From assembly GCA_034670305.1 (NCBI GenBank), contig JAXMNT010000033.1, positions 20,386-84,385 on the forward strand: a DNA stretch of 64,000 bases. Reading direction: 5' to 3'. The position numbers and the translations under genes are program-made. Numbering within the stretch: position 1 is the stretch's first letter; each line of letters opens with the position of its first letter. The notes beneath the pieces were generated by a model. It saw nothing but the letters and a program-made list of their open reading frames with translations. It was not told the origin of the DNA and did no database searches. This document shows, one piece after another, positions 1 through 64,000 of this stretch. Source of the stretch: Deltaproteobacteria bacterium (lineage in GTDB: Bacteria; Myxococcota_A; Polyangia; Polyangiales; Houyiibacteriaceae).

Positions 1-39
1 CCGCGCTCTACGCCTAGCCAGCGCAGCGCCGCATCCCCA

Positions 40-267
40 TCCGCTGCCGCTTCCGTTTCCGTTTCCGCTTCCGAGTCCGCTTCCGAGTCCGCTTCCGCTT
101 CCGCTTCCGAGTCCGCTTCCGAGTCCGCTTCCGCTTCCGCTTCCGCCGACCGCTTCCGCCGACCGCTGCCGCTGCCGCTACCGCCGACCGCTTCCGCCTT
201 CCGCCTTCCGCCGTCCGGGTTCCGCTTCCGCTTCCCGCTTCCGCTTCCGCTTCCGCTTCCGCTTCCG
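40..267. repeat. Intergenic hexamer tandem repeat (CCGCTT/CCGAGT/CCGCCG) downstream of hypF
   Basis: Directly visible runs of ccgctt/ccgagt units with no unique spacers. Confidence 0.9.
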
Positions 268-269
268 AC

Positions 270-2579
270 CTAGGCGCGCGCGGCGGCGATCGCGAGTTGC
301 CCGAGCGCGAGGCACCCGTCGTGCGGGGGAAGTCGTTCGTGCAGCAAGACCCGCAGTCCCGCCGCCTCGAGTCGATCGACGACGGCTTCGAGGAGCCATC
401 GGTTCAGGAAGCAGCCGCCGCTGAGAGCGACCGTGCCGATGCCCCGGACCGACGCGCGTTCGATCGCGAGCTCCGCCACCGCGCGGGCGAGCCCTGAGTG
501 GAATCGCCCGGACACCACCGACACCGGCACACCGCGCCGCACGTCCTCGAGAAGCAGAGGCCACATGGGCGCGGCGCTCAGACGGACGACGTCGTCGGCT
601 CGCGTGGAGAACGGGTACGCCTCCATGCCCTCATCAACCCGCGGATCGACGAGCGCTTCCAGCGCCATCGCCGCTTCCGCTTCGTAGGCGATCTCCTCAC
701 CCCGCACATCGAGCGCCCGGGCGACCGCATCGAAGAGCCGGCCACACGACGACGCAGGGGGCGCACCGAGCCCGCGTTCGAGCATGGTCTCGAAGACGTC
801 GCTCCGCCGTGCCATCAGCGCTCGAATGCTCGGCACGTCGGCGAAGGCGCCGATCTCATCCCAAGACATCGCGGCGCGCAGGTGCGCGTAGAGACTCCGC
901 CACGGCGCGCGGGCCGCGCGGTCCCCGCCCAAGAGCGCGACCGCCTCGAGTGCCGCCACCCGCTCCGAGCTGGCGTAGTCGCACACCAGGAACTCACCGC
1001 CCCAGAGGGTGCCGTCGTCCCCGTAGCCCAAACCGTCCAGCGCCACCCCGAGCACCGGGCCGCTCGCCGACGACCATTGGTTCTCTGCGAGACACGCGGC
1101 GATGTGCGCGTGGTGGTGTCCGACCCGCTCGAGCGGCAGCCGCTGCGACTTGGCGAAGCGCGCCCCGAAGTCGCTCGACGCGTAGTCCGGGTGCGCGTCG
1201 ACGACCACACCCTCCGGCGTGAACCCATGGAGCGCCGAGAACAGCGGCAACGTCGACTCGTACGCCAACATCGCGGCGGGATGCGTGAGTTCGCCAAGAT
1301 GCGGGGCCAGGGTGGCGCGCGCGTCCCGCGAGAGCGCGAACGCGGCTTTTCGATCCGCACCACACGCAAGCCAGGAGCTCGCGTGCCCCAGTTCCGCCGG
1401 CAGCTCGATGGACGACGGACCGTACCCGCGGGCGCGCCGCACCATGCGCATGCGACCCGCGAGCGGCGCGGCCACGGAATCGTCCGCCCGGTGCGCGATC
1501 CTCCGGTCGTGGCCCAGGATCGCATCGGCCACGCCGGCGAACTTCTGCACCGCATCCGCGTCGTCGATCGATTGGGGTTCGGAATGAAGGTTGCCGCTCG
1601 TACAGACGAGCGGCCGGCCGACCCGGCGCGAGAGCAGATGGTGCAACGGTGTGGTGGGCAACATTGCTCCGAGGCGCCGCTGGTCGGGTGCCACTTCTGA
1701 AGCGATGCCGGAACCGACCACGTGTTCCAGCAGCACGATCGGCCCCTCGGGTCCGGTCAGGAGTTGCTCGGCCTCGAGCTCGAAGCGAACACACGCGCGG
1801 GCGGTCTCGACCGATTCGAAGAGCACCGCGAAGGGTTGATGCGGGCGGCGTTTGCGATCCCGAAGCCGGGCCACCGCGGCGGACGACGTGGCGTCGCAGA
1901 GCAGTTGGTACCCGCCGAGCCCCTTCGCGGCGACGATGTGTCCGTCGACGAGCCCTTCGGCCGCGCGCTCGAGACACGCGGCGTCGCCGTGCATCGCGTC
2001 GCCCGTCCCGAGATCGCGCCACCAAAGACGCGGCCCACATGCGGGGCAGGCGATGGGCTGAGCGTGGTGTCGGCGGTCGCCTTCGTCCGCGTACGCCACC
2101 GCGCAGTCTGCACACATGGGGAAGTCCGCCATGGTGGTTCGGTCGCGGTCGTAGGGAATCGTCTCGGTGATGGTGTACCGGGGACCACACTCGGTGCAGC
2201 TCGCAAATGCGTGGCCGAAGCGGCGGTCCATCGGCTCCGCGATCTCGAGCAGACACTGTGGGCAGGTCGTGGCGTCAGGGACCACTTCGGTTCGCACGTT
2301 TCCCGACCGCCCAGACGGTGTGATCAGAAACCCGTCCGGCGGCGTCTCGCGGAACGCGTTGCGTTCGATGTGTTCGATGCGCGCGAGCCGCGGCAGCTCG
2401 GCCCACAGCCGCGCCAAGAGCGCGTCGCACCCGGCGCGATCGGTGTGCAGCACGAGGACCACGCCTTCGGTGTCGTTCCGAACACTGCCCGCGACGCCGA
2501 GCGCACGGGCGATGCGCGCCACGGCCGGCCGAAACCCCACGCCCTGTACACGCCCGCGGATGCGAATTCGTTCAGCCAC
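270..2579 (-). CDS. hypF: Carbamoyltransferase HypF
   Basis: Acylphosphatase N-terminus (GRVQGVGFRP), two zinc fingers (CPQC..CTECGPRY, CADC..CPACGP), KGLGG, HHHAH, DGLGYG, SSCGRLFD, HDGCLALGQ. Confidence 0.97.
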   Translation of the reverse strand: MAERIRIRGRVQGVGFRPAVARIARALGVAGSVRNDTEGVVLVLHTDRAGCDALLARLWAELPRLARIEHIERNAFRETPPDGFLITPSGRSGNVRTEVVPDATTCPQCLLEIAEPMDRRFGHAFASCTECGPRYTITETIPYDRDRTTMADFPMCADCAVAYADEGDRRHHAQPIACPACGPRLWWRDLGTGDAMHGDAACLERAAEGLVDGHIVAAKGLGGYQLLCDATSSAAVARLRDRKRRPHQPFAVLFESVETARACVRFELEAEQLLTGPEGPIVLLEHVVGSGIASEVAPDQRRLGAMLPTTPLHHLLSRRVGRPLVCTSGNLHSEPQSIDDADAVQKFAGVADAILGHDRRIAHRADDSVAAPLAGRMRMVRRARGYGPSSIELPAELGHASSWLACGADRKAAFALSRDARATLAPHLGELTHPAAMLAYESTLPLFSALHGFTPEGVVVDAHPDYASSDFGARFAKSQRLPLERVGHHHAHIAACLAENQWSSASGPVLGVALDGLGYGDDGTLWGGEFLVCDYASSERVAALEAVALLGGDRAARAPWRSLYAHLRAAMSWDEIGAFADVPSIRALMARRSDVFETMLERGLGAPPASSCGRLFDAVARALDVRGEEIAYEAEAAMALEALVDPRVDEGMEAYPFSTRADDVVRLSAAPMWPLLLEDVRRGVPVSVVSGRFHSGLARAVAELAIERASVRGIGTVALSGGCFLNRWLLEAVVDRLEAAGLRVLLHERLPPHDGCLALGQLAIAAARA

Positions 2580-2603
2580 GCCGCGTCTCTGTCTCTCCTG
2601 GGA

Positions 2604-2894
2604 TCAGTCGCGGGTGGTGCGCCGGCGGTGCCACCAGACACCTGCCGCCACGACGACCAAGGAGACCCACACCATCGCGTGCACCGGCTCGACCACCTGA
2701 TGCGCGACGAGGTTGTCGGTGTGGCCGTGTCCCGGGTGCGCCCAGGCGTGGCTTGGCATCAGCAGCCCGATGCAAGCGATCAGCGCGGCGTGGAGCGCGG
2801 CCGGCCGAAGCGGCCTCGACACGAGCGCCGGTGTCTCATTCGATGTGCGATTCACGGCGCAATCGTCGCACTTCGGCGCCTGGTACGGAAGCAA
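2604..2894 (-). CDS. Small His-containing membrane protein, HupE/UreJ N-terminus-like (start uncertain)
   Basis: Signal-like segment, then AWAHPGHGH..H..H, then one C-terminal TM helix; fills the gap between the PP2C gene and hypF. Confidence 0.5.
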   Translation of the reverse strand: MLPYQAPKCDDCAVNRTSNETPALVSRPLRPAALHAALIACIGLLMPSHAWAHPGHGHTDNLVAHQVVEPVHAMVWVSLVVVAAGVWWHRRRTTRD

Positions 2895-2897
2895 CGT

Positions 2898-4325
2898 TCA
2901 GCCCTCCCCGTACTTCGCCACCAACAGGCTGACGTCGTCCGCGGGTTGACGGCTCCACTTCACGAGCCCGCGCAGCACCCGATCGCGGACTGCTTCCGCC
3001 TCCCGAACCGGGCAGGTCTCGATCAGCTCGACCAATCGATCCATGTCGAGCATCTCGCCGAAGTCGTTGGTCGCCTCGATCAGCCCGTCGGTGAACAACA
3101 CCATCACATCGCCGGGTGCGAGTTCGAGCCAGCTGTCCTCGATCAGGTGCCCGATCTGCGCGCGCAGCCCAAGCCACACCCCCGGCGTCAGGATGCGCTC
3201 CACCTTTCCGGTGGCTTGGCGCCACACCAGGATGTGCTCGTGCGCCCCGGCGAACTCCACCTTTCCATCGGGTCGATAGCGAAGGAGACAGAGCGTGATG
3301 TAGTGATCGTCGCCGAGTCGGGCCCGGATGTTCTCGAACAGCACCTCGTTGAGAAGCGCGATCACCTCGGACGGGTGCGCTTCGGGACGGGCCCGGACCA
3401 AACCGGCGAGCGAGCTCTGGGCCATCAACATCACGAGGCCCGAATCCAGACCGTGTCCGGACACATCTCCGATCACGAGCCACGCACCAGGCCCGTCGCC
3501 GGTGGGGTGCACATCGTAGAAGTCCCCGCCGACCTCGGCCGCCGGTTCCATCGTGGCCTTCACGTCCAAACCCTCGATTGCGAACGTCGTGGGAAGGATG
3601 GCGGTCTGCACGTGCCGCGCGATCGCCTTCTCCTCGTCGATGCGCGCGCCCTCCACTGCCGTACGCAACGACAGCGCTTGCGCGGCCTTGCTCTCGGTGA
3701 TGTCGAACGCGACGCCCTGCAGGTACTCCGGTCGACCGAGCGCGTCGCGGATGATGCGCGCTTCGCCATGCACCCAGACCGTGTGGCCATCCTTCGCGAT
3801 GAACCGGCACTCCGCTTTGAACGGGCCACCGGTGCGCACCCCGCGGGAGAACTCCTGGTTCCACAACACCCGGTCCTCCGGATGAAGCCGCCAGTACCAG
3901 AGGAAGGGATCGGCCAGCCACTCTTCTTGCGACCACCCGAGCAGCTGCTCGACATGGGGGCTGACGTAGATCTCGTTCTCGCCTTCGCCGAGCATCGCCA
4001 TGAAGGTCACAGCCGGGATCTGCTGCACGAGGGTGCGGAGTCGCCGTTCTGCCGCCTCGAGGCGAACCTGCGCGCGTTTGGCCGCGTCGTGCGACTCGGG
4101 TGCCCGCGCGCGGCCGGTCTCCGGCCAAGTCACCCGCGAGCGGTCCGGGACGCCGTCGTCCAGCACCGCACCGGCGAGCAGATCGAGCAACTGCAACGCC
4201 TGCATCGCTTCGGCGACGTCCTCCGGGCTCAGGTCCTCGTCGAACAGGTCGGAGAAGGCTTCGGTGAGCCCCGGATCGAGCTCGCGGCCCGGCAGAAGGG
4301 CCTCTGGCCTCGGGTCTTCAGCCAC
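2898..4325 (-). CDS. PAS domain + SpoIIE/PP2C-family protein phosphatase
   Basis: PAS/PAC ([31 protein letters not shown]); PP2C motifs [28 protein letters not shown]; start overlaps hypB stop. Confidence 0.93.
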
Positions 4326-5205
4326 CCGCGTCTCCGTCGACCCGCGCGCGCAACCAGTCGAGCCACGCCTCGAACCCTTCGCCGGTGCGTGCGCTCAAAC
4401 GAATGACCTCGAGCGACGGGTTCACGACCCGCGCGTATTCGACGCACCGATCGACGTCGAAGTCGAGGTGGGGAAGCAGATCGGTCTTGTTCAAGAGCAT
4501 CAGCGAACTCGCGCGAAACATATGCGGGTACTTGATGGGCTTGTCCTCCCCCTCGGTCGTCGAACAGACGACCACCTTGCAGTGCTCGCCGAGATCGAAG
4601 AGCGCGGGGCAGACGAGGTTGCCGACGTTCTCGATGAACAGGACGCTCCGGGGATCGGGGTCGAGCGCATCGATGCCCTTGCGCACCATCTCGGCATCGA
4701 GGTGACAGCCAGCCCCGGTGTTGATCTGCAGTGCCCGCGCACCGGCGGCGCGAATGCGCTCCGCGTCGTGGTCCGTGGCTTGGTCGCCTTCCAACACGCA
4801 CTGCGCGATGTCCCCGTCGAGCGCACGGATGGTGCGCTCCAAAATCGCGGTCTTGCCCGAGCCCGGGGAGCTGACGAGGTTGAGGGCCAGCACCCGGCGC
4901 CCACGAAGGAACGCGCGGTTCAGTCCCGCGATCTGATCGTTCTTGGCGAAGATGGCCTGTTCGATCGCGACGCGCCGACCCGAAGCCTCGTCACCCGCCT
5001 CGTCCTTCGCGACCGCGTGGGTGTGCGTCGTGCCGTCCGCGTGGGTGTGCGTGCCGTCCGCGTGGGTGTGCGTCGTGCCGTCCGCGTGGGTGTGCGTTCC
5101 GGGCGCCGCGCCGACCGCGTGGGTGTGCGTGGTGCCGTCCGCATGGGTGTGCGTCACACCCGCCTCCACCCCTGTCTCGTCTCCACAGCCACAGATGCCA
5201 CACAT
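4318..5205 (-). CDS. hypB: Hydrogenase nickel incorporation GTPase HypB
   Basis: MCGICGC N-terminal Ni motif, His-rich linker, [38 protein letters not shown] overlap with hypA. Confidence 0.97.
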
Positions 5206-5534
5206 CACGCCAACTCCATGTCGCGTATTCGCAACTGCTCGCCCGACACCCACTCGAGATCGGTCCCGCCACACCCACACTGCCCGTACGGCCGGTCGAG
5301 CACCAGCATCGCGTCGCACGCGCGACACCGCGCCTGCCCAGGCACCTCGTCGATCACGAGCGTTGCGCCCTGAATCGCGGTGCCCTCGCACGCGAGTTCG
5401 AATGAGAAGTGCAGCGCGTCGGGCAACACCGCCGCCAGTTTGCCGACTTCTATACGCACCGAACGAACTTTCGCACCGTGCGCCTTCTCGAGGACCACAT
5501 CGACGATCTGCATCGCGATCCCCATCTCATGCAC
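5205..5534 (-). CDS. hypA: Hydrogenase nickel metallochaperone HypA
   Basis: (M)HEMGIA start at GTG 5534; CRAC and CGCGG zinc-site motifs. Confidence 0.95.
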
Positions 5535-6105
5535 GGCGCTCCTCCTCATTGGGCACAGCGACCACGGGTTCGGGTTTCGCGGGTGGGGACGGGGGCGCAT
5601 CCCAGCCTCCATCGACGACCTGCCACACCCAGGCGGCCGCGCGATCCGCCGCCGCGTCGACGACCGCACTCAGCCCGGGCTCGTCCCACGCCGCCGGCTC
5701 GCACCCGAGCACGCGCACGTCGGGCAGGACGCCGGTGGCGCGCCGCACGAACTCGAGCACCCGCGCCGGGTCGAGTCCGTGGCCGTCGGGCGGCGACGTC
5801 GCGCCGCCATCTTTCGCATCCTCCGCGAAGCGCGGCTCGATGAGACTCAGCGTGCCGGGCGGTTCGCCGCGGCGCATCGCGTCGACCACGAGCACCCGCT
5901 CGGGCGCGTCCATCAACGCGTGCGCGAAGTCCATGCCGCGGATGCCGAACTCACGAAAGACCACGCCGCTCGGCAAGTGGCCGGCGCGCTCGTCCGCGAC
6001 AAGCCGACGCGCCACCTCGACCCCGAACCCGTCGTCTCCGAAGAAGACGTTGCCGATGCAGGCCACGAGCAGACGCGTCGCGCCGTGGGTGTCGGTCGCG
6101 GTCAC
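5527..6105 (-). CDS. Hydrogenase maturation protease (HybD/HhyD family)
   Basis: IGNVFFGDDGFGV, FGIRG, VVDA, DGHGL; GTGA overlap with upstream gene. Confidence 0.93.
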   Translation of the reverse strand: MTATDTHGATRLLVACIGNVFFGDDGFGVEVARRLVADERAGHLPSGVVFREFGIRGMDFAHALMDAPERVLVVDAMRRGEPPGTLSLIEPRFAEDAKDGGATSPPDGHGLDPARVLEFVRRATGVLPDVRVLGCEPAAWDEPGLSAVVDAAADRAAAWVWQVVDGGWDAPPSPPAKPEPVVAVPNEEERRA

Positions 6106-7343
6106 TGGAGCCGCTCCAGTTCGTCGGGGCGGTAGAAGAAGCGGTGGCCCGGCCAGCCCTGCGCGCCGAGGTCGCGCCCTGGGTCGTCGTCGATCGTCAC
6201 CGCGACCAGCAACACTCCGTCGACGTCCTGTTCGATCGACGCGATCGTGGCGATCCGATCGCGCAGCGCGATGTCCATCACGTCGCCGCGGCCTCTGGGC
6301 CGGATCCGGACCCGATCGCCAACCACCACCGCCTGTCCGCCGGCGCTGACCACCGAGGGTGGCTTGACCGAGAGCCGGCCATGCAGCGCGGCGAGCGCGT
6401 CGTCGTCCATGGCTTCCACCCGCGCGAGCAACTGGGCACCCGGACCACCGGCCCGGCGGAGTTCGTCTTGCTCGAACGGCGAGAGGGTGAGCACCCGGAG
6501 CGCGAGCATCTCGTCCATCTCGGTGCCGTCGAAGAAGTCGCCCGGGCTCTCGGGGGCGAGGCGCGGGTGGTCGTACACGATCACCGGCGAAGCGAGCATG
6601 GTGTCGCGCCGTGCCGCGGGTCCAACCAGCACCGGGAACACGCCTTCGTTCCGGCACTCTTCCACGTGTCCGGTCAGTGCGTCCGGCGGTTCCAAGAGCG
6701 ACACGAACTCAGATGGTCCGCGTTCACGAACGCCATCCCCGGTGGGCGCCGAGTCCTGCACAGAGAGCAACACGTGCACCGACGCCGCGGACCGGCGAAC
6801 CATCGTTTGGCGCTCGACGCGATCGGGCCGGCCGCGCCGCGCTCCGTCCGAGAGCGCGACCTGGGTCACGTTGCGTACCTCGATCGTCACCCGATGCACG
6901 TGGCGTTCGAGTCGTTCGACCTCGAGCAAACTCTGGAGCGCGAGGGGTTCGAACCGGCGGTCCAGATCGTCTTCTTCCGCGTCGAGGGCGGTGTGGCGCT
7001 CGCGCCGTGCATCGCGCAGCGCGCCGATGGGGTCGCCCACCAGCGCGATCCGCTCCTCCCGCGCTTCGTTGTCGCGGGACGCGTAACGAAGACAACGAAC
7101 CTGCGCGTGCAGCCGCGCGTCGTCGGGCGCGTGGACCAGCACTTCCAGGTGCAGGCGCCAACGCTCCGCATCGCCCATCGCTTCGGCGTAGCACCGAGGC
7201 GCGAGCACCCCGAACGGGAAACGTTGCTGGTTCTTCAAGCTGCTCGCTCGGTAGGGGTAGAGCACGAAGCCCTCGTAGAGCAGCGCTTTGGCCAGATCTT
7301 CGACGTGCGCGAACGCGGCCTCGTCCGATGCGTGGGGGCTCAT
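6102..7343 (-). CDS. Conserved group 1h hydrogenase-cluster protein (HhaC-like) with C-terminal SH3/KOW-like segment
   Basis: LYEGFVLYPYRASSLKNQQR, SPVIVYDHP..APESPGDFFDGTE motifs typical of hhy clusters; operon position. Confidence 0.8.
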   Translation of the reverse strand: MSPHASDEAAFAHVEDLAKALLYEGFVLYPYRASSLKNQQRFPFGVLAPRCYAEAMGDAERWRLHLEVLVHAPDDARLHAQVRCLRYASRDNEAREERIALVGDPIGALRDARRERHTALDAEEDDLDRRFEPLALQSLLEVERLERHVHRVTIEVRNVTQVALSDGARRGRPDRVERQTMVRRSAASVHVLLSVQDSAPTGDGVRERGPSEFVSLLEPPDALTGHVEECRNEGVFPVLVGPAARRDTMLASPVIVYDHPRLAPESPGDFFDGTEMDEMLALRVLTLSPFEQDELRRAGGPGAQLLARVEAMDDDALAALHGRLSVKPPSVVSAGGQAVVVGDRVRIRPRGRGDVMDIALRDRIATIASIEQDVDGVLLVAVTIDDDPGRDLGAQGWPGHRFFYRPDELERLQ

Positions 7344-8017
7344 GAGGCCTCCGAGTCTCGCGACTCATCCGCTTCGGCGCGCTCGAGCAACCGCGTCAGC
7401 GCGTCGTCCACACTCGCGGCGCCGTGGTGCAGCCGGAACCGATTGAGTCGATCGAACACGTCGGCACGCACGCTGAGTGGTCGCCGACTTCCGAGGCTGC
7501 GGTCGAGCGCCTCGCGCACCACCATCGCGTCGACCCGCGCCGGCGCTTCGTCCAGATGCGGAAACGGGAACGCGACAAGGCGATGCTCGGCCGGATCGGT
7601 ATGGAACAAGGTGCCGCGGCACAGCACCGCGATCGGCAGATCGCGATCGCCCGGCGCGTCGTCTGCGGTGAGCGCCGCGACGAGCTTGCCCATCGCATGT
7701 TCGAGTTCGAGCGTGACCGGCAGCGGCACATCCAGTTCCGTCTCGCGTTCGAACGCGGGGACGGACACGGTGGTCTGGGTCCAAAGGAACGCGTCCGTGC
7801 TGCGAGACCACAACTCGGCCGGCCCGAAGAGCGGCTCGAGGAGCGCACGCTCGGACGCACTCCAGCGACGGAGGCGCGGCTCAAAACGCACCTGCACGAC
7901 GAGCTGACCCGACTGAATCGGCGCCGAACAACGAAGCCGCAGCCCGAGCCGGAGCGCGGGTTCCACCGATCGCACCCCCGGTCGGACGTCGATCACTTGA
8001 AGGGCGACGTCAACCAC
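7340..8017 (-). CDS. Group 1h hydrogenase accessory protein (HhaB/DUF6084-like)
   Basis: QVRFEP..RR..E...L..LFG...W motif; GTG 8017 preceded by GGAGG; operon position. Confidence 0.75.
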   Translation of the reverse strand: MVDVALQVIDVRPGVRSVEPALRLGLRLRCSAPIQSGQLVVQVRFEPRLRRWSASERALLEPLFGPAELWSRSTDAFLWTQTTVSVPAFERETELDVPLPVTLELEHAMGKLVAALTADDAPGDRDLPIAVLCRGTLFHTDPAEHRLVAFPFPHLDEAPARVDAMVVREALDRSLGSRRPLSVRADVFDRLNRFRLHHGAASVDDALTRLLERAEADESRDSEAS

Positions 8018-9020
8018 GGCGCGCCTCCGATGACCGGGCCAGCGCATCGAAGAAGTCACGCACAGCGTGTTTCGCCTTCTCTCCCCCAGTGATGCCTTGC
8101 CACTCGCCCCGCAGCCGCGCGGTCAGTTCGAAACACCGATCGATCGAGACCACCCACGCTTGAAACGGAGGCCCGGCGAACACGAGGAGCGCTTCGGTGT
8201 TGGGGGCGAGCGCGGCGATCGCCGGATGGGCGCACGCGAGCCGGTCGAAGAGATCTTCGCGCACCGGATGGTCCACCACGCCGAGGGGGCTGGGCGAGGT
8301 GACGATGGGCGTCGCAGGGGCTGGGCCGGTCTTCCAGCGGGCGAGAAAAGCGAGTGAGATGGGGAGGCCGAGCGCGGACCACGCGGCTTCCAGGGAGTCC
8401 GCTTCTGTTGCTGCGTCTGCTGCTGCGTCTGCTGCGGTGTCTGCTGCGGTGTCTGTTGCTGTGTCTGCTGCTGTGTCTGTTGCTGTGTCTGCTGCTGTTG
8501 CTGTTGCTGTGTCTCCTGCTGTTTCTGCTGCTGCTTCTGTTTCTGCTGCTGCTTCTGTTTCTGTTTCTGTTGCTGCTTCTGCTTTCGAATCCGATCCCGA
8601 AGCCGAAGCCGATCCCGAATCCGAAGCCGAAGCCGAAGCCGATCCCGAAGCCGATCCCGAAGCCGATCCCGATCCCGAATCCGATCCCGAAGCCGATCCC
8701 GAAGCCGATCCCGAAGCCGATCCCGAAGCCGATCCCGAAGCCGAAGCCGAAGCCGATCCCGGATCCGATGGCGTGAGGCGCTTGGGCTTTTGGGCGCGGG
8801 GGAGGCGGGCGTAACGGGTGTCGGCTTCGTGGTCGAAGAGGAGGGCGCAGGCTTGGCAGGCGCATTCGATGGCGCGGGCGGCGGGGTGTACGAGGTGTTC
8901 GTGGACGGGGCCGAGCGGCGCGCCGCAGAGGCCGCAGCAGGTGTGCTGCGCCCGGCGGGTGCTGGCGCCGGTCAGCCGGCGGAGGGCGAAGATGCCGGCG
9001 CGTGGGATCCGAGCCTGCAC
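8010..9020 (-). CDS. Group 1h hydrogenase accessory protein (HhaA/DUF5947-like) with a large in-frame low-complexity insertion
   Basis: [46 protein letters not shown]. Confidence 0.8.
8401..8765. repeat. Two-block intragenic repeat, (GCTGCT/GTTTCT/GTGTCT)n plus (GAAGCCGATCCC)n, inside the HhaA-like gene
   Basis: Visible tandem units encoding SGSA and TAAD/ETEA runs. Confidence 0.9.
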
Positions 9021-9024
9021 GAAA

Positions 9025-9528
9025 TCACCGTCCGCCGGAGAGACGCGAGGGAGAGATGAGCGCGGGGCCGTCCTCCGCCCCTTCGAGCAGCAGCTCCACG
9101 TCGGGCGCGGCTTGCAGGACCGCGGCGGTGACACGCTGGCGAATCTCCGCGCCGTGGCGGGTGTCGTCGTCCCGCGTCAGACGCACCCGGACAAACGCAC
9201 CCTCGACGCGCACGTCGTGCACGCGCGCACCGAGGCCGCGCAGCTCGGCGTCGATCGACGCGAGCGCCGCCTCCACGCGTTCCAGCGGCGTGCTCGGGTG
9301 CAGATCGTGCAGCATCAACAGCGACGCGAGCGCGGGGTCGGCGGCGAGGCCCTTGATCCGGGCGTCGCCGCCCTCCTCTTCCGCGAGGATCTCGAGCACC
9401 CGCTCGAGCCCTTCGCGGTGCATCTCGAGCACCCCCGTCACAAGCGCGCGGGCGCGCCCCTTCGCAACGGAGTCGTCCAACGCTTCCACCGCTTCGACGA
9501 GCGTCTCGAGTGTGTCGAACGCCGACAT
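9025..9528 (-). CDS. NifU-like protein (HhyE-like), CxxC absent
   Basis: H.EGL.RVL...DP.LASLL.LHDLHP....RVE.AL pattern; TGATG-coupled to hhyL. Confidence 0.75.
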   Translation of the reverse strand: MSAFDTLETLVEAVEALDDSVAKGRARALVTGVLEMHREGLERVLEILAEEEGGDARIKGLAADPALASLLMLHDLHPSTPLERVEAALASIDAELRGLGARVHDVRVEGAFVRVRLTRDDDTRHGAEIRQRVTAAVLQAAPDVELLLEGAEDGPALISPSRLSGGR

Positions 9529-11294
9529 CACAGATCGCTGGAGAACTGGACCCCGAACATCGGGGCGTGTTGAACGGCGAGTTCTTTCCCGTCGCCAAGG
9601 TACATGTGCACGCCGCACGGCAGACACGGATCGAACGAACGCACGGTGCGCATGATGTCGATGCCCTTGAAGTCGTCCTTGCCGTTCTCCTCGAAGATCG
9701 GCGAACCCTGCACCGCGTCTTCGTAGGGCCCCGGCGTGCCGAAGGAATCCCGCGGGCTCGCGTTCCACGGCGTCGGTGGGTACGGGTGGTAGTTCGCGAT
9801 CTTGCCCTCTCGAATCACCATGTGGTGCGAGAGCATGCCGCGCACCGCTTCGTGAAAGCCGCACCCGATCGCTTCGTCCGGCACCTCGAAGTCCGTCCAC
9901 GTCCGGGTCTCGCCGGAGTGAACGAGCGCCATCGCCTTCTCGAGGAAGTGGAGCGCCATTGCCGCGGCGTACGCCTGAAAGTAGGTGCGTGCGCGGTTGC
10001 GCTCGAGCGTGTTGCTCCACTTCGGGATCTTCCACTCGAGTTCGGTCTCCGGCAGCGTCGCACCCTTCGGCAGCCGAATCTTCACCGAATCGCCGGTGGC
10101 TTCGACGTACCCGACATCCACCTTCTTCGCGAGCGCGGTCGTCCACAGCCGGGCGAGCGGTCCGCCGCCGGTGCCAAGCGCGAGAAAGTCGTCGGTGCCG
10201 GGCGGTTGCCAGCGCGGGCTCATCACCCAGGTGTACTTGTCTTTGAGGTCGCGCTTCTGCGGCCGCGGTTTGGTGGTCTGGTTCCAGGGATGGCGGGGAT
10301 CGATCTTGTTGCCGAGCGGGTCTTCGGTGACGAACATCTCGCCGCCTTCCCAGTCCTCGTAGAAGCTCGACCCGAGCAAGATGCGCATGCCGACGTTGAT
10401 CTCCACGAGATCGGTCGTGACGAGTTTCCCGTCGATGATCACGCCCGGCGTCACGAACATCTCGCGGCCCCAGTCGGTCATCGTCTCGTAGCGGAAGTCG
10501 CAGTGATCCGGGTTCTGGAACGAGCCCATGCAGCCGAGCAAGATCCGACGCCGCCCGACTTCTTCGTAGCCAGGGAGCGCTTCGTAGAAGAAGTCGAAGA
10601 GGTCGTCGTGAAGCGGCACCATGCGCTTGCAGAACTCGATGTACTTGTGGAGCCGGACCGCGTAGTCCGTGAAGATCTGGATGGTGGGCACCGTGCCGAC
10701 GCCGCCTGGGTACACGGTGGACGGGTGCACGTGCCGACCCTCCATCAAGCAGAACATCTCCCGGGTCAGGCGGCTCATCTGCAGCGCCTCTCGGTAGAGC
10801 TCGCCCTCGAACGGGTTCAGCGAGCTCATGATGTCCGCGATGGTGCGGTAGCCGTGGATCTCCGCGTGCGGCGCTTCGGTGTGTTTCGCTTTCTCCCACA
10901 CCGACGGGTTCGTCTCCTCGACCATCTTCTGACAGAAGTCGACCCCGACCAGATTGTCCTGGAAGAGGTTGTGGTCGAACATGTACTCGGCCGCTTCCCC
11001 GAGGTTGACGATCCACTCGGCGAGGTGCGGCGGCCGGATGCCGTACGCCATGTTCTGCGCGTACACCGAACACGTCGCGTGGTTGTCGCCGCAGATACCG
11101 CAGATGCGGCTCGTGATGAAGTGCGCGTCTCGAGGGTCCTTGCCCTTCATGAACACGCTGTAGCCGCGAAAGATGGAGCTGGTGCTGTGGCACTCCACCA
11201 CCTGACGGTTCTCGAAGTCGATCTTGGTGTGGATGCCGAGGCTCCCGACGATGCGGGTGATCGGATCCCAAGACATCTCCACGAGGTCGCTCAT
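9528..11294 (-). CDS. hhyL: Group 1h [NiFe]-hydrogenase large subunit
   Basis: L1 TSRICGICGDNH and L2 SFDPCLPCGVH signatures; WDPITRIVGSLG N-terminus. Confidence 0.97.
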   Translation of the reverse strand: MSDLVEMSWDPITRIVGSLGIHTKIDFENRQVVECHSTSSIFRGYSVFMKGKDPRDAHFITSRICGICGDNHATCSVYAQNMAYGIRPPHLAEWIVNLGEAAEYMFDHNLFQDNLVGVDFCQKMVEETNPSVWEKAKHTEAPHAEIHGYRTIADIMSSLNPFEGELYREALQMSRLTREMFCLMEGRHVHPSTVYPGGVGTVPTIQIFTDYAVRLHKYIEFCKRMVPLHDDLFDFFYEALPGYEEVGRRRILLGCMGSFQNPDHCDFRYETMTDWGREMFVTPGVIIDGKLVTTDLVEINVGMRILLGSSFYEDWEGGEMFVTEDPLGNKIDPRHPWNQTTKPRPQKRDLKDKYTWVMSPRWQPPGTDDFLALGTGGGPLARLWTTALAKKVDVGYVEATGDSVKIRLPKGATLPETELEWKIPKWSNTLERNRARTYFQAYAAAMALHFLEKAMALVHSGETRTWTDFEVPDEAIGCGFHEAVRGMLSHHMVIREGKIANYHPYPPTPWNASPRDSFGTPGPYEDAVQGSPIFEENGKDDFKGIDIMRTVRSFDPCLPCGVHMYLGDGKELAVQHAPMFGVQFSSDL

Positions 11295-12337
11295 TCGGGT
11301 TTGTATCCTGTGGTGAGCTCGTCGGATGGCTTGCGCCACGACGGCTCTTTCTCGAGCGAACTCTTGGTGAAGTTCCGGAGCGCGCGCACCGTGCGCCCGT
11401 ACAGCAGCACGGCGGCCGACGACATGATCGCGCCGGGTGGTTCGTCCATGAACGGCATGAACTTGTCGGGGAAGCCGGGCATCGTGCAGCCGATGCAGAG
11501 GCCGCCGACGTTGGGACAGCCGCCGATGCCGTTCATCCAGCCGCGCTTGGCCACGTTGCAACGCGTGACCGGGCCCCAGCACCCGAGCTTCACGATGCAC
11601 TTGGCGCTTCCGAACGACGCCGCGAAGTCGCCCTGCTCGTAGTACCCGCCCCGGTCGCAGCCTTCGTGCACCGTCTGGCTGAACAGCCACGTGGGACGGA
11701 GCGCCGCGTCGAGCGGAATCATCGGAGAGAGCCCGGCCGCCTGGTAGAGCAGGTAGAGCAGCGTCTCCATGAAGTTGTCCGGCTGCACGGGACAGCCGGG
11801 GATGCAGACCGTGGGGATGCCGGCCGCGGTCTCGAAGTCCCACCCGAGGTAATCCGAGAGGCCCATCGCACCGGTCGGGTTGCCCTCCATCGCGTGGATG
11901 CCGCCGTAGGTCGCGCAGGTCCCGACCGCCACCACCGCGAACGCGCCGGGCGCGAGCCGATCGATCCAGTCGCAGGTCTTGATCGGCTGGCCGGTCTCCG
12001 GGTCGTTGCCGAACGCGGCCCAGTAGCCCTCCCCGCTCACCTTCTCGTTGGGGATCGATCCTTCGATCACGAGGATGTACGGCAGGGTCGCTTCGCCGCG
12101 GGCCGCCCGGTGGAAGGGGGCCAGAAAGTCGTCGCCCGTTTCGTAAGCGAGCAGCGGGTTGTGGAGGTTGACCTTGGGCAACCCGGGAATGGCGCCCATG
12201 ACGACGTCTTCGATGCTGGGCTGGGTGGCCCCGGTCATCGAGACGGAGTCGCCGTCACAGCTGAGTCCCGCCGTGATCCAGAGCACATCGAGCTCCGGGA
12301 CGTCGGATTGTGGAAACTGCCAGACCTTCTCCCCCAT
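11291..12337 (-). CDS. hhyS: Group 1h [NiFe]-hydrogenase small subunit
   Basis: GLSCDGD (3Cys/1Asp proximal-cluster type), GTCATYGG, PGCP, HEGCDR, GCWGP..CN, CP..GGLCIGCT; no Tat signal. Confidence 0.96.
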   Translation of the reverse strand: MGEKVWQFPQSDVPELDVLWITAGLSCDGDSVSMTGATQPSIEDVVMGAIPGLPKVNLHNPLLAYETGDDFLAPFHRAARGEATLPYILVIEGSIPNEKVSGEGYWAAFGNDPETGQPIKTCDWIDRLAPGAFAVVAVGTCATYGGIHAMEGNPTGAMGLSDYLGWDFETAAGIPTVCIPGCPVQPDNFMETLLYLLYQAAGLSPMIPLDAALRPTWLFSQTVHEGCDRGGYYEQGDFAASFGSAKCIVKLGCWGPVTRCNVAKRGWMNGIGGCPNVGGLCIGCTMPGFPDKFMPFMDEPPGAIMSSAAVLLYGRTVRALRNFTKSSLEKEPSWRKPSDELTTGYKPE

Positions 12338-12457
12338 CGCAGCAGAACGTATCAGCTCGGCCCGGGGAGATCAGCGAAGCTTCGTACCGTCGGCCAGAAG
12401 CACACGCTCGCCGACGTGCACCTGCGCACGCCACGGCGCGAGCAACGGGTGCACTTC

Positions 12458-13501
12458 TCAGCAGATCCGGGGGAGCGCTTCGCCGCTGAGGAGCGGCAAC
12501 ACCCGCTGGGTCCCGAACGAGGTCTCGACCACCACCCGAATCGGCGGTTCGGTGGCCTCCCCGATCTGGGAGGCGGCCGCGCCGAGCGGGTGCGCGCGCA
12601 TCGCCGCGAGCGCCGCGGCGGCTTCGTCCTGGGGCACGACCGCGACCAGCTTGCCCTCGTTGGCGACGTAGAACGGGTCGAGGCCGAGCATCTCGCAGGC
12701 GCCGCGAACGGTCTCGTGTACGGGGACCGCTGCCTCGTCGATCCGGATGCCGACGCCAGACGCCGACGCGAACTCGTTGAGCGCGCTCGCCAGCCCACCC
12801 CGGGTCGGGTCCCGCAGACAACGCGTGTGCGGCGCAGCGTCGAGCACCGACGCCACCAGATCGTGCAGCGGTGCCGCGTCGCTTTCGATCGCCCCGTCGA
12901 ACGTCAGCCCTTCGCGCACGCTGAGGATCGCGACGCCGTGGTCGCCCATCGTCCCGCTGACCAGCACGACGTCGCCGGGCTCGATGGCGGTGGCGGTGAG
13001 CGCGCGGCCTACCGGCACGCGGCCGACGCCGGTGGTGTTGATGAAGATGCCGTCGCCGTTGCCCCGATCGACGACCTTGGTGTCGCCCGCCACGATCCGC
13101 ACGCCGGCCCGCACGCAGGCATCGCGCATCGAGCGTGCGAGGGACGCGAGCTCGGCGAGGGGCAACCCCTCCTCGAGAATGAACGCCGCGGTGATCCACT
13201 CGGGGATCGCACCGGAGACCGCGAGGTCGTTCACGGTTCCGTAGACGGCGAGGCTGCCGATGTCGCCGCCAGGGAAGCGCCACGGGGACACCACGAAGCT
13301 GTCGGTGGTGATCGCGATCCGCGCCCCGGAGGTCTCGACGATGGCGGAGTCTTCGCGGGCGTCGGGCCCGATGTCGCCGAACGCGTCGAGGAACACGTGT
13401 TCGAGCAAGTCCGCGCTGAGCCGACCCCCGCTGCCGTGCCCGAGCACGACCTCGTCGTAGCGGCTCGCCGGCACGGGACACGACGCGTCTTCGTCCGTCA
13501 T
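12458..13501 (-). CDS. hypE: Hydrogenase maturation protein HypE
   Basis: HGSGG, TTDSFVV, GTVNDLA, GDTKVV, RDPTRGG, ANEG, C-terminal PRIC. Confidence 0.97.
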   Translation of the reverse strand: MTDEDASCPVPASRYDEVVLGHGSGGRLSADLLEHVFLDAFGDIGPDAREDSAIVETSGARIAITTDSFVVSPWRFPGGDIGSLAVYGTVNDLAVSGAIPEWITAAFILEEGLPLAELASLARSMRDACVRAGVRIVAGDTKVVDRGNGDGIFINTTGVGRVPVGRALTATAIEPGDVVLVSGTMGDHGVAILSVREGLTFDGAIESDAAPLHDLVASVLDAAPHTRCLRDPTRGGLASALNEFASASGVGIRIDEAAVPVHETVRGACEMLGLDPFYVANEGKLVAVVPQDEAAAALAAMRAHPLGAAASQIGEATEPPIRVVVETSFGTQRVLPLLSGEALPRIC

Positions 13502-13559
13502 CCGAACGCGTCCTTCATCCCAGCCCGTCCTTCCCTGCGTTCATCGGCGAGCACGTCCT

Positions 13560-14168
13560 TCATCCGAGCACGTCTTCGGCGCCGCGCACGAGGTGCAGCG
13601 TGTCCCAGAGCAAGTGCACGAGCAGCCCGTGGGTCTCCTGGATGCGGTGGGTCGAGAAACTCTCCACCACGAAGCAGTGGTCGCAGAGTTCGGGGAACGA
13701 GCCGCCGTCGCGGCCGGCGAACCCGATGGTCAACAGATCGAGCTCGCGTGCGCGTTTGAGTCCGCGCACGACGTTGCGGGACTTGCCGCTCGTGCTGATC
13801 CCCAGCACGACATCGCCCGCCTGCGCGAAGACGTCGAGCTGGCTGACGAACGCGAGGGAGAAGTCCTGGTCGTTGCCGACCGCGGAGAGCAACACCGAAT
13901 CCGCCGCGAGTGTGGCCGCCGGGTACGCCGGACGTTTTTCGACGATCGGATGGGTCATCTCCACCGCGAAGTGCGCTGCGTCGCACGCGCTCCCGCCGTT
14001 GCCCATGAGCCAGAGCCGGCCTCCCTGCGCGAGCGCGTCTCCGAGCGCGACCGCGCACTGCACGATGGCTTCGGCGTGTGCGTCGACGAACCGAGCTTGC
14101 GTCTCCGCGGCTTCGCGCTGTTTGCGGCGCACACTATCTCCGAGCGCCGCGAGGTCGACGTCGCTCAT
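13560..14168 (-). CDS. SIS-domain GmhA-like protein of hydrogenase clusters
   Basis: [33 protein letters not shown] overlap with hypD. Confidence 0.9.
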
Positions 14169-15280
14169 CGCACGCGGCCGAGCGGCACGAGTTTCTGAGG
14201 ACGGCCGTACGCAAAGTACGCCGCGCATGCGCCTTCTGAGCTGACCATCGTCGCGCCGAGCGGATGTTCGGGCGTGCAGTTGCTGCGGAACTCAGGACAC
14301 TCGTCCGGTTTGGCCAGCCCGCGCAGTACCCGACCGCTGATGCACGCTTCTGGTTCGCGGGTTTCGATGTCTTCCACCTCGAAACGCCGCGCCGCGTCGT
14401 AGTCCCGGTACTCGTAGCGGAGCGACAAGCCGCTCTTCGGAATGTTGCCCACCCCGCGCCAGCTCCGGTCGCACACCTCGAACACCTCGTCCATGACCCG
14501 CCGGCCTTCGGGGTTGCCGTCTCGACGCACCGCGCGACCGTACGCGTTGTCGACCTCCCCGCGACCCGCTTCGAGCTGCTCCACCGCGCGCCGCACTCCG
14601 TCGACCAGATCGAGCGGTTCGAAGCCGGTGACCACGATCGGCACCTGGTAGCGGGCTGCGATGGGTGTGTACTCGCCGAGGCCCATGACCGTGCACACGT
14701 GGCCCGGTCCGAGGAACGCCTGCACCCGGTTGTCCGAGGCCTGGAGGATCGACGTGATCATCGGCGGCACGAGCACGTGCGAGACGAGCAGACTGAAACG
14801 CGTGAGCCCGCGGGCCTTCGCCACCTTCGCCGCCATCGCGTTCGCCGGCGCGGTGGTCTCGAACCCGATCGCGAAGAACACCACGTCGCGATCCGGGTTC
14901 TCCTCGGCGATGCGCACCGCATCGAGCGGCGAGTACACGATGCGCACGTCGGCGCCGCGCGACTTGAGCGCGAGCAGGTCCCCGCGCGAGCCCGGCACCC
15001 GCAGCATGTCTCCAAACGAACAGAACACGACCCCGGGTTTCGACGCGATCGCGTGCGCGCGATCGATCATCGAGAGCGGCGTCACACACACCGGACACCC
15101 CGGCCCATGCACGAGCTCCACCTCTTCGGGGAAGAGTGCATCGAGCCCATGTTTGACGATGCTGTGCGTCTGCCCGCCACACACCTCCATGAGCACCCAC
15201 GGCTGGGTCACGATCTCCGCGAGCTTGCCAGCCGCCGCCGTCACCGCCTCCCCATCGCGGTACTCATCCAGGTACTTCAC
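14165..15280 (-). CDS. hypD: Hydrogenase formation protein HypD
   Basis: [37 protein letters not shown]. Confidence 0.97.
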
Positions 15281-15846
15281 GACGAGACCCGACCAGAGCC
15301 ACCAGGGGCAGCGGCGACAGGTTCGGAAGCGGTGTCGGAAGCGGAAGCGGTGTCGGAAGCGGAAGCGGTGTCGGAAGCGGAAGCGGAAGCGGAAGCGGTG
15401 TCGGTAGCGGAAGCGGTGTCGGTAGCGGAAGCGGAAGCGGTGTCGGTAGCGGAAGCGGAAGCGGAAGCGGTAGCGGTAGCGGAAGCGGTGTCGGCAACGG
15501 CTTCGGCGTCGGATTCGGCTTCGGCTTCGGCTTCGGCTTCGGATTCGGATTCGGATTCGGATTCGGATTCCGCGTCGGCCGCCGCCTGTTCAGCAGCATC
15601 GGCCTCCGCTTCGAGGTCCTCCATCTCTCCGAACTCCTTCAAGAACTCGAAGATCCGCCGCGCCTCCGCCTCGTCGATCCGGCTCAACGCGAACCCCACG
15701 TGCACCAGCACCCACTCCCCGACCTTCGCGTCGGTCAGGTACTCCAGACACACCGCTTTCTGGATCCCACCGAAGCTGACCTTCGCCATGCGAAGTCCGC
15801 GCACTTCGCCGACCTCGACGATCCGGCCCGGTATGCCCAAACACAT
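15277..15846 (-). CDS. hypC: HypC chaperone with a long low-complexity C-terminal tail
   Basis: MCLGIPG N-terminus and VLVHVGFA; tail of ES/EA/TASA repeats. Confidence 0.93.
15322..15571. repeat. Hexamer repeat tract (GGAAGC/GGTGTC/GGTAGC, then GGCTTC/GGATTC) in the hypC 3' end
   Basis: Directly visible. Confidence 0.9.
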
Positions 15847-15906
15847 AAGGGTCCAGGTACACCTACGCCGCGAGCGGAAGCAAGCGCCGACGCGTCGCGC
15901 GGCGTT

Positions 15907-16545
15907 CTACTTGCCGAGCAAAGCGATCTTCGCGAGCGAGGCGCCCTGTTTGATCTTCGCGGCGATGCCGCTCGCCGGCCGCAGCGGGACGTGACCCGCA
16001 AGCTTCTGACCGCGCGCCATCGTGTGGATCTTCTTCTTCACCGGCGCGCTGAGCCCACCTTCGACCGTGGACAGTTCGCTGAGGAGCGCGAAGACGTTGC
16101 CGAGATCGAAGAAGTCGCGCTGCCAGCTCCACTTGAAGTCGCCGCCGTATTTGAACCAGCTGCCGCCGCAGCCCGCGACTTCGTACGGCGTGCCGTCGGG
16201 ACGCGTGATCGGCGCGCGCTGGCGCCAGAAGCCGACGAGCTCTCCGAGTTTGTCGTCGATGACGAACCGGTCGTACGGGTACTGCCAGCCCTGGAAGCCA
16301 TCCATCTGGATGCCGATCGCGTTCTTCTTGATCTCCTCGAGACCGTTCGCGATGAACTCTTCGTTCGGTCCGATGTTCCAGCGGTAGTACGCGTCCTCCG
16401 TGTACATCGCGCCGAGGTACGTGACCCAGTCGCCGGTCTCTTCGGCGAGGCGGTTGGCCTCGAGCCAGCGCCGGCTCATCTCTTCGAGTTCTTCGCGCGG
16501 GTACGCAACGGTCGGGGTCTGGGCAACGGGATGAAGTTCAATCAT
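15907..16545 (-). CDS. NTF2/SnoaL-like protein resembling mycobacterial Rv0762c
   Basis: YPREEL..RWL.ANR.AE..GDW, Y.WNIGP.E, MDG.QGW.YPY, GGSWF.Y.G..KW.WQRDFFD match my recollection of Rv0762c; adjacent to CYP51. Confidence 0.8.
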   Translation of the reverse strand: MIELHPVAQTPTVAYPREELEEMSRRWLEANRLAEETGDWVTYLGAMYTEDAYYRWNIGPNEEFIANGLEEIKKNAIGIQMDGFQGWQYPYDRFVIDDKLGELVGFWRQRAPITRPDGTPYEVAGCGGSWFKYGGDFKWSWQRDFFDLGNVFALLSELSTVEGGLSAPVKKKIHTMARGQKLAGHVPLRPASGIAAKIKQGASLAKIALLGK

Positions 16546-16548
16546 GGC

Positions 16549-18276
16549 TCACTCTTTCCCCGCGTCGGGGTCGGTCTGGGTCCAGGCGATGGTCCGGTTG
16601 GGACAGTGTTCGTAGGCGCGTTCGATGCGATCGTAGAGCGCGTCTCGGTCGGTCGAGGAGGCCGTCATGGCCGCATCGCCGGAGGAGAGCACCGCGTCCT
16701 GGGAAGCGCTGGGCAAACCGGTCACCTCGGGCAAGAGCTCCGCTTCACCGAGGTCGTTCACCCGGAAGACCGCGGGCGCTTCGCTCACGCAGACGCTGTG
16801 TCCCTGGCAGAGCTGGGTGTCGATCGTCAGCCGCACCGGCTTGTCGCGATCGAGCAGCTTCTTCTTCGTCGACTTCAGTTCGGTCGTGACCGGCGCCACC
16901 TTCTGGCGGGTTCGGTAGCGGACCCGGCAGGGAGGACGCGGCATGACGGTCGCGGTGTCGTAGTTGTCCTCGTAGCTCGCGTCTGGCTGCGCGAGCTCGA
17001 AGTCGTACTCATGCAGAAGCGTGGCGGCGACGGCCTTGAGCTGGAGCAGCCCGAACGCGTTGCCGGTGCACTTGTGTTTGCCGCCCCCGAACGCGATCCA
17101 GGCGAACTGGTTCTTGTCTTCGCCGCGGCTGTAGCGGTCTGCGTCGAACCGCTCCGGATCCGGGAATACGCTGCCGACGCGGTGGCTGACCGCCGGCGAG
17201 GCGCAGACGAAGGAACCCGCGGGCACAGTGAAACCGTTGCAGTGGAACGGTTTGAGCACTTTGCGGAACAAGAAGATGAGCGGCGGGTGCAGCCGCAGCA
17301 CTTCTTTGATCACGTCGTGCAGAAACCGCATCTCGCGCAGACCGCGGTAGGTCAGCCCGCCTTCGGCCGCCATCACCGCGTCCACTTCCGCCCGCACACG
17401 CGCGAGGTAGTCGGGACGCCGGATGAGCTCGAGGATCGTCCAGGTCGCGGTGCCGGCGCTCGTGTGGTGGCCGGCCATCATGATCGCCACGAGGATCCCG
17501 GTGATCTCGTGCGCGCTCAGCCGTTCGCCATCTTTGTAGGTCGCGTCGAGCAGCGCCTGAAGCCCGTCGTCGGGTCGTTCGCCAGTCCGCTGGCGGCGCG
17601 CGAGGATGGCGTCGACGCGTTCGGTCAGTCGCTTGCGCGCCATGTCTCGGCGGCGGAACGAAGGAAGCGGCGCGTTCGGGTACACATACGCGAGCGGGTT
17701 GATGCCCTTCTCGAGGTGTCCGTAGAGTTCATGGAACTCGTGGGTCATGCCGGCGCGGAACTCGTCGCCGATGAGGCAGCGGCTCGACGCGTAGATGGTG
17801 ATCTCCTTCATGAGATCGAGCAGGTCGACTTCGCCGGAGGTGCCCCAGCTCGACACCTGCCGTTTGGTCTCGTCGCAGATGATGGGCGGGTAGCCGCGCA
17901 TGCGCTGATCGCGGAGCATGCGCATGACCATGCGGATCTGTTCTTCGAGCCGAGGCCCCGGCGCATCGAAGACCACGCCGTCTCCGAAGATCGGCGTCAT
18001 CAACTTGTAGGCTTCGCGCCGGCAGAGCTGATCGTCCGGCGCGCGGAAGAACGCTTCGTTCGCTTCCGGCCCGGTGAGCAGCACGACGTCTTGGTGCAGG
18101 AGCCGGAGCGCCACCAGATCGCCCTGTTCGGAGGCCCGTTTCAAGAGATCGAAGGGTCCCCGCACGAACTCCGCCATGTGACCGAGCACCGGATACTCCC
18201 GCGTCACCCGAGGCGGTGCGCCAGGGACTTTGGGCATGGCCCCGAGGACTCGAGCGGCTGTGGATACGACTCCCAT
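16549..18276 (-). CDS. cyp51: Sterol 14-alpha-demethylase (CYP51) fused to a C-terminal 3Fe-4S-type ferredoxin
   Basis: AYKLMTPIFG.GVVFD (SRS1), AGHHTS I-helix, EVLRLHPP, FGGGKHKCTG heme motif; C-terminal CQGHSVC...CP; AGGAG RBS. Confidence 0.9.
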   Translation of the reverse strand: MGVVSTAARVLGAMPKVPGAPPRVTREYPVLGHMAEFVRGPFDLLKRASEQGDLVALRLLHQDVVLLTGPEANEAFFRAPDDQLCRREAYKLMTPIFGDGVVFDAPGPRLEEQIRMVMRMLRDQRMRGYPPIICDETKRQVSSWGTSGEVDLLDLMKEITIYASSRCLIGDEFRAGMTHEFHELYGHLEKGINPLAYVYPNAPLPSFRRRDMARKRLTERVDAILARRQRTGERPDDGLQALLDATYKDGERLSAHEITGILVAIMMAGHHTSAGTATWTILELIRRPDYLARVRAEVDAVMAAEGGLTYRGLREMRFLHDVIKEVLRLHPPLIFLFRKVLKPFHCNGFTVPAGSFVCASPAVSHRVGSVFPDPERFDADRYSRGEDKNQFAWIAFGGGKHKCTGNAFGLLQLKAVAATLLHEYDFELAQPDASYEDNYDTATVMPRPPCRVRYRTRQKVAPVTTELKSTKKKLLDRDKPVRLTIDTQLCQGHSVCVSEAPAVFRVNDLGEAELLPEVTGLPSASQDAVLSSGDAAMTASSTDRDALYDRIERAYEHCPNRTIAWTQTDPDAGKE

Positions 18277-18468
18277 GGTTCTCCTGCCGGTACGTAGACG
18301 AGCATCCGCTTCTGGCCACCCGGTTCTGTGCGAATCGTCCCGAGCCGCGCGTGAACCGTCGTGCGGACCCCGTGATCCCGCCGCGAGAGCCCGCGACGAA
18401 GCTCCTCTGCTGGGTATTCACCCTGAAATTTCCGCGTGCGAACGGCCCCCAACCCGAGGTCACGGTGG

Positions 18469-18486
18469 TGTGAACGCGGCATCACA
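18469..18486. promoter_or_regulatory. Candidate palindromic operator TGTGA-N8-TCACA in the divergent cyp51/vWA intergenic region
   Basis: tgtgaacgcggcatcaca; CRP/FNR-like half sites, but spacing is 8 rather than the canonical 6. Confidence 0.3.
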
Positions 18487-18545
18487 ACCCGGTCGGAGGC
18501 GGGTCGCGTTTCCTTCGAAGAACCGCCGAGGGCACGGTTCTTCCA

Positions 18546-20666
18546 ATGCTCCTTGGCATGCCGCGCAAAATTTTTCTCTTGTCGACGATGCTCTGCTCCC
18601 AGCTGCTGGGCTGCGGACTCATCCAGTTCCACGGCAACGTCCGAGTACAAGGGCCCGCCATCGCGTCGGGCTCGGTCGTCGCCGAAACCGAAGAGGCCAA
18701 GCTCGAAGGGGAAGCCTCACCGGTGATCGCGTCGTCGCAGGCGATCGGAGTTCCTGGAATCGCTTCGGCCACCGTCGTGGTTCAGGGAGAGGCATCGGCG
18801 GGTGCCACGGTCCGGGTCGACCGCGATCCGTTCGTCGCATCGAACGCACACTCGGGCGGCGTCGATGTGTCCGTGTCCGGAAGCACGGGTGCAATCTGGG
18901 ACGACGACGCGAACGCTGATAACAGTGTCAGCGGCAGTGGCAGTGGCAGTGGCAGTGGCAGTGGCAGTGGCAGTGTCGGCGGCGGTAGTGGCAGCAGTGG
19001 CAGTGGCAGTGGCAGCGGCAGCGGCAGTGGCAGTGGCAGTGGCGGTGGCAGTGGCAGTGTCGGTGGCAGTGGCAGTGGCAGTGGCAGTGGCAGTGTCGGC
19101 GGCAGTGGCAGTGGCAGCGGCAGTGGCAGTGGCAGCGGCAGCGGCAGTGTCGGCGGCAGCGGCAGCGGCAGCGGCAGCGGCAGTGTCAGCGGCAGTGTTG
19201 GCGGCGATGTGCTCGTCGCGGATGCCAACGGGCGAATCGACGTGGTCTTGGCCGATCCGGTCTTCGACGGCAGCGTGGGCATCGCACCCGAGTTCCTCGG
19301 CGGCGGAACCGGCGTGCGCGGGATCGGTGGCAACGGGCGGGCGCACCTGCGCGGCTTGATGACCGGCGGCCTCAACGTCGATGGCTACCGGGTGCGGCTC
19401 GGCGATCTCGGTCCACTCGGGGTGGCAGCGGATGGCGACGCAGATCTCGGCGGCGCCATCGACGCCGGCGCCGGACTCGAAGCGCGCGCCGAGCTCTCCC
19501 ACGCCGTGCCCGCGTCGGGCGGCTCCACCGATCTGGTCGTGCACGTGCGGGGCAACGCCGCCACCGAGACGGCGCGTCCGCGGATCCGGGTGCACCTCGT
19601 CATCGATCGCAGCTCCTCGATGCACAGCAACTGGGTCGATGTCGTCGCGGCAGCGCGCCTGCTGGTCGGTCAGCTTCGGCCCGACGACATGATTCAGATC
19701 GTGGCCTACGGCGGCGACGCGGAAGAGGTGCTCTCGACCGTGCGCGTGGGCGACGGCAGTGCGGCCCGCCGCGCGCTCGGCCGCATCAACGTCGGCGGCG
19801 GCACCAACATCGAAGCCGGCCTGCGCATCGCGTACGGGGCCGCCGTCTCGACCCGGCGCAGCCCGACCGAACGCCCGGTGGTCATCCTGCTGAGCGACGG
19901 CGTCCCGAACGCGGGCGCCTTCGACGTCGCCGAGCTCGGACCGCTCGCGGCCGAAGCGCACGCCTCGGGCTGCGCGACCACCGTGGTGGGGCTCGGCAAC
20001 CAGTTCGACGGCGCGCTCCTGCGCGGCATCGCCGACGCCGGCCGCGGCAGTTACCACATCGCGCGGGACGGCGCGGATCTCAGCGCCGTGTTGCGTGCGG
20101 AGCTGAGCGCCCGCGTTCGCATCGCCGCGCGCGACGTCGGCGTGCAGGTCGCGCTGCCGGACGGGGTCGAACTCCTCGGCGCGCTGCCCGACGGCCTCAT
20201 CCGCACCGAGGGCGGCGTCGCCCTCGCGGCCGCCGATCTGAGCGCGGGTGAAGAACGCCGCGTGCGCATCAAGATCCGCGTCCGCGCGAACGTGCGCGTC
20301 GTGGCCCGCGTGCAGGTCGGGTGGAAGTCCGCCGCCGGCGCGTCGCTGCACGCTGAACGGTCGATCGGCGCCACCGCCGCCTCCCTGGCCGCACGCTTCG
20401 CCGTCGCCGACGCCCACCTCGGCGCAGCCCTCGACGCCGCAAGCCAGCACGTGCTCAACGGCCGCGCCGAACAGGCCGCCTCCGTCCTCCGCGCCCACGT
20501 GAACGGCCCCGGCCGCGCCCGCGTCTCCGGCCGCCTCCAGATCCGAACCCAGCAAGTCGGCCGCATGGCCACCGCGCTCGAATCCCTCGTCGCCCCCGCC
20601 ACCCACACCGAACGCCGCGAAGTCTCCCTCGCCATGGGCGCCCTCGCCGCCCGCCTCCTGAGGTAG
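18546..20666 (+). CDS. vWA-domain putative lipoprotein with Gly-Ser linker
   Basis: LLGC lipobox-like; MIDAS DRSSSM, GGTNI, LLSDG. Confidence 0.85.
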   Translation: MLLGMPRKIFLLSTMLCSQLLGCGLIQFHGNVRVQGPAIASGSVVAETEEAKLEGEASPVIASSQAIGVPGIASATVVVQGEASAGATVRVDRDPFVASNAHSGGVDVSVSGSTGAIWDDDANADNSVSGSGSGSGSGSGSGSVGGGSGSSGSGSGSGSGSGSGSGGGSGSVGGSGSGSGSGSVGGSGSGSGSGSGSGSGSVGGSGSGSGSGSVSGSVGGDVLVADANGRIDVVLADPVFDGSVGIAPEFLGGGTGVRGIGGNGRAHLRGLMTGGLNVDGYRVRLGDLGPLGVAADGDADLGGAIDAGAGLEARAELSHAVPASGGSTDLVVHVRGNAATETARPRIRVHLVIDRSSSMHSNWVDVVAAARLLVGQLRPDDMIQIVAYGGDAEEVLSTVRVGDGSAARRALGRINVGGGTNIEAGLRIAYGAAVSTRRSPTERPVVILLSDGVPNAGAFDVAELGPLAAEAHASGCATTVVGLGNQFDGALLRGIADAGRGSYHIARDGADLSAVLRAELSARVRIAARDVGVQVALPDGVELLGALPDGLIRTEGGVALAAADLSAGEERRVRIKIRVRANVRVVARVQVGWKSAAGASLHAERSIGATAASLAARFAVADAHLGAALDAASQHVLNGRAEQAASVLRAHVNGPGRARVSGRLQIRTQQVGRMATALESLVAPATHTERREVSLAMGALAARLLR
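18924..19198 (+). repeat. (GGCAGT/GGCAGC)n Gly-Ser repeat
   Basis: Directly visible. Confidence 0.9.
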
Positions 20667-20851
20667 GGGGCACGGGCACGGGCACGGGCACCGCGCACCC
20701 GCTCCTTCGGAGTCGGAGTCGGCTTCGGCTTCGGATTCGGCTTCGGCTTCGGCTTCGGCTTCGGATTCGGCTTCGGCGTCGGCTTCGGCTTCGGAATCGG
20801 CGTCGGCGTCGGCTGCGGGCACGGGCACGGGCACGGGCACGGGCAAGGGGG
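20667..20851. repeat. Intergenic composite repeat (GGGCAC)n-(TCGGMT)n-(GGGCAC)n
   Basis: Begins immediately after the TAG stop of the vWA gene. Confidence 0.9.
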
Positions 20852-20894
20852 GCTCGCTTCCGCGAGCCCGGCCATTTGTGTCAGCCTCTCCTCC

Positions 20895-21959
20895 ATGGCC
20901 TCGAAAGCACTCCAGCAGAAACTGAGCGTGGCGGTCGCCCGCACGGTCCTCTCTCTCCCGCCGCGGCTCGCGAAACGTTTCGCCCGTCCGCCGGTGCGCA
21001 CACAGGGACAGACCCTCGATCCGCACCTCCAGATCCTGCTCAAGCTCGGACAGTCCGCGCCCGACGGGTTCGAACGCTCGGAGAGCGTGGCCGCGGCGCG
21101 CACCTACTACGAGGGTGTGGCCAAGTTGGAAGCGCCGGTTCCCGCGTGCACGAGCCGCGACATGCACCTCGACGTCAACGGAACGAAGCTGCCCATCCGC
21201 ACCTACCGCGCGCCATCGACGCCGGCACAGAACGCGTCGTGCGTGGTCTACTTTCACGGCGGCGGGTTCGTCATCGGCAGCCTGGATACGCACGAGAACA
21301 CCTGCCGCCGCATCGCGCATCGCACCGGCGCGGTCGTGGTGTCCGTCGACTACCGGCTCGGACCCGAACACGTCTTTCCCACCGGCCACGAAGACGCGCG
21401 CGCCGCGACCGAGTGGGTCCTCGAAAACGCAGCGTCGCTCGGCGTGGACCCGCAGCGCGTCGCAGTGGCCGGCGACAGCGCCGGAGGCAACCTCGCCGCA
21501 TCGGTGAGTCAGCAGGTGGCCGGCCTGAAGTTCGCGCTGCTGATCTACCCGACGACGGACCAGACCGTGCGCGTGGAGTCCCGCTCGCTCTTCGGCCAGG
21601 GGTTCGCGCTGGACGAGACGAGCGCCGACTGGTGTTTCAGTCTCTACCAACCGGAGGGATCGGACCCGCGCATCAGTCCACGCGTCGGCGATTTCTCGCG
21701 GGTACCGCCCACGCACATCGCCATTGCCGGCTTCGACATTCTTCGCGACGAGGCGCTCGAGTACGCAGAAGCGCTGGAAGCGGCCGGCGTGCCGGTCACC
21801 CGGACCTTGCATGCGTCGATGGTCCACGGCTTCATTCACATGACCCGCACCAAGTCGGCACGGGACGCCACGAACGACGCCATCGACATGCTTCGCCGCG
21901 GACTCGACGCGCCTGCACACACGAGTCCCTCGGCCTCGGGCCCCCGCGCCCATGCGTGA
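20895..21959 (+). CDS. Alpha/beta hydrolase (HSL-family esterase/lipase)
   Basis: HGGGF, DYRL, GDSAGG, DILRD, HGF. Confidence 0.95.
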   Translation: MASKALQQKLSVAVARTVLSLPPRLAKRFARPPVRTQGQTLDPHLQILLKLGQSAPDGFERSESVAAARTYYEGVAKLEAPVPACTSRDMHLDVNGTKLPIRTYRAPSTPAQNASCVVYFHGGGFVIGSLDTHENTCRRIAHRTGAVVVSVDYRLGPEHVFPTGHEDARAATEWVLENAASLGVDPQRVAVAGDSAGGNLAASVSQQVAGLKFALLIYPTTDQTVRVESRSLFGQGFALDETSADWCFSLYQPEGSDPRISPRVGDFSRVPPTHIAIAGFDILRDEALEYAEALEAAGVPVTRTLHASMVHGFIHMTRTKSARDATNDAIDMLRRGLDAPAHTSPSASGPRAHA

Positions 21960-22770
21960 AGGTCGGCCGAGCCTGACCGCGGTGCTGGTCTCCGCGGCAC
22001 GCTCGGTGGGCCCAGCGCGGCAGGACGAGCTCGCGCCTTCGTTGCTTCCCCCGCTGGTCGGTCGCGTACTCGGCGGGCTGGCGCGACACCGCGCCACCCG
22101 GGCGCTGGTTCGGGCAGCCAGCCTCGGCATGGTCGACCATCTCGCCCTGCGCACCGCAGCCATCGACCGGGTCGTCCGGCATGGGGTCGAAGATGGCGCG
22201 ACCCAGGTCGTGATCTTGGGTGCGGGGCTCGACACCCGCGCCTGGAGACTTGGCCTTCGCGACGTTCGGGTCTTCGAAGTCGATCACCCCGACACGCAGC
22301 AGCGCAAACGCAGGCTCGCGCCGAGCGACGGCGCGCCGGACTACGTGAGCGTGGACTTCGGCAAGGAGCGGGTTGGCGACGCGCTCGACGCAGCACCTTC
22401 GTTCGACCCGAGCGCTCGCACCGTATGGGTCTGGGAAGGGGTGACGATGTACCTGCCCCCGGTCGCGGTCGCCGAGACGTTGGCTCAAGTCGCCGACCGC
22501 AGCGCCGTCGGCAGCACCCTCGCGATGACCTACCTCTCCACCGCTGGGGTGCCGGTTCCGAAGCTCGTCGATGCGGCGTTCGATGGACTCTTCGGCGAGG
22601 CGCTCGAGTCGCGCTACACGCCCGCCGACGTTCAACGGCTCCTGGCCGCGCACCAGTTCGAGGTGACCGAGGACCACAACTCCAACGGGTGGGACCGCGA
22701 TTGGGGAGGGAACCCGCGGCTGGCCGGTATCCTGAGGGCAGAACGACTGGTGGTCGGGGTACGGACGTAG
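21952..22770 (+). CDS. Class I SAM-dependent methyltransferase (leucine carboxyl methyltransferase-like)
   Basis: LRT..ID, QVVILGAGLDTRA, EVDHP, WEGVTMYL. Confidence 0.92.
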   Translation: MREGRPSLTAVLVSAARSVGPARQDELAPSLLPPLVGRVLGGLARHRATRALVRAASLGMVDHLALRTAAIDRVVRHGVEDGATQVVILGAGLDTRAWRLGLRDVRVFEVDHPDTQQRKRRLAPSDGAPDYVSVDFGKERVGDALDAAPSFDPSARTVWVWEGVTMYLPPVAVAETLAQVADRSAVGSTLAMTYLSTAGVPVPKLVDAAFDGLFGEALESRYTPADVQRLLAAHQFEVTEDHNSNGWDRDWGGNPRLAGILRAERLVVGVRT

Positions 22771-22880
22771 ATGTGCCCGTGTGCCAGCCCGCACCGCCTG
22801 TGAAGGATTGGATACGGTCCGCCACGAAGTCGCCCCTCCTTTGTCCCTGGTTTTCCGGCACAAGCCCCGTCTCACGCCCT

Positions 22881-22896
22881 CGGCACGCGCCTTGCT
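22881..22896 (+). promoter_or_regulatory. Sigma-54 (-24/-12) promoter
   Basis: CGGCACG-CGCC-TTGCT with exactly 10 nt between GG and GC, about 35 nt upstream of ATG 22931. Confidence 0.65.
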
Positions 22897-22930
22897 CTAC
22901 TCGGGCCATCTCACCCACGGAGTTCCTCCC

Positions 22931-23491
22931 ATGACGCCCGCCTCCTTCGCCCCTTTCTCCTCGGTCCTGCTCGCCGCCGCCCTCTGCTTCTCGAGCGGAT
23001 GTCTCTTTCCCGACTTCTTCGACGTGGGCGACGACGACTATTCCGGTTACGGGAACGAGCTCGAGACGAGCAACCCCTCACTGCAGGGAGAACTCGGGGA
23101 ACGTGAGTTCGCCGGCGAACGCGCCCGGGTGACCGAGAGCTACTCGTTCACCAACCAGACGAGCATCGAGATCCACGTCTCGAACCGCGGCGGGGCGGCC
23201 ATGAACGTGCTCAACCTGAACGTCTCGGTGGAGGACATCGAAGTCGGCGACATCTACGAGAACAACGTGGGCGACTACGATGCGGACGTGGACATCCTCG
23301 GGTGTGCGGGTCCCTCCGAAGGCAACTGGGACTTCGACAGCTACGCCGACCAGATCACGGTGACCGTGCACGAAGGCAGCACGCCCGACTCGGTCGTGCT
23401 CGTGTACGAAGCCCGATGGGACGCAGACTTCGGAGACTCGTCCTCGGAGATTCAGGGCAGCGTCGAGGTCAACCGCGGCACCACCCGCTGA
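22931..23491 (+). CDS. Acidic putative lipoprotein, unknown function
   Basis: Hydrophobic signal with SSGC lipobox; preceded by a sigma-54 motif and followed by a terminator. Confidence 0.75.
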   Translation: MTPASFAPFSSVLLAAALCFSSGCLFPDFFDVGDDDYSGYGNELETSNPSLQGELGEREFAGERARVTESYSFTNQTSIEIHVSNRGGAAMNVLNLNVSVEDIEVGDIYENNVGDYDADVDILGCAGPSEGNWDFDSYADQITVTVHEGSTPDSVVLVYEARWDADFGDSSSEIQGSVEVNRGTTR

Positions 23492-23514
23492 GCGTTCGGC
23501 AACCAGGTGAGTCG

Positions 23515-23545
23515 AGGCCGGCGTCCGAAAGACGTCGGCCTTTTT
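23515..23545 (+). terminator. Rho-independent terminator
   Basis: AGGCCGGCGTC-cgaaa-GACGTCGGCCT followed by a T run. Confidence 0.8.
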
Positions 23546-23576
23546 CGTTCGCCTTGGCGTGGCGTACCATCGCCGC

Positions 23577-24323
23577 ATGAACAAGACCGCCGCTGCGAAC
23601 CCGCCCAAGAAGGCACCCGCTCGGAAGAAGGGGCCCGCCCAAAAGGCGCCGGCCCGGAAGAAGGGCCCGCCCAAGAAGGCACCCGCTCGGAAGAAGGGCC
23701 CGGCTGTGAAGGCCCCCGCCAAGAAGAAAGCCCCCGCCAAGAAGAAGGCCCCCGCCAAGAAGAAGGCCCCCGCCAAGAAGAAAGCCCCCGCCAAGAAGAA
23801 AGCCCCCGCCAAGAAGAAGGCCCCCGCCAAGAAGAAGGCCCCCGCCAAGAAGAAAGCCCCCGCCAAGAAGACGGCCCCCGCCAAGAAGAAGGCCCCCGCC
23901 AAGAAGAAAGCCCCCGCCAAGAAGACGGCCCCCGCCAAGAAGAAAGCCCCCGCCAAGAAGAAGGCCAAGAGCCCGCTTCCGGCCGTGGCGGAAGCGCTCC
24001 TCGTGCGGGTGCGGACGCTCGTGAAACGGCGCAAAGGGCTGTTCGAAGAGCGCCGCATGTTCGGTGGCGTGGCGTTCCTCTTTCACGGGCACATGACCGT
24101 CGGAGTCAGCGGCAAACACCCTCGGCAGATGACCGTGCGGGTGGGCAAAGACGGGCACGCCGACGCGCTCGCACAGCCGCACGCCACCCCCATGACGTTC
24201 ACTGGCCGCACGATGAAGGGATTCGTCTTCGTCGATCAGAAAGGGCTGACCTCGGACGCGGCGCTCCAAGCCTGGTTCGACCGGTCGCTCGCGCACGCCC
24301 GCACGCTTCCGCCCAAGTACTGA
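23577..24323 (+). CDS. Histone H1-like (KKKAPA)n region fused to a TfoX/Sxy N-terminal-like domain
   Basis: About 14 18-nt repeats (23712-23963); C-terminal ERRMFGG..F...G.M, M.FTGR.MKGFVFV, L..W....LPPK. Confidence 0.85.
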   Translation: MNKTAAANPPKKAPARKKGPAQKAPARKKGPPKKAPARKKGPAVKAPAKKKAPAKKKAPAKKKAPAKKKAPAKKKAPAKKKAPAKKKAPAKKKAPAKKTAPAKKKAPAKKKAPAKKTAPAKKKAPAKKKAKSPLPAVAEALLVRVRTLVKRRKGLFEERRMFGGVAFLFHGHMTVGVSGKHPRQMTVRVGKDGHADALAQPHATPMTFTGRTMKGFVFVDQKGLTSDAALQAWFDRSLAHARTLPPKY

Positions 24324-24375
24324 TCGCGCCACGGCGCTCAGGGCGCGCCGGAACGGGTCTGGTAGACTGAGAAAA

Positions 24376-25434
24376 ATGGGCCCGATCGACGCACGCGTGA
24401 TCCGCGAGAGCCTGGGACGCTGGGGCGACGTGACCGACGCGCTCTGCGCGGTGCTCCGTGACTCCGACACGCGATCCGATGCCCTCGAAGCATCCGTCCG
24501 CCACCGAGCCGGGGCGTTCGTCGGCCACCGCATGATGATCGAAGGGGTCGACGCCGCGACGGCGCTGGCGGTCCTGAACGTACTCGGGTTCGACCTGCAG
24601 GAGTCGCCCTTCGCCGAACGGGTGGCGCGGGCGCCGGAGCTCCTGGCGATCGCCGGCTGGGATGCGGGCGGAGCGGAACTGGTCGGCAAGCTCTACCTCA
24701 ACGGGTCGGACGCGTCGGCTGCGGTCCGCGCCGAGCTCGCTCGGGCGTTCGGCTTGCCGGCCGAGGCCGGCGCGCCGCACCTCATCGGGTTCAACCTCCT
24801 CCGCGGCGGGACGGGCCTCGCCATCGAAACCAAAATCTACGACCAGTGGGCGTCCCTGGCGGAGTGTGCGGACGACGACGTCCCGCCCTTCCTCGCGGAC
24901 TGGCTCGGTGCGGCCGTGCCCGCGGGCCTCGTGCGGTCTCGCGTCGTCGACGACGGCAAGATCTCCACCAAGGCATGGTTCGTCGCACCGCGCGCGAACG
25001 ACGTCGCGGAGATCCTGACGCGGGTTTCAGGGTTCGATGGGGACCGGGCGCGCACCTGCGTCCCGTTCAAGACCGGCGTCTTGAAGAGCATCGGAGGTCC
25101 GCCGGACGGGTCGAGCTGGACCCTCTACTTCAAACCCGAGGGCGCCGGCGACGCCCCCCACGCCCTCGATCCGGTGGCGTGTTTCGGGACCGAAGAGGGT
25201 GAGGTCGGGCTCTACGTCGCGCCGAACGAAGGCACGCCCCGAGCGTATGTGCGGACCGCCCACCACGCGCTCTCCTATCGAGTCCGCGAAGGACAGCCCG
25301 CGTCCGGGGAGATCGAGGCGTTGATGACTTGGGCGGAAACACGCGTCCGGGCGTGCGAAGAAACCTCTCCCGTGGAACTGTCCGCCATCGACCTCCGCCA
25401 ACCCCCAGCGCCCTGGTGCCCCCGTGACCACTGA
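24376..25434 (+). CDS. Hypothetical protein (possible PT-barrel-like fold) with the shared C-terminal module
   Basis: Long ORF overlapping the next gene; recurring G[FW][DN]..K[LI]Y segments. Confidence 0.7.
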   Translation: MGPIDARVIRESLGRWGDVTDALCAVLRDSDTRSDALEASVRHRAGAFVGHRMMIEGVDAATALAVLNVLGFDLQESPFAERVARAPELLAIAGWDAGGAELVGKLYLNGSDASAAVRAELARAFGLPAEAGAPHLIGFNLLRGGTGLAIETKIYDQWASLAECADDDVPPFLADWLGAAVPAGLVRSRVVDDGKISTKAWFVAPRANDVAEILTRVSGFDGDRARTCVPFKTGVLKSIGGPPDGSSWTLYFKPEGAGDAPHALDPVACFGTEEGEVGLYVAPNEGTPRAYVRTAHHALSYRVREGQPASGEIEALMTWAETRVRACEETSPVELSAIDLRQPPAPWCPRDH

Positions 25435-26302
25435 ACCGGCCTCCGAAGCGCCGCTCCTTCCCGCCGGGCCGGCCGACCGCCACTTCGACTACTGCCTCCA
25501 ACCGTATCGGCCGAGGACCACGACGCGTGGCAAGGCGCGTTCAGAGAACCTGCTGTGGCATGCGCTGGACGCCTGCGGCCTGTCCGCGGCGAGGCCCGCA
25601 CTGCATGCACTTCAGGACGCGCTCGGCCGCGACATGACCGTGTGGGGATGGAAGTTCGACGGAAAACAGAACTGGGTCGAGCTCTACTTCTACGACCCGC
25701 AGAAGGAAGATGTGCGGGCGAGCGTGCCTGGCCTCAAGGAGATCCTCGCACCGCATCTCGCGCTCACCCCCGAGGTCCCGGACTGGGTGCGCTACATGAT
25801 GGTCAGCTTCGATCTGAAGCCCGAGACGTTCGAGACCGGCGTCGTCGACGAGGTCAACCTGTACCTCACCGGCACCGACGAACACGCCGGGCGTTCCTAC
25901 CGCGTGCGCGGGGGCGAAGCGCGGCTCGACAACACCTACCGATTCTTGCCGCCCAAACAAGAGATCGACACGGTGCTCTCGCTCCTGCAGAGCAGCATGT
26001 TCATCGACTACGACACCTCGCCGACGGTGCTCTCGAAAGTGTTGATACCCAACCTCTTCGCCTGCAAGCGCATCTGCATCGCGAAGAAGCAGCAGAGCGA
26101 CGGGGTCTACTACTCGGGCATCGACATCGACCAGCTGCTCTGGTTTCTGAAGGCGTTCCACTACCCCGCGCCGATCCAGGCGTTTGTGCGCCGACACAAG
26201 GTGCGGTTCGAACACCTCTTCTTCGACGTCGGGATCGACACGCGCCAGCACCCGGACAAACGCATCCACTATCCGAAATCCAGCTTCTACGGGACGCTCT
26301 GA
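25424..26302 (+). CDS. Hypothetical protein, aromatic-rich
   Basis: Protein-like composition, GC3-biased codons, overlaps the upstream gene. Confidence 0.75.
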   Translation: MTTEPASEAPLLPAGPADRHFDYCLQPYRPRTTTRGKARSENLLWHALDACGLSAARPALHALQDALGRDMTVWGWKFDGKQNWVELYFYDPQKEDVRASVPGLKEILAPHLALTPEVPDWVRYMMVSFDLKPETFETGVVDEVNLYLTGTDEHAGRSYRVRGGEARLDNTYRFLPPKQEIDTVLSLLQSSMFIDYDTSPTVLSKVLIPNLFACKRICIAKKQQSDGVYYSGIDIDQLLWFLKAFHYPAPIQAFVRRHKVRFEHLFFDVGIDTRQHPDKRIHYPKSSFYGTL

Positions 26303-26345
26303 TGCGCCCTTTGGAATCAGACACCCGTGTTCAGGCGGTGTTCTA

Positions 26346-27680
26346 GTGCAGAGCTACAAAGGCCGCTTCGATCCCACCCGCTTCGAAGACCTGACCGTCA
26401 CGATCGACTTCCGCTGTCACAGCGCGTGTCGGTTCTGCATCGTGCAGGAGGGCATGAACTACTTCAAAGGCGTCCCGCTCGAGCGGTTTCGAGCGGTCGT
26501 CGCGGACAATACGAAGGCGCCGCGCTACCGGCGGGTGACCTTCACCGGCGGCGAGGTGAGCCTCGACAAGAGCCTGTTCGACTACCTCGCGGTGGCCCGC
26601 GAATCGGGCAGCTTCGACCACATCCGGATCCAGACGAACGGCCGGCCGATGGCCGACGAAGCGTTCACGCAGAAGCTCATCGATGCGGGCGTCGATGAGT
26701 TCTTCGTCTCGCTGCATGGCGCCGACGCGAAGACGCAGGACTACATCTCGCAGCGCGAGGGGTCCTTCGACGAAGCGATGCGCGGGCTGGCCAACCTCCG
26801 CAAACACGACGTCGTCGTGATGACGAACACGGTGCTCACGACGTTGAACGCGCATCAGCTTCCGGAGATCGTCGAAACGGTTCGCCACATCGCGCCGACC
26901 CGCATGGAGTTCTGGTACTACCTGCCGATGGAGGACTTCGGGGACGAGCGCGGGCTCCTCCCGACGATGGACGTGCTCATTCCTCCCCTGAAAGCCGCCA
27001 TCGGCAAGGCCAAGGCATACGGCTTCGGGGTGGCGGTGAAATACGTGCCGCAGTGCCTCCTCGGAGAACACGGCGACGTCGTCGACAACACCCAGCCGGA
27101 CGTGGTGATCGTCGAAGACTTCTACGACGTCTACCCGCAGTTCGCGTGCCTCTACGAAGCCAAGTGCGAACACAGCGAGACCTGCCTCGGGCTGCACTAC
27201 CCCTACATCGAAAAGTACGGCTGGGAGAAGGACGCCCTGACCCCGGTGGCGCGCACGACGCCCTGGCGGGAGCCGGAGTACGGCCTCTCCCTGCCCTCCG
27301 ACGATCCCGGAGGCCAGGAAACCGAGCGCACCGATCAGCCCACGTGGCGCCACCTCGTCGAAGGCGTCGCCGAAGCACACGACATGGTGCTGGCGTCGGT
27401 GGTGCTCGACCGGCGCCGGTGCATCTACCGGTTCGAGTCCCCGGACTCGGAGACCAGCGTCGACCTCGTGCTCACCGCACGCAGCATGGAGCGCAAAGCG
27501 CTCGCGCGTTCGGCCTCGTTCAACATGCACTACCGGAACGTCTTCGGGGATCCCTCCTCGCTTCAGACGGTGCTCCGCGCAGCGATCGACCAGATCCGCG
27601 CCCGCGACAGCGGCGAACTCATGCTCGACGAACGCAAGGGGCTCGTCGGCCCGGACGCGTTCCGCCGCCCCCGCAAGTAG
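26346..27680 (+). CDS. Radical SAM protein (HxsC-like), start probably GTG 26346
   Basis: CHSACRFC (CxxxCxxC), TFTGGE, IQTNG, VSLHG; C-terminal Cys cluster CLYEAKCEHSETCLG. Confidence 0.9.
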   Translation: MQSYKGRFDPTRFEDLTVTIDFRCHSACRFCIVQEGMNYFKGVPLERFRAVVADNTKAPRYRRVTFTGGEVSLDKSLFDYLAVARESGSFDHIRIQTNGRPMADEAFTQKLIDAGVDEFFVSLHGADAKTQDYISQREGSFDEAMRGLANLRKHDVVVMTNTVLTTLNAHQLPEIVETVRHIAPTRMEFWYYLPMEDFGDERGLLPTMDVLIPPLKAAIGKAKAYGFGVAVKYVPQCLLGEHGDVVDNTQPDVVIVEDFYDVYPQFACLYEAKCEHSETCLGLHYPYIEKYGWEKDALTPVARTTPWREPEYGLSLPSDDPGGQETERTDQPTWRHLVEGVAEAHDMVLASVVLDRRRCIYRFESPDSETSVDLVLTARSMERKALARSASFNMHYRNVFGDPSSLQTVLRAAIDQIRARDSGELMLDERKGLVGPDAFRRPRK

Positions 27681-27726
27681 CGGAGGAGGCGGCGGTTCGG
27701 CCAAGACCGACCGCGGCGAGCTGCTG

Positions 27727-28037
27727 GTAGCAGGTCGCTGAAAAGCGACCTGCTCCCTTGCCGTTGCCCGTGCCCTTGCCCGCGTCGTGGACGCCGTGTG
27801 TTTCGCGACGGCGAGGCCGCGAATCGGAGCCCGATGCCCAGCGGACGAAGCCGCCGGGCATCGGTCGGTGCTACGCGGCGCAGCTCCGCAGCCGCGCGAC
27901 GCGAGCAGGTCGTCGCGATGCTCGTCGCGCTGATCAAGCGATCTGACCGCTGGTCCGCGGGCAAGGGCAAAGGCAAGGGCAGGGGCAAGGGGCAGGCTGC
28001 GAGAACGCCCTGCGGGCGTTCTTCAGCAGCCTGCTAG
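27727..28037. mobile_element. Non-autonomous structured element (MITE or REPIN-like)
   Basis: Inverted ends TAGCAGGTCGCTGAA / TAGCAGGCTGCTGAA, a hairpin at each end, inner (CCCTTG)n/(CAAGGG)n arms; second copy at 63877-64000. Confidence 0.75.
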
Positions 28038-29953
28038 AGCGCCGTGAGCTCGTCGGTGCCGTGCACTTCGGCGTAGCCGCGGCGAACGCCGAAACACTTC
28101 TTGCGGCCCGCGCACTGGCGGCACGCGAGGCCGCGCACCATCTCGCCGCCGTCGTAGGCTTCGGGGGCGTCGGCGAGCGCAGCGCTGTCGAAGACCTCGG
28201 GCGGGGTCAGACACAGCGGCAAGCCGCACATCGCGTCGAACCCGGAGACCTGGGTGCCACGCGCCGCGGCGATGCGAAGCCCGGCCGCGAGCGACGCCTG
28301 GATGTCCGTGTAGCGTGGAATGAGATCGGCGGTGCGCGGCACCATGTCGGTGGAAGGCGCCACGAACGAAACGCAGAGTTCGGCGCTCGGCCATCGGGTG
28401 GTCAGCAGCTCGACGAACGCGGGGAAGTCGGCGTGGTTGAGTGCGCAGAAGACGAAGTTCACCCGCACGCGCAGACCGCAGGCGACCGCCGCATCCAAAC
28501 CCGCCAGTGTCTGGACGAACGTGCCGGGGGCCTTCGTCACCGCGTCGGAGATCTCGGCGCAGCTTCCGTGCAGGGAGACGAAGAGCAGGTCGGCTCCCGC
28601 GTCCTTCAAGGAGCGCGCACGCGCGGGGTCGATGCGGGTGGCGTTGGTCTGGATCTCGAGGGTGCCCGCGCCGGCCTCGCGCGCCAGCCGGACCCAGTCT
28701 TCGAGGTGGGGCAGCAACGTGGGCTCACCGCCGGAGAGGTTGAGGTCGTCGCCCCGCACGGCGGCTTCGAGGATGGCCGCGCGGATCGCGGCGTCGTGGG
28801 CGGGCGGCAAGTGGGTGGACACAAAACAGAAGTCGCAGGCTTGGTTGCACCCGAACGCGACCCGCACCGTGCGCGCACGTCGGGGCGCCTGTCCCGGAGG
28901 GCGCTGGATCTCGTCTTGAAAGAGCTCGCGCTCGACTTGATCGGGAACACTGGAGATGACGCTCAAGCGGCGCCGCACACGGTCCTGTCCGACGGGCGCT
29001 GGTTCGGATGGGTCTCCGAACGGGAGCCCTGGGCATCGGTCGGCGAGCAAGCAGCCCGCGCACCCGTCGCGGCGTCCGTATCCCTGGCGGCGACTGCCCC
29101 CGCGCGAGAGCGTGAAGAGATGCGCCACCCGAGCGGGGCGTTCGAAGAGGCAGGGCGCGATGGGGGTGCTTGTCTCGAGCCGCAGCGCGATGCCGGCGCG
29201 ACGGGCCGCGATGTCGGTGGCTTCGATCGCGCGGGCGGCTTCTTGCGCGGTGCACCGCATCTCGGGCGCCGGACCTTCGCAAGGCACGTTCAACACCAGC
29301 GCCTCCACCGGCCAGCCCGCGTCCACCAGCCGCTCCGGCAGTTCGGGCAGATGCCCTCGGTTGCGGGCGAGGACCGGGGCGGAGATCTCCAGGCGCAGGC
29401 CCGCGGACACCACCGCTTCGATGCCCGCGCGCGCTCGTTCGAAGCCTCCGGGATCGCGGGTCAGGACGTCGGCCTCGTCGCCCCACCCGGGCAAATGCAC
29501 CCGGACCAAGTCGAGGCCGGCGTGCTTCAGCGCCGCGGCCCGCGCGCCATCCAGCAGCGTGCCGTTGGTCTCGAGCTCGAGCCGGCGCGCACTCGGTGTG
29601 GGCGTCGCGGTGTCGCTGGGCGTCGCAGTGTCGCTGGGCGTCGCAGTGTCGCTGGGCGTCGCGGTGCCGCTGGGCGTCGCGGTGCCGCTGGTGGCATCGC
29701 CGCGGCACAGCGACACGATCTTCGCCAGGTCCCGGCGCAGCGTGGGTTCGCCGCCGGTGATCACCAGCACCTCCGCGTCCGACGCGGCACGCGCCCGCGC
29801 CTCGACCGCCGCCAGCGCCACGAACGCACGGCGCTCTTTCGGGCGACGGCGGTGACAGAACGCGCATCCCTGGTTGCAGGTCTCGTTGGTGTGGAGCCGC
29901 GCCACCCCGCCGCGCCCTTGCATGCCCCACGTCGAGTCCCTCATCGGATCCAC
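28034..29953 (-). CDS. Protein with two tandem radical SAM domains (HxsC-like)
   Basis: CNQGCAFC+GGEPTL+ETNG and CNQACDFC+GGEPTL+QTNA; each followed by CxxCxxxxxC(P/F)G; TATPS(D/G) repeat at about 29600-29692. Confidence 0.9.
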   Translation of the reverse strand: MDPMRDSTWGMQGRGGVARLHTNETCNQGCAFCHRRRPKERRAFVALAAVEARARAASDAEVLVITGGEPTLRRDLAKIVSLCRGDATSGTATPSGTATPSDTATPSDTATPSDTATPTPSARRLELETNGTLLDGARAAALKHAGLDLVRVHLPGWGDEADVLTRDPGGFERARAGIEAVVSAGLRLEISAPVLARNRGHLPELPERLVDAGWPVEALVLNVPCEGPAPEMRCTAQEAARAIEATDIAARRAGIALRLETSTPIAPCLFERPARVAHLFTLSRGGSRRQGYGRRDGCAGCLLADRCPGLPFGDPSEPAPVGQDRVRRRLSVISSVPDQVERELFQDEIQRPPGQAPRRARTVRVAFGCNQACDFCFVSTHLPPAHDAAIRAAILEAAVRGDDLNLSGGEPTLLPHLEDWVRLAREAGAGTLEIQTNATRIDPARARSLKDAGADLLFVSLHGSCAEISDAVTKAPGTFVQTLAGLDAAVACGLRVRVNFVFCALNHADFPAFVELLTTRWPSAELCVSFVAPSTDMVPRTADLIPRYTDIQASLAAGLRIAAARGTQVSGFDAMCGLPLCLTPPEVFDSAALADAPEAYDGGEMVRGLACRQCAGRKKCFGVRRGYAEVHGTDELTAL

Positions 29954-30003
29954 AGGGTAGCGGAGTTGCGAACGGCGAGGGGTCCGCCTGCTACCATGCC
30001 CGG

Positions 30004-30759
30004 GTGCCCTCGACGCGTGCAGAGCAGCTTCGGACGCAGGGGTTCACCGTCTTCGATCGGCTCTACGACGAGGCGTGGGTGGACCGGATGCGGGCGGCGA
30101 TTCTCGGCATCTACGAGGACGCCGGCAGCCCCGAATGCCACGCGCACCAGACGCGGGAACATCGACCGGGGCTTCACATCGGACCGGCCGGATTCGCGAT
30201 CCCACAGCTTCTCCCGCGCCTCGATCCCGACGCCCGGATCGCCCATCCGCTGGTGGTGGAGACGCTGCGCGCGTTCCTCGGCGACGCGATGCGGCTGGAG
30301 ATCGCAGGCGCCGTGGTGACCGACCCCTCGCGGCCCCACTTTGGTTGGCACAACCACGTGGGTGGGCACGACGACGGCGTGTACCGAAAGCGTGGCACGT
30401 GGCCGACGGTGGACCACGCGCGGCGGGTGATGACGTTGACCTACCTGCAGGATCTCGACGACGCGCATGGACCGGTGCGCGTCTACCCCCACCGGGTCGG
30501 CGATCCCTCGTCGCCGCCGCACGACCCGAAGTCGGCGCACTGGCCAGGCGAGGTCGTGCTGCGGCCGCGCGCCGGGTCGCTGGTGGTCATCGAAGAGTGC
30601 ACATGGCACGCCGTGCAAGCCGCGACGGCACCCGACAAACGCATCTTCGTGGGGCTGGCGTACGCGGCGGCGCCGGCCGAGATCGGTGGCTGGGCGGACC
30701 CGACGATCGCGGAGGTCGGCGCGCACCACACCGATCCCTTGTTGCGCTCACTGCTCTGA
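30004..30759 (+). CDS. PhyH-like Fe(II)/2OG oxygenase-fold protein
   Basis: N-terminal ..QGF.V, WHNH, YLQD....GP..V.P, AGS.V.....WHA, R.F. Confidence 0.85.
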   Translation: MPSTRAEQLRTQGFTVFDRLYDEAWVDRMRAAILGIYEDAGSPECHAHQTREHRPGLHIGPAGFAIPQLLPRLDPDARIAHPLVVETLRAFLGDAMRLEIAGAVVTDPSRPHFGWHNHVGGHDDGVYRKRGTWPTVDHARRVMTLTYLQDLDDAHGPVRVYPHRVGDPSSPPHDPKSAHWPGEVVLRPRAGSLVVIEECTWHAVQAATAPDKRIFVGLAYAAAPAEIGGWADPTIAEVGAHHTDPLLRSLL

Positions 30760-32484
30760 CGGAGCGGACGCGCGCGGCTTGTCGCGGTAGACCTTTTCGA
30801 GCGCCTCGAGCGACGTGCCGCGGAGGCGGCGCGCGAGGTCGCGCAAGAGCTCCAGCAACGCGTCGGGCGCCTCTTTGCCGCCGTACGAGAGACCGAAGCC
30901 ATCGCTCCGCACGAAGTGCGCGTTCCCCTCGAGCGGCGCGAACCGAATTTCCGTCTCGCCGAACGAGGGATGATGTACCTGCAGGCGGAGCACGCCTTTC
31001 TCGAACGCCGCCGCGACGGCGCGGGCGGGCGACGGCAGCGCCAGGGTGCGCACGAGAGCCGCGGTGGGCGCCGACATCGGCACCGGCACTTCGATCGGCC
31101 GCGCGCGGGGCCGGGCGCCGTCCTTGCCGGCCCGCTTGGCCGCGATCTGCACGAGCTGATGTTGCAGGGCGCCGAGTTCGGCAAACGTCTCGGCCCGCTC
31201 TTGCGCACTGACCGCCGGCGGCATGCTCGTCTTGACCTGGTCGTAGTCGCTGAAGGTCTTCCTCGCCGGACCGGGCCAGTGCGCGACCCCCGCTTCGCCC
31301 AGCACCGTGCTCGGCAAGGGATGGAAGTTCGACCACATGAACGAGCCGGGCTTCAGTCGGTGAAGGAGCGCCGTCGTCGCTTTCATCTGTTCCCGCGTCT
31401 CGCCCGGCAACATGGTCATCAACGAAGCGCTCGTTTCGAGTCCCAGATCCCGGCAATCGTCGAAGACCGCTTGAAGCCGCGCGTCGCTCGTCCGGCGGTT
31501 CAGCACGTCCCGACGAAACGCCTCGTCGCCCGCTTCGATGCCGCAGTGAAAGAGCGAACACCCGGCCTTCTTGAGCAGCGTCAGGCGCGGGCGGGTCGCC
31601 GCGTTCGGATGCATCTCGACTTTGAACGGCAAGCCCACGCGCGCCGGGTACACCTCGGCGAACTTCTCGAGCCATTTCAGGTCCACCGGGAAGTGTTCGT
31701 CCCAGAACTCGAAGCCTTCCGGCCGGTACCGGTCGCGCAGCGAGACGAGCTCGTCGCACAGCTCCGCGACTGGGCGGGTGTTGCGGCGGCTCTTCTCCGA
31801 GAACCGGCCGAGCTTGCCCCACGACGGCGCCGAGCAGTACGCGCAGGAGAACGGACACCCCCGGCCGGCGCGGGTGGGCAGGTAGCCGTCGATGAGTGGA
31901 CCGAACGTGTTGATGCCCGCTTCGATCGCCTCGGGCACCGATCCGAACACTTCGTAGTCCCACCACGGAAGCGCGGCGATGTCCGGCTCCGAATCGGCCG
32001 GCGGAGGATCCCCATCCCACCCACGGTCTGACGCCGCGTCGCGAACCCACAAACCAGGCGATGTTTCGGGCGGTTCGCCGCGCGACAGCCGATCGAGCAG
32101 GCGCGCCATGGGCCGCTCTCCTTCGCCCAGGCAAATCGCATGCACCCCCGCGCACTCGGCGACCTCGCGCGGCGCCAAGCTCGCGTGGTAGCCGCCGACC
32201 ACCACGGTGGCGTCGGTTGTCTGGCGGTCGATCAGCGCGTGCGCACCGGGCCAGTCCCGCGTCATGCACGAGAGCGCCAAGACGTCCGGCGCGAGCCCGT
32301 CGATGTGCGCCGCGACGTCGTCGATCGTGTACCCGCGGAAGACCTCGAGTGCCTCACTCTCGTGCCCCTCCGCTCGAACCACTGGGGAGAGCGCCGCCAC
32401 CGACGAGCTGAACGCGCGCGGTGGGTCCGTGAAGAACACGAAGAGCACGCGCAGGGTCCGCTTCGCAGATCGCGCGGCGGTCAT
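30748..32484 (-). CDS. B12-binding (class B) radical SAM protein
   Basis: VVGGYHA..P, LGEGE, GRGCPFSCAYC, FWDE.F, GIEAG, LPGET; ATGA overlap with upstream gene. Confidence 0.93.
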   Translation of the reverse strand: MTAARSAKRTLRVLFVFFTDPPRAFSSSVAALSPVVRAEGHESEALEVFRGYTIDDVAAHIDGLAPDVLALSCMTRDWPGAHALIDRQTTDATVVVGGYHASLAPREVAECAGVHAICLGEGERPMARLLDRLSRGEPPETSPGLWVRDAASDRGWDGDPPPADSEPDIAALPWWDYEVFGSVPEAIEAGINTFGPLIDGYLPTRAGRGCPFSCAYCSAPSWGKLGRFSEKSRRNTRPVAELCDELVSLRDRYRPEGFEFWDEHFPVDLKWLEKFAEVYPARVGLPFKVEMHPNAATRPRLTLLKKAGCSLFHCGIEAGDEAFRRDVLNRRTSDARLQAVFDDCRDLGLETSASLMTMLPGETREQMKATTALLHRLKPGSFMWSNFHPLPSTVLGEAGVAHWPGPARKTFSDYDQVKTSMPPAVSAQERAETFAELGALQHQLVQIAAKRAGKDGARPRARPIEVPVPMSAPTAALVRTLALPSPARAVAAAFEKGVLRLQVHHPSFGETEIRFAPLEGNAHFVRSDGFGLSYGGKEAPDALLELLRDLARRLRGTSLEALEKVYRDKPRASAPSEQ

Positions 32485-33299
32485 GGCGCACCGTATGCCC
32501 GCGCAAGCGCGGGGTGGTCGGTCAACGCATGCGCGGTCTGCTCGTCGCGGCGTTTGGTCGGAGCCAGGCCGGCGCGTCGCACGAAGAACGCGAAGAAGTA
32601 CCGGTGGCCTGCCCGGCGCATGGGCGTCGCCGCGTGCCAGGTCCCTTGATCGAGCAGCACGACCGAGCCCGCCGGCGCGCGCACTTCCTTCGCGCCAGGC
32701 CACGGGACACGACCGGGCTCGTGCGGCGGTGCCGTCGGCGAATCGGCGCGGCGCGGATGCACCAGCAAGGTGCCGAACGCGTCGTCGAGTGGGGTCGTGT
32801 AGAGGGTGCACCCGATGCGCTCCACGCCGGACGGATGCGGGTACGACTTCCGTCGCAGGTCCGGCTCGTCGATGCCGCCCGCGTGGTGGTGCCAGAAAAG
32901 AAACCCCCGCGACGCATCGCACACGACCCCGGTGCCGAGCTCCAGTTCGAACCCCTCGCCGAGCGTGCGTGCGAAGAGATCGAGCAGGACCGGTCTCAGC
33001 AACAGGTCTGCGAGTCCGGGTGCGTGCCGCAAGATCCCCGCACACGCGAGGCCGACGGGGCTGACGTGCATGCCCGGTTCGACGTGCACGTCCTCTTGCG
33101 AAAAGAGGGGCGGCTCGCCGACCCGCCGCCAAGCGCGTTCGAGCGTGGCTTCGTACCGGGCACACTCCGCTTGCCCCACCAGCGAGGGAAGCACGGCGTA
33201 GCCCTCGGTCTCGAGCGCGCGGTGGAGTTCGGCGGCGCCGGGTGCGGACCGCTCGCGCGCCGGTTCGACATCGCGCGCCTTGGCATCGGGCACGCTCAC
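32481..33299 (-). CDS. PhyH-like Fe(II)/2OG oxygenase-fold protein
   Basis: EGYAVL, FWHHHAGG, G.LLVHP, PAGSVVL.DQ.TWHA, R.F; GTGA coupled. Confidence 0.85.
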   Translation of the reverse strand: MSVPDAKARDVEPARERSAPGAAELHRALETEGYAVLPSLVGQAECARYEATLERAWRRVGEPPLFSQEDVHVEPGMHVSPVGLACAGILRHAPGLADLLLRPVLLDLFARTLGEGFELELGTGVVCDASRGFLFWHHHAGGIDEPDLRRKSYPHPSGVERIGCTLYTTPLDDAFGTLLVHPRRADSPTAPPHEPGRVPWPGAKEVRAPAGSVVLLDQGTWHAATPMRRAGHRYFFAFFVRRAGLAPTKRRDEQTAHALTDHPALARAYGAP

Positions 33300-34072
33300 C
33301 GCGGGTCCCCTGGGAGGATCTCCTGCAGGAGTGGCGACGCACCCGTCACCGCGCGCAGGGTCTCGTCGTGCAGTTCGGTCGGGCCCACGTCGCCGGCCGC
33401 GAACCAGAGACCGAAGAAGATCCGCAACTCGGTGTCGCTCGTGCGCGGGAGCGCGGCGTGCCAGGTCGTCTGGTCGACCAGGACCGTGGTGCCCGGCGGC
33501 CCTTCGATCACCACTTGCCCAGGCCAGGGCCCACCGATCGGTTCCGTGCACGGCGGACTGCCGTCGTCGTTGCGATCCGGGTGTACGAGCAGACGCCCGG
33601 CGCCTTCCTTCATGTCGTCCAGGTAAACGATCATCGCCAAGCGCTGGAGCTTCGGCAGCTGCGGCCGTTCGCCGCGCCGCCGAAAGAGTTCTTCGTCGAT
33701 GCCGCCGACGTGGTTGTGCCAGTCGAAGAACGGCCGAGTGTGGTTGGTGACCACGGCGCCGGTGAGTTCGAGATGGGTCCCGCGACCGAGCGCGGCTTGG
33801 GCGATGCGAACCACCTCTTCGTCGAGCATGAACGCGTGCAGTTCGGGGCTCTTCTTCAGCACCTTCGTCAGCACGAGCCCGGTGCTCGACAGCTCCACGT
33901 TCTCCGCCACCGTCTTGTGCTCTTTCGAGTACAGCGGCGGCCGACCGAGCGCCTCGTACTGCGCGACGATCGCCGCACGCAGCCGCTTCACTTGGTCGGG
34001 CGTGTATTGACTCGGCAGCACACAGAAGCCCCGCGCCTCGATCTCACGTGCGCGCACGTGGACGCTGTTCAT
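33296..34072 (-). CDS. PhyH-like Fe(II)/2OG oxygenase-fold protein
   Basis: RGFCVL, DWHNHVGG, YLDD...GAG.LLVHP, PPGT.VL.DQ.TWHA, RIF. Confidence 0.85.
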   Translation of the reverse strand: MNSVHVRAREIEARGFCVLPSQYTPDQVKRLRAAIVAQYEALGRPPLYSKEHKTVAENVELSSTGLVLTKVLKKSPELHAFMLDEEVVRIAQAALGRGTHLELTGAVVTNHTRPFFDWHNHVGGIDEELFRRRGERPQLPKLQRLAMIVYLDDMKEGAGRLLVHPDRNDDGSPPCTEPIGGPWPGQVVIEGPPGTTVLVDQTTWHAALPRTSDTELRIFFGLWFAAGDVGPTELHDETLRAVTGASPLLQEILPGDPR

Positions 34073-35802
34073 CCCTGCGGCCTCTCGCCGAGCGCCTCAC
34101 CCTCCATCGCCGGGGGCGGTCCGAGCAGACAAGCGCTGGCGTGGGCGTGCACCACATCGATGACGCGCCGAAGTCCGACAGCGCTCGTGCGATCGACCGG
34201 CCCTTGATGGGTGTAGGCGATGCCGTCTCGTTCCACGAAGCAGCGCGGACGATCCACGGCGGGCTTGGCTTCCAGCACGACGCCACCGTCGGGCCCCTCG
34301 AGGTCGTAGAAGACGGCCGCGTCTCCCGCCCGCGCGTTGTTGAGCCGCCACGTGGGCCCGAGTTCGGACACCTCGTCGCTGAGCGTCTGCAGAATCTCCG
34401 CGCCGATGCCGCGATGGACCACCCCCGCGTCCGCCCGGCCAGAGGATCGAACGCTCGGCGATGTGTCGTCGCGCTCACCCCTGTACTTGTCGGGGCCGCT
34501 CGACGTGAGCGCGAACCCTACCCACCCCTCGTTGAGAATGGGCCGGTCGGCGTTCGAGGCCAGCTCGTACAACCACTGCCACGTCTCCTCCAAGTCGCGC
34601 GCCGGCCACCCATCGCAAGAACGGGTGATGAAGTCCGCGGGATCGAAATCGATGTGCAGCTCGTCCGCGCGTTCGAGAAGCGCGTCGGGCAGAACGATGC
34701 ACTTGAACGCTTTGACCGTGTCGCCCAACTCGAGCGACTTCTCGACGGTGCGTTTGAAGGAGTCGGGGTTGTCGCCGGGCAACCCGAGGATGAGTTCGAT
34801 GTCGAAATCGAGCCGGCCGCGCATGCGGTCGAGCACCGTCTCGAACTTCGCCAGGTCGAATGGTCGACCGAGCCGCCGGAGGACGTCCTCGTCGAAGCTC
34901 TGGATGCCCACGCTGGCCTGCACCTGGCCGACGCCATCGAAGAACTTCAAGTGATGCTCTTCGAGGTACGTCGGATACAGGTGCCCGTGCACGATCGAAT
35001 CTTTCAACACGCCGACGTCGTTCTCCGCGGCGACCAGCGCCCGAAACGCGCGTGGGCTCAGGTTGAACGCGGCGTCCAAGAAGAAGACGTTCGGCACATT
35101 CGCCCGCTGGAGCCCCTGCAGGTGCGCGCGCAGGTAGTCGACGCCGTGCACGCGATCGGACTTCTGCTCGCCCCACTGGCAGAACGCGCAGTGGATCGGA
35201 CATCCCCGGAAGGTCTCGATGTAGCCCGTCTTGTGGAGCGGGCCGACATCGAGTTGGTACGGCGAGGGGTAGTCGTCGATGACCGGCCGTTCGATGGTCG
35301 CGCTGCTGCGCCACAGGCCGTGCTGAGGCACTTCGAGTCCTGGGACCCGGCTTGTCCAACGGGGCGTCTGGTGTTCGCGCACCAGCGCTCGAATCACTTC
35401 TTCGCCCTCGCCCGTGACGACCGCGTCGAGGCGGTTGCGAAAGCCCTGGTAGAGCGGAAGGTCCAGCACCGAACGCCGGGCCGCCGGGCCGCCCGCGACC
35501 ACGGGCATCTTCGGCCAACGCGCGCGGATCCGTTCGGTGAGTGCCGCGAACACCGGAAGCGACCAGATGTAGGTGGACAGCCCGATCAGGGTCGGCCCGA
35601 AGGTCTCGAGCTCCGCCATGAAGACGTCCGGGTCATCGCTCCGAAGGTCGAGCAGGAGCACCTCGACGTCGTCGAGGTCGGGGGCGCTTCGAATGGACGC
35701 GCGCAGCTTCTCGATGCCGTACGAGAACGAGAAGAACGTTCCGTTCGGATCCCGCCACTGCGCGTCCATCGCCACCAGTGCCACTCGACGATTCACGCGC
35801 AA
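34069..35802 (-). CDS. B12-binding (class B) radical SAM protein
   Basis: GLSTYIW, VAGGP, GEGE, ETFRGCPIHCAFCQW, FLDAAFN, GIQS, ILGLPGD. Confidence 0.93.
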   Translation of the reverse strand: MRVNRRVALVAMDAQWRDPNGTFFSFSYGIEKLRASIRSAPDLDDVEVLLLDLRSDDPDVFMAELETFGPTLIGLSTYIWSLPVFAALTERIRARWPKMPVVAGGPAARRSVLDLPLYQGFRNRLDAVVTGEGEEVIRALVREHQTPRWTSRVPGLEVPQHGLWRSSATIERPVIDDYPSPYQLDVGPLHKTGYIETFRGCPIHCAFCQWGEQKSDRVHGVDYLRAHLQGLQRANVPNVFFLDAAFNLSPRAFRALVAAENDVGVLKDSIVHGHLYPTYLEEHHLKFFDGVGQVQASVGIQSFDEDVLRRLGRPFDLAKFETVLDRMRGRLDFDIELILGLPGDNPDSFKRTVEKSLELGDTVKAFKCIVLPDALLERADELHIDFDPADFITRSCDGWPARDLEETWQWLYELASNADRPILNEGWVGFALTSSGPDKYRGERDDTSPSVRSSGRADAGVVHRGIGAEILQTLSDEVSELGPTWRLNNARAGDAAVFYDLEGPDGGVVLEAKPAVDRPRCFVERDGIAYTHQGPVDRTSAVGLRRVIDVVHAHASACLLGPPPAMEGEALGERPQG

Positions 35803-35853
35803 ACTCTAGCAGGCTCTGCGATCGGCGGGTGGCGGTTCCAGTTTCCTGTCCGC

Positions 35854-37575
35854 TCAGCGGCCCTTCTTCTGAGCGCCCATCTTCTTCGCGAGCTTCGCCC
35901 AACTGTCTTTGAGCGTGATCGTTCGGTGAAAGACCGCGTCTGCGACCCCGTCCGACACGATGCGGTCCAGCACGAAGTACCCGAGCCGCTCGAACTGCAC
36001 GCGGGTTCCAGCCGCCAGCCCACGCACCGAGGGTTCCGCGACCCCGTGGACGTCCTCGAGGCTCTCCGGGTTCAAGTGGGCGCGGAAGTCGTCTCCTTCG
36101 GACGGGTCCTCGGACGAGAAGAGCCGCTCGTAGAGCCGCGCCTGGATCGGCACGCCCTTCTCCGCGCTCACCCAGTGCAGGGTGCCGCGCACCTTCCGGC
36201 CGTCCGCCGGGCTGCCGCCGCCACTCTCCGGATCCCACGTGCAGCGAAGTTCGATCACTTCGCCCGCGTCGTTGCGGACGACCTCGTCGCAGGTGATGAG
36301 CGCCGCGCCCCGAAGCCGGACCTCGCGGCCTAGACCCAGCCGGAACCACTTCTTGGGCGGGTCGTCCATGTAGTCGTCCTGCTCGACGTAGACGGTGCGG
36401 GTCAGCACCACCTTCCGGGTGCCGGCGCTCTCGTCGTGCGGGAGGTTCGGCACCTCGTACTCGTGGGCTTCGCCTTCGGGGAAGTTCGTCAGCGTGACCT
36501 TGAGCGGGCGAAGCACCGCCATGATGCGGTGCGAGGTCGCGTTGAGGTCTTCGCGCAGTTCGTGCTCGAGCAGACCGACGTCGACGAGGCCACCGTGTTT
36601 GGACACGCCGATCCGCTCGCAGAACGCGCGCAGCGACGACGCCGTGTACCCGCGGCGCCGCATGCCGGAGAGCGTCGGCATCCGGGGATCGTCCCAGCCT
36701 TCGACCACGCCCTCTTCCACGAGCGACAAGAGCTTGCGCTTGGACAGCAGTGTGTACGAGAGCGCGAGCCGACCGAACTCGATCTGGCGGGGCGGCGACT
36801 CGATCTCGAGCGCGGCCAAGAACCAATCGTAGAGCGCGCGGTGGTTGACGAACTCGAGCGAACAGACCGAGTGCGTGACTCCTTCGATCGCGTCCGACTG
36901 CCCGTGGGCCCAGTCGTACATCGGGTAGATGCACCAGGTGTCGCCGGTGCGGTGGTGGGTCACTTTTCGGATCCGGTACATGAGCGGATCTCGCAGCTTC
37001 AGATCCTTCGACGCGAGGTCGATCTTCGCGCGCAGCACCGCGGCGCCTTCGTCGAATCCGCCCGCCTTCATCTTCGCGAAGAGCTCGAGGTTCTCCTCGA
37101 CCGACCGGTCGCGATCGGCGCTCGCTTCGCCGACGCGGTGGAAGTCTCCTCGGGTCGCGCGGATCTCCTCTTCGCTTCGGAGGTCGACGTACGCGAGCCC
37201 CTTCTCGATCAATTGCACCGCCCAGTCGTGCAGCTGCTGGAAGTAGTCGGACGCGAAGTGTTCGTGTTCGCCCCACGAGAAGCCGAGCCACTCGATGTCC
37301 GCCTTGATGGCGTCGACGTACTCGGTGGACTCCTTCTCCGGGTTGGTGTCGTCGAAGCGGAGGTTGGTGTGGGCTTCTTTCAACCCGCGGTCGCGTCCGA
37401 TCTGCGCGAGCCCGAAGTTCAAGCAGATGGCTTTCGCGTGGCCGATGTGCAGGTAGCCATTGGGCTCCGGCGGGAACCGAGTGACAACGCGCTGAGCCCG
37501 TCCGCTCTCGATCTCGCCCTCCACGAGCTCCGCCACGAAGTTGCCCGGCTGTCCCTCATCGCGCTCTGCGTTCAT
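35854..37575 (-). CDS. glnS: Glutamine--tRNA ligase
   Basis: TRFPPEPNGYLHIGH, RFDDTNP, YPMYD, LSKRKL, WDDPRMPT, QFERLGYF. Confidence 0.97.
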   Translation of the reverse strand: MNAERDEGQPGNFVAELVEGEIESGRAQRVVTRFPPEPNGYLHIGHAKAICLNFGLAQIGRDRGLKEAHTNLRFDDTNPEKESTEYVDAIKADIEWLGFSWGEHEHFASDYFQQLHDWAVQLIEKGLAYVDLRSEEEIRATRGDFHRVGEASADRDRSVEENLELFAKMKAGGFDEGAAVLRAKIDLASKDLKLRDPLMYRIRKVTHHRTGDTWCIYPMYDWAHGQSDAIEGVTHSVCSLEFVNHRALYDWFLAALEIESPPRQIEFGRLALSYTLLSKRKLLSLVEEGVVEGWDDPRMPTLSGMRRRGYTASSLRAFCERIGVSKHGGLVDVGLLEHELREDLNATSHRIMAVLRPLKVTLTNFPEGEAHEYEVPNLPHDESAGTRKVVLTRTVYVEQDDYMDDPPKKWFRLGLGREVRLRGAALITCDEVVRNDAGEVIELRCTWDPESGGGSPADGRKVRGTLHWVSAEKGVPIQARLYERLFSSEDPSEGDDFRAHLNPESLEDVHGVAEPSVRGLAAGTRVQFERLGYFVLDRIVSDGVADAVFHRTITLKDSWAKLAKKMGAQKKGR

Positions 37576-37675
37576 GCGTCGACGCTACACGTCCCACCGA
37601 CCCGGGCAAGCGGTTCTTGGCGTCCCAGACCACAGCCGCGCGTGGTGCGCCGCGCGCTCGGGCCCGATCTGGAGC

Positions 37676-38518
37676 TCAGGTCGACGACAAGAGCTGGGCG
37701 AACCGGGGGGCGCCCGAGCGGCGCACGGTCCGGACGGTCGCGCAGGTGGTGTCGCCGCAGCCGATCTCATGGTCGAACACCAGCTCGTCCGCCGAGACGC
37801 GGCCCACCCGCCGGGTGCGCACCCAAGCCGATTCTCCGGCCACCATGCCCTTGCTGTACGACACCTTCTCGGCCACCGGGACGAGCTCCGCCGGGTCCAT
37901 GCCCGCGTCGGCCATCGCGCGCGACACCGACTCGTCCGCCCAGTCGAGGTACGCCGGATGGTTCACGTGGGCGAGGGGATCCATCCAGGTGTGCCAGACC
38001 TGGAACTCGAAGCCGCCCGTCTGGGCTGCGGAGGTACCGGCCGCTTCTTCGGTCTCGAACGCCGGCATCGCGGGCACCGAGTCCGGGTCGAGGTCGACCA
38101 CCGGAAACGCATCGCTCAAAGAGGCCGGCGCGCGCGCTGCGGCGAGCTGCAAGATCCCCTCGCCGTCTTTCTCCGCATGCACGTGCACCCACTCCTGGGA
38201 GCCGCGTGCGATGTCACCGCGGTCGCTCGTGATCCGGATCTCTCGCGTGGAGAAGATGCCGCGGCGAAACCGGCGCACCCAGGTCTTCGCGTGGAGCGTC
38301 TCCCCGTAGACCGCCTCCCGGTCGTGCACGACCGTCATCGAACGCATCACGAACGCGGACCCGGTCTCGCGGTACCGGCCCGGAGGCCAACCCGCGCGGG
38401 TCGATCCCTCGACGGCGACCTCTTGCATGGCCCGCCACACATCCCCGGCCCTCGCCGCGTCACGCACCGAGAACGCGTGGCGGGGCAAGCCGACTTCGAA
38501 ACTCCACTCCGACTGCAC
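37676..38518 (-). CDS. Double hot-dog acyl-ACP/acyl-CoA thioesterase
   Basis: C-terminal 280 aa of the long track ORF; QEVAV..S, MDPLAHVNH..YL.W..E. Confidence 0.8.
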   Translation of the reverse strand: MQSEWSFEVGLPRHAFSVRDAARAGDVWRAMQEVAVEGSTRAGWPPGRYRETGSAFVMRSMTVVHDREAVYGETLHAKTWVRRFRRGIFSTREIRITSDRGDIARGSQEWVHVHAEKDGEGILQLAAARAPASLSDAFPVVDLDPDSVPAMPAFETEEAAGTSAAQTGGFEFQVWHTWMDPLAHVNHPAYLDWADESVSRAMADAGMDPAELVPVAEKVSYSKGMVAGESAWVRTRRVGRVSADELVFDHEIGCGDTTCATVRTVRRSGAPRFAQLLSST

Positions 38519-38617
38519 GACGCTCTTTACCGCCCCGCGACAGTCGGCGCACGGGGGTTCCTGGCCCGAACCTGCGGACCCTTCCTTGGCGGGTACGCGG
38601 CTGGTACGGTCACACCG

Positions 38618-40015
38618 ATGGTCAGCATCGGATCGACCGTCGGTCGATACGAGATTGTGGCTCAGCTCGACTCGGGCGGAATGGCGGACCTCTTCCTCGG
38701 CCGGCGGGCACGGGACGGCCGTTGCTTCGCGCTGAAGTCCCCGAAGACGCCCAAAGACCCGGCCGATCCGCTGCGGCGCATGTTTCTCGACGAAGCCCGG
38801 ATCGCCGCGCACATCCGCCACGAGAACGTCGTCCAGATCGAAGAGCTCGTCGAAGTCGACGGTCGGCCCTTTCTGGTCATGGAATATCTGCCCGGGCTCT
38901 CGCTGAGCGGGCTCTTGCGCGAAGTCGTCAAACGGCAGCGCCGCCTCACCCCCGTCAGCGCGGTGGCCATCGGCGCACAGATCGCCGCCGGCTTGCACGC
39001 CGCGCATGAGACCAAGGACTCCGGTGGCCAGCTGCTGAACGTGGTGCACCGCGACATCAGCCCGCAGAACATCATTCTCTCCGCCAACGGCGACATCAAA
39101 CTCATCGACTTCGGCATCGCGAAAGCGCGCGACCGGCTGGTGAAGACACGCGCCAACCAGGTGAAGGGCAAGCTCCGCTACATGGCGCCCGAGCAGATGC
39201 GCCAGCAGCCGATGGATCGCCGCACCGACATCTTCGCGCTCGGCATCGTGCTCTGGGAGATGCTCGCGATGCGCCGGCTCTTCCATCGGCTGGGCGACGC
39301 GGAGGTCGTGCGTCGCATCATGGCGGGAGAGTTCTCGCCCCCCGGAAAGTTTGCGCCGGTCCCCCACGACGTCGACCAGCTGGTGCTGCGGTGTCTGGAT
39401 CCCGATCCCGAGCGACGTCCCGCCACCGCCGACGCCCTGCGCGCGGGTCTCTTGGCCGCGGTCCCTGGCGCCGCGGCGCTCGAGCGGAACGAGATCGCGT
39501 CGCTCGTCTGGGCCATGCACGGCTCGCAGCTGATGCATCACATCGCCACGCTCTCGGTGACCGCCCAGGATCTGGGCCTTTCCAAACCGCCGATGTCGGC
39601 GGACGAGATCGTGCCGCTCCGGACCGAACCGATGGAACAGGACGCCGCCGTCCTCGCCCTCGCGGAAGACGACGCCACCGAAGCGGGCATGTCGCTCCCC
39701 ACCGACTCGAGCGTCGCGGTGCTCGACCGCGACAAGGCGCCCGCGGCCCAGGTCTTCGCACCGCCCCCCAAAGTGCTCGCGCCCATCGCTGCGCCATCGG
39801 TGCCGGCCGTCGACGAGAGCCCCCCGCTGCCGCGCATCTCCCACCGCCCTTCTCCCGTGCCACCCCCGCCCAGCATTCAACCCGCCGCCGACTTGGACGA
39901 CGGATACCAGCCCGTTCGCACGATGGGCCGCGGGGTGTGGGTGGTGCTCGCGGTGGTGATCCTGGTCGGATTCGCCCTCGCCGCCTGGGCCGCCGCCGGT
40001 TTCCCAGGCTCCTGA
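38618..40015 (+). CDS. Ser/Thr protein kinase with C-terminal TM helix
   Basis: GGMA, ALK, HRDISPQN, DFG, YMAPE, DIFALG. Confidence 0.95.
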   Translation: MVSIGSTVGRYEIVAQLDSGGMADLFLGRRARDGRCFALKSPKTPKDPADPLRRMFLDEARIAAHIRHENVVQIEELVEVDGRPFLVMEYLPGLSLSGLLREVVKRQRRLTPVSAVAIGAQIAAGLHAAHETKDSGGQLLNVVHRDISPQNIILSANGDIKLIDFGIAKARDRLVKTRANQVKGKLRYMAPEQMRQQPMDRRTDIFALGIVLWEMLAMRRLFHRLGDAEVVRRIMAGEFSPPGKFAPVPHDVDQLVLRCLDPDPERRPATADALRAGLLAAVPGAAALERNEIASLVWAMHGSQLMHHIATLSVTAQDLGLSKPPMSADEIVPLRTEPMEQDAAVLALAEDDATEAGMSLPTDSSVAVLDRDKAPAAQVFAPPPKVLAPIAAPSVPAVDESPPLPRISHRPSPVPPPPSIQPAADLDDGYQPVRTMGRGVWVVLAVVILVGFALAAWAAAGFPGS

Positions 40016-40057
40016 GGAAGCCCGCAAGAGACGCCAGGGCGTGGTACCGTCCGGTGC

Positions 40058-41407
40058 GTGTCCGCCCGCCCGATTCCCCCGCGGCTTGGCGCCTACGAGA
40101 TCCTCTCGGAGGTCAAAAGCGGCGGAATGGCCACGCTCTACCTCGGGCGCCGATCGGGACCGGCTGGGTTCTCTCGAACGGTCGCGATCAAGGTCCTCAA
40201 AGACCACCTCGCGCACAACACCCAGTTCATCAAGATGTTCATCGACGAGGCGCGCATCGCCTCTCGGATCACGCACCCCAACGTGGTGCACATCGAAGAA
40301 CTGGGAGAAGCGCACGGCCAGTACTTCCTCGTCATGGAGTACGTGCACGGCGCGTCGCTCGGGGAGTTCCTCACGCGCGTGGCGCAGATGGAGCGAAGGC
40401 TTCACCCGAAAGCGGCCGTCGCCGTGATCATGGCCGCCGCCGCTGGGCTTCACGCCGCCCACGAGACCCGGGACGACGAAGGCAACCTGCTCAACGTCGT
40501 GCACCGCGACGTCAGCCCGCAGAACATCCTCGTCGGCGCCAAGGGCGAGGTGAAGCTCATCGACTTCGGCATCGCCAAGGCGCGCAACCGGCTTCACGTG
40601 ACGGACGCGAGCGGCGGGCTCAAGGGCAAGCTGCGCTACATGGCCCCCGAGCAGCTCGAGCGCGGCGAGGTCGACCGACGCGTCGACGTCTACGCTCTCG
40701 CGGTCGTGCTCTGGGAGATCCTCGCGATGCGCCGGCTCTTTCACGGCGCGTCCGATCCCGAAGTCATCCAGCGCATCACCCGCGGCCAGCTCCCACCGCC
40801 CGGCGCGTTCGCCGACGTGCCCTTCGCGCTCGACGCGGTGGTGATGAAGGCCCTGAGTCACGACCCGGACAAACGGCCACAGACCGCGCGTGCATTTCGA
40901 CAGGCGCTCAAGGACGCGATCCCCGAAGCCGCCGCCGTCGACCCGGTCGAGCTCGCGTCGCTTCTCACCGCCACGATGGGTCTGGAGCTGGCCGAACGGG
41001 AAGGACGGCTGACCGGCCGCCCGTCGGGCAGCATGAGCACGTCCGAGCTCGACGTGCTTCCAGCCCAAGCGCTGCAGGATCTCACCGAACCGCTCGACCA
41101 GGTCGTGGGCGACCCCCAGACCGTGGTGGCGATGACCCCGATGAGCGACCGGGCCGTCGCGGTCCCAGCCCCCATGCTCGGCCGCAGTCCCAACGCTCCG
41201 TCCTTGCCGCCGGCCCCCGCCGCCCCTGTGCCCGCGCGGCCCGCAGGCCGAGGCATCGACTGGAAGACGATCGCCCTGATCATCGGAGGGTTGCTCGTCG
41301 GTGCGGCGATCGCCGGTGGCGCGATCTTCATCCTGCGCGCGAACCGGGCGCCGGAGCCGATCCTCACCCCGCTGCCCACCCACGAAGCCCCGATCCCGCC
41401 CGGCTGA
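40058..41407 (+). CDS. Ser/Thr protein kinase with C-terminal TM helix (paralog of the preceding gene)
   Basis: GGMA, AIK, HRDVSPQN, DFG, YMAPE, DVYALA. Confidence 0.95.
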   Translation: MSARPIPPRLGAYEILSEVKSGGMATLYLGRRSGPAGFSRTVAIKVLKDHLAHNTQFIKMFIDEARIASRITHPNVVHIEELGEAHGQYFLVMEYVHGASLGEFLTRVAQMERRLHPKAAVAVIMAAAAGLHAAHETRDDEGNLLNVVHRDVSPQNILVGAKGEVKLIDFGIAKARNRLHVTDASGGLKGKLRYMAPEQLERGEVDRRVDVYALAVVLWEILAMRRLFHGASDPEVIQRITRGQLPPPGAFADVPFALDAVVMKALSHDPDKRPQTARAFRQALKDAIPEAAAVDPVELASLLTATMGLELAEREGRLTGRPSGSMSTSELDVLPAQALQDLTEPLDQVVGDPQTVVAMTPMSDRAVAVPAPMLGRSPNAPSLPPAPAAPVPARPAGRGIDWKTIALIIGGLLVGAAIAGGAIFILRANRAPEPILTPLPTHEAPIPPG

Positions 41408-41447
41408 TCGTCTCTCGCAGCGGCGCCGACACAGGTATGCTCGCGCC

Positions 41448-41852
41448 ATGAGTACCTCCCTCCGCTTCGTCGTCGCGTGTGTTGCCCTCTCCGCGTGTGC
41501 GTCCGGTCCGCAGATCGCCCCCGAACAGCGGCTTGCCGATCTCGCCGCGGCCACCCACACGCCGGTGGGGTCACCGGACGACGCGGCCGCCAACAGCTTG
41601 GTCGTGCAGGGGGTCGTCGACCACGACACCCTCATGCGCATGGCACGCCATGAAGTCGAAGAAGCCATCGGCCGCGGCGAGACGTGCTCGCGTCACCCGC
41701 GCTGCGGCACCAACGGGTTCAACGACGACGACTGGTTCTACTCCGTCGGCACCCAGCGCGAGGGGTACGCGGGGGCGGTGCCGATCCTGATTGTCGGATT
41801 CGACCGCGAGGGTCGCGTGACCCGCGTGTGGAACCTCCGCATGCACGACTGA
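41448..41852 (+). CDS. Small lipoprotein, BamE/SmpA-like fold possible
   Basis: LSAC lipobox; W.Y..G ... L.V.FD..G.V. Confidence 0.7.
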   Translation: MSTSLRFVVACVALSACASGPQIAPEQRLADLAAATHTPVGSPDDAAANSLVVQGVVDHDTLMRMARHEVEEAIGRGETCSRHPRCGTNGFNDDDWFYSVGTQREGYAGAVPILIVGFDREGRVTRVWNLRMHD

Positions 41853-44050
41853 TGTCCCTGCGCTGCATGCTCGCGGCGTTCGGGATCTGGCTCGGCGCTT
41901 GGACGGCCACCGCTTCTGCGGAGGCGGTGATCGGACCAGGCCGGGAAGCGGAGGTCGAAGGGCTCTTCGCGCCACACCGACTCGGCGCCGAAGTGCCCGC
42001 GGGGTCGGGGCGGTACTTCGTCTCGATCGCGATCGAGATCGACACCATCGAGCTCGGCATCGGACCCACGCCGACGTCGCCGGCAGACGAACGTTTGGTG
42101 CTCACGCGTCGCATTCAGCTTGGCGAGTCCGCGAGTTTTTCGGTGGATCGGGAGACGGACTCAGCGAGCGCAGACGCGCTCGTGGACGCCCTCGTGGCGA
42201 ACGACGACGGGACGTTCTGGGATCGCGCGTTCGTCCCCACACCGAATCGGGGGGGCCACGCCGGGCGGGACCGAGCCACCCTGGCGGTGTGGGTGGGCTG
42301 GGTGCCGTGGACGCACCCAGTCTTCGGCGTCGTGGCGCTGCTCGCCGCGCTGCTCTTGATCCTGCTTTTGACCTGGCGCGCGTTCGGCATCCTGCACCCC
42401 AACCGACCAAGGGTGCGCATGGCGATGTCCGTGCTCGCCGTCGTCGTCGCGTCGGGTTTCGTCCGATGGGCGATCTCTCCGCGCAGCATGCTGGGGGCGT
42501 GGGTGTGGACACGGAACACCGAGCTGCAGCGCTGGGTCTGGGACAGCGACGCGTTCACGCGCCTGAACGACTGGTGGGGCGGCAGCTGGCTGCTCGTGGA
42601 CACATGGACGGGCGTCGGATTCGCGTGCGCGCTTCTGACCCCACTGGCCGTCTACGCCCACGGAGCGCTTCTGCTCGGGACCCACCAGCGGGGTCTGTGG
42701 GTGGCGGCATTCGTCGCGGCCTCCCCGATTCACATGCGGTTCTCGGCCAGCGAGGTCGCCTTCATCCCGTCGATCTTGTTCTCCTCGACCTTCTTCGCCG
42801 CGATGCACATCGCGCTCAAGGACCAGAGCCGCTGGCGGTTCGTCGGACTCGCGGCGCTGCCCCCGTTGTCGCTCTTGGTGGTGACCGCGCGCCCCCTGAA
42901 CTTCCTGTTCGCCTTCTTGATGGTGGGCTGGCTCGTCTTCGCCTACCGGCGCCCGGAACCGAACGCCGGCTCCAGCACGACGCCCACGGACAGCACGGAC
43001 AGCACTGCGACGCCCACGGAAAGCACCGCGACGCCCACGGAAAGCACCGCGAGCGGATCGAATGGCGCTGCCGTGCCCTCGCCCGCACGACGCTGGCTGG
43101 TCGGCCTGATCGTCGCCATCCCGAGCGCCGCCGGCGCCTACGTGCACCTCTCCGAAAGCTATGGGTCGCAGGTTCAGCAAGGCGCCAGCCTGGACACCCT
43201 CTGGCGCGCCATTCCCGCGCTCTTCTCCCCCAAAGCCAACACCCTGCTCGACGCCTCGGTGACACCGCTCGCGATGCTCTTCTTCGTCGCGCTGGCGTTC
43301 CGATCGTGGAAGAAGGAACGGGCGCGCCTTGCGTTTCTGGTCGTGTGGTTTCTGGTCTTCTTCGGGACCCACGCGTTCGTCATCGTCGAGTCGGTGCTGA
43401 TTCAGACCCGGTACCAGCTCCACCTGGTGGTTCCGATCGCCATGCTGGCGGCGCTCGGGATGACGAATGCGTGGAACGCGAGCCAACCCAGACCGGGCCG
43501 CTGGCCGTGGCAGCGGGGGGTGGTGCTGGTCCTGTGTGGCTGGGTCGGACTCGGACCAGTCCTCCACGCCGCATTCGTCACGGACCTGAGCTCGAACGAC
43601 ATCCAAGAGTTCGAGTTCGTGCGCGCGAGCTCCGAGCTCGTGCCGGATGGGTGCGAGGTGCTCGAGGTCGCCGCCCTCGAGATGGGCGCCCGCTACGGCC
43701 GCTTCGCGTCCGTCGTCCGCGATGGGAGACGAACCGAGCGGTTCGGCTCGACCCGATTGTCGCCCGGCGACGAAGTGCCGGCGCGGACCAACCCATGCCT
43801 CTTCCTCTACGAGGGGCTGCTCTGCCAGACCTTGGCCGATCCGGATGGTGGCCTGGCCCAGACCTGTGGGTCCGTCCTCCGTTCCGCTCGGTGGCAGCGG
43901 GTTGCAGAGACGGAATTCGAGAGCCGCGTCGGCGATCACAACCTCGCGACCCGCGCGGACTTGCCCGATCGGGTGCGACTCACCCTGTATCGGGCCGAAC
44001 CAGACCGCGAGCCCGACTCCCGGACCGAACCCCGAGACGGCGCACCCTGA
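41852..44050 (+). CDS. Polytopic membrane protein, GT-C glycosyltransferase-like
   Basis: Signal peptide, N-terminal soluble module, many TM segments, P.H.RFSASE, RP and RY motifs, Cys-containing C-terminal domain; TGATG coupled. Confidence 0.7.
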   Translation: MSLRCMLAAFGIWLGAWTATASAEAVIGPGREAEVEGLFAPHRLGAEVPAGSGRYFVSIAIEIDTIELGIGPTPTSPADERLVLTRRIQLGESASFSVDRETDSASADALVDALVANDDGTFWDRAFVPTPNRGGHAGRDRATLAVWVGWVPWTHPVFGVVALLAALLLILLLTWRAFGILHPNRPRVRMAMSVLAVVVASGFVRWAISPRSMLGAWVWTRNTELQRWVWDSDAFTRLNDWWGGSWLLVDTWTGVGFACALLTPLAVYAHGALLLGTHQRGLWVAAFVAASPIHMRFSASEVAFIPSILFSSTFFAAMHIALKDQSRWRFVGLAALPPLSLLVVTARPLNFLFAFLMVGWLVFAYRRPEPNAGSSTTPTDSTDSTATPTESTATPTESTASGSNGAAVPSPARRWLVGLIVAIPSAAGAYVHLSESYGSQVQQGASLDTLWRAIPALFSPKANTLLDASVTPLAMLFFVALAFRSWKKERARLAFLVVWFLVFFGTHAFVIVESVLIQTRYQLHLVVPIAMLAALGMTNAWNASQPRPGRWPWQRGVVLVLCGWVGLGPVLHAAFVTDLSSNDIQEFEFVRASSELVPDGCEVLEVAALEMGARYGRFASVVRDGRRTERFGSTRLSPGDEVPARTNPCLFLYEGLLCQTLADPDGGLAQTCGSVLRSARWQRVAETEFESRVGDHNLATRADLPDRVRLTLYRAEPDREPDSRTEPRDGAP

Positions 44051-44109
44051 ATCGCTGCGGCGGACGCGAGCACTGGCGCGTCCGAGGATGCACCGTCAGA
44101 CTCGCCCCC

Positions 44110-45183
44110 GTGGGGGCCTCTTCGAGCACACCGCCGGAACTCGATCCGGTGTCGCAGGCGGACGTTGAAAAGCGTGCCGCAGCATTCGACGTGCTCGTGC
44201 GGCTGACAGGCACGTTGAGCGAAGCGTCGGTTGGACTCGACACCGCGCTTCAGCTCATCACCGACGCCGCGCTGCATCTGTTTCGGGCGCAGCATGCGTC
44301 CCTCCGAGTGCTGGACGAGAGCGCGGAGATGTTGCTCTCCGGCGCGCGCAGCGGCGAGGGGCTCGACCGCGCACCCATGAAGTTTCGGAAGAACGAAGGT
44401 GTCATCGGCTGGGTCATCGCGTCGGGCAAGCGGGCTCGCATCGACGACACGGACGTGGACGACCGCTTCGTCACCCGCGGTGGCCAGGGCTACCGCATCC
44501 GCTCGATGCTCTGCGTGCCGCTCTTCTCCGGCGGCCGCATCATCGGCTGCCTCGCGCTGACCTCGCCCGAAGTCGGCTACTTCACCCCGGGCGACGAAGT
44601 GGTGCTGCAGTTGCTTGCCAACTGTGCGGTGCCGCCACTCGACCGCGCGCGGCTCGAACGGCTGGCGATCACCGACCCGCTCACCGGCGCGCTCAACCGC
44701 GGCCAGCTCGAAGGCACCCTCGAACGCGCCATGGCCCTCGCGCTCCGACAAGACTTCGCGCTCTCCTACCTGTCGATGGATCTCGATCACTTCAAACGGG
44801 TGAACGACGACCACGGCCACGCCGCCGGCGACCGGGTGCTGCGGGTCTTCGCGCAGCGGGTCCGTTCGGTGGTCCGCGCCGGCGACACGTTCATTCGGCG
44901 TGGCGGCGAAGAGTTCGTCCTGGTGATGCCGAGCGCCTCGCTCGAGGACGCGACCGCCGTCGGCGAACGCATCCGCAACGCCCTCAACGAAGAGAGTGTC
45001 GAGTTGCGCGAAGGCGTGCGCGTCGTGCAGCACGTCTCGATCGGCGTCGCGCTCTGGGACCGCCAGGAAACGGCCGGGTCACTGGACGAACGGGCGGACG
45101 CCGCGCTGTACACGGCCAAGCGGGAAGGCCGCGACCGGTTGAGCATCGCCCCGAGCACCGTCCCGAGCCCGAAGCGGAAGTAG
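44110..45183 (+). CDS. GAF-GGDEF diguanylate cyclase
   Basis: GAF (GVIGWV..G, D.RF, SMLCVPL), TDPLTG..NR, DLDHFK.VND..GH..GD, RRGGEEF. Confidence 0.93.
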
Positions 45184-45196
45184 GCTTCGCGAACGC

Positions 45197-45418
45197 GTGC
45201 CCTTGCCCGTGCCCGAAGCTGAAGCCGAAGCCGAATCCGAATCCGAAGGAGAGGATGCGCTCCCCTTGCCCTTGCCCTTGCCCCTGCCCTTGCCCTCGGT
45301 GTCCGAAACCGAAGCCGAAGCCGATCCCGAAGCCGACGCCGAAGCCGATCCCGAAGCCGATCCCGAAGCCGATCCCGAAGCCGATCCCGACGCCGACGCC
45401 GACACCGACGCCGGCGCC
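45197..45418. repeat. Intergenic composite repeat (CCCTTG)n/(CCGAAG/CCGATC)n between convergent genes
   Basis: Directly visible; reverse complement of the repeat family at 20667 and 51846. Confidence 0.9.
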
Positions 45419-45426
45419 CGATCCCC

Positions 45427-46521
45427 TCAGCGGTCGAGGGGCAAGGTGAAGTCGTGGGGGGCGCCGGGGATGAAGGCGCTGGTTTGGCTGGAGACGGTGC
45501 GGACGCGGACGGTCGCGCTGGTCTCGTCGATCTCGAGCAAGCGGAGCCAGCCTTCGCCGCCGCGCTCACGCTCTTGGAAGTTCGAGAGCAGCTGGTGGAC
45601 GAAGCCGCCGTCCTCTTGGGCGCTCGTGAGCCGGCCGAGACCGTCGCCGAGCACATGGCCGCAGAGCACGAACTCGATCTGTCCGAAGCGCCAGACGAGC
45701 GCGTCGAAGATCTCCTGCCCGTCCTGCACACCGCCCGGCTCGGCGGCGACGCCGTAGCTGTAGGGGCTGTAGAACTGATCGGGCCGGGTGCGCGCGTCGT
45801 AGCGGGTGTCGTCCTCGTAGAGGTAGGCGTGGGTGATGAGGATCGTCGGCAACACCGGGTGGGCCTCGAGCGCGCGGGCCGCCCACGCCAAGACGTCGGG
45901 CCTTGGTCCGAACTCCAGCGAGAGCACGAGCCAGTCGCCCGTCGGCGTGGGCATTCGATAGAGCGCGTTCTCGAGCCGGCCGGGCACATGGCTCTCGACC
46001 AGACCGTGGGTGGCCACGAACGCGTCGTAGTCGAAGTGGTCGTTCAGGCGGGTGTCTCGGGTGTCCGCCGAACCTCCGGTTCCGAGATCGTGGTTGCCGA
46101 CCGCCAGCGCGAGCGGAAGGACTCCCTCGAACTGGTCGAGCGCGCGCTCCGCGACCGACCACTGCGCGACGGAGTTGTCGTCGACGATGTCGCCGAGGTG
46201 GAGCACGAACTGGGTGCGCAGCCGATCGCGTTCGTCGCGGACCCACGCGGCATGCGCCTCGAAGAGGGCCGGTTCGTCCCGCGCGTAGTACTGGGTGTCG
46301 GGCAGCACCGCGACGCGCCACGTCATTCCCGAACCCGCGTCCTCTCGGGCACCGTCGGATCCAGAGGCGTCGGAAGCCACGCTCGAATCCGCGGCTCGGC
46401 CACCGTCGGAGGGCGCGCCCGCATCGGGCGTCGCGGGATCGGAGCCGCACCCCAAGGCGATCGACACCGCGCCCACCGTCAGCGCGGCGCGGACAAGTCC
46501 GAGTAGGGCACCGATGCGCAC
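45427..46521 (-). CDS. Calcineurin-like metallophosphoesterase, putative lipoprotein (start uncertain)
   Basis: PDTQ, HLGD, GNHD, TH, CGH; ALGC lipobox. Confidence 0.85.
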
Positions 46522-46619
46522 CCGAGCAGGCTGCGGCAAGTCCCTCCTCGATGCCAGCCCGCGCGAGAGACAACGTGTGCTACCTCTGCCAAATGCCCGC
46601 GGGTACGACTCGAACGTCG

Positions 46620-48395
46620 ATGTGTCGGAGGACGAACCCCTCCCTTCTCCAGCGTGAATCGCGCCCACCGATCTCGGCCGCGCTCCTCGCCTTGATGATC
46701 GCTGCGGGGTGTCAGACGCCCACGGCGGTGCCGGCGTACCCGACCCTCCCCGTCGTGCCCTCGTCGGTGCCCGAAGCCGAAGCCGCGCCCGCGGAGTTCA
46801 CCCTCACCGTCGTCGGCACCAACGACGTGCACGGACACTTCGAACGACTCGACGCGTTTGCCGGCCACCTCGCCGTCCTGCGTCGCCTGCGCGCCTCGAA
46901 CGGCGCCGTCGTGCTCCTCGATGCGGGCGACATGTGGCAAGGCACCCTTCCCTCGAACCTCGACGAAGGACAGTCCATGGTCCGCGCCTACGGCGCACTC
47001 GGCTACGACGCGGCCGCGATTGGCAACCACGAGTTCGACTACGGGCCCATCGGAGAACGGGCGACGCCAGGCAGTCCCGACGAGGACCCCCGCGGCGCCT
47101 TGCTCGCCCGAGTCGCCGAAGCGTCGTTCCCCATGCTGGGCGCCAACTTCCTCGACGACGCGTCCGGCGCGCCGGTCCAGTGGCCGGGGGTGGAGCGCAC
47201 GGTGCTCCTCGAGTACGGGGACGTGAAGGTCGGGGTCATCGGATTGAGCACGTTCGAGACGCTGCACACCACCATCTCCGCCAACGTGCGGGATCTGCGC
47301 ATGGCACCGCTCGCGGAAACCGTGGTCGAGCTCGGCGGCGCGCTGCGTGCGCAGGGGGCGGCGGTGGTGCTGGTCACCACCCACGCGGGCGGCCGCTGCT
47401 CGGAGTTCACCGATCCCGACGACCTGTCCAGCTGCGATGAAGACGAAGAGGTGATGCAGCTCGCGCGCGCCCTTCCGCCAGGGCTGGTCGACGTCATCGT
47501 CGGCGGCCACACCCATCAGGCGGTCGCGCACCGCGTGAACGGCATCGCCATCATCGAGAGCTGGGCGCTCGGCCACGCGTTCGGTCGCGTGGACCTCAAA
47601 CTGGTCGACGGCGCCGTCACCGAGTCGACGATCCATCCACCCCGTTTCGTATGCGAGGGACCGGCGCAGAGCTGCACCCCCGAAACCTACGAGGGCATGC
47701 CGGTGGAGCGCGTGGCGGAGATGGCTTCCCTCGTCGCCCCGGCGCTCGAAGCCGCGCGCAGCCTGCGCGACCGGCGCCTCGGCGTGACCCTGCCTGGCCG
47801 CATCGGACGGAGCTACCAAGCCGAGAGCCCGCTCGGGAACCTGCTCGCGGATCTGATGCGCGACGCCCGGCCCGGCGCGGACGTGGCGCTCCTCAACGCG
47901 GGCGGAGTTCGGGCCAGCCTCGACCCAGGACCGCTCACCTACGGCGCGCTCTACGAGACGTTTCCGTTCGACAACCGGTTCGCCACCGTCCGGATCCGCG
48001 CCGGCGACTTTCGCGACGTGCTCGCGGACAACCTCAGCTCCACCGCCGGTACGCTCATCCTCTCCGGCTTGACGTTGCGCGCGACGTGTCACGGAGACGA
48101 GTTGCGGGTGCAGCTGCGCGATGCGCGCAACCGGCCGGTCAGAGACAACCGCATGCTGACCGTGCTCACGAGCGACTACCTCGCGACCACCAGCGCGTTC
48201 GAGTCGTTGCCGGAGGGTGCGGTGACGATCGAAGAGGGTCGCCCGATGCGCGACGAGATCGCCGACTTGCTCGCACAGCGAACCGGCGAACTCCGTCCCG
48301 AATCGTCGTTCGACCCAGAGCGCCCCCGCTTTGCGCTTCCTTCTCGTCGGCCGGTGTCTTGTGGGGAAGCCCGGGAGCCGAGCGCCGACCGATGA
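46620..48395 (+). CDS. Bifunctional metallophosphatase/5'-nucleotidase lipoprotein
   Basis: NDVHG, DAGD..QG, GNHEFD, GGHTH, ESPLGN, N.GG.R, PFDN; AAGC lipobox. Confidence 0.92.
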   Translation: MCRRTNPSLLQRESRPPISAALLALMIAAGCQTPTAVPAYPTLPVVPSSVPEAEAAPAEFTLTVVGTNDVHGHFERLDAFAGHLAVLRRLRASNGAVVLLDAGDMWQGTLPSNLDEGQSMVRAYGALGYDAAAIGNHEFDYGPIGERATPGSPDEDPRGALLARVAEASFPMLGANFLDDASGAPVQWPGVERTVLLEYGDVKVGVIGLSTFETLHTTISANVRDLRMAPLAETVVELGGALRAQGAAVVLVTTHAGGRCSEFTDPDDLSSCDEDEEVMQLARALPPGLVDVIVGGHTHQAVAHRVNGIAIIESWALGHAFGRVDLKLVDGAVTESTIHPPRFVCEGPAQSCTPETYEGMPVERVAEMASLVAPALEAARSLRDRRLGVTLPGRIGRSYQAESPLGNLLADLMRDARPGADVALLNAGGVRASLDPGPLTYGALYETFPFDNRFATVRIRAGDFRDVLADNLSSTAGTLILSGLTLRATCHGDELRVQLRDARNRPVRDNRMLTVLTSDYLATTSAFESLPEGAVTIEEGRPMRDEIADLLAQRTGELRPESSFDPERPRFALPSRRPVSCGEAREPSADR

Positions 48396-48416
48396 CCTCG
48401 CCGTGAGCCGCGATCG

Positions 48417-49097
48417 CTACGACGGGCGAGGCGCTTCGAGTTCGTGCGCGAGCGCATCGAGGAACTGCTCGAGCACCTTCACCCGCCGCGTCGCCTCCTC
48501 TCGACCGAGCGGCGTCAAGAACGTCGCGGGCAGGCCGAGCAACTTGGTGAAGAAGTGGTCGACGCTGAACCGACGATCGTCGAGCGCCCGGTCGGACGCC
48601 CATGGATCGGCGGGATGAAAGTAGACCGCCCCCATGCGGCCGCCGGTGGAGATCGTCCGGCAGAGGCCGATCGCGCCCAGGGCCTCCAGCCGGTCGGCGT
48701 CTTGGAGCGCACGCCCGAGGTCGCTCTCGGGGACCGCGCCGCGGCTGAAGCTGTGATCTCGAATCGCCGCCGCGATCTCCGCGACCGCCTCTTCTTCGAG
48801 GTGGGGACCCAAGAGATCGGCCGCCGCCTCCGCGCTTCGAACGCTGGCCAAGTGCCGGTCGGGCGCGTCCTTCGGAACGTTCACGAGGTCGTGCAGGAGC
48901 GCCGCGAGGATCGCGTGGCGCACCGGCACCTCGGGGGCGAGCCGCATCGTCCATCGCGCCACGCGGGTGCAGTGTTCGAGATCGTGCGCGGGATCCGCGC
49001 TGTCCTGTGCGAGGGCCCCAACGAGCGCGTCGCGGGCGAGGGTGAGCACGGGATCGCGGGCGATCTGATCGGCGATGTCCGGGGAGGTCTGGGCCAT
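48417..49097 (-). CDS. HD-domain phosphohydrolase (YedJ-like)
   Basis: AHD..H..RV, LLHD, HSFS, QDADRLEALGAIG, HFF.KL. Confidence 0.92.
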   Translation of the reverse strand: MAQTSPDIADQIARDPVLTLARDALVGALAQDSADPAHDLEHCTRVARWTMRLAPEVPVRHAILAALLHDLVNVPKDAPDRHLASVRSAEAAADLLGPHLEEEAVAEIAAAIRDHSFSRGAVPESDLGRALQDADRLEALGAIGLCRTISTGGRMGAVYFHPADPWASDRALDDRRFSVDHFFTKLLGLPATFLTPLGREEATRRVKVLEQFLDALAHELEAPRPS

Positions 49098-49139
49098 TCG
49101 CAGAAGCTAACAAACCCGGTGCTGTCTTTCCGAAACGCC

Positions 49140-50303
49140 GTGCGCCGCGTCGGTCGGTTTCTCGCCCGCCGAGGCGGCGCCCTCGTGGCACTCGGTGCGT
49201 TGGTCTACGTGGCCTTCGGAACGAGTGCGCCGGCCTCCGCGCAGTTGGAGATCGCATGGGAGGCGCCCGAGGATTGTCCGGACGCGGACGAACTGCGCCG
49301 CCGAGTCCGAGCTTCGCTCGGTGCGGACGTCGACGTACCGCTCCGCGTCTCCGGTCAGCTTCGTCCCGAAGCAGAGGGCTGGGTGCTGGAGCTGCGGGTC
49401 GGCGACGGGGAGCGGGTGCTCCGGGGGCAGTCGTGTTCCGCCCTCACCGACGCGGCCGCATTCATCACCGCGCTCGCCCTCCACCCGGATGTGCGGGGGC
49501 GGGACCCAGCCGGCGGTGAGACCGAAGCGGAGCCGACCCCCGAACAATGGCGGCTGGCGGTCCGCGACGAGGTGGCCACGCGGCTCTCGCCTCCAGCGGG
49601 CGGCGTGCCGGACCGCGCGGACGAGCCCACCCTGGACGAACCCGACGAGCCCAACCCGGTCGCACCCAACCCAGACGCACCCAACCCGGACGCACCCAAC
49701 CCGGACGCGTCCAACCCAGACGCACCCAACCCAGACGCACCCAACCCGGACGACCCCGAGCCGAGTGTGAACGTCCCACTCGACCTGCTTCAGGGGGCGG
49801 CGCTTCATCTCTCGTCCGGCCTCGAGTTCGGGAGCCTGCCGTCGCCCAGCCCGCGCTTCGATCTCGGTGCGCGCTGGCCGGTTCGGACCCGGGGCCTGTT
49901 GGGCATCGGCCTGATGGCCGTCCTGCCCAAGTCTGCCGCTGCGCTGCCCCACCCGTCGGCGCGGGGCCGGGTCTGGTTGGCCTCCGCGGTGTTCGAGGGC
50001 GGCGTGGTCCGCACCTTCCGGCGGTTCTCCGCCGAAGCCGCCGGGATCACCGAATTCGGGTGGATGGTGGGATCCGGCCACGGCGTCTCCGAACCCGGCC
50101 GCGGGCGGAGCGTGTGGTTCGCGGCGGGCATCGCCGCGCGGGCCGGAGTCCGGCTCGGGCACCGCTGGAGGCTCGCATTCGAAGGGGATCTGCGGATTCC
50201 GCTGTTGCGGCCGGGGTTCGGCATCGAGGGCGCGGGCGAAGTGCATCGCGTTCCGTCGATCGTGGGCCGCGCAGGGATCGATCTCAGCGTACACTTTCGG
50301 TGA
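49140..50303 (+). CDS. Exported protein (WEAPxxCP N-domain, Pro-rich linker, probable beta-barrel C-terminus) of an ECF module
   Basis: Signal peptide, W.AP..CP..C motif, (PNPDA)n repeat at about 49650-49752, alternating beta pattern ending near Phe. Confidence 0.7.
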   Translation: MRRVGRFLARRGGALVALGALVYVAFGTSAPASAQLEIAWEAPEDCPDADELRRRVRASLGADVDVPLRVSGQLRPEAEGWVLELRVGDGERVLRGQSCSALTDAAAFITALALHPDVRGRDPAGGETEAEPTPEQWRLAVRDEVATRLSPPAGGVPDRADEPTLDEPDEPNPVAPNPDAPNPDAPNPDASNPDAPNPDAPNPDDPEPSVNVPLDLLQGAALHLSSGLEFGSLPSPSPRFDLGARWPVRTRGLLGIGLMAVLPKSAAALPHPSARGRVWLASAVFEGGVVRTFRRFSAEAAGITEFGWMVGSGHGVSEPGRGRSVWFAAGIAARAGVRLGHRWRLAFEGDLRIPLLRPGFGIEGAGEVHRVPSIVGRAGIDLSVHFR

Positions 50304-50409
50304 CGGATCCCACCTTTCCCCTCCACTCCGGGGGGTGTTCACCGCTGCAGCCCCCGCTCCAGGGAAACCGGCGCCGCCGGCCGACTCCGGTCAGAGTGGG
50401 GTGCATCCC

Positions 50410-50928
50410 ATGTCCCAACTCGACCTCGGCACGGTCTACGAGGCCCACTTCGACTTCGTCTGGCGGACGGCGCGGCGGCTCGGCGTGAGCGACGCGTTCG
50501 TCGACGACGTGGTGCAGGACGTGTTCTTGGTGGTGCACCGGAAGCTCCCCGAGTTCGAGGGGCGCTCGAGCGTGAAGACCTGGCTCTATGCGATCGCCCG
50601 CCGCGTGGTCAGCGATCATCGGCGCCGCGCCTGCCAGCGCAAACCGCACACGCCGATCTCGGATGCGATGGTCGCGACCGGCGCCTCCCCGGACGAGCGC
50701 GCCGCGCGCCAACAAGCGGCGGTGCTTCTTCACGGCTTTCTGGATTCGTTGCCCGACGAACAACGGGAAGTGTTCGTGCTTTCGGAGTTGGAACAGATGA
50801 CCGCGCCCGAGATCGAAGAAGCCACCGGTGCGAACGTCAACACCGTCTATTCGCGCCTCCGACTGGCTCGAAAAGCGTTCGAGCGGGTGGTGGCTCGAGA
50901 AGAAGCCCGGCGAGGGAGCGAACGATGA
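50410..50928 (+). CDS. ECF RNA polymerase sigma factor
   Basis: Region 2 DDVVQDVF..TWLY.IA; region 4 LP..QREVF.L.E..NTV.SRLRLAR. Confidence 0.95.
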   Translation: MSQLDLGTVYEAHFDFVWRTARRLGVSDAFVDDVVQDVFLVVHRKLPEFEGRSSVKTWLYAIARRVVSDHRRRACQRKPHTPISDAMVATGASPDERAARQQAAVLLHGFLDSLPDEQREVFVLSELEQMTAPEIEEATGANVNTVYSRLRLARKAFERVVAREEARRGSER

Positions 50929-51845
50929 ACGACGAAGACATCCCGGGCCTGAGCGACTCCGCCCGCAACGTGCTGGATCTCGCACGCGACGTCGACGATC
51001 CGACAGCGCCCGACCGAGCGCGGGTGCGCCGAAAGGTGTTCGCCGCCGCGGCCGCCGGTGCCGCCGCCGGCGTGGTCGGCGGTGCCGCCGCGTCTGCATC
51101 CGCCCCGCCAGCCGCCGCCGCGACCGGTGCAGCGTCCACCGCGGCCGTCGCGGGTTCGACCGCTGGCGCCGCGTCGCTCGGGGCCGCCGGCATCGCGACC
51201 TCCGGTGCGGTCCTCGGCAAGGCAGCCCTCGCCGTCGCACTCGTGGTCGGCTCGGTGACCGCCGTGGTCTCCGAACCGTGGTCCGACCCTGCCGAGGGCG
51301 AAGTCGCCCACGAGACCACCGCCAGTTCGATGCCCGCCCCGAGTTCCGCCGACGCGCCGGCCCACGGGACAACCCAACCGGAGACGCAGCCGGCAGTGCT
51401 GGCTTCGGGAACCGCAGTGCTGGCTTCGGGAACCGCAGTGCTGGCTTCGGGAACCGCAGCGATCGAGGCAACGGAAGTGGCCCCATCGACGCCCGTCGTC
51501 GAGGAGCTCGAGCCGCCGGCCCGCGCCCGCACCGCCGAGCCGACCGAGCCGGCCGAGCCGACCGCCGAGCCGGGCACGGTCGAAGACTCGCTCGCCGAAG
51601 AGGTGGCGCTCTTGCAGCGCGCCCGCGCGCAGTTGGCCGCCGGCGACGCGGACAGCGCGCTCGCCACCCTCCACCGCCACCGCGCCCTCTACCCCACCGG
51701 CACCCTCGCCGCCGAACGCGACGGCACCCTCGCCCTCACCCTCTGCGCCCACCCCGACCGAGACGGCCACCCCGCCGCCCGCGCCTTCCTCACCGCCCAC
51801 CCCCGCTCCCCGCTCTCGCCCCGCATCCGCGCCTGCCTCGAGTAG
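50925..51845 (+). CDS. Putative anti-sigma factor (TM segment, C-terminal TPR-like helices)
   Basis: ATGA-coupled to the ECF gene; LAEE..LL.RA...L..GD...AL..L..H...YP.G.L..ER. Confidence 0.75.
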   Translation: MNDEDIPGLSDSARNVLDLARDVDDPTAPDRARVRRKVFAAAAAGAAAGVVGGAAASASAPPAAAATGAASTAAVAGSTAGAASLGAAGIATSGAVLGKAALAVALVVGSVTAVVSEPWSDPAEGEVAHETTASSMPAPSSADAPAHGTTQPETQPAVLASGTAVLASGTAVLASGTAAIEATEVAPSTPVVEELEPPARARTAEPTEPAEPTAEPGTVEDSLAEEVALLQRARAQLAAGDADSALATLHRHRALYPTGTLAAERDGTLALTLCAHPDRDGHPAARAFLTAHPRSPLSPRIRACLE

Positions 51846-52002
51846 GCGGCGGCGTCGGCTTCGGATTCGGTTTCGGTGTCGGCTTCGGCTTCGGCTTCGG
51901 ATTCGGATTCGGATTCGGCTTCGGATTCGGAGTCGGCTTCGGCTTCGCTTTCGGGTTCGTGCCTTGAGGGCAGGGGCAACGGCAAGGGCAGGGGCAAGGG
52001 GC
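51846..52002. repeat. Intergenic (TCGGMT)n plus (GGGCAR)n repeat
   Basis: Begins immediately after a TAG stop. Confidence 0.9.
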
Positions 52003-52056
52003 TGGCGACGCCAATCGCGCATCGGTGGATTCGGCTTCGCCGGCCTCCACGCCCAT

Positions 52057-52079
52057 AGTGTCTAGTGGCACTTGACACT
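52057..52079. promoter_or_regulatory. 23-bp imperfect palindromic operator overlapping a TTGACA -35 box
   Basis: AGTGTCTAGTG-G-CACTTGACACT; TTGACA at 52072-52077. Confidence 0.65.
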
Positions 52080-52106
52080 GTACGCTCTGACTGCCACAAC
52101 GTCTTC

Positions 52107-53258
52107 ATGGCCGCAGTCGACTGGATCCCCCGAACCCTCTTGGAGCAGGCCGCGCGCAGCCGCCGCGACGCCGCGTTTCTCTGGGAAACACTGGTCATGG
52201 GCCGGCAGCCCTCCCCGCTCGTCGCCCGCCCCCACCGACCGCACTCGGCGGTGGTGCAGCTGCGGGGTCTCAAGACGCGGGCCCTTCTCGTCGACGAGGT
52301 CGTGCAGGAGACACCCGACGCGGTCTCGATCTACCTCACCGAGTCCGACGGCAGCGAGATCGCCCACGAGGCGGGTCAGTTTCTCACCGTCGAGCTCGTC
52401 GTGGATGGCGTGCCGCTCCGGCGCGCCTACTCGCTCGCGAACGCGGCGCTGACTGGCCACCGGCGACACATCACCGTCAAACGCATGCCCGGCGGGCGGG
52501 TCTCGACGCGGCTGGTCGTGTCCCCTCCGAAGACGCTCGACGTGCTCGGTCCCTCGGGCGCGTTCACCGCACCGGCCGACGCGGACCGCATCGTGGCCAT
52601 CGCGGGCGGCAGCGGCATCACACCGATCATGTCGATCGTCGAGACGGCCCTGCGCACCTCTTCGGCATCGGTCGTGCTGCTCTACGGAAACCGCAGCCAG
52701 ACCGACACCATCTTCTTCGACCGGCTCGAGCGGCTCTTCCTCGAGTTCCCGAACCGGCTCCGGATCGAACACGTCTGGGACACGCTGCTGGACGAAGCCA
52801 CCCAGCGCGCGCGCCTCCGCCCGCACCTCTCGGACGACGCCCACTACTTCCTCTGTGGCCCGACACCGATGATCGACGCGTCGCAGCGCGCCCTCGCCGA
52901 CGTGCCGAGCGCGCGGGTGCACGTCGAGCGGTTCACCCAGCCCGAGAAGCGCGCCCAGTCCGAGTCTCGAACCAGCGACGCCTCGCCCGGTCCACATCCG
53001 GTGCAGATCCGCCTCGGCCGCGATCACCGCACGGTCGAGGTCAGCGGCACGTTGCTCGAAGCGGGACTGCAAGCCGGACTCCCGATGCCCTTCAGTTGCG
53101 CGATGGGCGGGTGCGCCGCGTGCAAAGTGAAGCTCGTGGACGGGTCGGTCGCGATGCAGGAGCCGTCGTGCCTCACCGACGAAGAGCACGCCGAGGGGTG
53201 GGTGCTCGCGTGCTGCTCGACGCCCACGAGCCCGTGCACGATCGAGGTGCCTTCGTGA
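52107..53258 (+). CDS. FAD/NAD(P)H reductase with C-terminal [2Fe-2S] ferredoxin (PaaE/KshB-like)
   Basis: RAYSL, GRVS, AGGSGITP, CGP, ERF; SCAMGGCAAC...LACC. Confidence 0.93.
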   Translation: MAAVDWIPRTLLEQAARSRRDAAFLWETLVMGRQPSPLVARPHRPHSAVVQLRGLKTRALLVDEVVQETPDAVSIYLTESDGSEIAHEAGQFLTVELVVDGVPLRRAYSLANAALTGHRRHITVKRMPGGRVSTRLVVSPPKTLDVLGPSGAFTAPADADRIVAIAGGSGITPIMSIVETALRTSSASVVLLYGNRSQTDTIFFDRLERLFLEFPNRLRIEHVWDTLLDEATQRARLRPHLSDDAHYFLCGPTPMIDASQRALADVPSARVHVERFTQPEKRAQSESRTSDASPGPHPVQIRLGRDHRTVEVSGTLLEAGLQAGLPMPFSCAMGGCAACKVKLVDGSVAMQEPSCLTDEEHAEGWVLACCSTPTSPCTIEVPS

Positions 53259-54033
53259 GCAAAGAGAACACCGACGCCAGCACCGAGACCACGCGAAGTG
53301 CGGACCGCGATCACCACGACCATCCGCTCCGCATGAAGGACCTGTGCGAAGCGAGCGGGCTCGACCGTCAGGCGATCCATTTCTACATCCAGCAGGGGCT
53401 GCTGCCCGCCGGCAAGAAGACCGGCCGCAACATGGCCTGGTACTCGGACGCGCACGTCGAGCGGCTGCTGCTCATCAAGAAGCTGCAGCACGAACGGTTC
53501 CTGCCGCTCAAAGCCATCAAAGCGATGCTGGACGGACGCGAGGAGGAGTTCGCGCCAGCGCAACACCGGTTCCTCGTCCGGCTCAAAGGCGCGCTCACCG
53601 GACCGCTCGCCCCGGAGGAGCGCGGCCGAACCATCGCGGCCGCGATCGTGCTCGAACGCTCGGGCGTGGAGCGCCGCGATCTCGACGAGGCGATCGAACT
53701 CGACCTCGTCGCGAGCCAGGAGATCGAAGGCGAACTTCACATCGCGGAAGCCGACGCCTGGATGATCGATCTCTTCGGTCAGATGCGGAAGCTCGGGTTC
53801 ACCCGCGATCTGGGCTTCACCGTTCGAGACGTCGCGTTCTATCAGGACGCGATGATGCGCCTCTTTCGAGAAGAGATTCGACTGCTCAGCCGCCGCCTCT
53901 CGCACCTGCCGGCCGACGACGTCGCGCCGATGATCGAGCAGGCCCTCCCCGTCATTCACACCTTCATCACCCGCTACCACGGAGCGCGCGTGCGCGACTT
54001 CTTCGCTTCCGTCGAAGACGAACCGAGAGAACC

Positions 54034-54037
<4 letters not shown>
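53255..54037 (+). CDS. MerR-family transcriptional regulator
   Basis: MKDL..ASG....IHFY...GLLP, Y...H..RL..I..L, LPL..IK; GTGA coupled. Confidence 0.9.
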
Positions 54038-55323
<1,286 letters not shown>

Positions 55324-55521
55324 CTGCCTTCAGACGCGGAAACCTTCCCCTCAGAACGACGGAGGGGCAAGTTGAACGCGCCGCTGGGTAATCGACTGTG
55401 CGCGCTGGCTCGCCGCGAGGCTGGGCGCTCGCTGTCGAGGTTCAGGTCCGTGGGGAGGGACCTACCGCGAACGGGCTTCACCCACGTGGGGGCGCGCGGG
55501 CGTCGGTGTTAGACTGTCTTC

Positions 55522-55911
55522 GTGCCCTTGAGTCAGCCACCGCCCGCGCTTCACCAGGACTCGCCCATCGTGGGTGTCCGGGAGGTCCGCGTGGCGAGCG
55601 TGGATGGCGGGAGCGTGCAGCGGCTGAAGATGGCGCTGCACGGCGTGGCCCGGGTCGGGGTGGCGATGCATCTGTCGGATCTCTGGACGCTCACCGCCGG
55701 GGACATCGTCGTGCTCGACGCCTGCACGCCCTCGATCCACCTCGAACAAGCGGCCACCGCACTCTTCGAGACGCGCGCCACTGTCGTCGTCTGGGGCGCC
55801 CAGCGCGCCCACCGAGACCGGCTCGTCGGATGCAGGGCGGAACGGTGGGTGTTCGTGCCTCAAGACACCACCGCACGCGAGCTCGCCGAAATCCTCGGCG
55901 GGCTGCTCTAG
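55522..55911 (+). CDS. Hypothetical protein, degenerate receiver-like fold possible
   Basis: DIVVLDA motif; stop overlaps the convergent kinase stop (CTAG). Confidence 0.5.
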   Translation: MPLSQPPPALHQDSPIVGVREVRVASVDGGSVQRLKMALHGVARVGVAMHLSDLWTLTAGDIVVLDACTPSIHLEQAATALFETRATVVVWGAQRAHRDRLVGCRAERWVFVPQDTTARELAEILGGLL

Positions 55912-58316
55912 CGGCGAATCATCACGGACGGCCGCATGGTCGTCGGGGGATCGCGCTCGACGACCGGTGGCTGAACGGGATCGGGATCGGGATCCGGATC
56001 GGTGTTCGTCGTGGTGCCGCCGCCCGTCGACCCGCTGCGTTCGAGTTGCCGGATGCGCCTTTCGGCGGTCTGGAGAGCGCGCTGGGCCTGGTCGCGCTCG
56101 GCTTCGGCGCTCCGCTGCTCGGCACGCGCCGCGTCGCGTTCGCGCTCCGCCGCCGCCACCCTCGTCTCCGCTTCCGCCAGCGCTCGACGCGCCGACTCGC
56201 GTTCGCGGTCGAACGCCTCCACCTCCGCCCGCGCTCGATCGCGTTCGGCCGAGAGGGCGGCCTCGCGCCGTTGCGCTTGCGCGAGCTGTGCGTCGCGGTC
56301 GGTGACCTGCGACTCCAGGGTCGCGATGCGCTGACGCTCGGTCGCGAGGGCGCGTTCGGCGGTCTGAAGCGATGCGCGGGCGGCGTCGCGTTGTTTGTCG
56401 AGTTCGGTGATCTGCCGGCGGTATCGCGCGGACCGGCTCTGCTCGACGCCGAGGCGCCCTTCTTTGTCGGCCAGTTGGGCTTCGAGTTCTTGGCGCGAGA
56501 GCTGCGCGTTCTGGATGCGCGACTCGGCCTCGCGCACGCTGGTCTCGAGCGCAGAACGCTGGGCCGCGGAGTCCTCGAGATCCGCGTGCGCCTCGGCCGC
56601 CTCCATCTCGAGGGCGGCGGCTTTGTCCGCGTGAACTTGCGCTTCGGTCATGAGCCGATGGGCCACGACCCCGAACACGATGAAGAGCGCGAGCACGATC
56701 GGTCCGAAGACCCGCAGCACCCGGAGCCGGCGCGCGCGGCGTTCCTCGGGCTCGGTGAGGACCGCGAGGGCCCCCACGAACTCATCCGCGGTGGGACGCT
56801 CCTCGGGATCGCCGGACAGCCAGCGCTCGAAGTGCGATCGCAAGTACTTCAGATCCGAACTCGTCGGAAGCGGCGGCTTCTCGATGGCGCGTTCGCGAAT
56901 GAATGCGTCCACGTTGCCGCCCACGACGTCCGGTTGGGTCGCTGGTTCGAGCGCGTTGCGCAAGCTCAGCGCGAGCGCGTACACATCCGCCGCCGGTCCG
57001 ATCGGCCGGTCCGGAAACGGGTCGCCCTCGCGGTACGCGAACTGCGCCGCCACCTCCGGCGCGAAGTAGGTCGGCGTGCCCGCGAGCACGAGTTCGGCGT
57101 CGGTCGCCGCGACCCCGAGATCGATCAACACCGGAAGGATCTGCTCGTCGTCGTCCGCGCCGGTCTTGAGCTGCGCCAGGAAGATGTTGTCCGGTTTGAC
57201 GTCCTGATGCCGCATGCCGGATTCGTGCATGGTCGCGAGGGCGCGGGCGAGTGGCTCGAAGATGCGCCGCGCTTCGTCGCGCGGCATCGGTCCGTCCCGA
57301 AGCCGGTCTTCCAGACTCTGCCCCTCGTACCAAGGCATCACGAACCAGAACCGGTCCTCGTGCCAGCCGTGGTCTTTGAACTGGACGATCGACGGGTGGA
57401 ACACGGACGCGATGAGTCGGAGTTCCCGCAGCGCCGCGTCGCGCGACCGCTTCGAGGTCGACGGTTGTTTGAGCAGCTTGAGCGCCACCACGTGGCCATC
57501 GACCCCGAGGTCGCGCGCGCGGTAGACGTCCGCGAACCCGCCGGTGCCGATGTGTTTCATCAGCTCGTACCGGCCATCGAGCACCGTGCCGTCCGGCACC
57601 CGCGTGTCTTCTTCGGATTCGGAGCCGCTGCTGATCTCCGAGGAGAGCTGTTCGAGTGCGAAGGCTTCGAGCAGCGCCTTCGGCATGTCCGACTTGCCGG
57701 TCGAGAACAGCTTGCGCGCTTCTTCCATGGCGGCGTCGAGCCGCGTCTCGACCGCGGCCGGTTCGATCCCGAGGACGAAGGCCATCTCTTCCGTGTCGAG
57801 CGAGCGGGCGTGACGCAGCTCGAGCAGCTCGCGGTCGCCGGAACGGGCGTCTTCGCGGATGGCCCGCACACCGGGCCCCGAACCTTGCCCGAACCACATC
57901 AGCGTCTTGGTCGGCTTGGGCGGTTTGGCGCTGACGAGCTCGTTCGAGAGTTCCCGGGCGAGTCGGAAGAGTCGTGCCCGGATCCCAGGCGGCGAACCGA
58001 GGGTGTCCATGCCGACATCGGCGACCCCATCGCGCAACTTGGCGAAGGCCACCTCCGCTTCGGCGGCGTCTCCGAGCCGGATGGCGAGGTACTGCCGCAG
58101 ACCCTGCGCGTAGTGTCCGAGCGCGGTGCGTTCGAGCACTTCTTGGACCGTGCCCGCGGTGCCGGACACCTTGGCCGCTGCCTCGGCCGCGAGAAGGAGC
58201 GTGCCGTGGGTGCGCTTCCCGTCGGACTTGGCCTTGGAGGTCTGCTTGGCCTGAGTCGCCGACTCGTCCTGCGGGCGCCTCGATGCGCGGGTCTCCTGAG
58301 AATCTGGCTCCGCCAT
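55908..58316 (-). CDS. Ser/Thr kinase with N-terminal sigma-70-like HTH region, TM helix and long coiled coil
   Basis: ELLELRH..SL..EEMAFVLGI....V..RL; GTGGFA, ALK, HQDVKPDN, DLG, GTPTYFAPE; heptad-rich C-terminus. Confidence 0.9.
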   Translation of the reverse strand: MAEPDSQETRASRRPQDESATQAKQTSKAKSDGKRTHGTLLLAAEAAAKVSGTAGTVQEVLERTALGHYAQGLRQYLAIRLGDAAEAEVAFAKLRDGVADVGMDTLGSPPGIRARLFRLARELSNELVSAKPPKPTKTLMWFGQGSGPGVRAIREDARSGDRELLELRHARSLDTEEMAFVLGIEPAAVETRLDAAMEEARKLFSTGKSDMPKALLEAFALEQLSSEISSGSESEEDTRVPDGTVLDGRYELMKHIGTGGFADVYRARDLGVDGHVVALKLLKQPSTSKRSRDAALRELRLIASVFHPSIVQFKDHGWHEDRFWFVMPWYEGQSLEDRLRDGPMPRDEARRIFEPLARALATMHESGMRHQDVKPDNIFLAQLKTGADDDEQILPVLIDLGVAATDAELVLAGTPTYFAPEVAAQFAYREGDPFPDRPIGPAADVYALALSLRNALEPATQPDVVGGNVDAFIRERAIEKPPLPTSSDLKYLRSHFERWLSGDPEERPTADEFVGALAVLTEPEERRARRLRVLRVFGPIVLALFIVFGVVAHRLMTEAQVHADKAAALEMEAAEAHADLEDSAAQRSALETSVREAESRIQNAQLSRQELEAQLADKEGRLGVEQSRSARYRRQITELDKQRDAARASLQTAERALATERQRIATLESQVTDRDAQLAQAQRREAALSAERDRARAEVEAFDRERESARRALAEAETRVAAAERERDAARAEQRSAEAERDQAQRALQTAERRIRQLERSGSTGGGTTTNTDPDPDPDPVQPPVVERDPPTTMRPSVMIRR

Positions 58317-58444
58317 GTGCGGGCAGCATGACTGCTCGGGGACCCGCGGACCAGGCGGGACTGCCGGACGTCGTGCCACCCCGTGCGGAGGTTTGTGGAG
58401 TCCCGGCTCGACACGGCAGCCGCCGGTTGCGAAGCTCGCATTGC

Positions 58445-59020
58445 ATGTTGCGCTCTTGGTTTCTCATCGCGTTGGCCTTGGCCGTCGCCGGCTGCCCCGG
58501 AGACGACGATTCGTTCGATGCAGGCGGCGTCGATGCGCCTGGTCTCGATGCACCCGGCGTCGATGCTCCTGGCGTCGATGCACCACGACCCGACGCGCCC
58601 GGGATCGACGTGGGCCCGGTCCCCCCACGGGTGGAGATCGGCACCGGCCTCACCGAGTTCATCGAAGTCGCCGACGGCGCGGACGTGGAACTCGTCGCCG
58701 GTCCTCAGGGTGGCTGGCACGTCGACGTGGCGCTGCGTCTGTACGGCATGGAGCCGATGGACATGCGCCTGCGCATCGAAGGCCGCAACGACGCCACCGG
58801 AGACGTGGTCACGGTGCCGGTCGAACGCATTCTCACCACCCGGCGCGTGCGGGACATGGGCGACCACTACCTGCGCCTCGGCGACCAGACGGTGTTCATG
58901 GTGCTCGGTCCCGAAGAAGCGCGGGACATCGACCTGCGCATCGACGTGACCGCGACGCCCGTCGAGGGCGAGGGCGCCAGCGCCCAGAAGATCGTGCACG
59001 TCGTCGACGAAGTCGAGTAG
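58445..59020 (+). CDS. Putative lipoprotein with (GVDAP)n linker
   Basis: VAGC lipobox; EIGTG...F, GPQGG.H. Confidence 0.78.
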   Translation: MLRSWFLIALALAVAGCPGDDDSFDAGGVDAPGLDAPGVDAPGVDAPRPDAPGIDVGPVPPRVEIGTGLTEFIEVADGADVELVAGPQGGWHVDVALRLYGMEPMDMRLRIEGRNDATGDVVTVPVERILTTRRVRDMGDHYLRLGDQTVFMVLGPEEARDIDLRIDVTATPVEGEGASAQKIVHVVDEVE

Positions 59021-59083
59021 GCGCGCGGCCGCGGTTGCGGCTTTGTTTCGGAGGCGCCGCGATCCAAGGCAGGATCTCATTCC

Positions 59084-60421
59084 GTGCGCCCAGTTCGTTC
59101 ACCCGCGCGACCCTGGCTTGGCTGGGGTTGGCTGCTTTGTCTGGGCGCCTGCGGGGATGCGGACGCGGCCGTGCCCGTCCACCCATCGGCGACGCCCGAG
59201 GTCCATGCGGCCGCGGACGTGCGAGAATCCAGCACCGAGCCGCCGCTCCGTGCACACACGGCGGAACCACGACCGACCGTGCTCTGGGTCGCGGGCGACG
59301 TCCTGACCACCGACGCGCTCCGGGACTACGCGCGCTCCGTGGAGGACCCGGGCGCCGGCTTCGCGCGCATCCTCGAACCGGTGGCGCGGTACTGGCGCAA
59401 CGACGGGTTCGTGCTCGCGAATCTGGAGACACCGATGGCCCAAGAGCGCCGCAACGCGCTCGCCGGAGACGCTTGGACCGACGACCAACTCGCACCGCGC
59501 TTCCTGCAAGCACCCGAGTGGTTGGCGGACGGCCTCGCGCTGGCGGGCGTCGACGGGGTCACCCTCGCGAACAACCACGCGATGGACCAGGAGGCCAGCG
59601 GCCTGATGGAGACGATCGACGCCTCCCGACGGGCCGGTCTGGCGGTGCTTGGCGCCGGCCGCGCGCCCGACCACCACTGGCCGCTCGTACTCGGCGACGA
59701 CGGCGCCACGATGGCGGTGCTCGCGCTCTACGATGGGCGACGCCAGCGCTACCTCGATCCAGGCGACCCGGCGCGCGCGTTCCTCGACGACGCGGCGTTC
59801 GAACGGGTCGCCGCGCTCGACGCCGAACACGACGCGGTGGTGGTGATCGTGCACGTGCTCGGTGAGCTGCGCGACCACACCCGCGACCGATGGGAGGAAT
59901 GGGCGCTTCGCCTGGTCGAAGTGGGCGCCGACGCGATCGTGGTGCACGGCACCCACGTGGTCTTGCCGGCGGCGTTCATCGACCACCCCCACGAAGATCG
60001 AACGGTCCCCATCGCGTGGGGCCTTGGCAACTTCGTCACCGACATGGGCCGCGACGCGCGCCCTTGGCGCCGCGGCCGCGATCTCCCGAAGACGCAATCG
60101 CCGCGGGTGCGGGAGTCCCTGCTCGCTCGGGTCGAACTTCGAACCCACGGCGAACTCGAGATGCGCTTCGTTTCCGCATGGATGAACGACGACCGTTACG
60201 TGCGCTGGCGCGGCGGACTCACAGGCGGCGACGTGGTCGAGTTCGAGCTCTTGCCGATGCGCGCGTGCCCCGACCCGGTCGACCTGCCCCCTGCGTGGCC
60301 AAGCGCATTGCAAACGGAGATGCGCGACTGGATCACTCGAAGTCGAGACTACGTCGTGCGTCACACCGGTCTCCAGCCGAGCAGCTGCGACGCCGACCCG
60401 CCCTGGCTCTGGCTGCACTGA
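59084..60421 (+). CDS. CapA/PGA_cap-family metallophosphatase lipoprotein
   Basis: AGD, NLE, LANNH.MD, H..GE, HV, LGNF; LGAC lipobox. Confidence 0.88.
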   Translation: MRPVRSPARPWLGWGWLLCLGACGDADAAVPVHPSATPEVHAAADVRESSTEPPLRAHTAEPRPTVLWVAGDVLTTDALRDYARSVEDPGAGFARILEPVARYWRNDGFVLANLETPMAQERRNALAGDAWTDDQLAPRFLQAPEWLADGLALAGVDGVTLANNHAMDQEASGLMETIDASRRAGLAVLGAGRAPDHHWPLVLGDDGATMAVLALYDGRRQRYLDPGDPARAFLDDAAFERVAALDAEHDAVVVIVHVLGELRDHTRDRWEEWALRLVEVGADAIVVHGTHVVLPAAFIDHPHEDRTVPIAWGLGNFVTDMGRDARPWRRGRDLPKTQSPRVRESLLARVELRTHGELEMRFVSAWMNDDRYVRWRGGLTGGDVVEFELLPMRACPDPVDLPPAWPSALQTEMRDWITRSRDYVVRHTGLQPSSCDADPPWLWLH

Positions 60422-60487
60422 GCCGGCCAGCAGGTATGCTGTCCCGGCATGCGGAAACGCGCACCATTCACTGCCGAGAGACCAGCC

Positions 60488-61156
60488 ATGGTGAAGATGC
60501 CTCTCTTGCTCGCGGCGGGGCTCCTGTTGGTCGTGCTCGGCACGTTGGGCGGCGAGCCGAACGCGCACGCCCAGAACGCCGACGACGCGTACCGCGCGCA
60601 TGTGAAGCTCGTCGTGCTCGGGCGTTTCGATGCCGCGCTCGAGCGTGCGATCGCAGACGGGCTGACCCGCGAGCTGCAGGTCCGGGTCGAATCGCTGCCG
60701 CGCCGCGCGCTTCCCCAGGCGGCCTACTACGCGCCGCGCCGGAGGTACCGCGCGGACCGGTTGCTCGACCACCTGCGCGCCGAACTCGAGAACGAACCGA
60801 ACCAGGTGAAGGTGATCGGCTTCACCTCGTCCGACATCTCCACGACCGCACGCGGGCACCGCGACTGGGGCGTGTTCGGCCTCGGAGATCTCGGTGGCCG
60901 CGCCTCGGTGATCTCGACGCACCGTTTGCGCCGACGCGCACGCGACGCCGACCACCTGCGGTTCCGCGTGGTGAGCACCGCGATCCACGAGGTCGGCCAC
61001 ACACTCGGTCTGCGGCACTGCACCGAATCCCGATGTGTGATGAACGACGCGCACGGCACGATCCGGACCGTGGACAACAGCACCGGTCACCTGGGGCCGG
61101 AGTGCCGGGCCGAGGTCGAGCGAGACGCACCGGTGCGCCGCTGGCCCGTTCGCTGA
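60488..61156 (+). CDS. Archaemetzincin-like (M54) zinc metallopeptidase, exported
   Basis: HEVGHTLGLRHC....CVM; signal peptide. Confidence 0.88.
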   Translation: MVKMPLLLAAGLLLVVLGTLGGEPNAHAQNADDAYRAHVKLVVLGRFDAALERAIADGLTRELQVRVESLPRRALPQAAYYAPRRRYRADRLLDHLRAELENEPNQVKVIGFTSSDISTTARGHRDWGVFGLGDLGGRASVISTHRLRRRARDADHLRFRVVSTAIHEVGHTLGLRHCTESRCVMNDAHGTIRTVDNSTGHLGPECRAEVERDAPVRRWPVR

Positions 61157-61196
61157 CCGCCAGCGTCCCAACGCACGTTCCAACCCACGCCCCACG

Positions 61197-62510
61197 ATGT
61201 CGACCCCGAGACAGCTGAGCCTGACCACGGCGACGATGTTGGTCGTCGCGTCCATGATCGGCACCGGCGTCTTCACCACGACCGGGTTCCTCGTCGCGGA
61301 CTTGCACACGCCCCGCGCGGTGCTGGTGTGCTGGACCCTCGGCGGCGTCGCCGCGCTCTGCGGCGCCCTCGCCTACGGAGAACTCGCTGCGGCGTTCCCG
61401 AAGAACGGCGGCGAGTACGCGTTGCTCGGGCGCATCTACCACCCGGCGCTTGGGTTCGTGGCCGGCTTCGTCTCGCTCTTCGTTGGGTTCGCGGCGCCGA
61501 TCGCCGCCGGTGCGATCGCGTTCGGCGCGTACCTGCACCGCGCCATTCCATACGGACCGGACTGGTGGCCGCAGCTCGCGGGTTGCGCACTCATCGTGTT
61601 CGCATCGCTCTTGCACGCGTCGACGGTGCGCACGGGCAGCCGCACGCAGAACCTCTTCACCGCGCTCAAGGCCCTCCTCTTGCTCGGGTTCATCGGATTC
61701 GGCCTCGAAGCCGGCATCTACCAGCGCCTCTTCAGCGCGCAGGATCCGTGGCAAGGGTTGGCGACGCCGGAGATGGCGGTCGGCCTCGTGTACGTCTCCT
61801 TCGCCTACACCGGTTGGAACGCGGCGGCCTACGTGGCGGGCGAGACCCGGGCCCCGGAGAAGAACATCCCCCGCGCCCTGCTCCTCGGCACGCTGGTCGT
61901 CACGCTGCTCTACGTGGCTTTGAACGTGGTCTTCTTGATCTCGACCGATCTCGACGCGCTCTCGGGTCAGGTCGAAGTCGGGCACGTCGCGGCCGAAGCG
62001 CTCTTCGGTCCCACCGCCGCCCGCGTGCTCAGCCTGATCATCGCGCTCGGTCTTCTGAGCACCGTGGGGGCGATGGTGTTGACCGGACCGCGCATCTACG
62101 AGGCGATGGGCAAAGACCATCCGCGGCTCGCGGTGTTCGCGGTGCGGAGCGCCGGCGGAGGACCGACCTGGGCGACCTGGACGCAAGCCGCGGTTTCGAT
62201 CGCGATGGCCCTCACCGCGAGCTTCGACGCGCTCCTCGTCTACGCCGGCGTCTCGCTCAGCCTCTTCGCCGGGCTCACCGCGCTCGGCGTGTTCGTCTCC
62301 CGCTGGCGCGAGCCCGAACTCGAGCGCCCCTACCGCACGTGGCTGCATCCCTGGACCACCCTGGTGTTCCTCGGACTCACCGGCTGGATGATGGTGCACT
62401 CGCTCCTCGACCGACCGGTCGTCGCCCTCTATGTAGGCGGCACTTTGCTGGTCGGCGGGATCGCCTGGGCGGTGTTCGGCCGCCGCACCGCCGAACCCAG
62501 CTCGTTCTGA
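61197..62510 (+). CDS. APC-family amino acid permease
   Basis: MIGTGVF, Y.ELAA.FP..GG.Y, FAYTGW, GE...P..NIPRA, RPY. Confidence 0.93.
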   Translation: MSTPRQLSLTTATMLVVASMIGTGVFTTTGFLVADLHTPRAVLVCWTLGGVAALCGALAYGELAAAFPKNGGEYALLGRIYHPALGFVAGFVSLFVGFAAPIAAGAIAFGAYLHRAIPYGPDWWPQLAGCALIVFASLLHASTVRTGSRTQNLFTALKALLLLGFIGFGLEAGIYQRLFSAQDPWQGLATPEMAVGLVYVSFAYTGWNAAAYVAGETRAPEKNIPRALLLGTLVVTLLYVALNVVFLISTDLDALSGQVEVGHVAAEALFGPTAARVLSLIIALGLLSTVGAMVLTGPRIYEAMGKDHPRLAVFAVRSAGGGPTWATWTQAAVSIAMALTASFDALLVYAGVSLSLFAGLTALGVFVSRWREPELERPYRTWLHPWTTLVFLGLTGWMMVHSLLDRPVVALYVGGTLLVGGIAWAVFGRRTAEPSSF

Positions 62511-62641
62511 TCGGGTCGTTCGACTCTGGTCCAGGCGGAGGACGGAGTGGCCAGGTGGCTTGTGGAGTGGTCGGTTGTTTGTTCAAAAACATCAATGGTT
62601 TCGAGAGTCTGGCGCGGAACGTCTCTTGCTTTGTCCACGGC

Positions 62642-63880
62642 ATGCGTCTGATCACCATCCTTCTCGCCCTCGCCGGCTGCGCAACGCCCCTCGACCTGGA
62701 CGAGGCCGACTCGGTCGACGGACGGGCCGATGGCGCGGTGGCTGCGCTCGAAGGGACTCGCGAAGGCGACGGTGTGCTCAAGTTGCTCAACGACACCGAA
62801 GGAACGACCTTCGAGTTGCTGGACGACGACGTGCGCTTGGATCGGCGAGCCGCCGCGAACCTGATCGAAACCCGCGACGGTGCCGACGGTTTGCCAGGGA
62901 CCGAAGACGACGTCCTCTTCGAGACCATCGCGCAGGTCGACGAGGTTCGCTGGGTTGGCGCGACGGCGCTCGACCGACTGGCAGAGTTCGCGCGCCTCAA
63001 CGACTACGTCCCCGGCGACGACCAACTGCTCGGAACCTACGACGGGGTCGACTTCACCTACGTGCAGGGCGAGCTCGTGCTCGACCTGGTCAACGACGCG
63101 TCCGAGCAAGTGCTCGCCGATGCGTCGGTGCCCTCACGCGCCATCGCGTCGATCGTCGACGCGCGCCCCATCGCTTCGATCGGGGTGCTGGCCGAGCTCT
63201 ACTGGGTCGGCCCGCGCACGCTCGAGCATCTGCTCGCCGCCGTCACCGTCGTGGGCGGACCGGCCGGTGGCGAGGTCTGTACAAGCAACGCCGAGTGCAC
63301 CGGTGGCCTTCGCTGCGTGGGCTTGGCCTACGACGGTGAGTACTCCGACGAGGGCCATCCGCCCGGCGCCGTTCGGTACGGACTGTGCCGCGACACGTCC
63401 AACCGGGACGGCATCCAGGATGACTGCAACGTCGACTCGGACTGTGGGCCCCGCCTGATCTGCATCGGGCAGACGGTCTACACGCAGGGCTACTGCGCCG
63501 ACGACTGGATGCGCGGCACCTACACGGTGGGTGGTGAGTCGTCGATTCCGGCGGTCGTGATGACCGAGCCCACGGGTTCCCCGGTCTTGGTGATGGGTCA
63601 GGCCAGCGTCCCCGAAGACATCATCGTCGACCTCGACATCGAGCACAGCGATCCGTCCAGCCTCTGGATCGGGCTGCAGCCGCCGACCGGCCAAGAAGCC
63701 GTCACCCTCTGGGACGGCGCCACGATGACCGGCCCGATTCCGAGCCGCATCGTCGACCGCCGCATCGAGCGGGACAACTCGGTGAACGGACGCTTCACCC
63801 TGCTGATTCAGAACGTCGGTGGGCGCGGTGAGGGCGTGTTCCGCGGCTACTCGCTGACGGTCACCTCCCGCTGGGACTAG
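62642..63880 (+). CDS. Lipoprotein with two HhH-like repeats, Cys-rich repeats and a C-terminal proprotein-convertase P-like domain
   Basis: LAGC lipobox; ..WVG..L..L repeats; C..N..C...L.C; DI.H.....L..L..P.G, NG.F.L.I. Confidence 0.78.
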   Translation: MRLITILLALAGCATPLDLDEADSVDGRADGAVAALEGTREGDGVLKLLNDTEGTTFELLDDDVRLDRRAAANLIETRDGADGLPGTEDDVLFETIAQVDEVRWVGATALDRLAEFARLNDYVPGDDQLLGTYDGVDFTYVQGELVLDLVNDASEQVLADASVPSRAIASIVDARPIASIGVLAELYWVGPRTLEHLLAAVTVVGGPAGGEVCTSNAECTGGLRCVGLAYDGEYSDEGHPPGAVRYGLCRDTSNRDGIQDDCNVDSDCGPRLICIGQTVYTQGYCADDWMRGTYTVGGESSIPAVVMTEPTGSPVLVMGQASVPEDIIVDLDIEHSDPSSLWIGLQPPTGQEAVTLWDGATMTGPIPSRIVDRRIERDNSVNGRFTLLIQNVGGRGEGVFRGYSLTVTSRWD

Positions 63881-64000
63881 CAGGTTGCTGAAGAACGCCC
63901 GCAGGGCGTTCTCGCAGCCTGCCCCTTGCCCCTGCCCTTGCCTTTGCCCTTGCCCGCGGATCAGCGGTCAGATCGCTTGATCAGCGCGACGAGCATCGCG
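63877..64000. mobile_element. Second, inverted copy of the 27.7-28.0 kb element, truncated by the window end
   Basis: 122 of 124 nt identical to the reverse complement of 27914-28037 by manual alignment. Confidence 0.85.

Follow-up and report, generated by a model that had tools for sequence, protein, structure and literature searches.

The cyanobacterial hapalindole, ambiguine and welwitindolinone clusters encode the prenyltransferases AmbP1, AmbP3 and FamD1 together with the halogenase WelO5 and Rieske oxygenases, and to our knowledge these pathways operate without radical SAM (rSAM) or B12-binding rSAM enzymes. Among the B12-binding rSAM enzymes, TokK and ThnK are C-methylases of carbapenems, and CysS serves in the formation of the cystobactamids, a myxobacterial product. 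The locus described here, part of a 64 000 nt stretch of DNA (the window), resembles the hapalindole-type clusters in that predicted ABBA (PT-barrel) prenyltransferases stand alongside many C–H-functionalizing non-haem iron enzymes, and relatives of the cluster bear two or three WelO5-family genes and Rieske genes beside the same core. It differs from them in that neither an isonitrile synthase nor a Stig cyclase was found in Pfam scans of the window genes, and in that the window carries PhyH-like oxygenases and not WelO5. The cluster is real and widely conserved, and it probably builds a small natural product; a literature search found no described pathway or cluster of such composition, as the initial annotation of this DNA had supposed.

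The nine genes of the locus occupy positions 24376–35802, exactly where the initial annotation had placed them. The same nine were recovered by an independent GC3-based gene caller, and Pfam upheld the tally of five rSAM domains and three paralogous PhyH-like proteins. The genes and their flanks are as follows.

23559–24323: TfoX_N gene, left flank
24376–25434, + strand: orfA, 352 aa; predicted PT-barrel (ABBA prenyltransferase fold) at about residues 1–260, then a conserved C-terminal extension of about 90 aa
25424–26302, + strand: orfB, 292 aa; divergent predicted PT-barrel, predicted partner of rSAM1
26346–27680, + strand: rSAM1, 444 aa; Pfam Radical_SAM, 76 bits
28034–29953, − strand: double rSAM, 639 aa; two Radical_SAM stretches (Pfam)
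30004–30759, + strand: PhyH1, 251 aa; Pfam PhyH, 20.9 bits, under the cut-off of 22
30748–32484, − strand: B12a, 578 aa; class B rSAM enzyme; Pfam B12-binding, 54.5 bits, and Radical_SAM, 56.6 bits; last gene of a four-gene operon
32481–33299, − strand: PhyH2, 272 aa; Pfam PhyH, 20.6 bits, under the cut-off; paralogue of PhyH1 and PhyH3
33296–34072, − strand: PhyH3, 258 aa; Pfam PhyH, 25.6 bits, above the cut-off of 22
34069–35802, − strand: B12b, 577 aa (start at 35784 favoured by the GC3-based caller); class B rSAM enzyme; Pfam B12-binding, 43.8 bits, and Radical_SAM, 48.2 bits; first gene of the operon
35854–37575: glnS, right flank

The genes use both strands, a feature that the initial annotation had left unstated, and form no fewer than three or four transcription units: orfA-orfB-rSAM1 on the + strand, with an 11 nt overlap of orfA and orfB; the double rSAM gene alone on the − strand; PhyH1 on the + strand, divergent from the double rSAM gene and overlapping B12a by 12 nt at its 3′ end; and B12b-PhyH3-PhyH2-B12a on the − strand. 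The coupling of the last four, noted in the initial annotation, is read directly in the sequence as start–stop overlaps throughout (ATGA at 34069–34072 for B12b-PhyH3, GTGA at 33296–33299 for PhyH3-PhyH2 and ATGA at 32481–32484 for PhyH2-B12a). None of the nine genes reached a curated NCBIfam cut-off, the equivalog cut-offs for B12a included. Scans with Pfam and NCBIfam also bore out the earlier statement that no NRPS/PKS, transporter or protease is present among the nine genes, and no prenyl-diphosphate synthase or acceptor-supply gene was found in the cluster by Pfam. Across the whole 7.93 Mb genome (tblastn, E≤1e-5), orfA, orfB, B12a and B12b are single copy and the three PhyH-like genes match only one another; since many further genomes show these families together, the clustering goes beyond chance.

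The orfA and orfB products had been entered as two unknown proteins, a description that no longer holds, as structural models clearly place both among PT-barrel proteins, i.e. those with the aromatic prenyltransferase fold, and do so confidently (pLDDT 92–94). No Pfam or NCBIfam family matched orfA at E≤5, and all 216 relatives of orfB, which is better conserved than any other gene of the cluster, are annotated as hypothetical, with Pfam domains in none. The AF2 model of orfA (19 sequences; pLDDT 93.5, pTM 0.90) found as its best Foldseek matches the bacterial DMATS-type enzymes 5-DMATS (SCO7467), IptA, PriB, CymD and TleC (lowest E 1.5e-8), and VIA-align superposed it on PatF and CymD with Z 16.1 over 242–256 residues (rmsd 3.7–3.8). 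That of orfB (35 sequences; pLDDT 92.4) gave best matches to KgpF, DciF, AmbP3, FamD1 and LimF (E about 1e-6), with PirF, PagF and AmbP1 following, and in VIA-align (Z 13.0, 240 residues aligned, rmsd 3.9) 50 of the 50 listed entries were aromatic prenyltransferases. Indeed, all of the listed best structural matches of either protein are aromatic prenyltransferases, and, as independent evidence, language-model features indicate PTase_Orf2, DUF5838 and Trp_DMAT. The predicted barrels share with the DMATS type and with the cyanobactin F type (PagF, KgpF, LimF, DciF, PatF) ten antiparallel strands with surrounding helices (Z 13–16, 240–256 residues aligned) and a lumen lined with Lys, Arg and Tyr; they differ in an identity of only 8–18 %, in the extra C-terminal region of orfA and in their pairing with an rSAM gene, on whose product docking is predicted. 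Invariant residues of orfA lie on strands (K105/Y107/N109, K153/Y155/Q157, R52/E56 and S300/R302), and in orfB all ten strands bear invariant K, R and Y residues at i/i+2 spacing, with K77, R157, K222 and K285 and the tyrosines Y88/90/147/172/229/289 facing the lumen. The two proteins show no sequence kinship (hhalign probability 0.8 %); fused orfA-orfB proteins occur in nature, with lengths of 630 and 626 aa. A common fold is not proof of prenyl transfer, and the activity of the barrels is a prediction; the Foldseek TM-scores are only about 0.5, and the Pfam prenyltransferase families are unmatched at E≤5.

The rSAM1 protein carries the cluster motif CX3CX2C at C24/C28/C31 and a four-Cys auxiliary-cluster region at C237/C268/C274/C280 (invariant Cys in the alignment), followed by a C-terminal domain of about 120 aa that matches no assigned family. 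It had been labelled HxsC-like. The His-Xaa-Ser maturase models (TIGR03977, NF038332) do score best among NCBIfam models, over the rSAM core, but far under their cut-offs (HxsC4, 81.7 vs 500 bits; HxsC, 72.9 vs 267.9 bits), and no Hxs partner was detected among the neighbouring genes; the likeness is a generic one to the MoaA/NirJ/SPASM group. The nearest solved relatives are SkfB (3e-10), BlsE (7e-9) and GDGT-MAS (4e-5). Modelled as a complex, orfB and rSAM1 reached an ipSAE of 0.78 (0.78, 0.81 and 0.74 in separate runs) vs 0.00 for the best of three controls, with at least 73 % of contacts agreeing between runs and a partner pLDDT of at least 87. Of 157 solved complexes, 116 attain the mark set for the tool, as against 2 of 215 mismatched pairs; this calibration holds only roughly for the pair studied here because our own alignments served as input. 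In the model orfB is seated on the auxiliary-cluster lobe of rSAM1.

This predicted interface would also suit barrels that are not transferases at all, serving instead as substrate-binding or chaperone subunits while the rSAM enzyme performs all core chemistry on a non-prenyl substrate. Evidence that fits this reading, but that equally supports the predicted docking of orfB on rSAM1, comes from the Nannocystaceae, whose orfB paralogues have lost the lumen K/R/Y residues, still adjoin an rSAM1-type gene and retain the predicted interface residues K178, S231 and G232 (C214 is retained too); in addition, PatF, which we take to be an inactive barrel, is among the best matches of orfA. However, in the main orfB lineage all ten strands still contribute to an invariant lumen that is basic and lined with Tyr, which is hard to explain in a scaffold, and a lumen of this kind is a feature of diphosphate-ionizing barrels. 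We consider non-transferase barrels unlikely.

The composition of the cluster in other genomes was surveyed in species-representative genomes, at 46 orfB loci that belong mostly to Polyangia and in some cases to Binatia; the counts are not independent, as the loci come from related genomes. The gene for rSAM1 follows orfB immediately downstream in 41 of the 46, and orfA is present in 28; where at least 5 kb was available on both sides (24 loci), rSAM1 adjoins orfB in 23 and orfA is present in 19. B12-binding rSAM genes at orthologue level (≥40 % identity) occur at 19 of the 46 loci, PhyH-like genes at 22, and both beside the orfA-orfB-rSAM1 triad at 18, with at least two of each at seven; neither is found nearby at 6 of the 24 loci with full flanks. 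In the Binatia, Minicystis and others their place is taken by genes for WelO5-family proteins (two or three copies), Rieske and TauD enzymes, NUDIX proteins and carbamoyltransferases. The triad is patchy, orfA being found in 9 of 61 genomes, the window's own included. Thus the families, for which scattered homologues had been envisaged as the contrary outcome, are conserved as a cluster, in which orfA, orfB and rSAM1 form the conserved core and the B12-binding rSAM and PhyH-like genes a variable decoration. Swapping of oxygenase sets around a fixed core is typical of a core with variable tailoring. The initial annotation had proposed tailoring alone, of a substrate that genes outside the cluster would supply (a protein or peptide, a lipid such as a sterol, or a lipid-linked glycan); with the PT-barrel proteins and rSAM1 as the core and the B12/PhyH genes replaceable, it is more likely that enzymes of the cluster itself form the scaffold, with primary metabolites as their substrates.

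Of the variable enzymes, B12b aligns with TokK and CysS across the B12-binding and rSAM domains, both Pfam domains scoring above cut-off, and these iterative C-methylases are its closest solved relatives (TokK, 6e-19; CysS, 1.7e-13). It differs in scores far under the family cut-offs (KedN5 subfamily, 64.5 vs 700 bits) and in its pathway context, and the C-terminal domains of about 130 aa in the B12-binding rSAM proteins here are unrelated to known families. PhyH1, PhyH2 and PhyH3 (34 % identity between PhyH1 and PhyH3) are putative non-canonical PhyH-like Fe(II)/2OG oxygenases, with a family profile that matches SnoK (1.9e-6) and EctD (0.007) in the PDB. The positions of the distal His (W-H-A) and of the 2OG-binding Arg are kept as in SnoK, EctD, EvdO2 and PhyH, whereas the canonical W-H-x-D is replaced by an invariant W-H-x-H-x-G-G-x-D (family motif W-H-x-H-x-G-G-x-D ... 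W-H-A ... R), a five-residue insertion that makes either His121 or Asp126 the second metal ligand.

On balance, and by a modest lean, we hypothesize that the locus encodes a self-contained, horizontally patchy pathway whose small-molecule product is prenylated, C-methylated, hydroxylated and rearranged by radical chemistry. The orfA and orfB barrels would bind two partners, an electron-rich acceptor from primary metabolism and an allylic prenyl diphosphate, and would join them; for the acceptor, our leading guess is indole or an aromatic amino acid. With its auxiliary-cluster lobe set against one mouth of the orfB barrel, rSAM1 may then take hydrogen from the barrel-bound intermediate and so bring about a radical C–C cyclization, rearrangement or decarboxylation. 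B12a and B12b would methylate unactivated carbons of the product, the three PhyH-like enzymes would hydroxylate or desaturate its C–H bonds, and the tandem double rSAM could contribute up to two more radical steps. A multi-step radical and oxygenase pathway, as envisaged earlier, is thereby supported, and no curated family corresponds to it.

A ribosomal peptide or protein might instead be matured by the cluster, from a precursor whose gene lies outside it or escapes detection through small size or variability, with the PT-barrels prenylating side chains, the rSAM enzymes crosslinking or epimerizing, the B12-binding rSAM enzymes C-methylating and the PhyH-like enzymes hydroxylating residues. 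Side chains are prenylated by the cyanobactin F enzymes, and residues are C-methylated and hydroxylated in the proteusins. Peptide prenyltransferases (KgpF, DciF, LimF, PirF and PagF) are among the best Foldseek matches of orfB, the RiPP maturase SkfB is the best solved relative of rSAM1, and many RiPP rSAM families appear among the weak NCBIfam matches. Every such family score is, however, far under its cut-off, and DMATS-type small-molecule enzymes score at least as high as peptide enzymes in VIA-align for both orfA and orfB. No obvious precursor peptide had been noted at the outset, a statement that now extends to conserved ORFs of 25–130 aa, of which none was found across the 46 loci and the window. 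Nor did the Pfam and NCBIfam scans find an RRE/PqqD domain, a protease or a transporter, and the rSAM1 motif, beginning at residue 24, leaves no space for an N-terminal RRE. Peptide maturation thus seems improbable to us. The small-molecule pathway accords with the substrates of the nearest solved relatives, TokK and CysS for B12b and SnoK and EctD for the PhyH-like proteins, which are small molecules.

Tailoring of a membrane lipid or polyprenyl compound (a hopanoid, sterol, polyprenol or lipid-linked glycan), in which the barrels would handle a polyprenyl diphosphate and the B12-binding rSAM enzymes methylate an isoprenoid skeleton in the manner of HpnP and HpnR, we judge quite improbable. 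Weak NCBIfam matches to HpnR (54 bits), HpnJ, a 'lipid biosynthesis B12-binding/radical SAM' family and Tes speak for it, as do GDGT-MAS among the PDB matches of rSAM1 and the profile of the rSAM1 C-terminal domain, which also matches about 15 PMT_2 (GT-C) proteins, each roughly 700 aa long, at their N-termini (E 1e-6 to 1e-4). All such scores are nevertheless far under cut-off (HpnR, 54 vs 650), Pfam scans found no squalene, hopene or sterol cyclase or other lipid gene nearby, the triad is limited to the 9 of 61 related genomes, and lineage-wise swaps to WelO5, Rieske or TauD are typical of secondary and not of membrane metabolism.

That the triad, the double rSAM gene and the B12/PhyH operon are two or three unrelated modules lying side by side is very unlikely, for all the use of both strands, the three to four transcription units, the loci lacking B12 and PhyH genes and the separation of double rSAM and triad in several relatives (far apart or on separate contigs), given the joint occurrence of B12-binding rSAM and PhyH-like genes beside the triad, the confinement of the PhyH-like family to this place in the genome, the same genes remaining clustered in changed order in the closest relative, and the single co-directional arrays at two loci, L038 and L051, the latter of nine genes (B12b-PhyH-PhyH-PhyH2-B12a-PhyH-orfA-orfB-rSAM1).

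The double rSAM may plausibly belong to the small-molecule pathway as well, though with less certainty; in other genomes it is often found away from the cluster. Of 60 relatives, 12 have an orthologue (E≤1e-110); at 6 of the 46 loci an orthologue of at least 40 % identity is found no more than 10 kb from orfB, and the sole conserved neighbours of the gene are other rSAM genes. The protein consists of two rSAM modules in tandem, each with its own auxiliary Cys set: among 18 orthologues C26/30/33 is kept in 15 and C369/373/376 in all 18, and the auxiliary sets C268/298/301/307 and C576/581/611/614/620 in 17 and 18, respectively. A (TATPSD)n insertion in the protein is specific to this genome.

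Nine genes make up the cluster, bounded by a TfoX_N gene (23559-24323) and glnS (35854-37575), and the ORF list, Pfam scans and a GC3-based gene caller concur on the following:

24376-25434, + strand, orfA, 352 aa, predicted PT-barrel protein
25424-26302, + strand, orfB, 292 aa, predicted PT-barrel protein
26346-27680, + strand, rSAM1, 444 aa, radical SAM (rSAM) protein
28034-29953, - strand, double rSAM, 639 aa, tandem rSAM protein
30004-30759, + strand, PhyH1, 251 aa, PhyH-like oxygenase
30748-32484, - strand, B12a, 578 aa, B12-binding rSAM enzyme
32481-33299, - strand, PhyH2, 272 aa, PhyH-like oxygenase
33296-34072, - strand, PhyH3, 258 aa, PhyH-like oxygenase
34069-35802, - strand, B12b, 577 aa, B12-binding rSAM enzyme

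The content, coordinates and overlaps reported in the initial annotation were borne out by these methods and by direct reading of the overlaps, which are ATGA, GTGA and ATGA in the minus-strand operon and 11 nt long between orfA and orfB. The double rSAM protein contains two Radical_SAM stretches in Pfam, which brings the rSAM domains in the window to five. The genes are divided between the two strands and form three or four transcription units, and GC content is uniform over the region. A consensus scan was uninformative, returning no sigma-70-like promoters (0.5 expected by chance) and 15 terminator-like sites (7.7 expected), several of them within repeats.

Models of the first two gene products predict that both are PT-barrels. 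The AlphaFold2 model of orfB (35 sequences; pLDDT 92.4, pTM 0.90) has ten strands, and Foldseek matched it in the PDB to KgpF, DciF, AmbP3, FamD1, LimF, PirF and PagF (E ~1e-6, TM ~0.5). The orfA model (19 sequences; pLDDT 93.5) matched the bacterial indole prenyltransferases 5-DMATS, IptA, PriB, CymD and TleC (best E 1.5e-8). VIA-align gave Z 13.0 for orfB (240 residues aligned, rmsd 3.9) and Z 16.1 for orfA (242-256 aligned, rmsd 3.7-3.8, spanning model residues 1 to ~260, beyond which lies a conserved C-terminal extension of ~90 residues), and for each protein all 50 of the 50 entries listed were aromatic prenyltransferases. At the level of the modelled fold, both proteins therefore appear to belong to the ABBA or PT-barrel group, with a ten-stranded antiparallel beta-barrel of repeated alpha-alpha-beta-beta units. 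Neither protein had a Pfam match even at E<=5 (PF11468 PTase_Orf2, PF11991 Trp_DMAT and PF19156 were not reached), and a profile of the orfB family searched against PDB sequences found no prenyltransferase at E<=10 and nothing else relevant. The only link to such families came from language-model (Atlas) features, which serve as a lead and which independently pointed for both proteins to PTase_Orf2, DUF5838 and Trp_DMAT. The two proteins are predicted to have a common fold and have no detectable sequence kinship; a relationship as sequence paralogues was considered and rejected (BLASTP E 0.003 over 73 residues only; hhalign probability of the family profiles 0.8%).

At least 216 relatives of orfB were found; the named ones, from Sandaracinaceae, Polyangiaceae and other Myxococcota, are all called 'hypothetical protein', and none of the relatives contains a Pfam domain. 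Invariant residues with i/i+2 spacing occur on every strand of the orfB barrel (K77; E86/Y88/Y90; M126/S128/D130; Y147; R157; N170/Y172/F174; K222; Y229/S231; D268/G270/D272; K285/S287/Y289). PT-barrel lumens bind and ionise prenyl diphosphates, as is known from NphB, DMATS and PagF, and by analogy the basic, tyrosine-lined lumen predicted for orfB would be of this kind. The lysine, arginine and tyrosine residues of the orfB lumen and the K-x-Y motifs of orfA hint indirectly that the two proteins may bind a prenyl diphosphate and pass its prenyl group to an acceptor. A Fe-S or metal site formed by the invariant orfB residues C24, C214 and C218 was discarded as a candidate, given a paralogue (genome G017) that conserves the lumen and lacks C24 and C214. 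If our reading is true, the cluster defines two new PT-barrel sequence families, neither of them covered by Pfam or NCBIfam.

A scan of one genome per species identified 46 orfB loci, mostly in Polyangia (Sandaracinaceae, Polyangiaceae, Nannocystaceae/Enhygromyxa and Minicystis rosea DSM 24000), with three in Binatia and a few singletons. Neighbouring genes were counted by tblastn at all 46 loci and, separately, at the 24 with at least 5 kb on both sides; the genomes are kin, and the counts are not of independent events. The rSAM1 gene lies directly downstream of orfB at 41 loci (23 of the 24 with full flanks), and orfA is nearby at 28 (19 of 24). Three of the five loci without an adjacent rSAM1 end at or near a contig end, one is rearranged and one is without the gene. 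A B12-rSAM gene of any kind is found near orfB at 27 of 46 loci (17 of 24), one of at least 40% identity at 19 (11 of 24), a PhyH-like gene at 22 (13 of 24) and a double rSAM of at least 40% identity at six (three of 24). The initial annotation had proposed that co-occurrence be checked in other genomes, and seven loci indeed carry at least two B12-rSAM and at least two PhyH-like genes; locus L051 is a nine-gene co-directional array (B12b-PhyH-PhyH-PhyH2-B12a-PhyH-orfA-orfB-rSAM1). In the closest relative (G025) all the same families are present and the orfA-orfB-rSAM1 triad adjoins B12b, not the double rSAM; in G049 the double rSAM adjoins the triad; and G004 has a single co-directional array of PhyH, B12b, orfA, orfB, rSAM1 and PhyH. 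Among 60 related genomes, orfA-type genes are present in eight (nine of 61 with the window's own) and orthologue-level double rSAM genes (E<=1e-110) in 12. At six of the 24 full-flank loci, B12-rSAM and PhyH-like genes are both absent. The triad of Binatia, Minicystis, G049, G017 and L076 has other neighbours instead, namely two or three WelO5-family 2OG enzymes, Rieske, TauD, Cupin_8, NUDIX, MBL-fold or carbamoyltransferase genes. What emerges is a constant core to which each lineage adds its own oxidative and methylating decoration, a pattern shown by natural-product clusters. Five loci from Nannocystaceae/Enhygromyxa (L068, L069, L074, L075 and L079) have the order orfB-rSAM1'-orfB'-rSAM1 in place of the triad and no orfA. 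A further orfB homologue (32% identity, E 1e-42) lies on a 1600-bp contig of 26% GC labelled Candidatus Woesearchaeota (L080), far outside the Myxococcota and Binatia range of the other loci and too short for context.

The linkage of orfB to rSAM1 may extend to physical association. Prediction of the rSAM1:orfB complex, with each partner supplied as a 35-row alignment, gave an ipSAE of 0.78 (runs 0.78, 0.81 and 0.74) versus 0.00 for the best of three controls, with contact agreement of at least 73% and partner pLDDT of at least 87. Of 157 solved complexes, 116 reach the mark set for the tool, as do two of 215 mismatched pairs; this calibration is only rough here because our own alignments were used. 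We know of no solved PT-barrel:rSAM complex, and so it seems unlikely that the prediction merely reproduces a known structure. The predicted interface joins rSAM1 residues 265-273, 285-295 and 307-309, where the invariant auxiliary cysteines C268, C274 and C280 are located, to orfB residues 178-185, 200-215, 232-234 and 266, which belong to helices and to the ends of strands around one barrel mouth. The second barrel of Nannocystaceae, orfB', has lost most of the lumen K, R and Y residues and kept K178, C214, S231 and G232, which fits a conserved docking surface. The model thus supports binding of orfB to rSAM1. A search for longer orfB relatives also returned two metagenomic proteins of 630 and 626 aa (P0193 and P0194) that are candidate orfA-orfB fusions; they may be true fusions or frameshift read-through of overlapping genes.

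None of the ten proteins scanned reached a curated NCBIfam cut-off, and orfA, orfB and the three PhyH-like proteins had no NCBIfam match at all. All four rSAM proteins belong to the radical SAM superfamily, each with a CX3CX2C motif, whose cysteines are kept in orthologues, and PF04055 scores above 29.5 bits, in two stretches for the double protein. The label 'HxsC-like' given to rSAM1 did not hold, its best models, HxsC4 (NF038332) and HxsC (TIGR03977), scoring 81.7 bits against a cut-off of 500 and 72.9 against 267.9. Among solved structures it is closest to SkfB, BlsE and GDGT-MAS, its invariant cysteines are C24/C28/C31 and C237/C268/C274/C280, and it has no N-terminal RRE, since the SAM-cluster motif begins at residue 24. 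The double rSAM consists of two rSAM plus auxiliary-cysteine modules in tandem, conserved in 15-18 of 18 orthologues; its place in the pathway is plausible but weaker, because its recurrent neighbours are other rSAM genes only. An 18-nt tandem repeat in this gene (29599-29691, 5.2 copies) codes for a (TATPSD)n insertion that follows the first SAM-cluster motif and precedes the remainder of domain 1; orthologues align over residues ~5-85 and again from ~121, which suggests that the insertion is peculiar to this genome.

Both B12 enzymes have the class B arrangement of an N-terminal PF02310 domain followed by an rSAM domain (54.5 and 56.6 bits in B12a, 43.8 and 48.2 in B12b, all exceeding the Pfam cut-offs). 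No specific equivalog cut-off was reached by either among HpnR, HpnJ, BchE, KedN5, PhpK and TsrM-type models, the B12-rSAM NCBIfam scores being 54-78 bits versus cut-offs of 251-750, and the nearest solved relatives of B12b are the iterative C-methylases TokK (6e-19) and CysS (1.7e-13). Pfam found nothing in the C-terminal regions of rSAM1, B12a or B12b. A docking domain common to the three C-termini, suggested by inspection by eye, was considered and rejected: hhalign probabilities for rSAM1 were 25% with B12a (E 8e-4) and 5% with B12b, and B12a matched B12b at 94%, but these two are paralogues anyway. A profile of the rSAM1 C-terminal domain matched rSAM1 alone at E<=1 in the window's own genome; in a library of 1.8 billion proteins its matches included one distant B12-rSAM (P0186, 4e-4), which is not a B12a orthologue. 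The domain itself (residues ~327-444, window 27324-27677) has no Pfam model, and searching with its profile gave 72 representatives at E<=1e-3; beyond the rSAM1 family these include some TPR proteins and the N-termini of ~15 PMT_2 (GT-C glycosyltransferase-like) proteins of ~700 aa, and its matches to repeat proteins of the Ig, cadherin and He_PIG types seem to be due to composition.

The three PhyH-like proteins are 33-34% identical to one another, and against the Pfam PhyH gathering score of 22 (PF05721) PhyH3 lies above (25.6) and PhyH1 and PhyH2 lie below (20.9 and 20.6). Their best PDB relative is SnoK (1.9e-6). In place of the canonical W-H-x-D, the family (30 sequences) has an invariant W-H-x-H-x-G-G-x-D, followed by W-H-A and then R, the distal His and Arg being kept in 30 of 30. 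In the HMMER alignment Asp126 falls opposite the iron ligand of EctD once five inserted residues are allowed for, and on this basis the metal site is probably non-canonical, its second ligand being His or Asp.

From the folds, conservation, linkage and predicted docking, we infer a small-molecule pathway in which orfA and orfB would take up a prenyl diphosphate together with an electron-rich acceptor drawn from primary metabolism and couple the two. From its docking site on the barrel of orfB, rSAM1 would abstract a hydrogen atom from the bound intermediate, which would then cyclise, rearrange or lose a carboxyl group; B12a and B12b would C-methylate unactivated carbons, the coupled PhyH-like enzymes would hydroxylate or desaturate, and the double rSAM would add further radical steps. 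We incline, with moderate confidence, to this combination of PT-barrel and rSAM chemistry with methylating and hydroxylating decoration as the best explanation of the cluster. Indole or tryptophan is our leading guess for the acceptor, because the best matches of orfA are tryptophan and indole prenyltransferases and because of the 4-prenyl-type indoles of Sandaracinus. A paper on the synthesis of indiacen B confirms only that Sandaracinus produces an indole of this type (PMC4660955), and the paper on the sandacrabins states that their prenyltransferase could not be pinpointed, its supplementary list of putative prenyltransferases possibly bearing on whether the present genes had been noted (PMC9306752). 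The link of the acceptor to Sandaracinus indoles is a lead only.

An alternative explanation is that the cluster tailors a lipid, by hopanoid or sterol methylation of the HpnP/HpnR type. The sub-threshold matches to HpnR, HpnJ and Tes, and the occurrence of the rSAM1 C-terminal domain in PMT_2 proteins, would be in keeping with this; however, the HpnR scores (54.2 bits for B12b and 32.4 for B12a) are far from the cut-off of 650, no cyclase or hpn gene was present among the window genes scanned, and the patchy distribution and swapped tailoring sets argue for secondary metabolism, which leaves the lipid as a weak contender. A peptide substrate, as in a RiPP biosynthetic cluster, agrees poorly with what was found. 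The initial annotation had seen no obvious precursor peptide, protease or transporter, and we likewise found no ORF of 25-130 aa that is conserved when the 46 loci are compared with one another and with the window (peptides shorter than 25 aa or encoded elsewhere fall outside this search), the only matches being between near-identical relatives or antisense artefacts, and no PqqD/RRE, peptidase, protease or transporter domain in Pfam and NCBIfam scans of the cluster. Chance juxtaposition of modules is contradicted by the seven loci with multiple B12-rSAM and PhyH-like genes, by the conserved core across loci and by the gene families of the 7.93 Mb genome, in which orfA, orfB, B12a and B12b are each single copy and the PhyH-like family has these three members only.

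Returning to the prenyltransferase-fold pathway, natural-product clusters built on such enzymes are a known kind, and it is the core architecture that appears unprecedented. Full-text searches of the literature library found no paper combining 'PT-barrel' and 'radical SAM' and no description of a cluster of PT-barrel, rSAM, B12-rSAM and PhyH genes, in agreement with the initial annotation, which knew of no described pathway with such a composition. No earlier PT-barrel is known to us that is obligately partnered with a radical SAM enzyme. More tentatively, we speculate that the triad may be a new type of holoenzyme, in which a PT-barrel, or perhaps a pair, is physically coupled to an auxiliary-cluster rSAM so that a single bound intermediate undergoes both carbocation (prenyl) and radical chemistry, and that it founds a natural-product family widespread in Polyangia and Binatia, which could include the unassigned prenylated alkaloids of Sandaracinus; its connection to indiacens or sandacrabins is likewise a lead only. 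If true, this would be the first such obligate partnership known to us and a new way to join prenyl-cation and radical chemistry. It would also mark a cluster family that similarity-based annotation leaves as 'hypothetical protein', give enzymology useful new material in its class B rSAM methylases and in its PhyH-like oxygenases, whose metal-binding motif is unusual, and offer a candidate route to myxobacterial prenylated alkaloids lacking known genes. The family occurs in at least 46 species-level genomes, and as these include cultured strains such as Minicystis rosea DSM 24000 (CP016211.1, locus at ~5.99-6.01 Mb) and Sandaracinus amylolyticus (AKF03213.1), the product is directly testable.

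The flanking genes (P450-ferredoxin fusion, esterase, LCM methyltransferase, TfoX and glnS) are not kept together with the cluster in related genomes. The first of these (16549-18207, - strand) encodes a cytochrome P450 with a fused C-terminal 4Fe-4S ferredoxin domain. The TfoX_N protein (+ strand) has a long Lys/Ala/Pro-rich N-terminal region, scoring weakly against histone H1-like models and coded by an 18-nt tandem repeat (23708-23966, 14.4 copies, 94% matches). Beyond glnS, a 1235-aa protein (37676-41383, - strand), whose sole Pfam match is a C-terminal 4HBT_2 thioesterase domain, is also not conserved with the cluster. A hexanucleotide repeat, (GGGCAA)5.5, lies at 27959-27991 in the 354-bp intergenic region between the convergent rSAM1 and double rSAM genes. 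Elsewhere in the same genome, contig C3 contains a second rSAM-rich locus (~239.6-248.3 kb), with at least four rSAM1- or double-rSAM-like matches of 24-32% identity within 9 kb.
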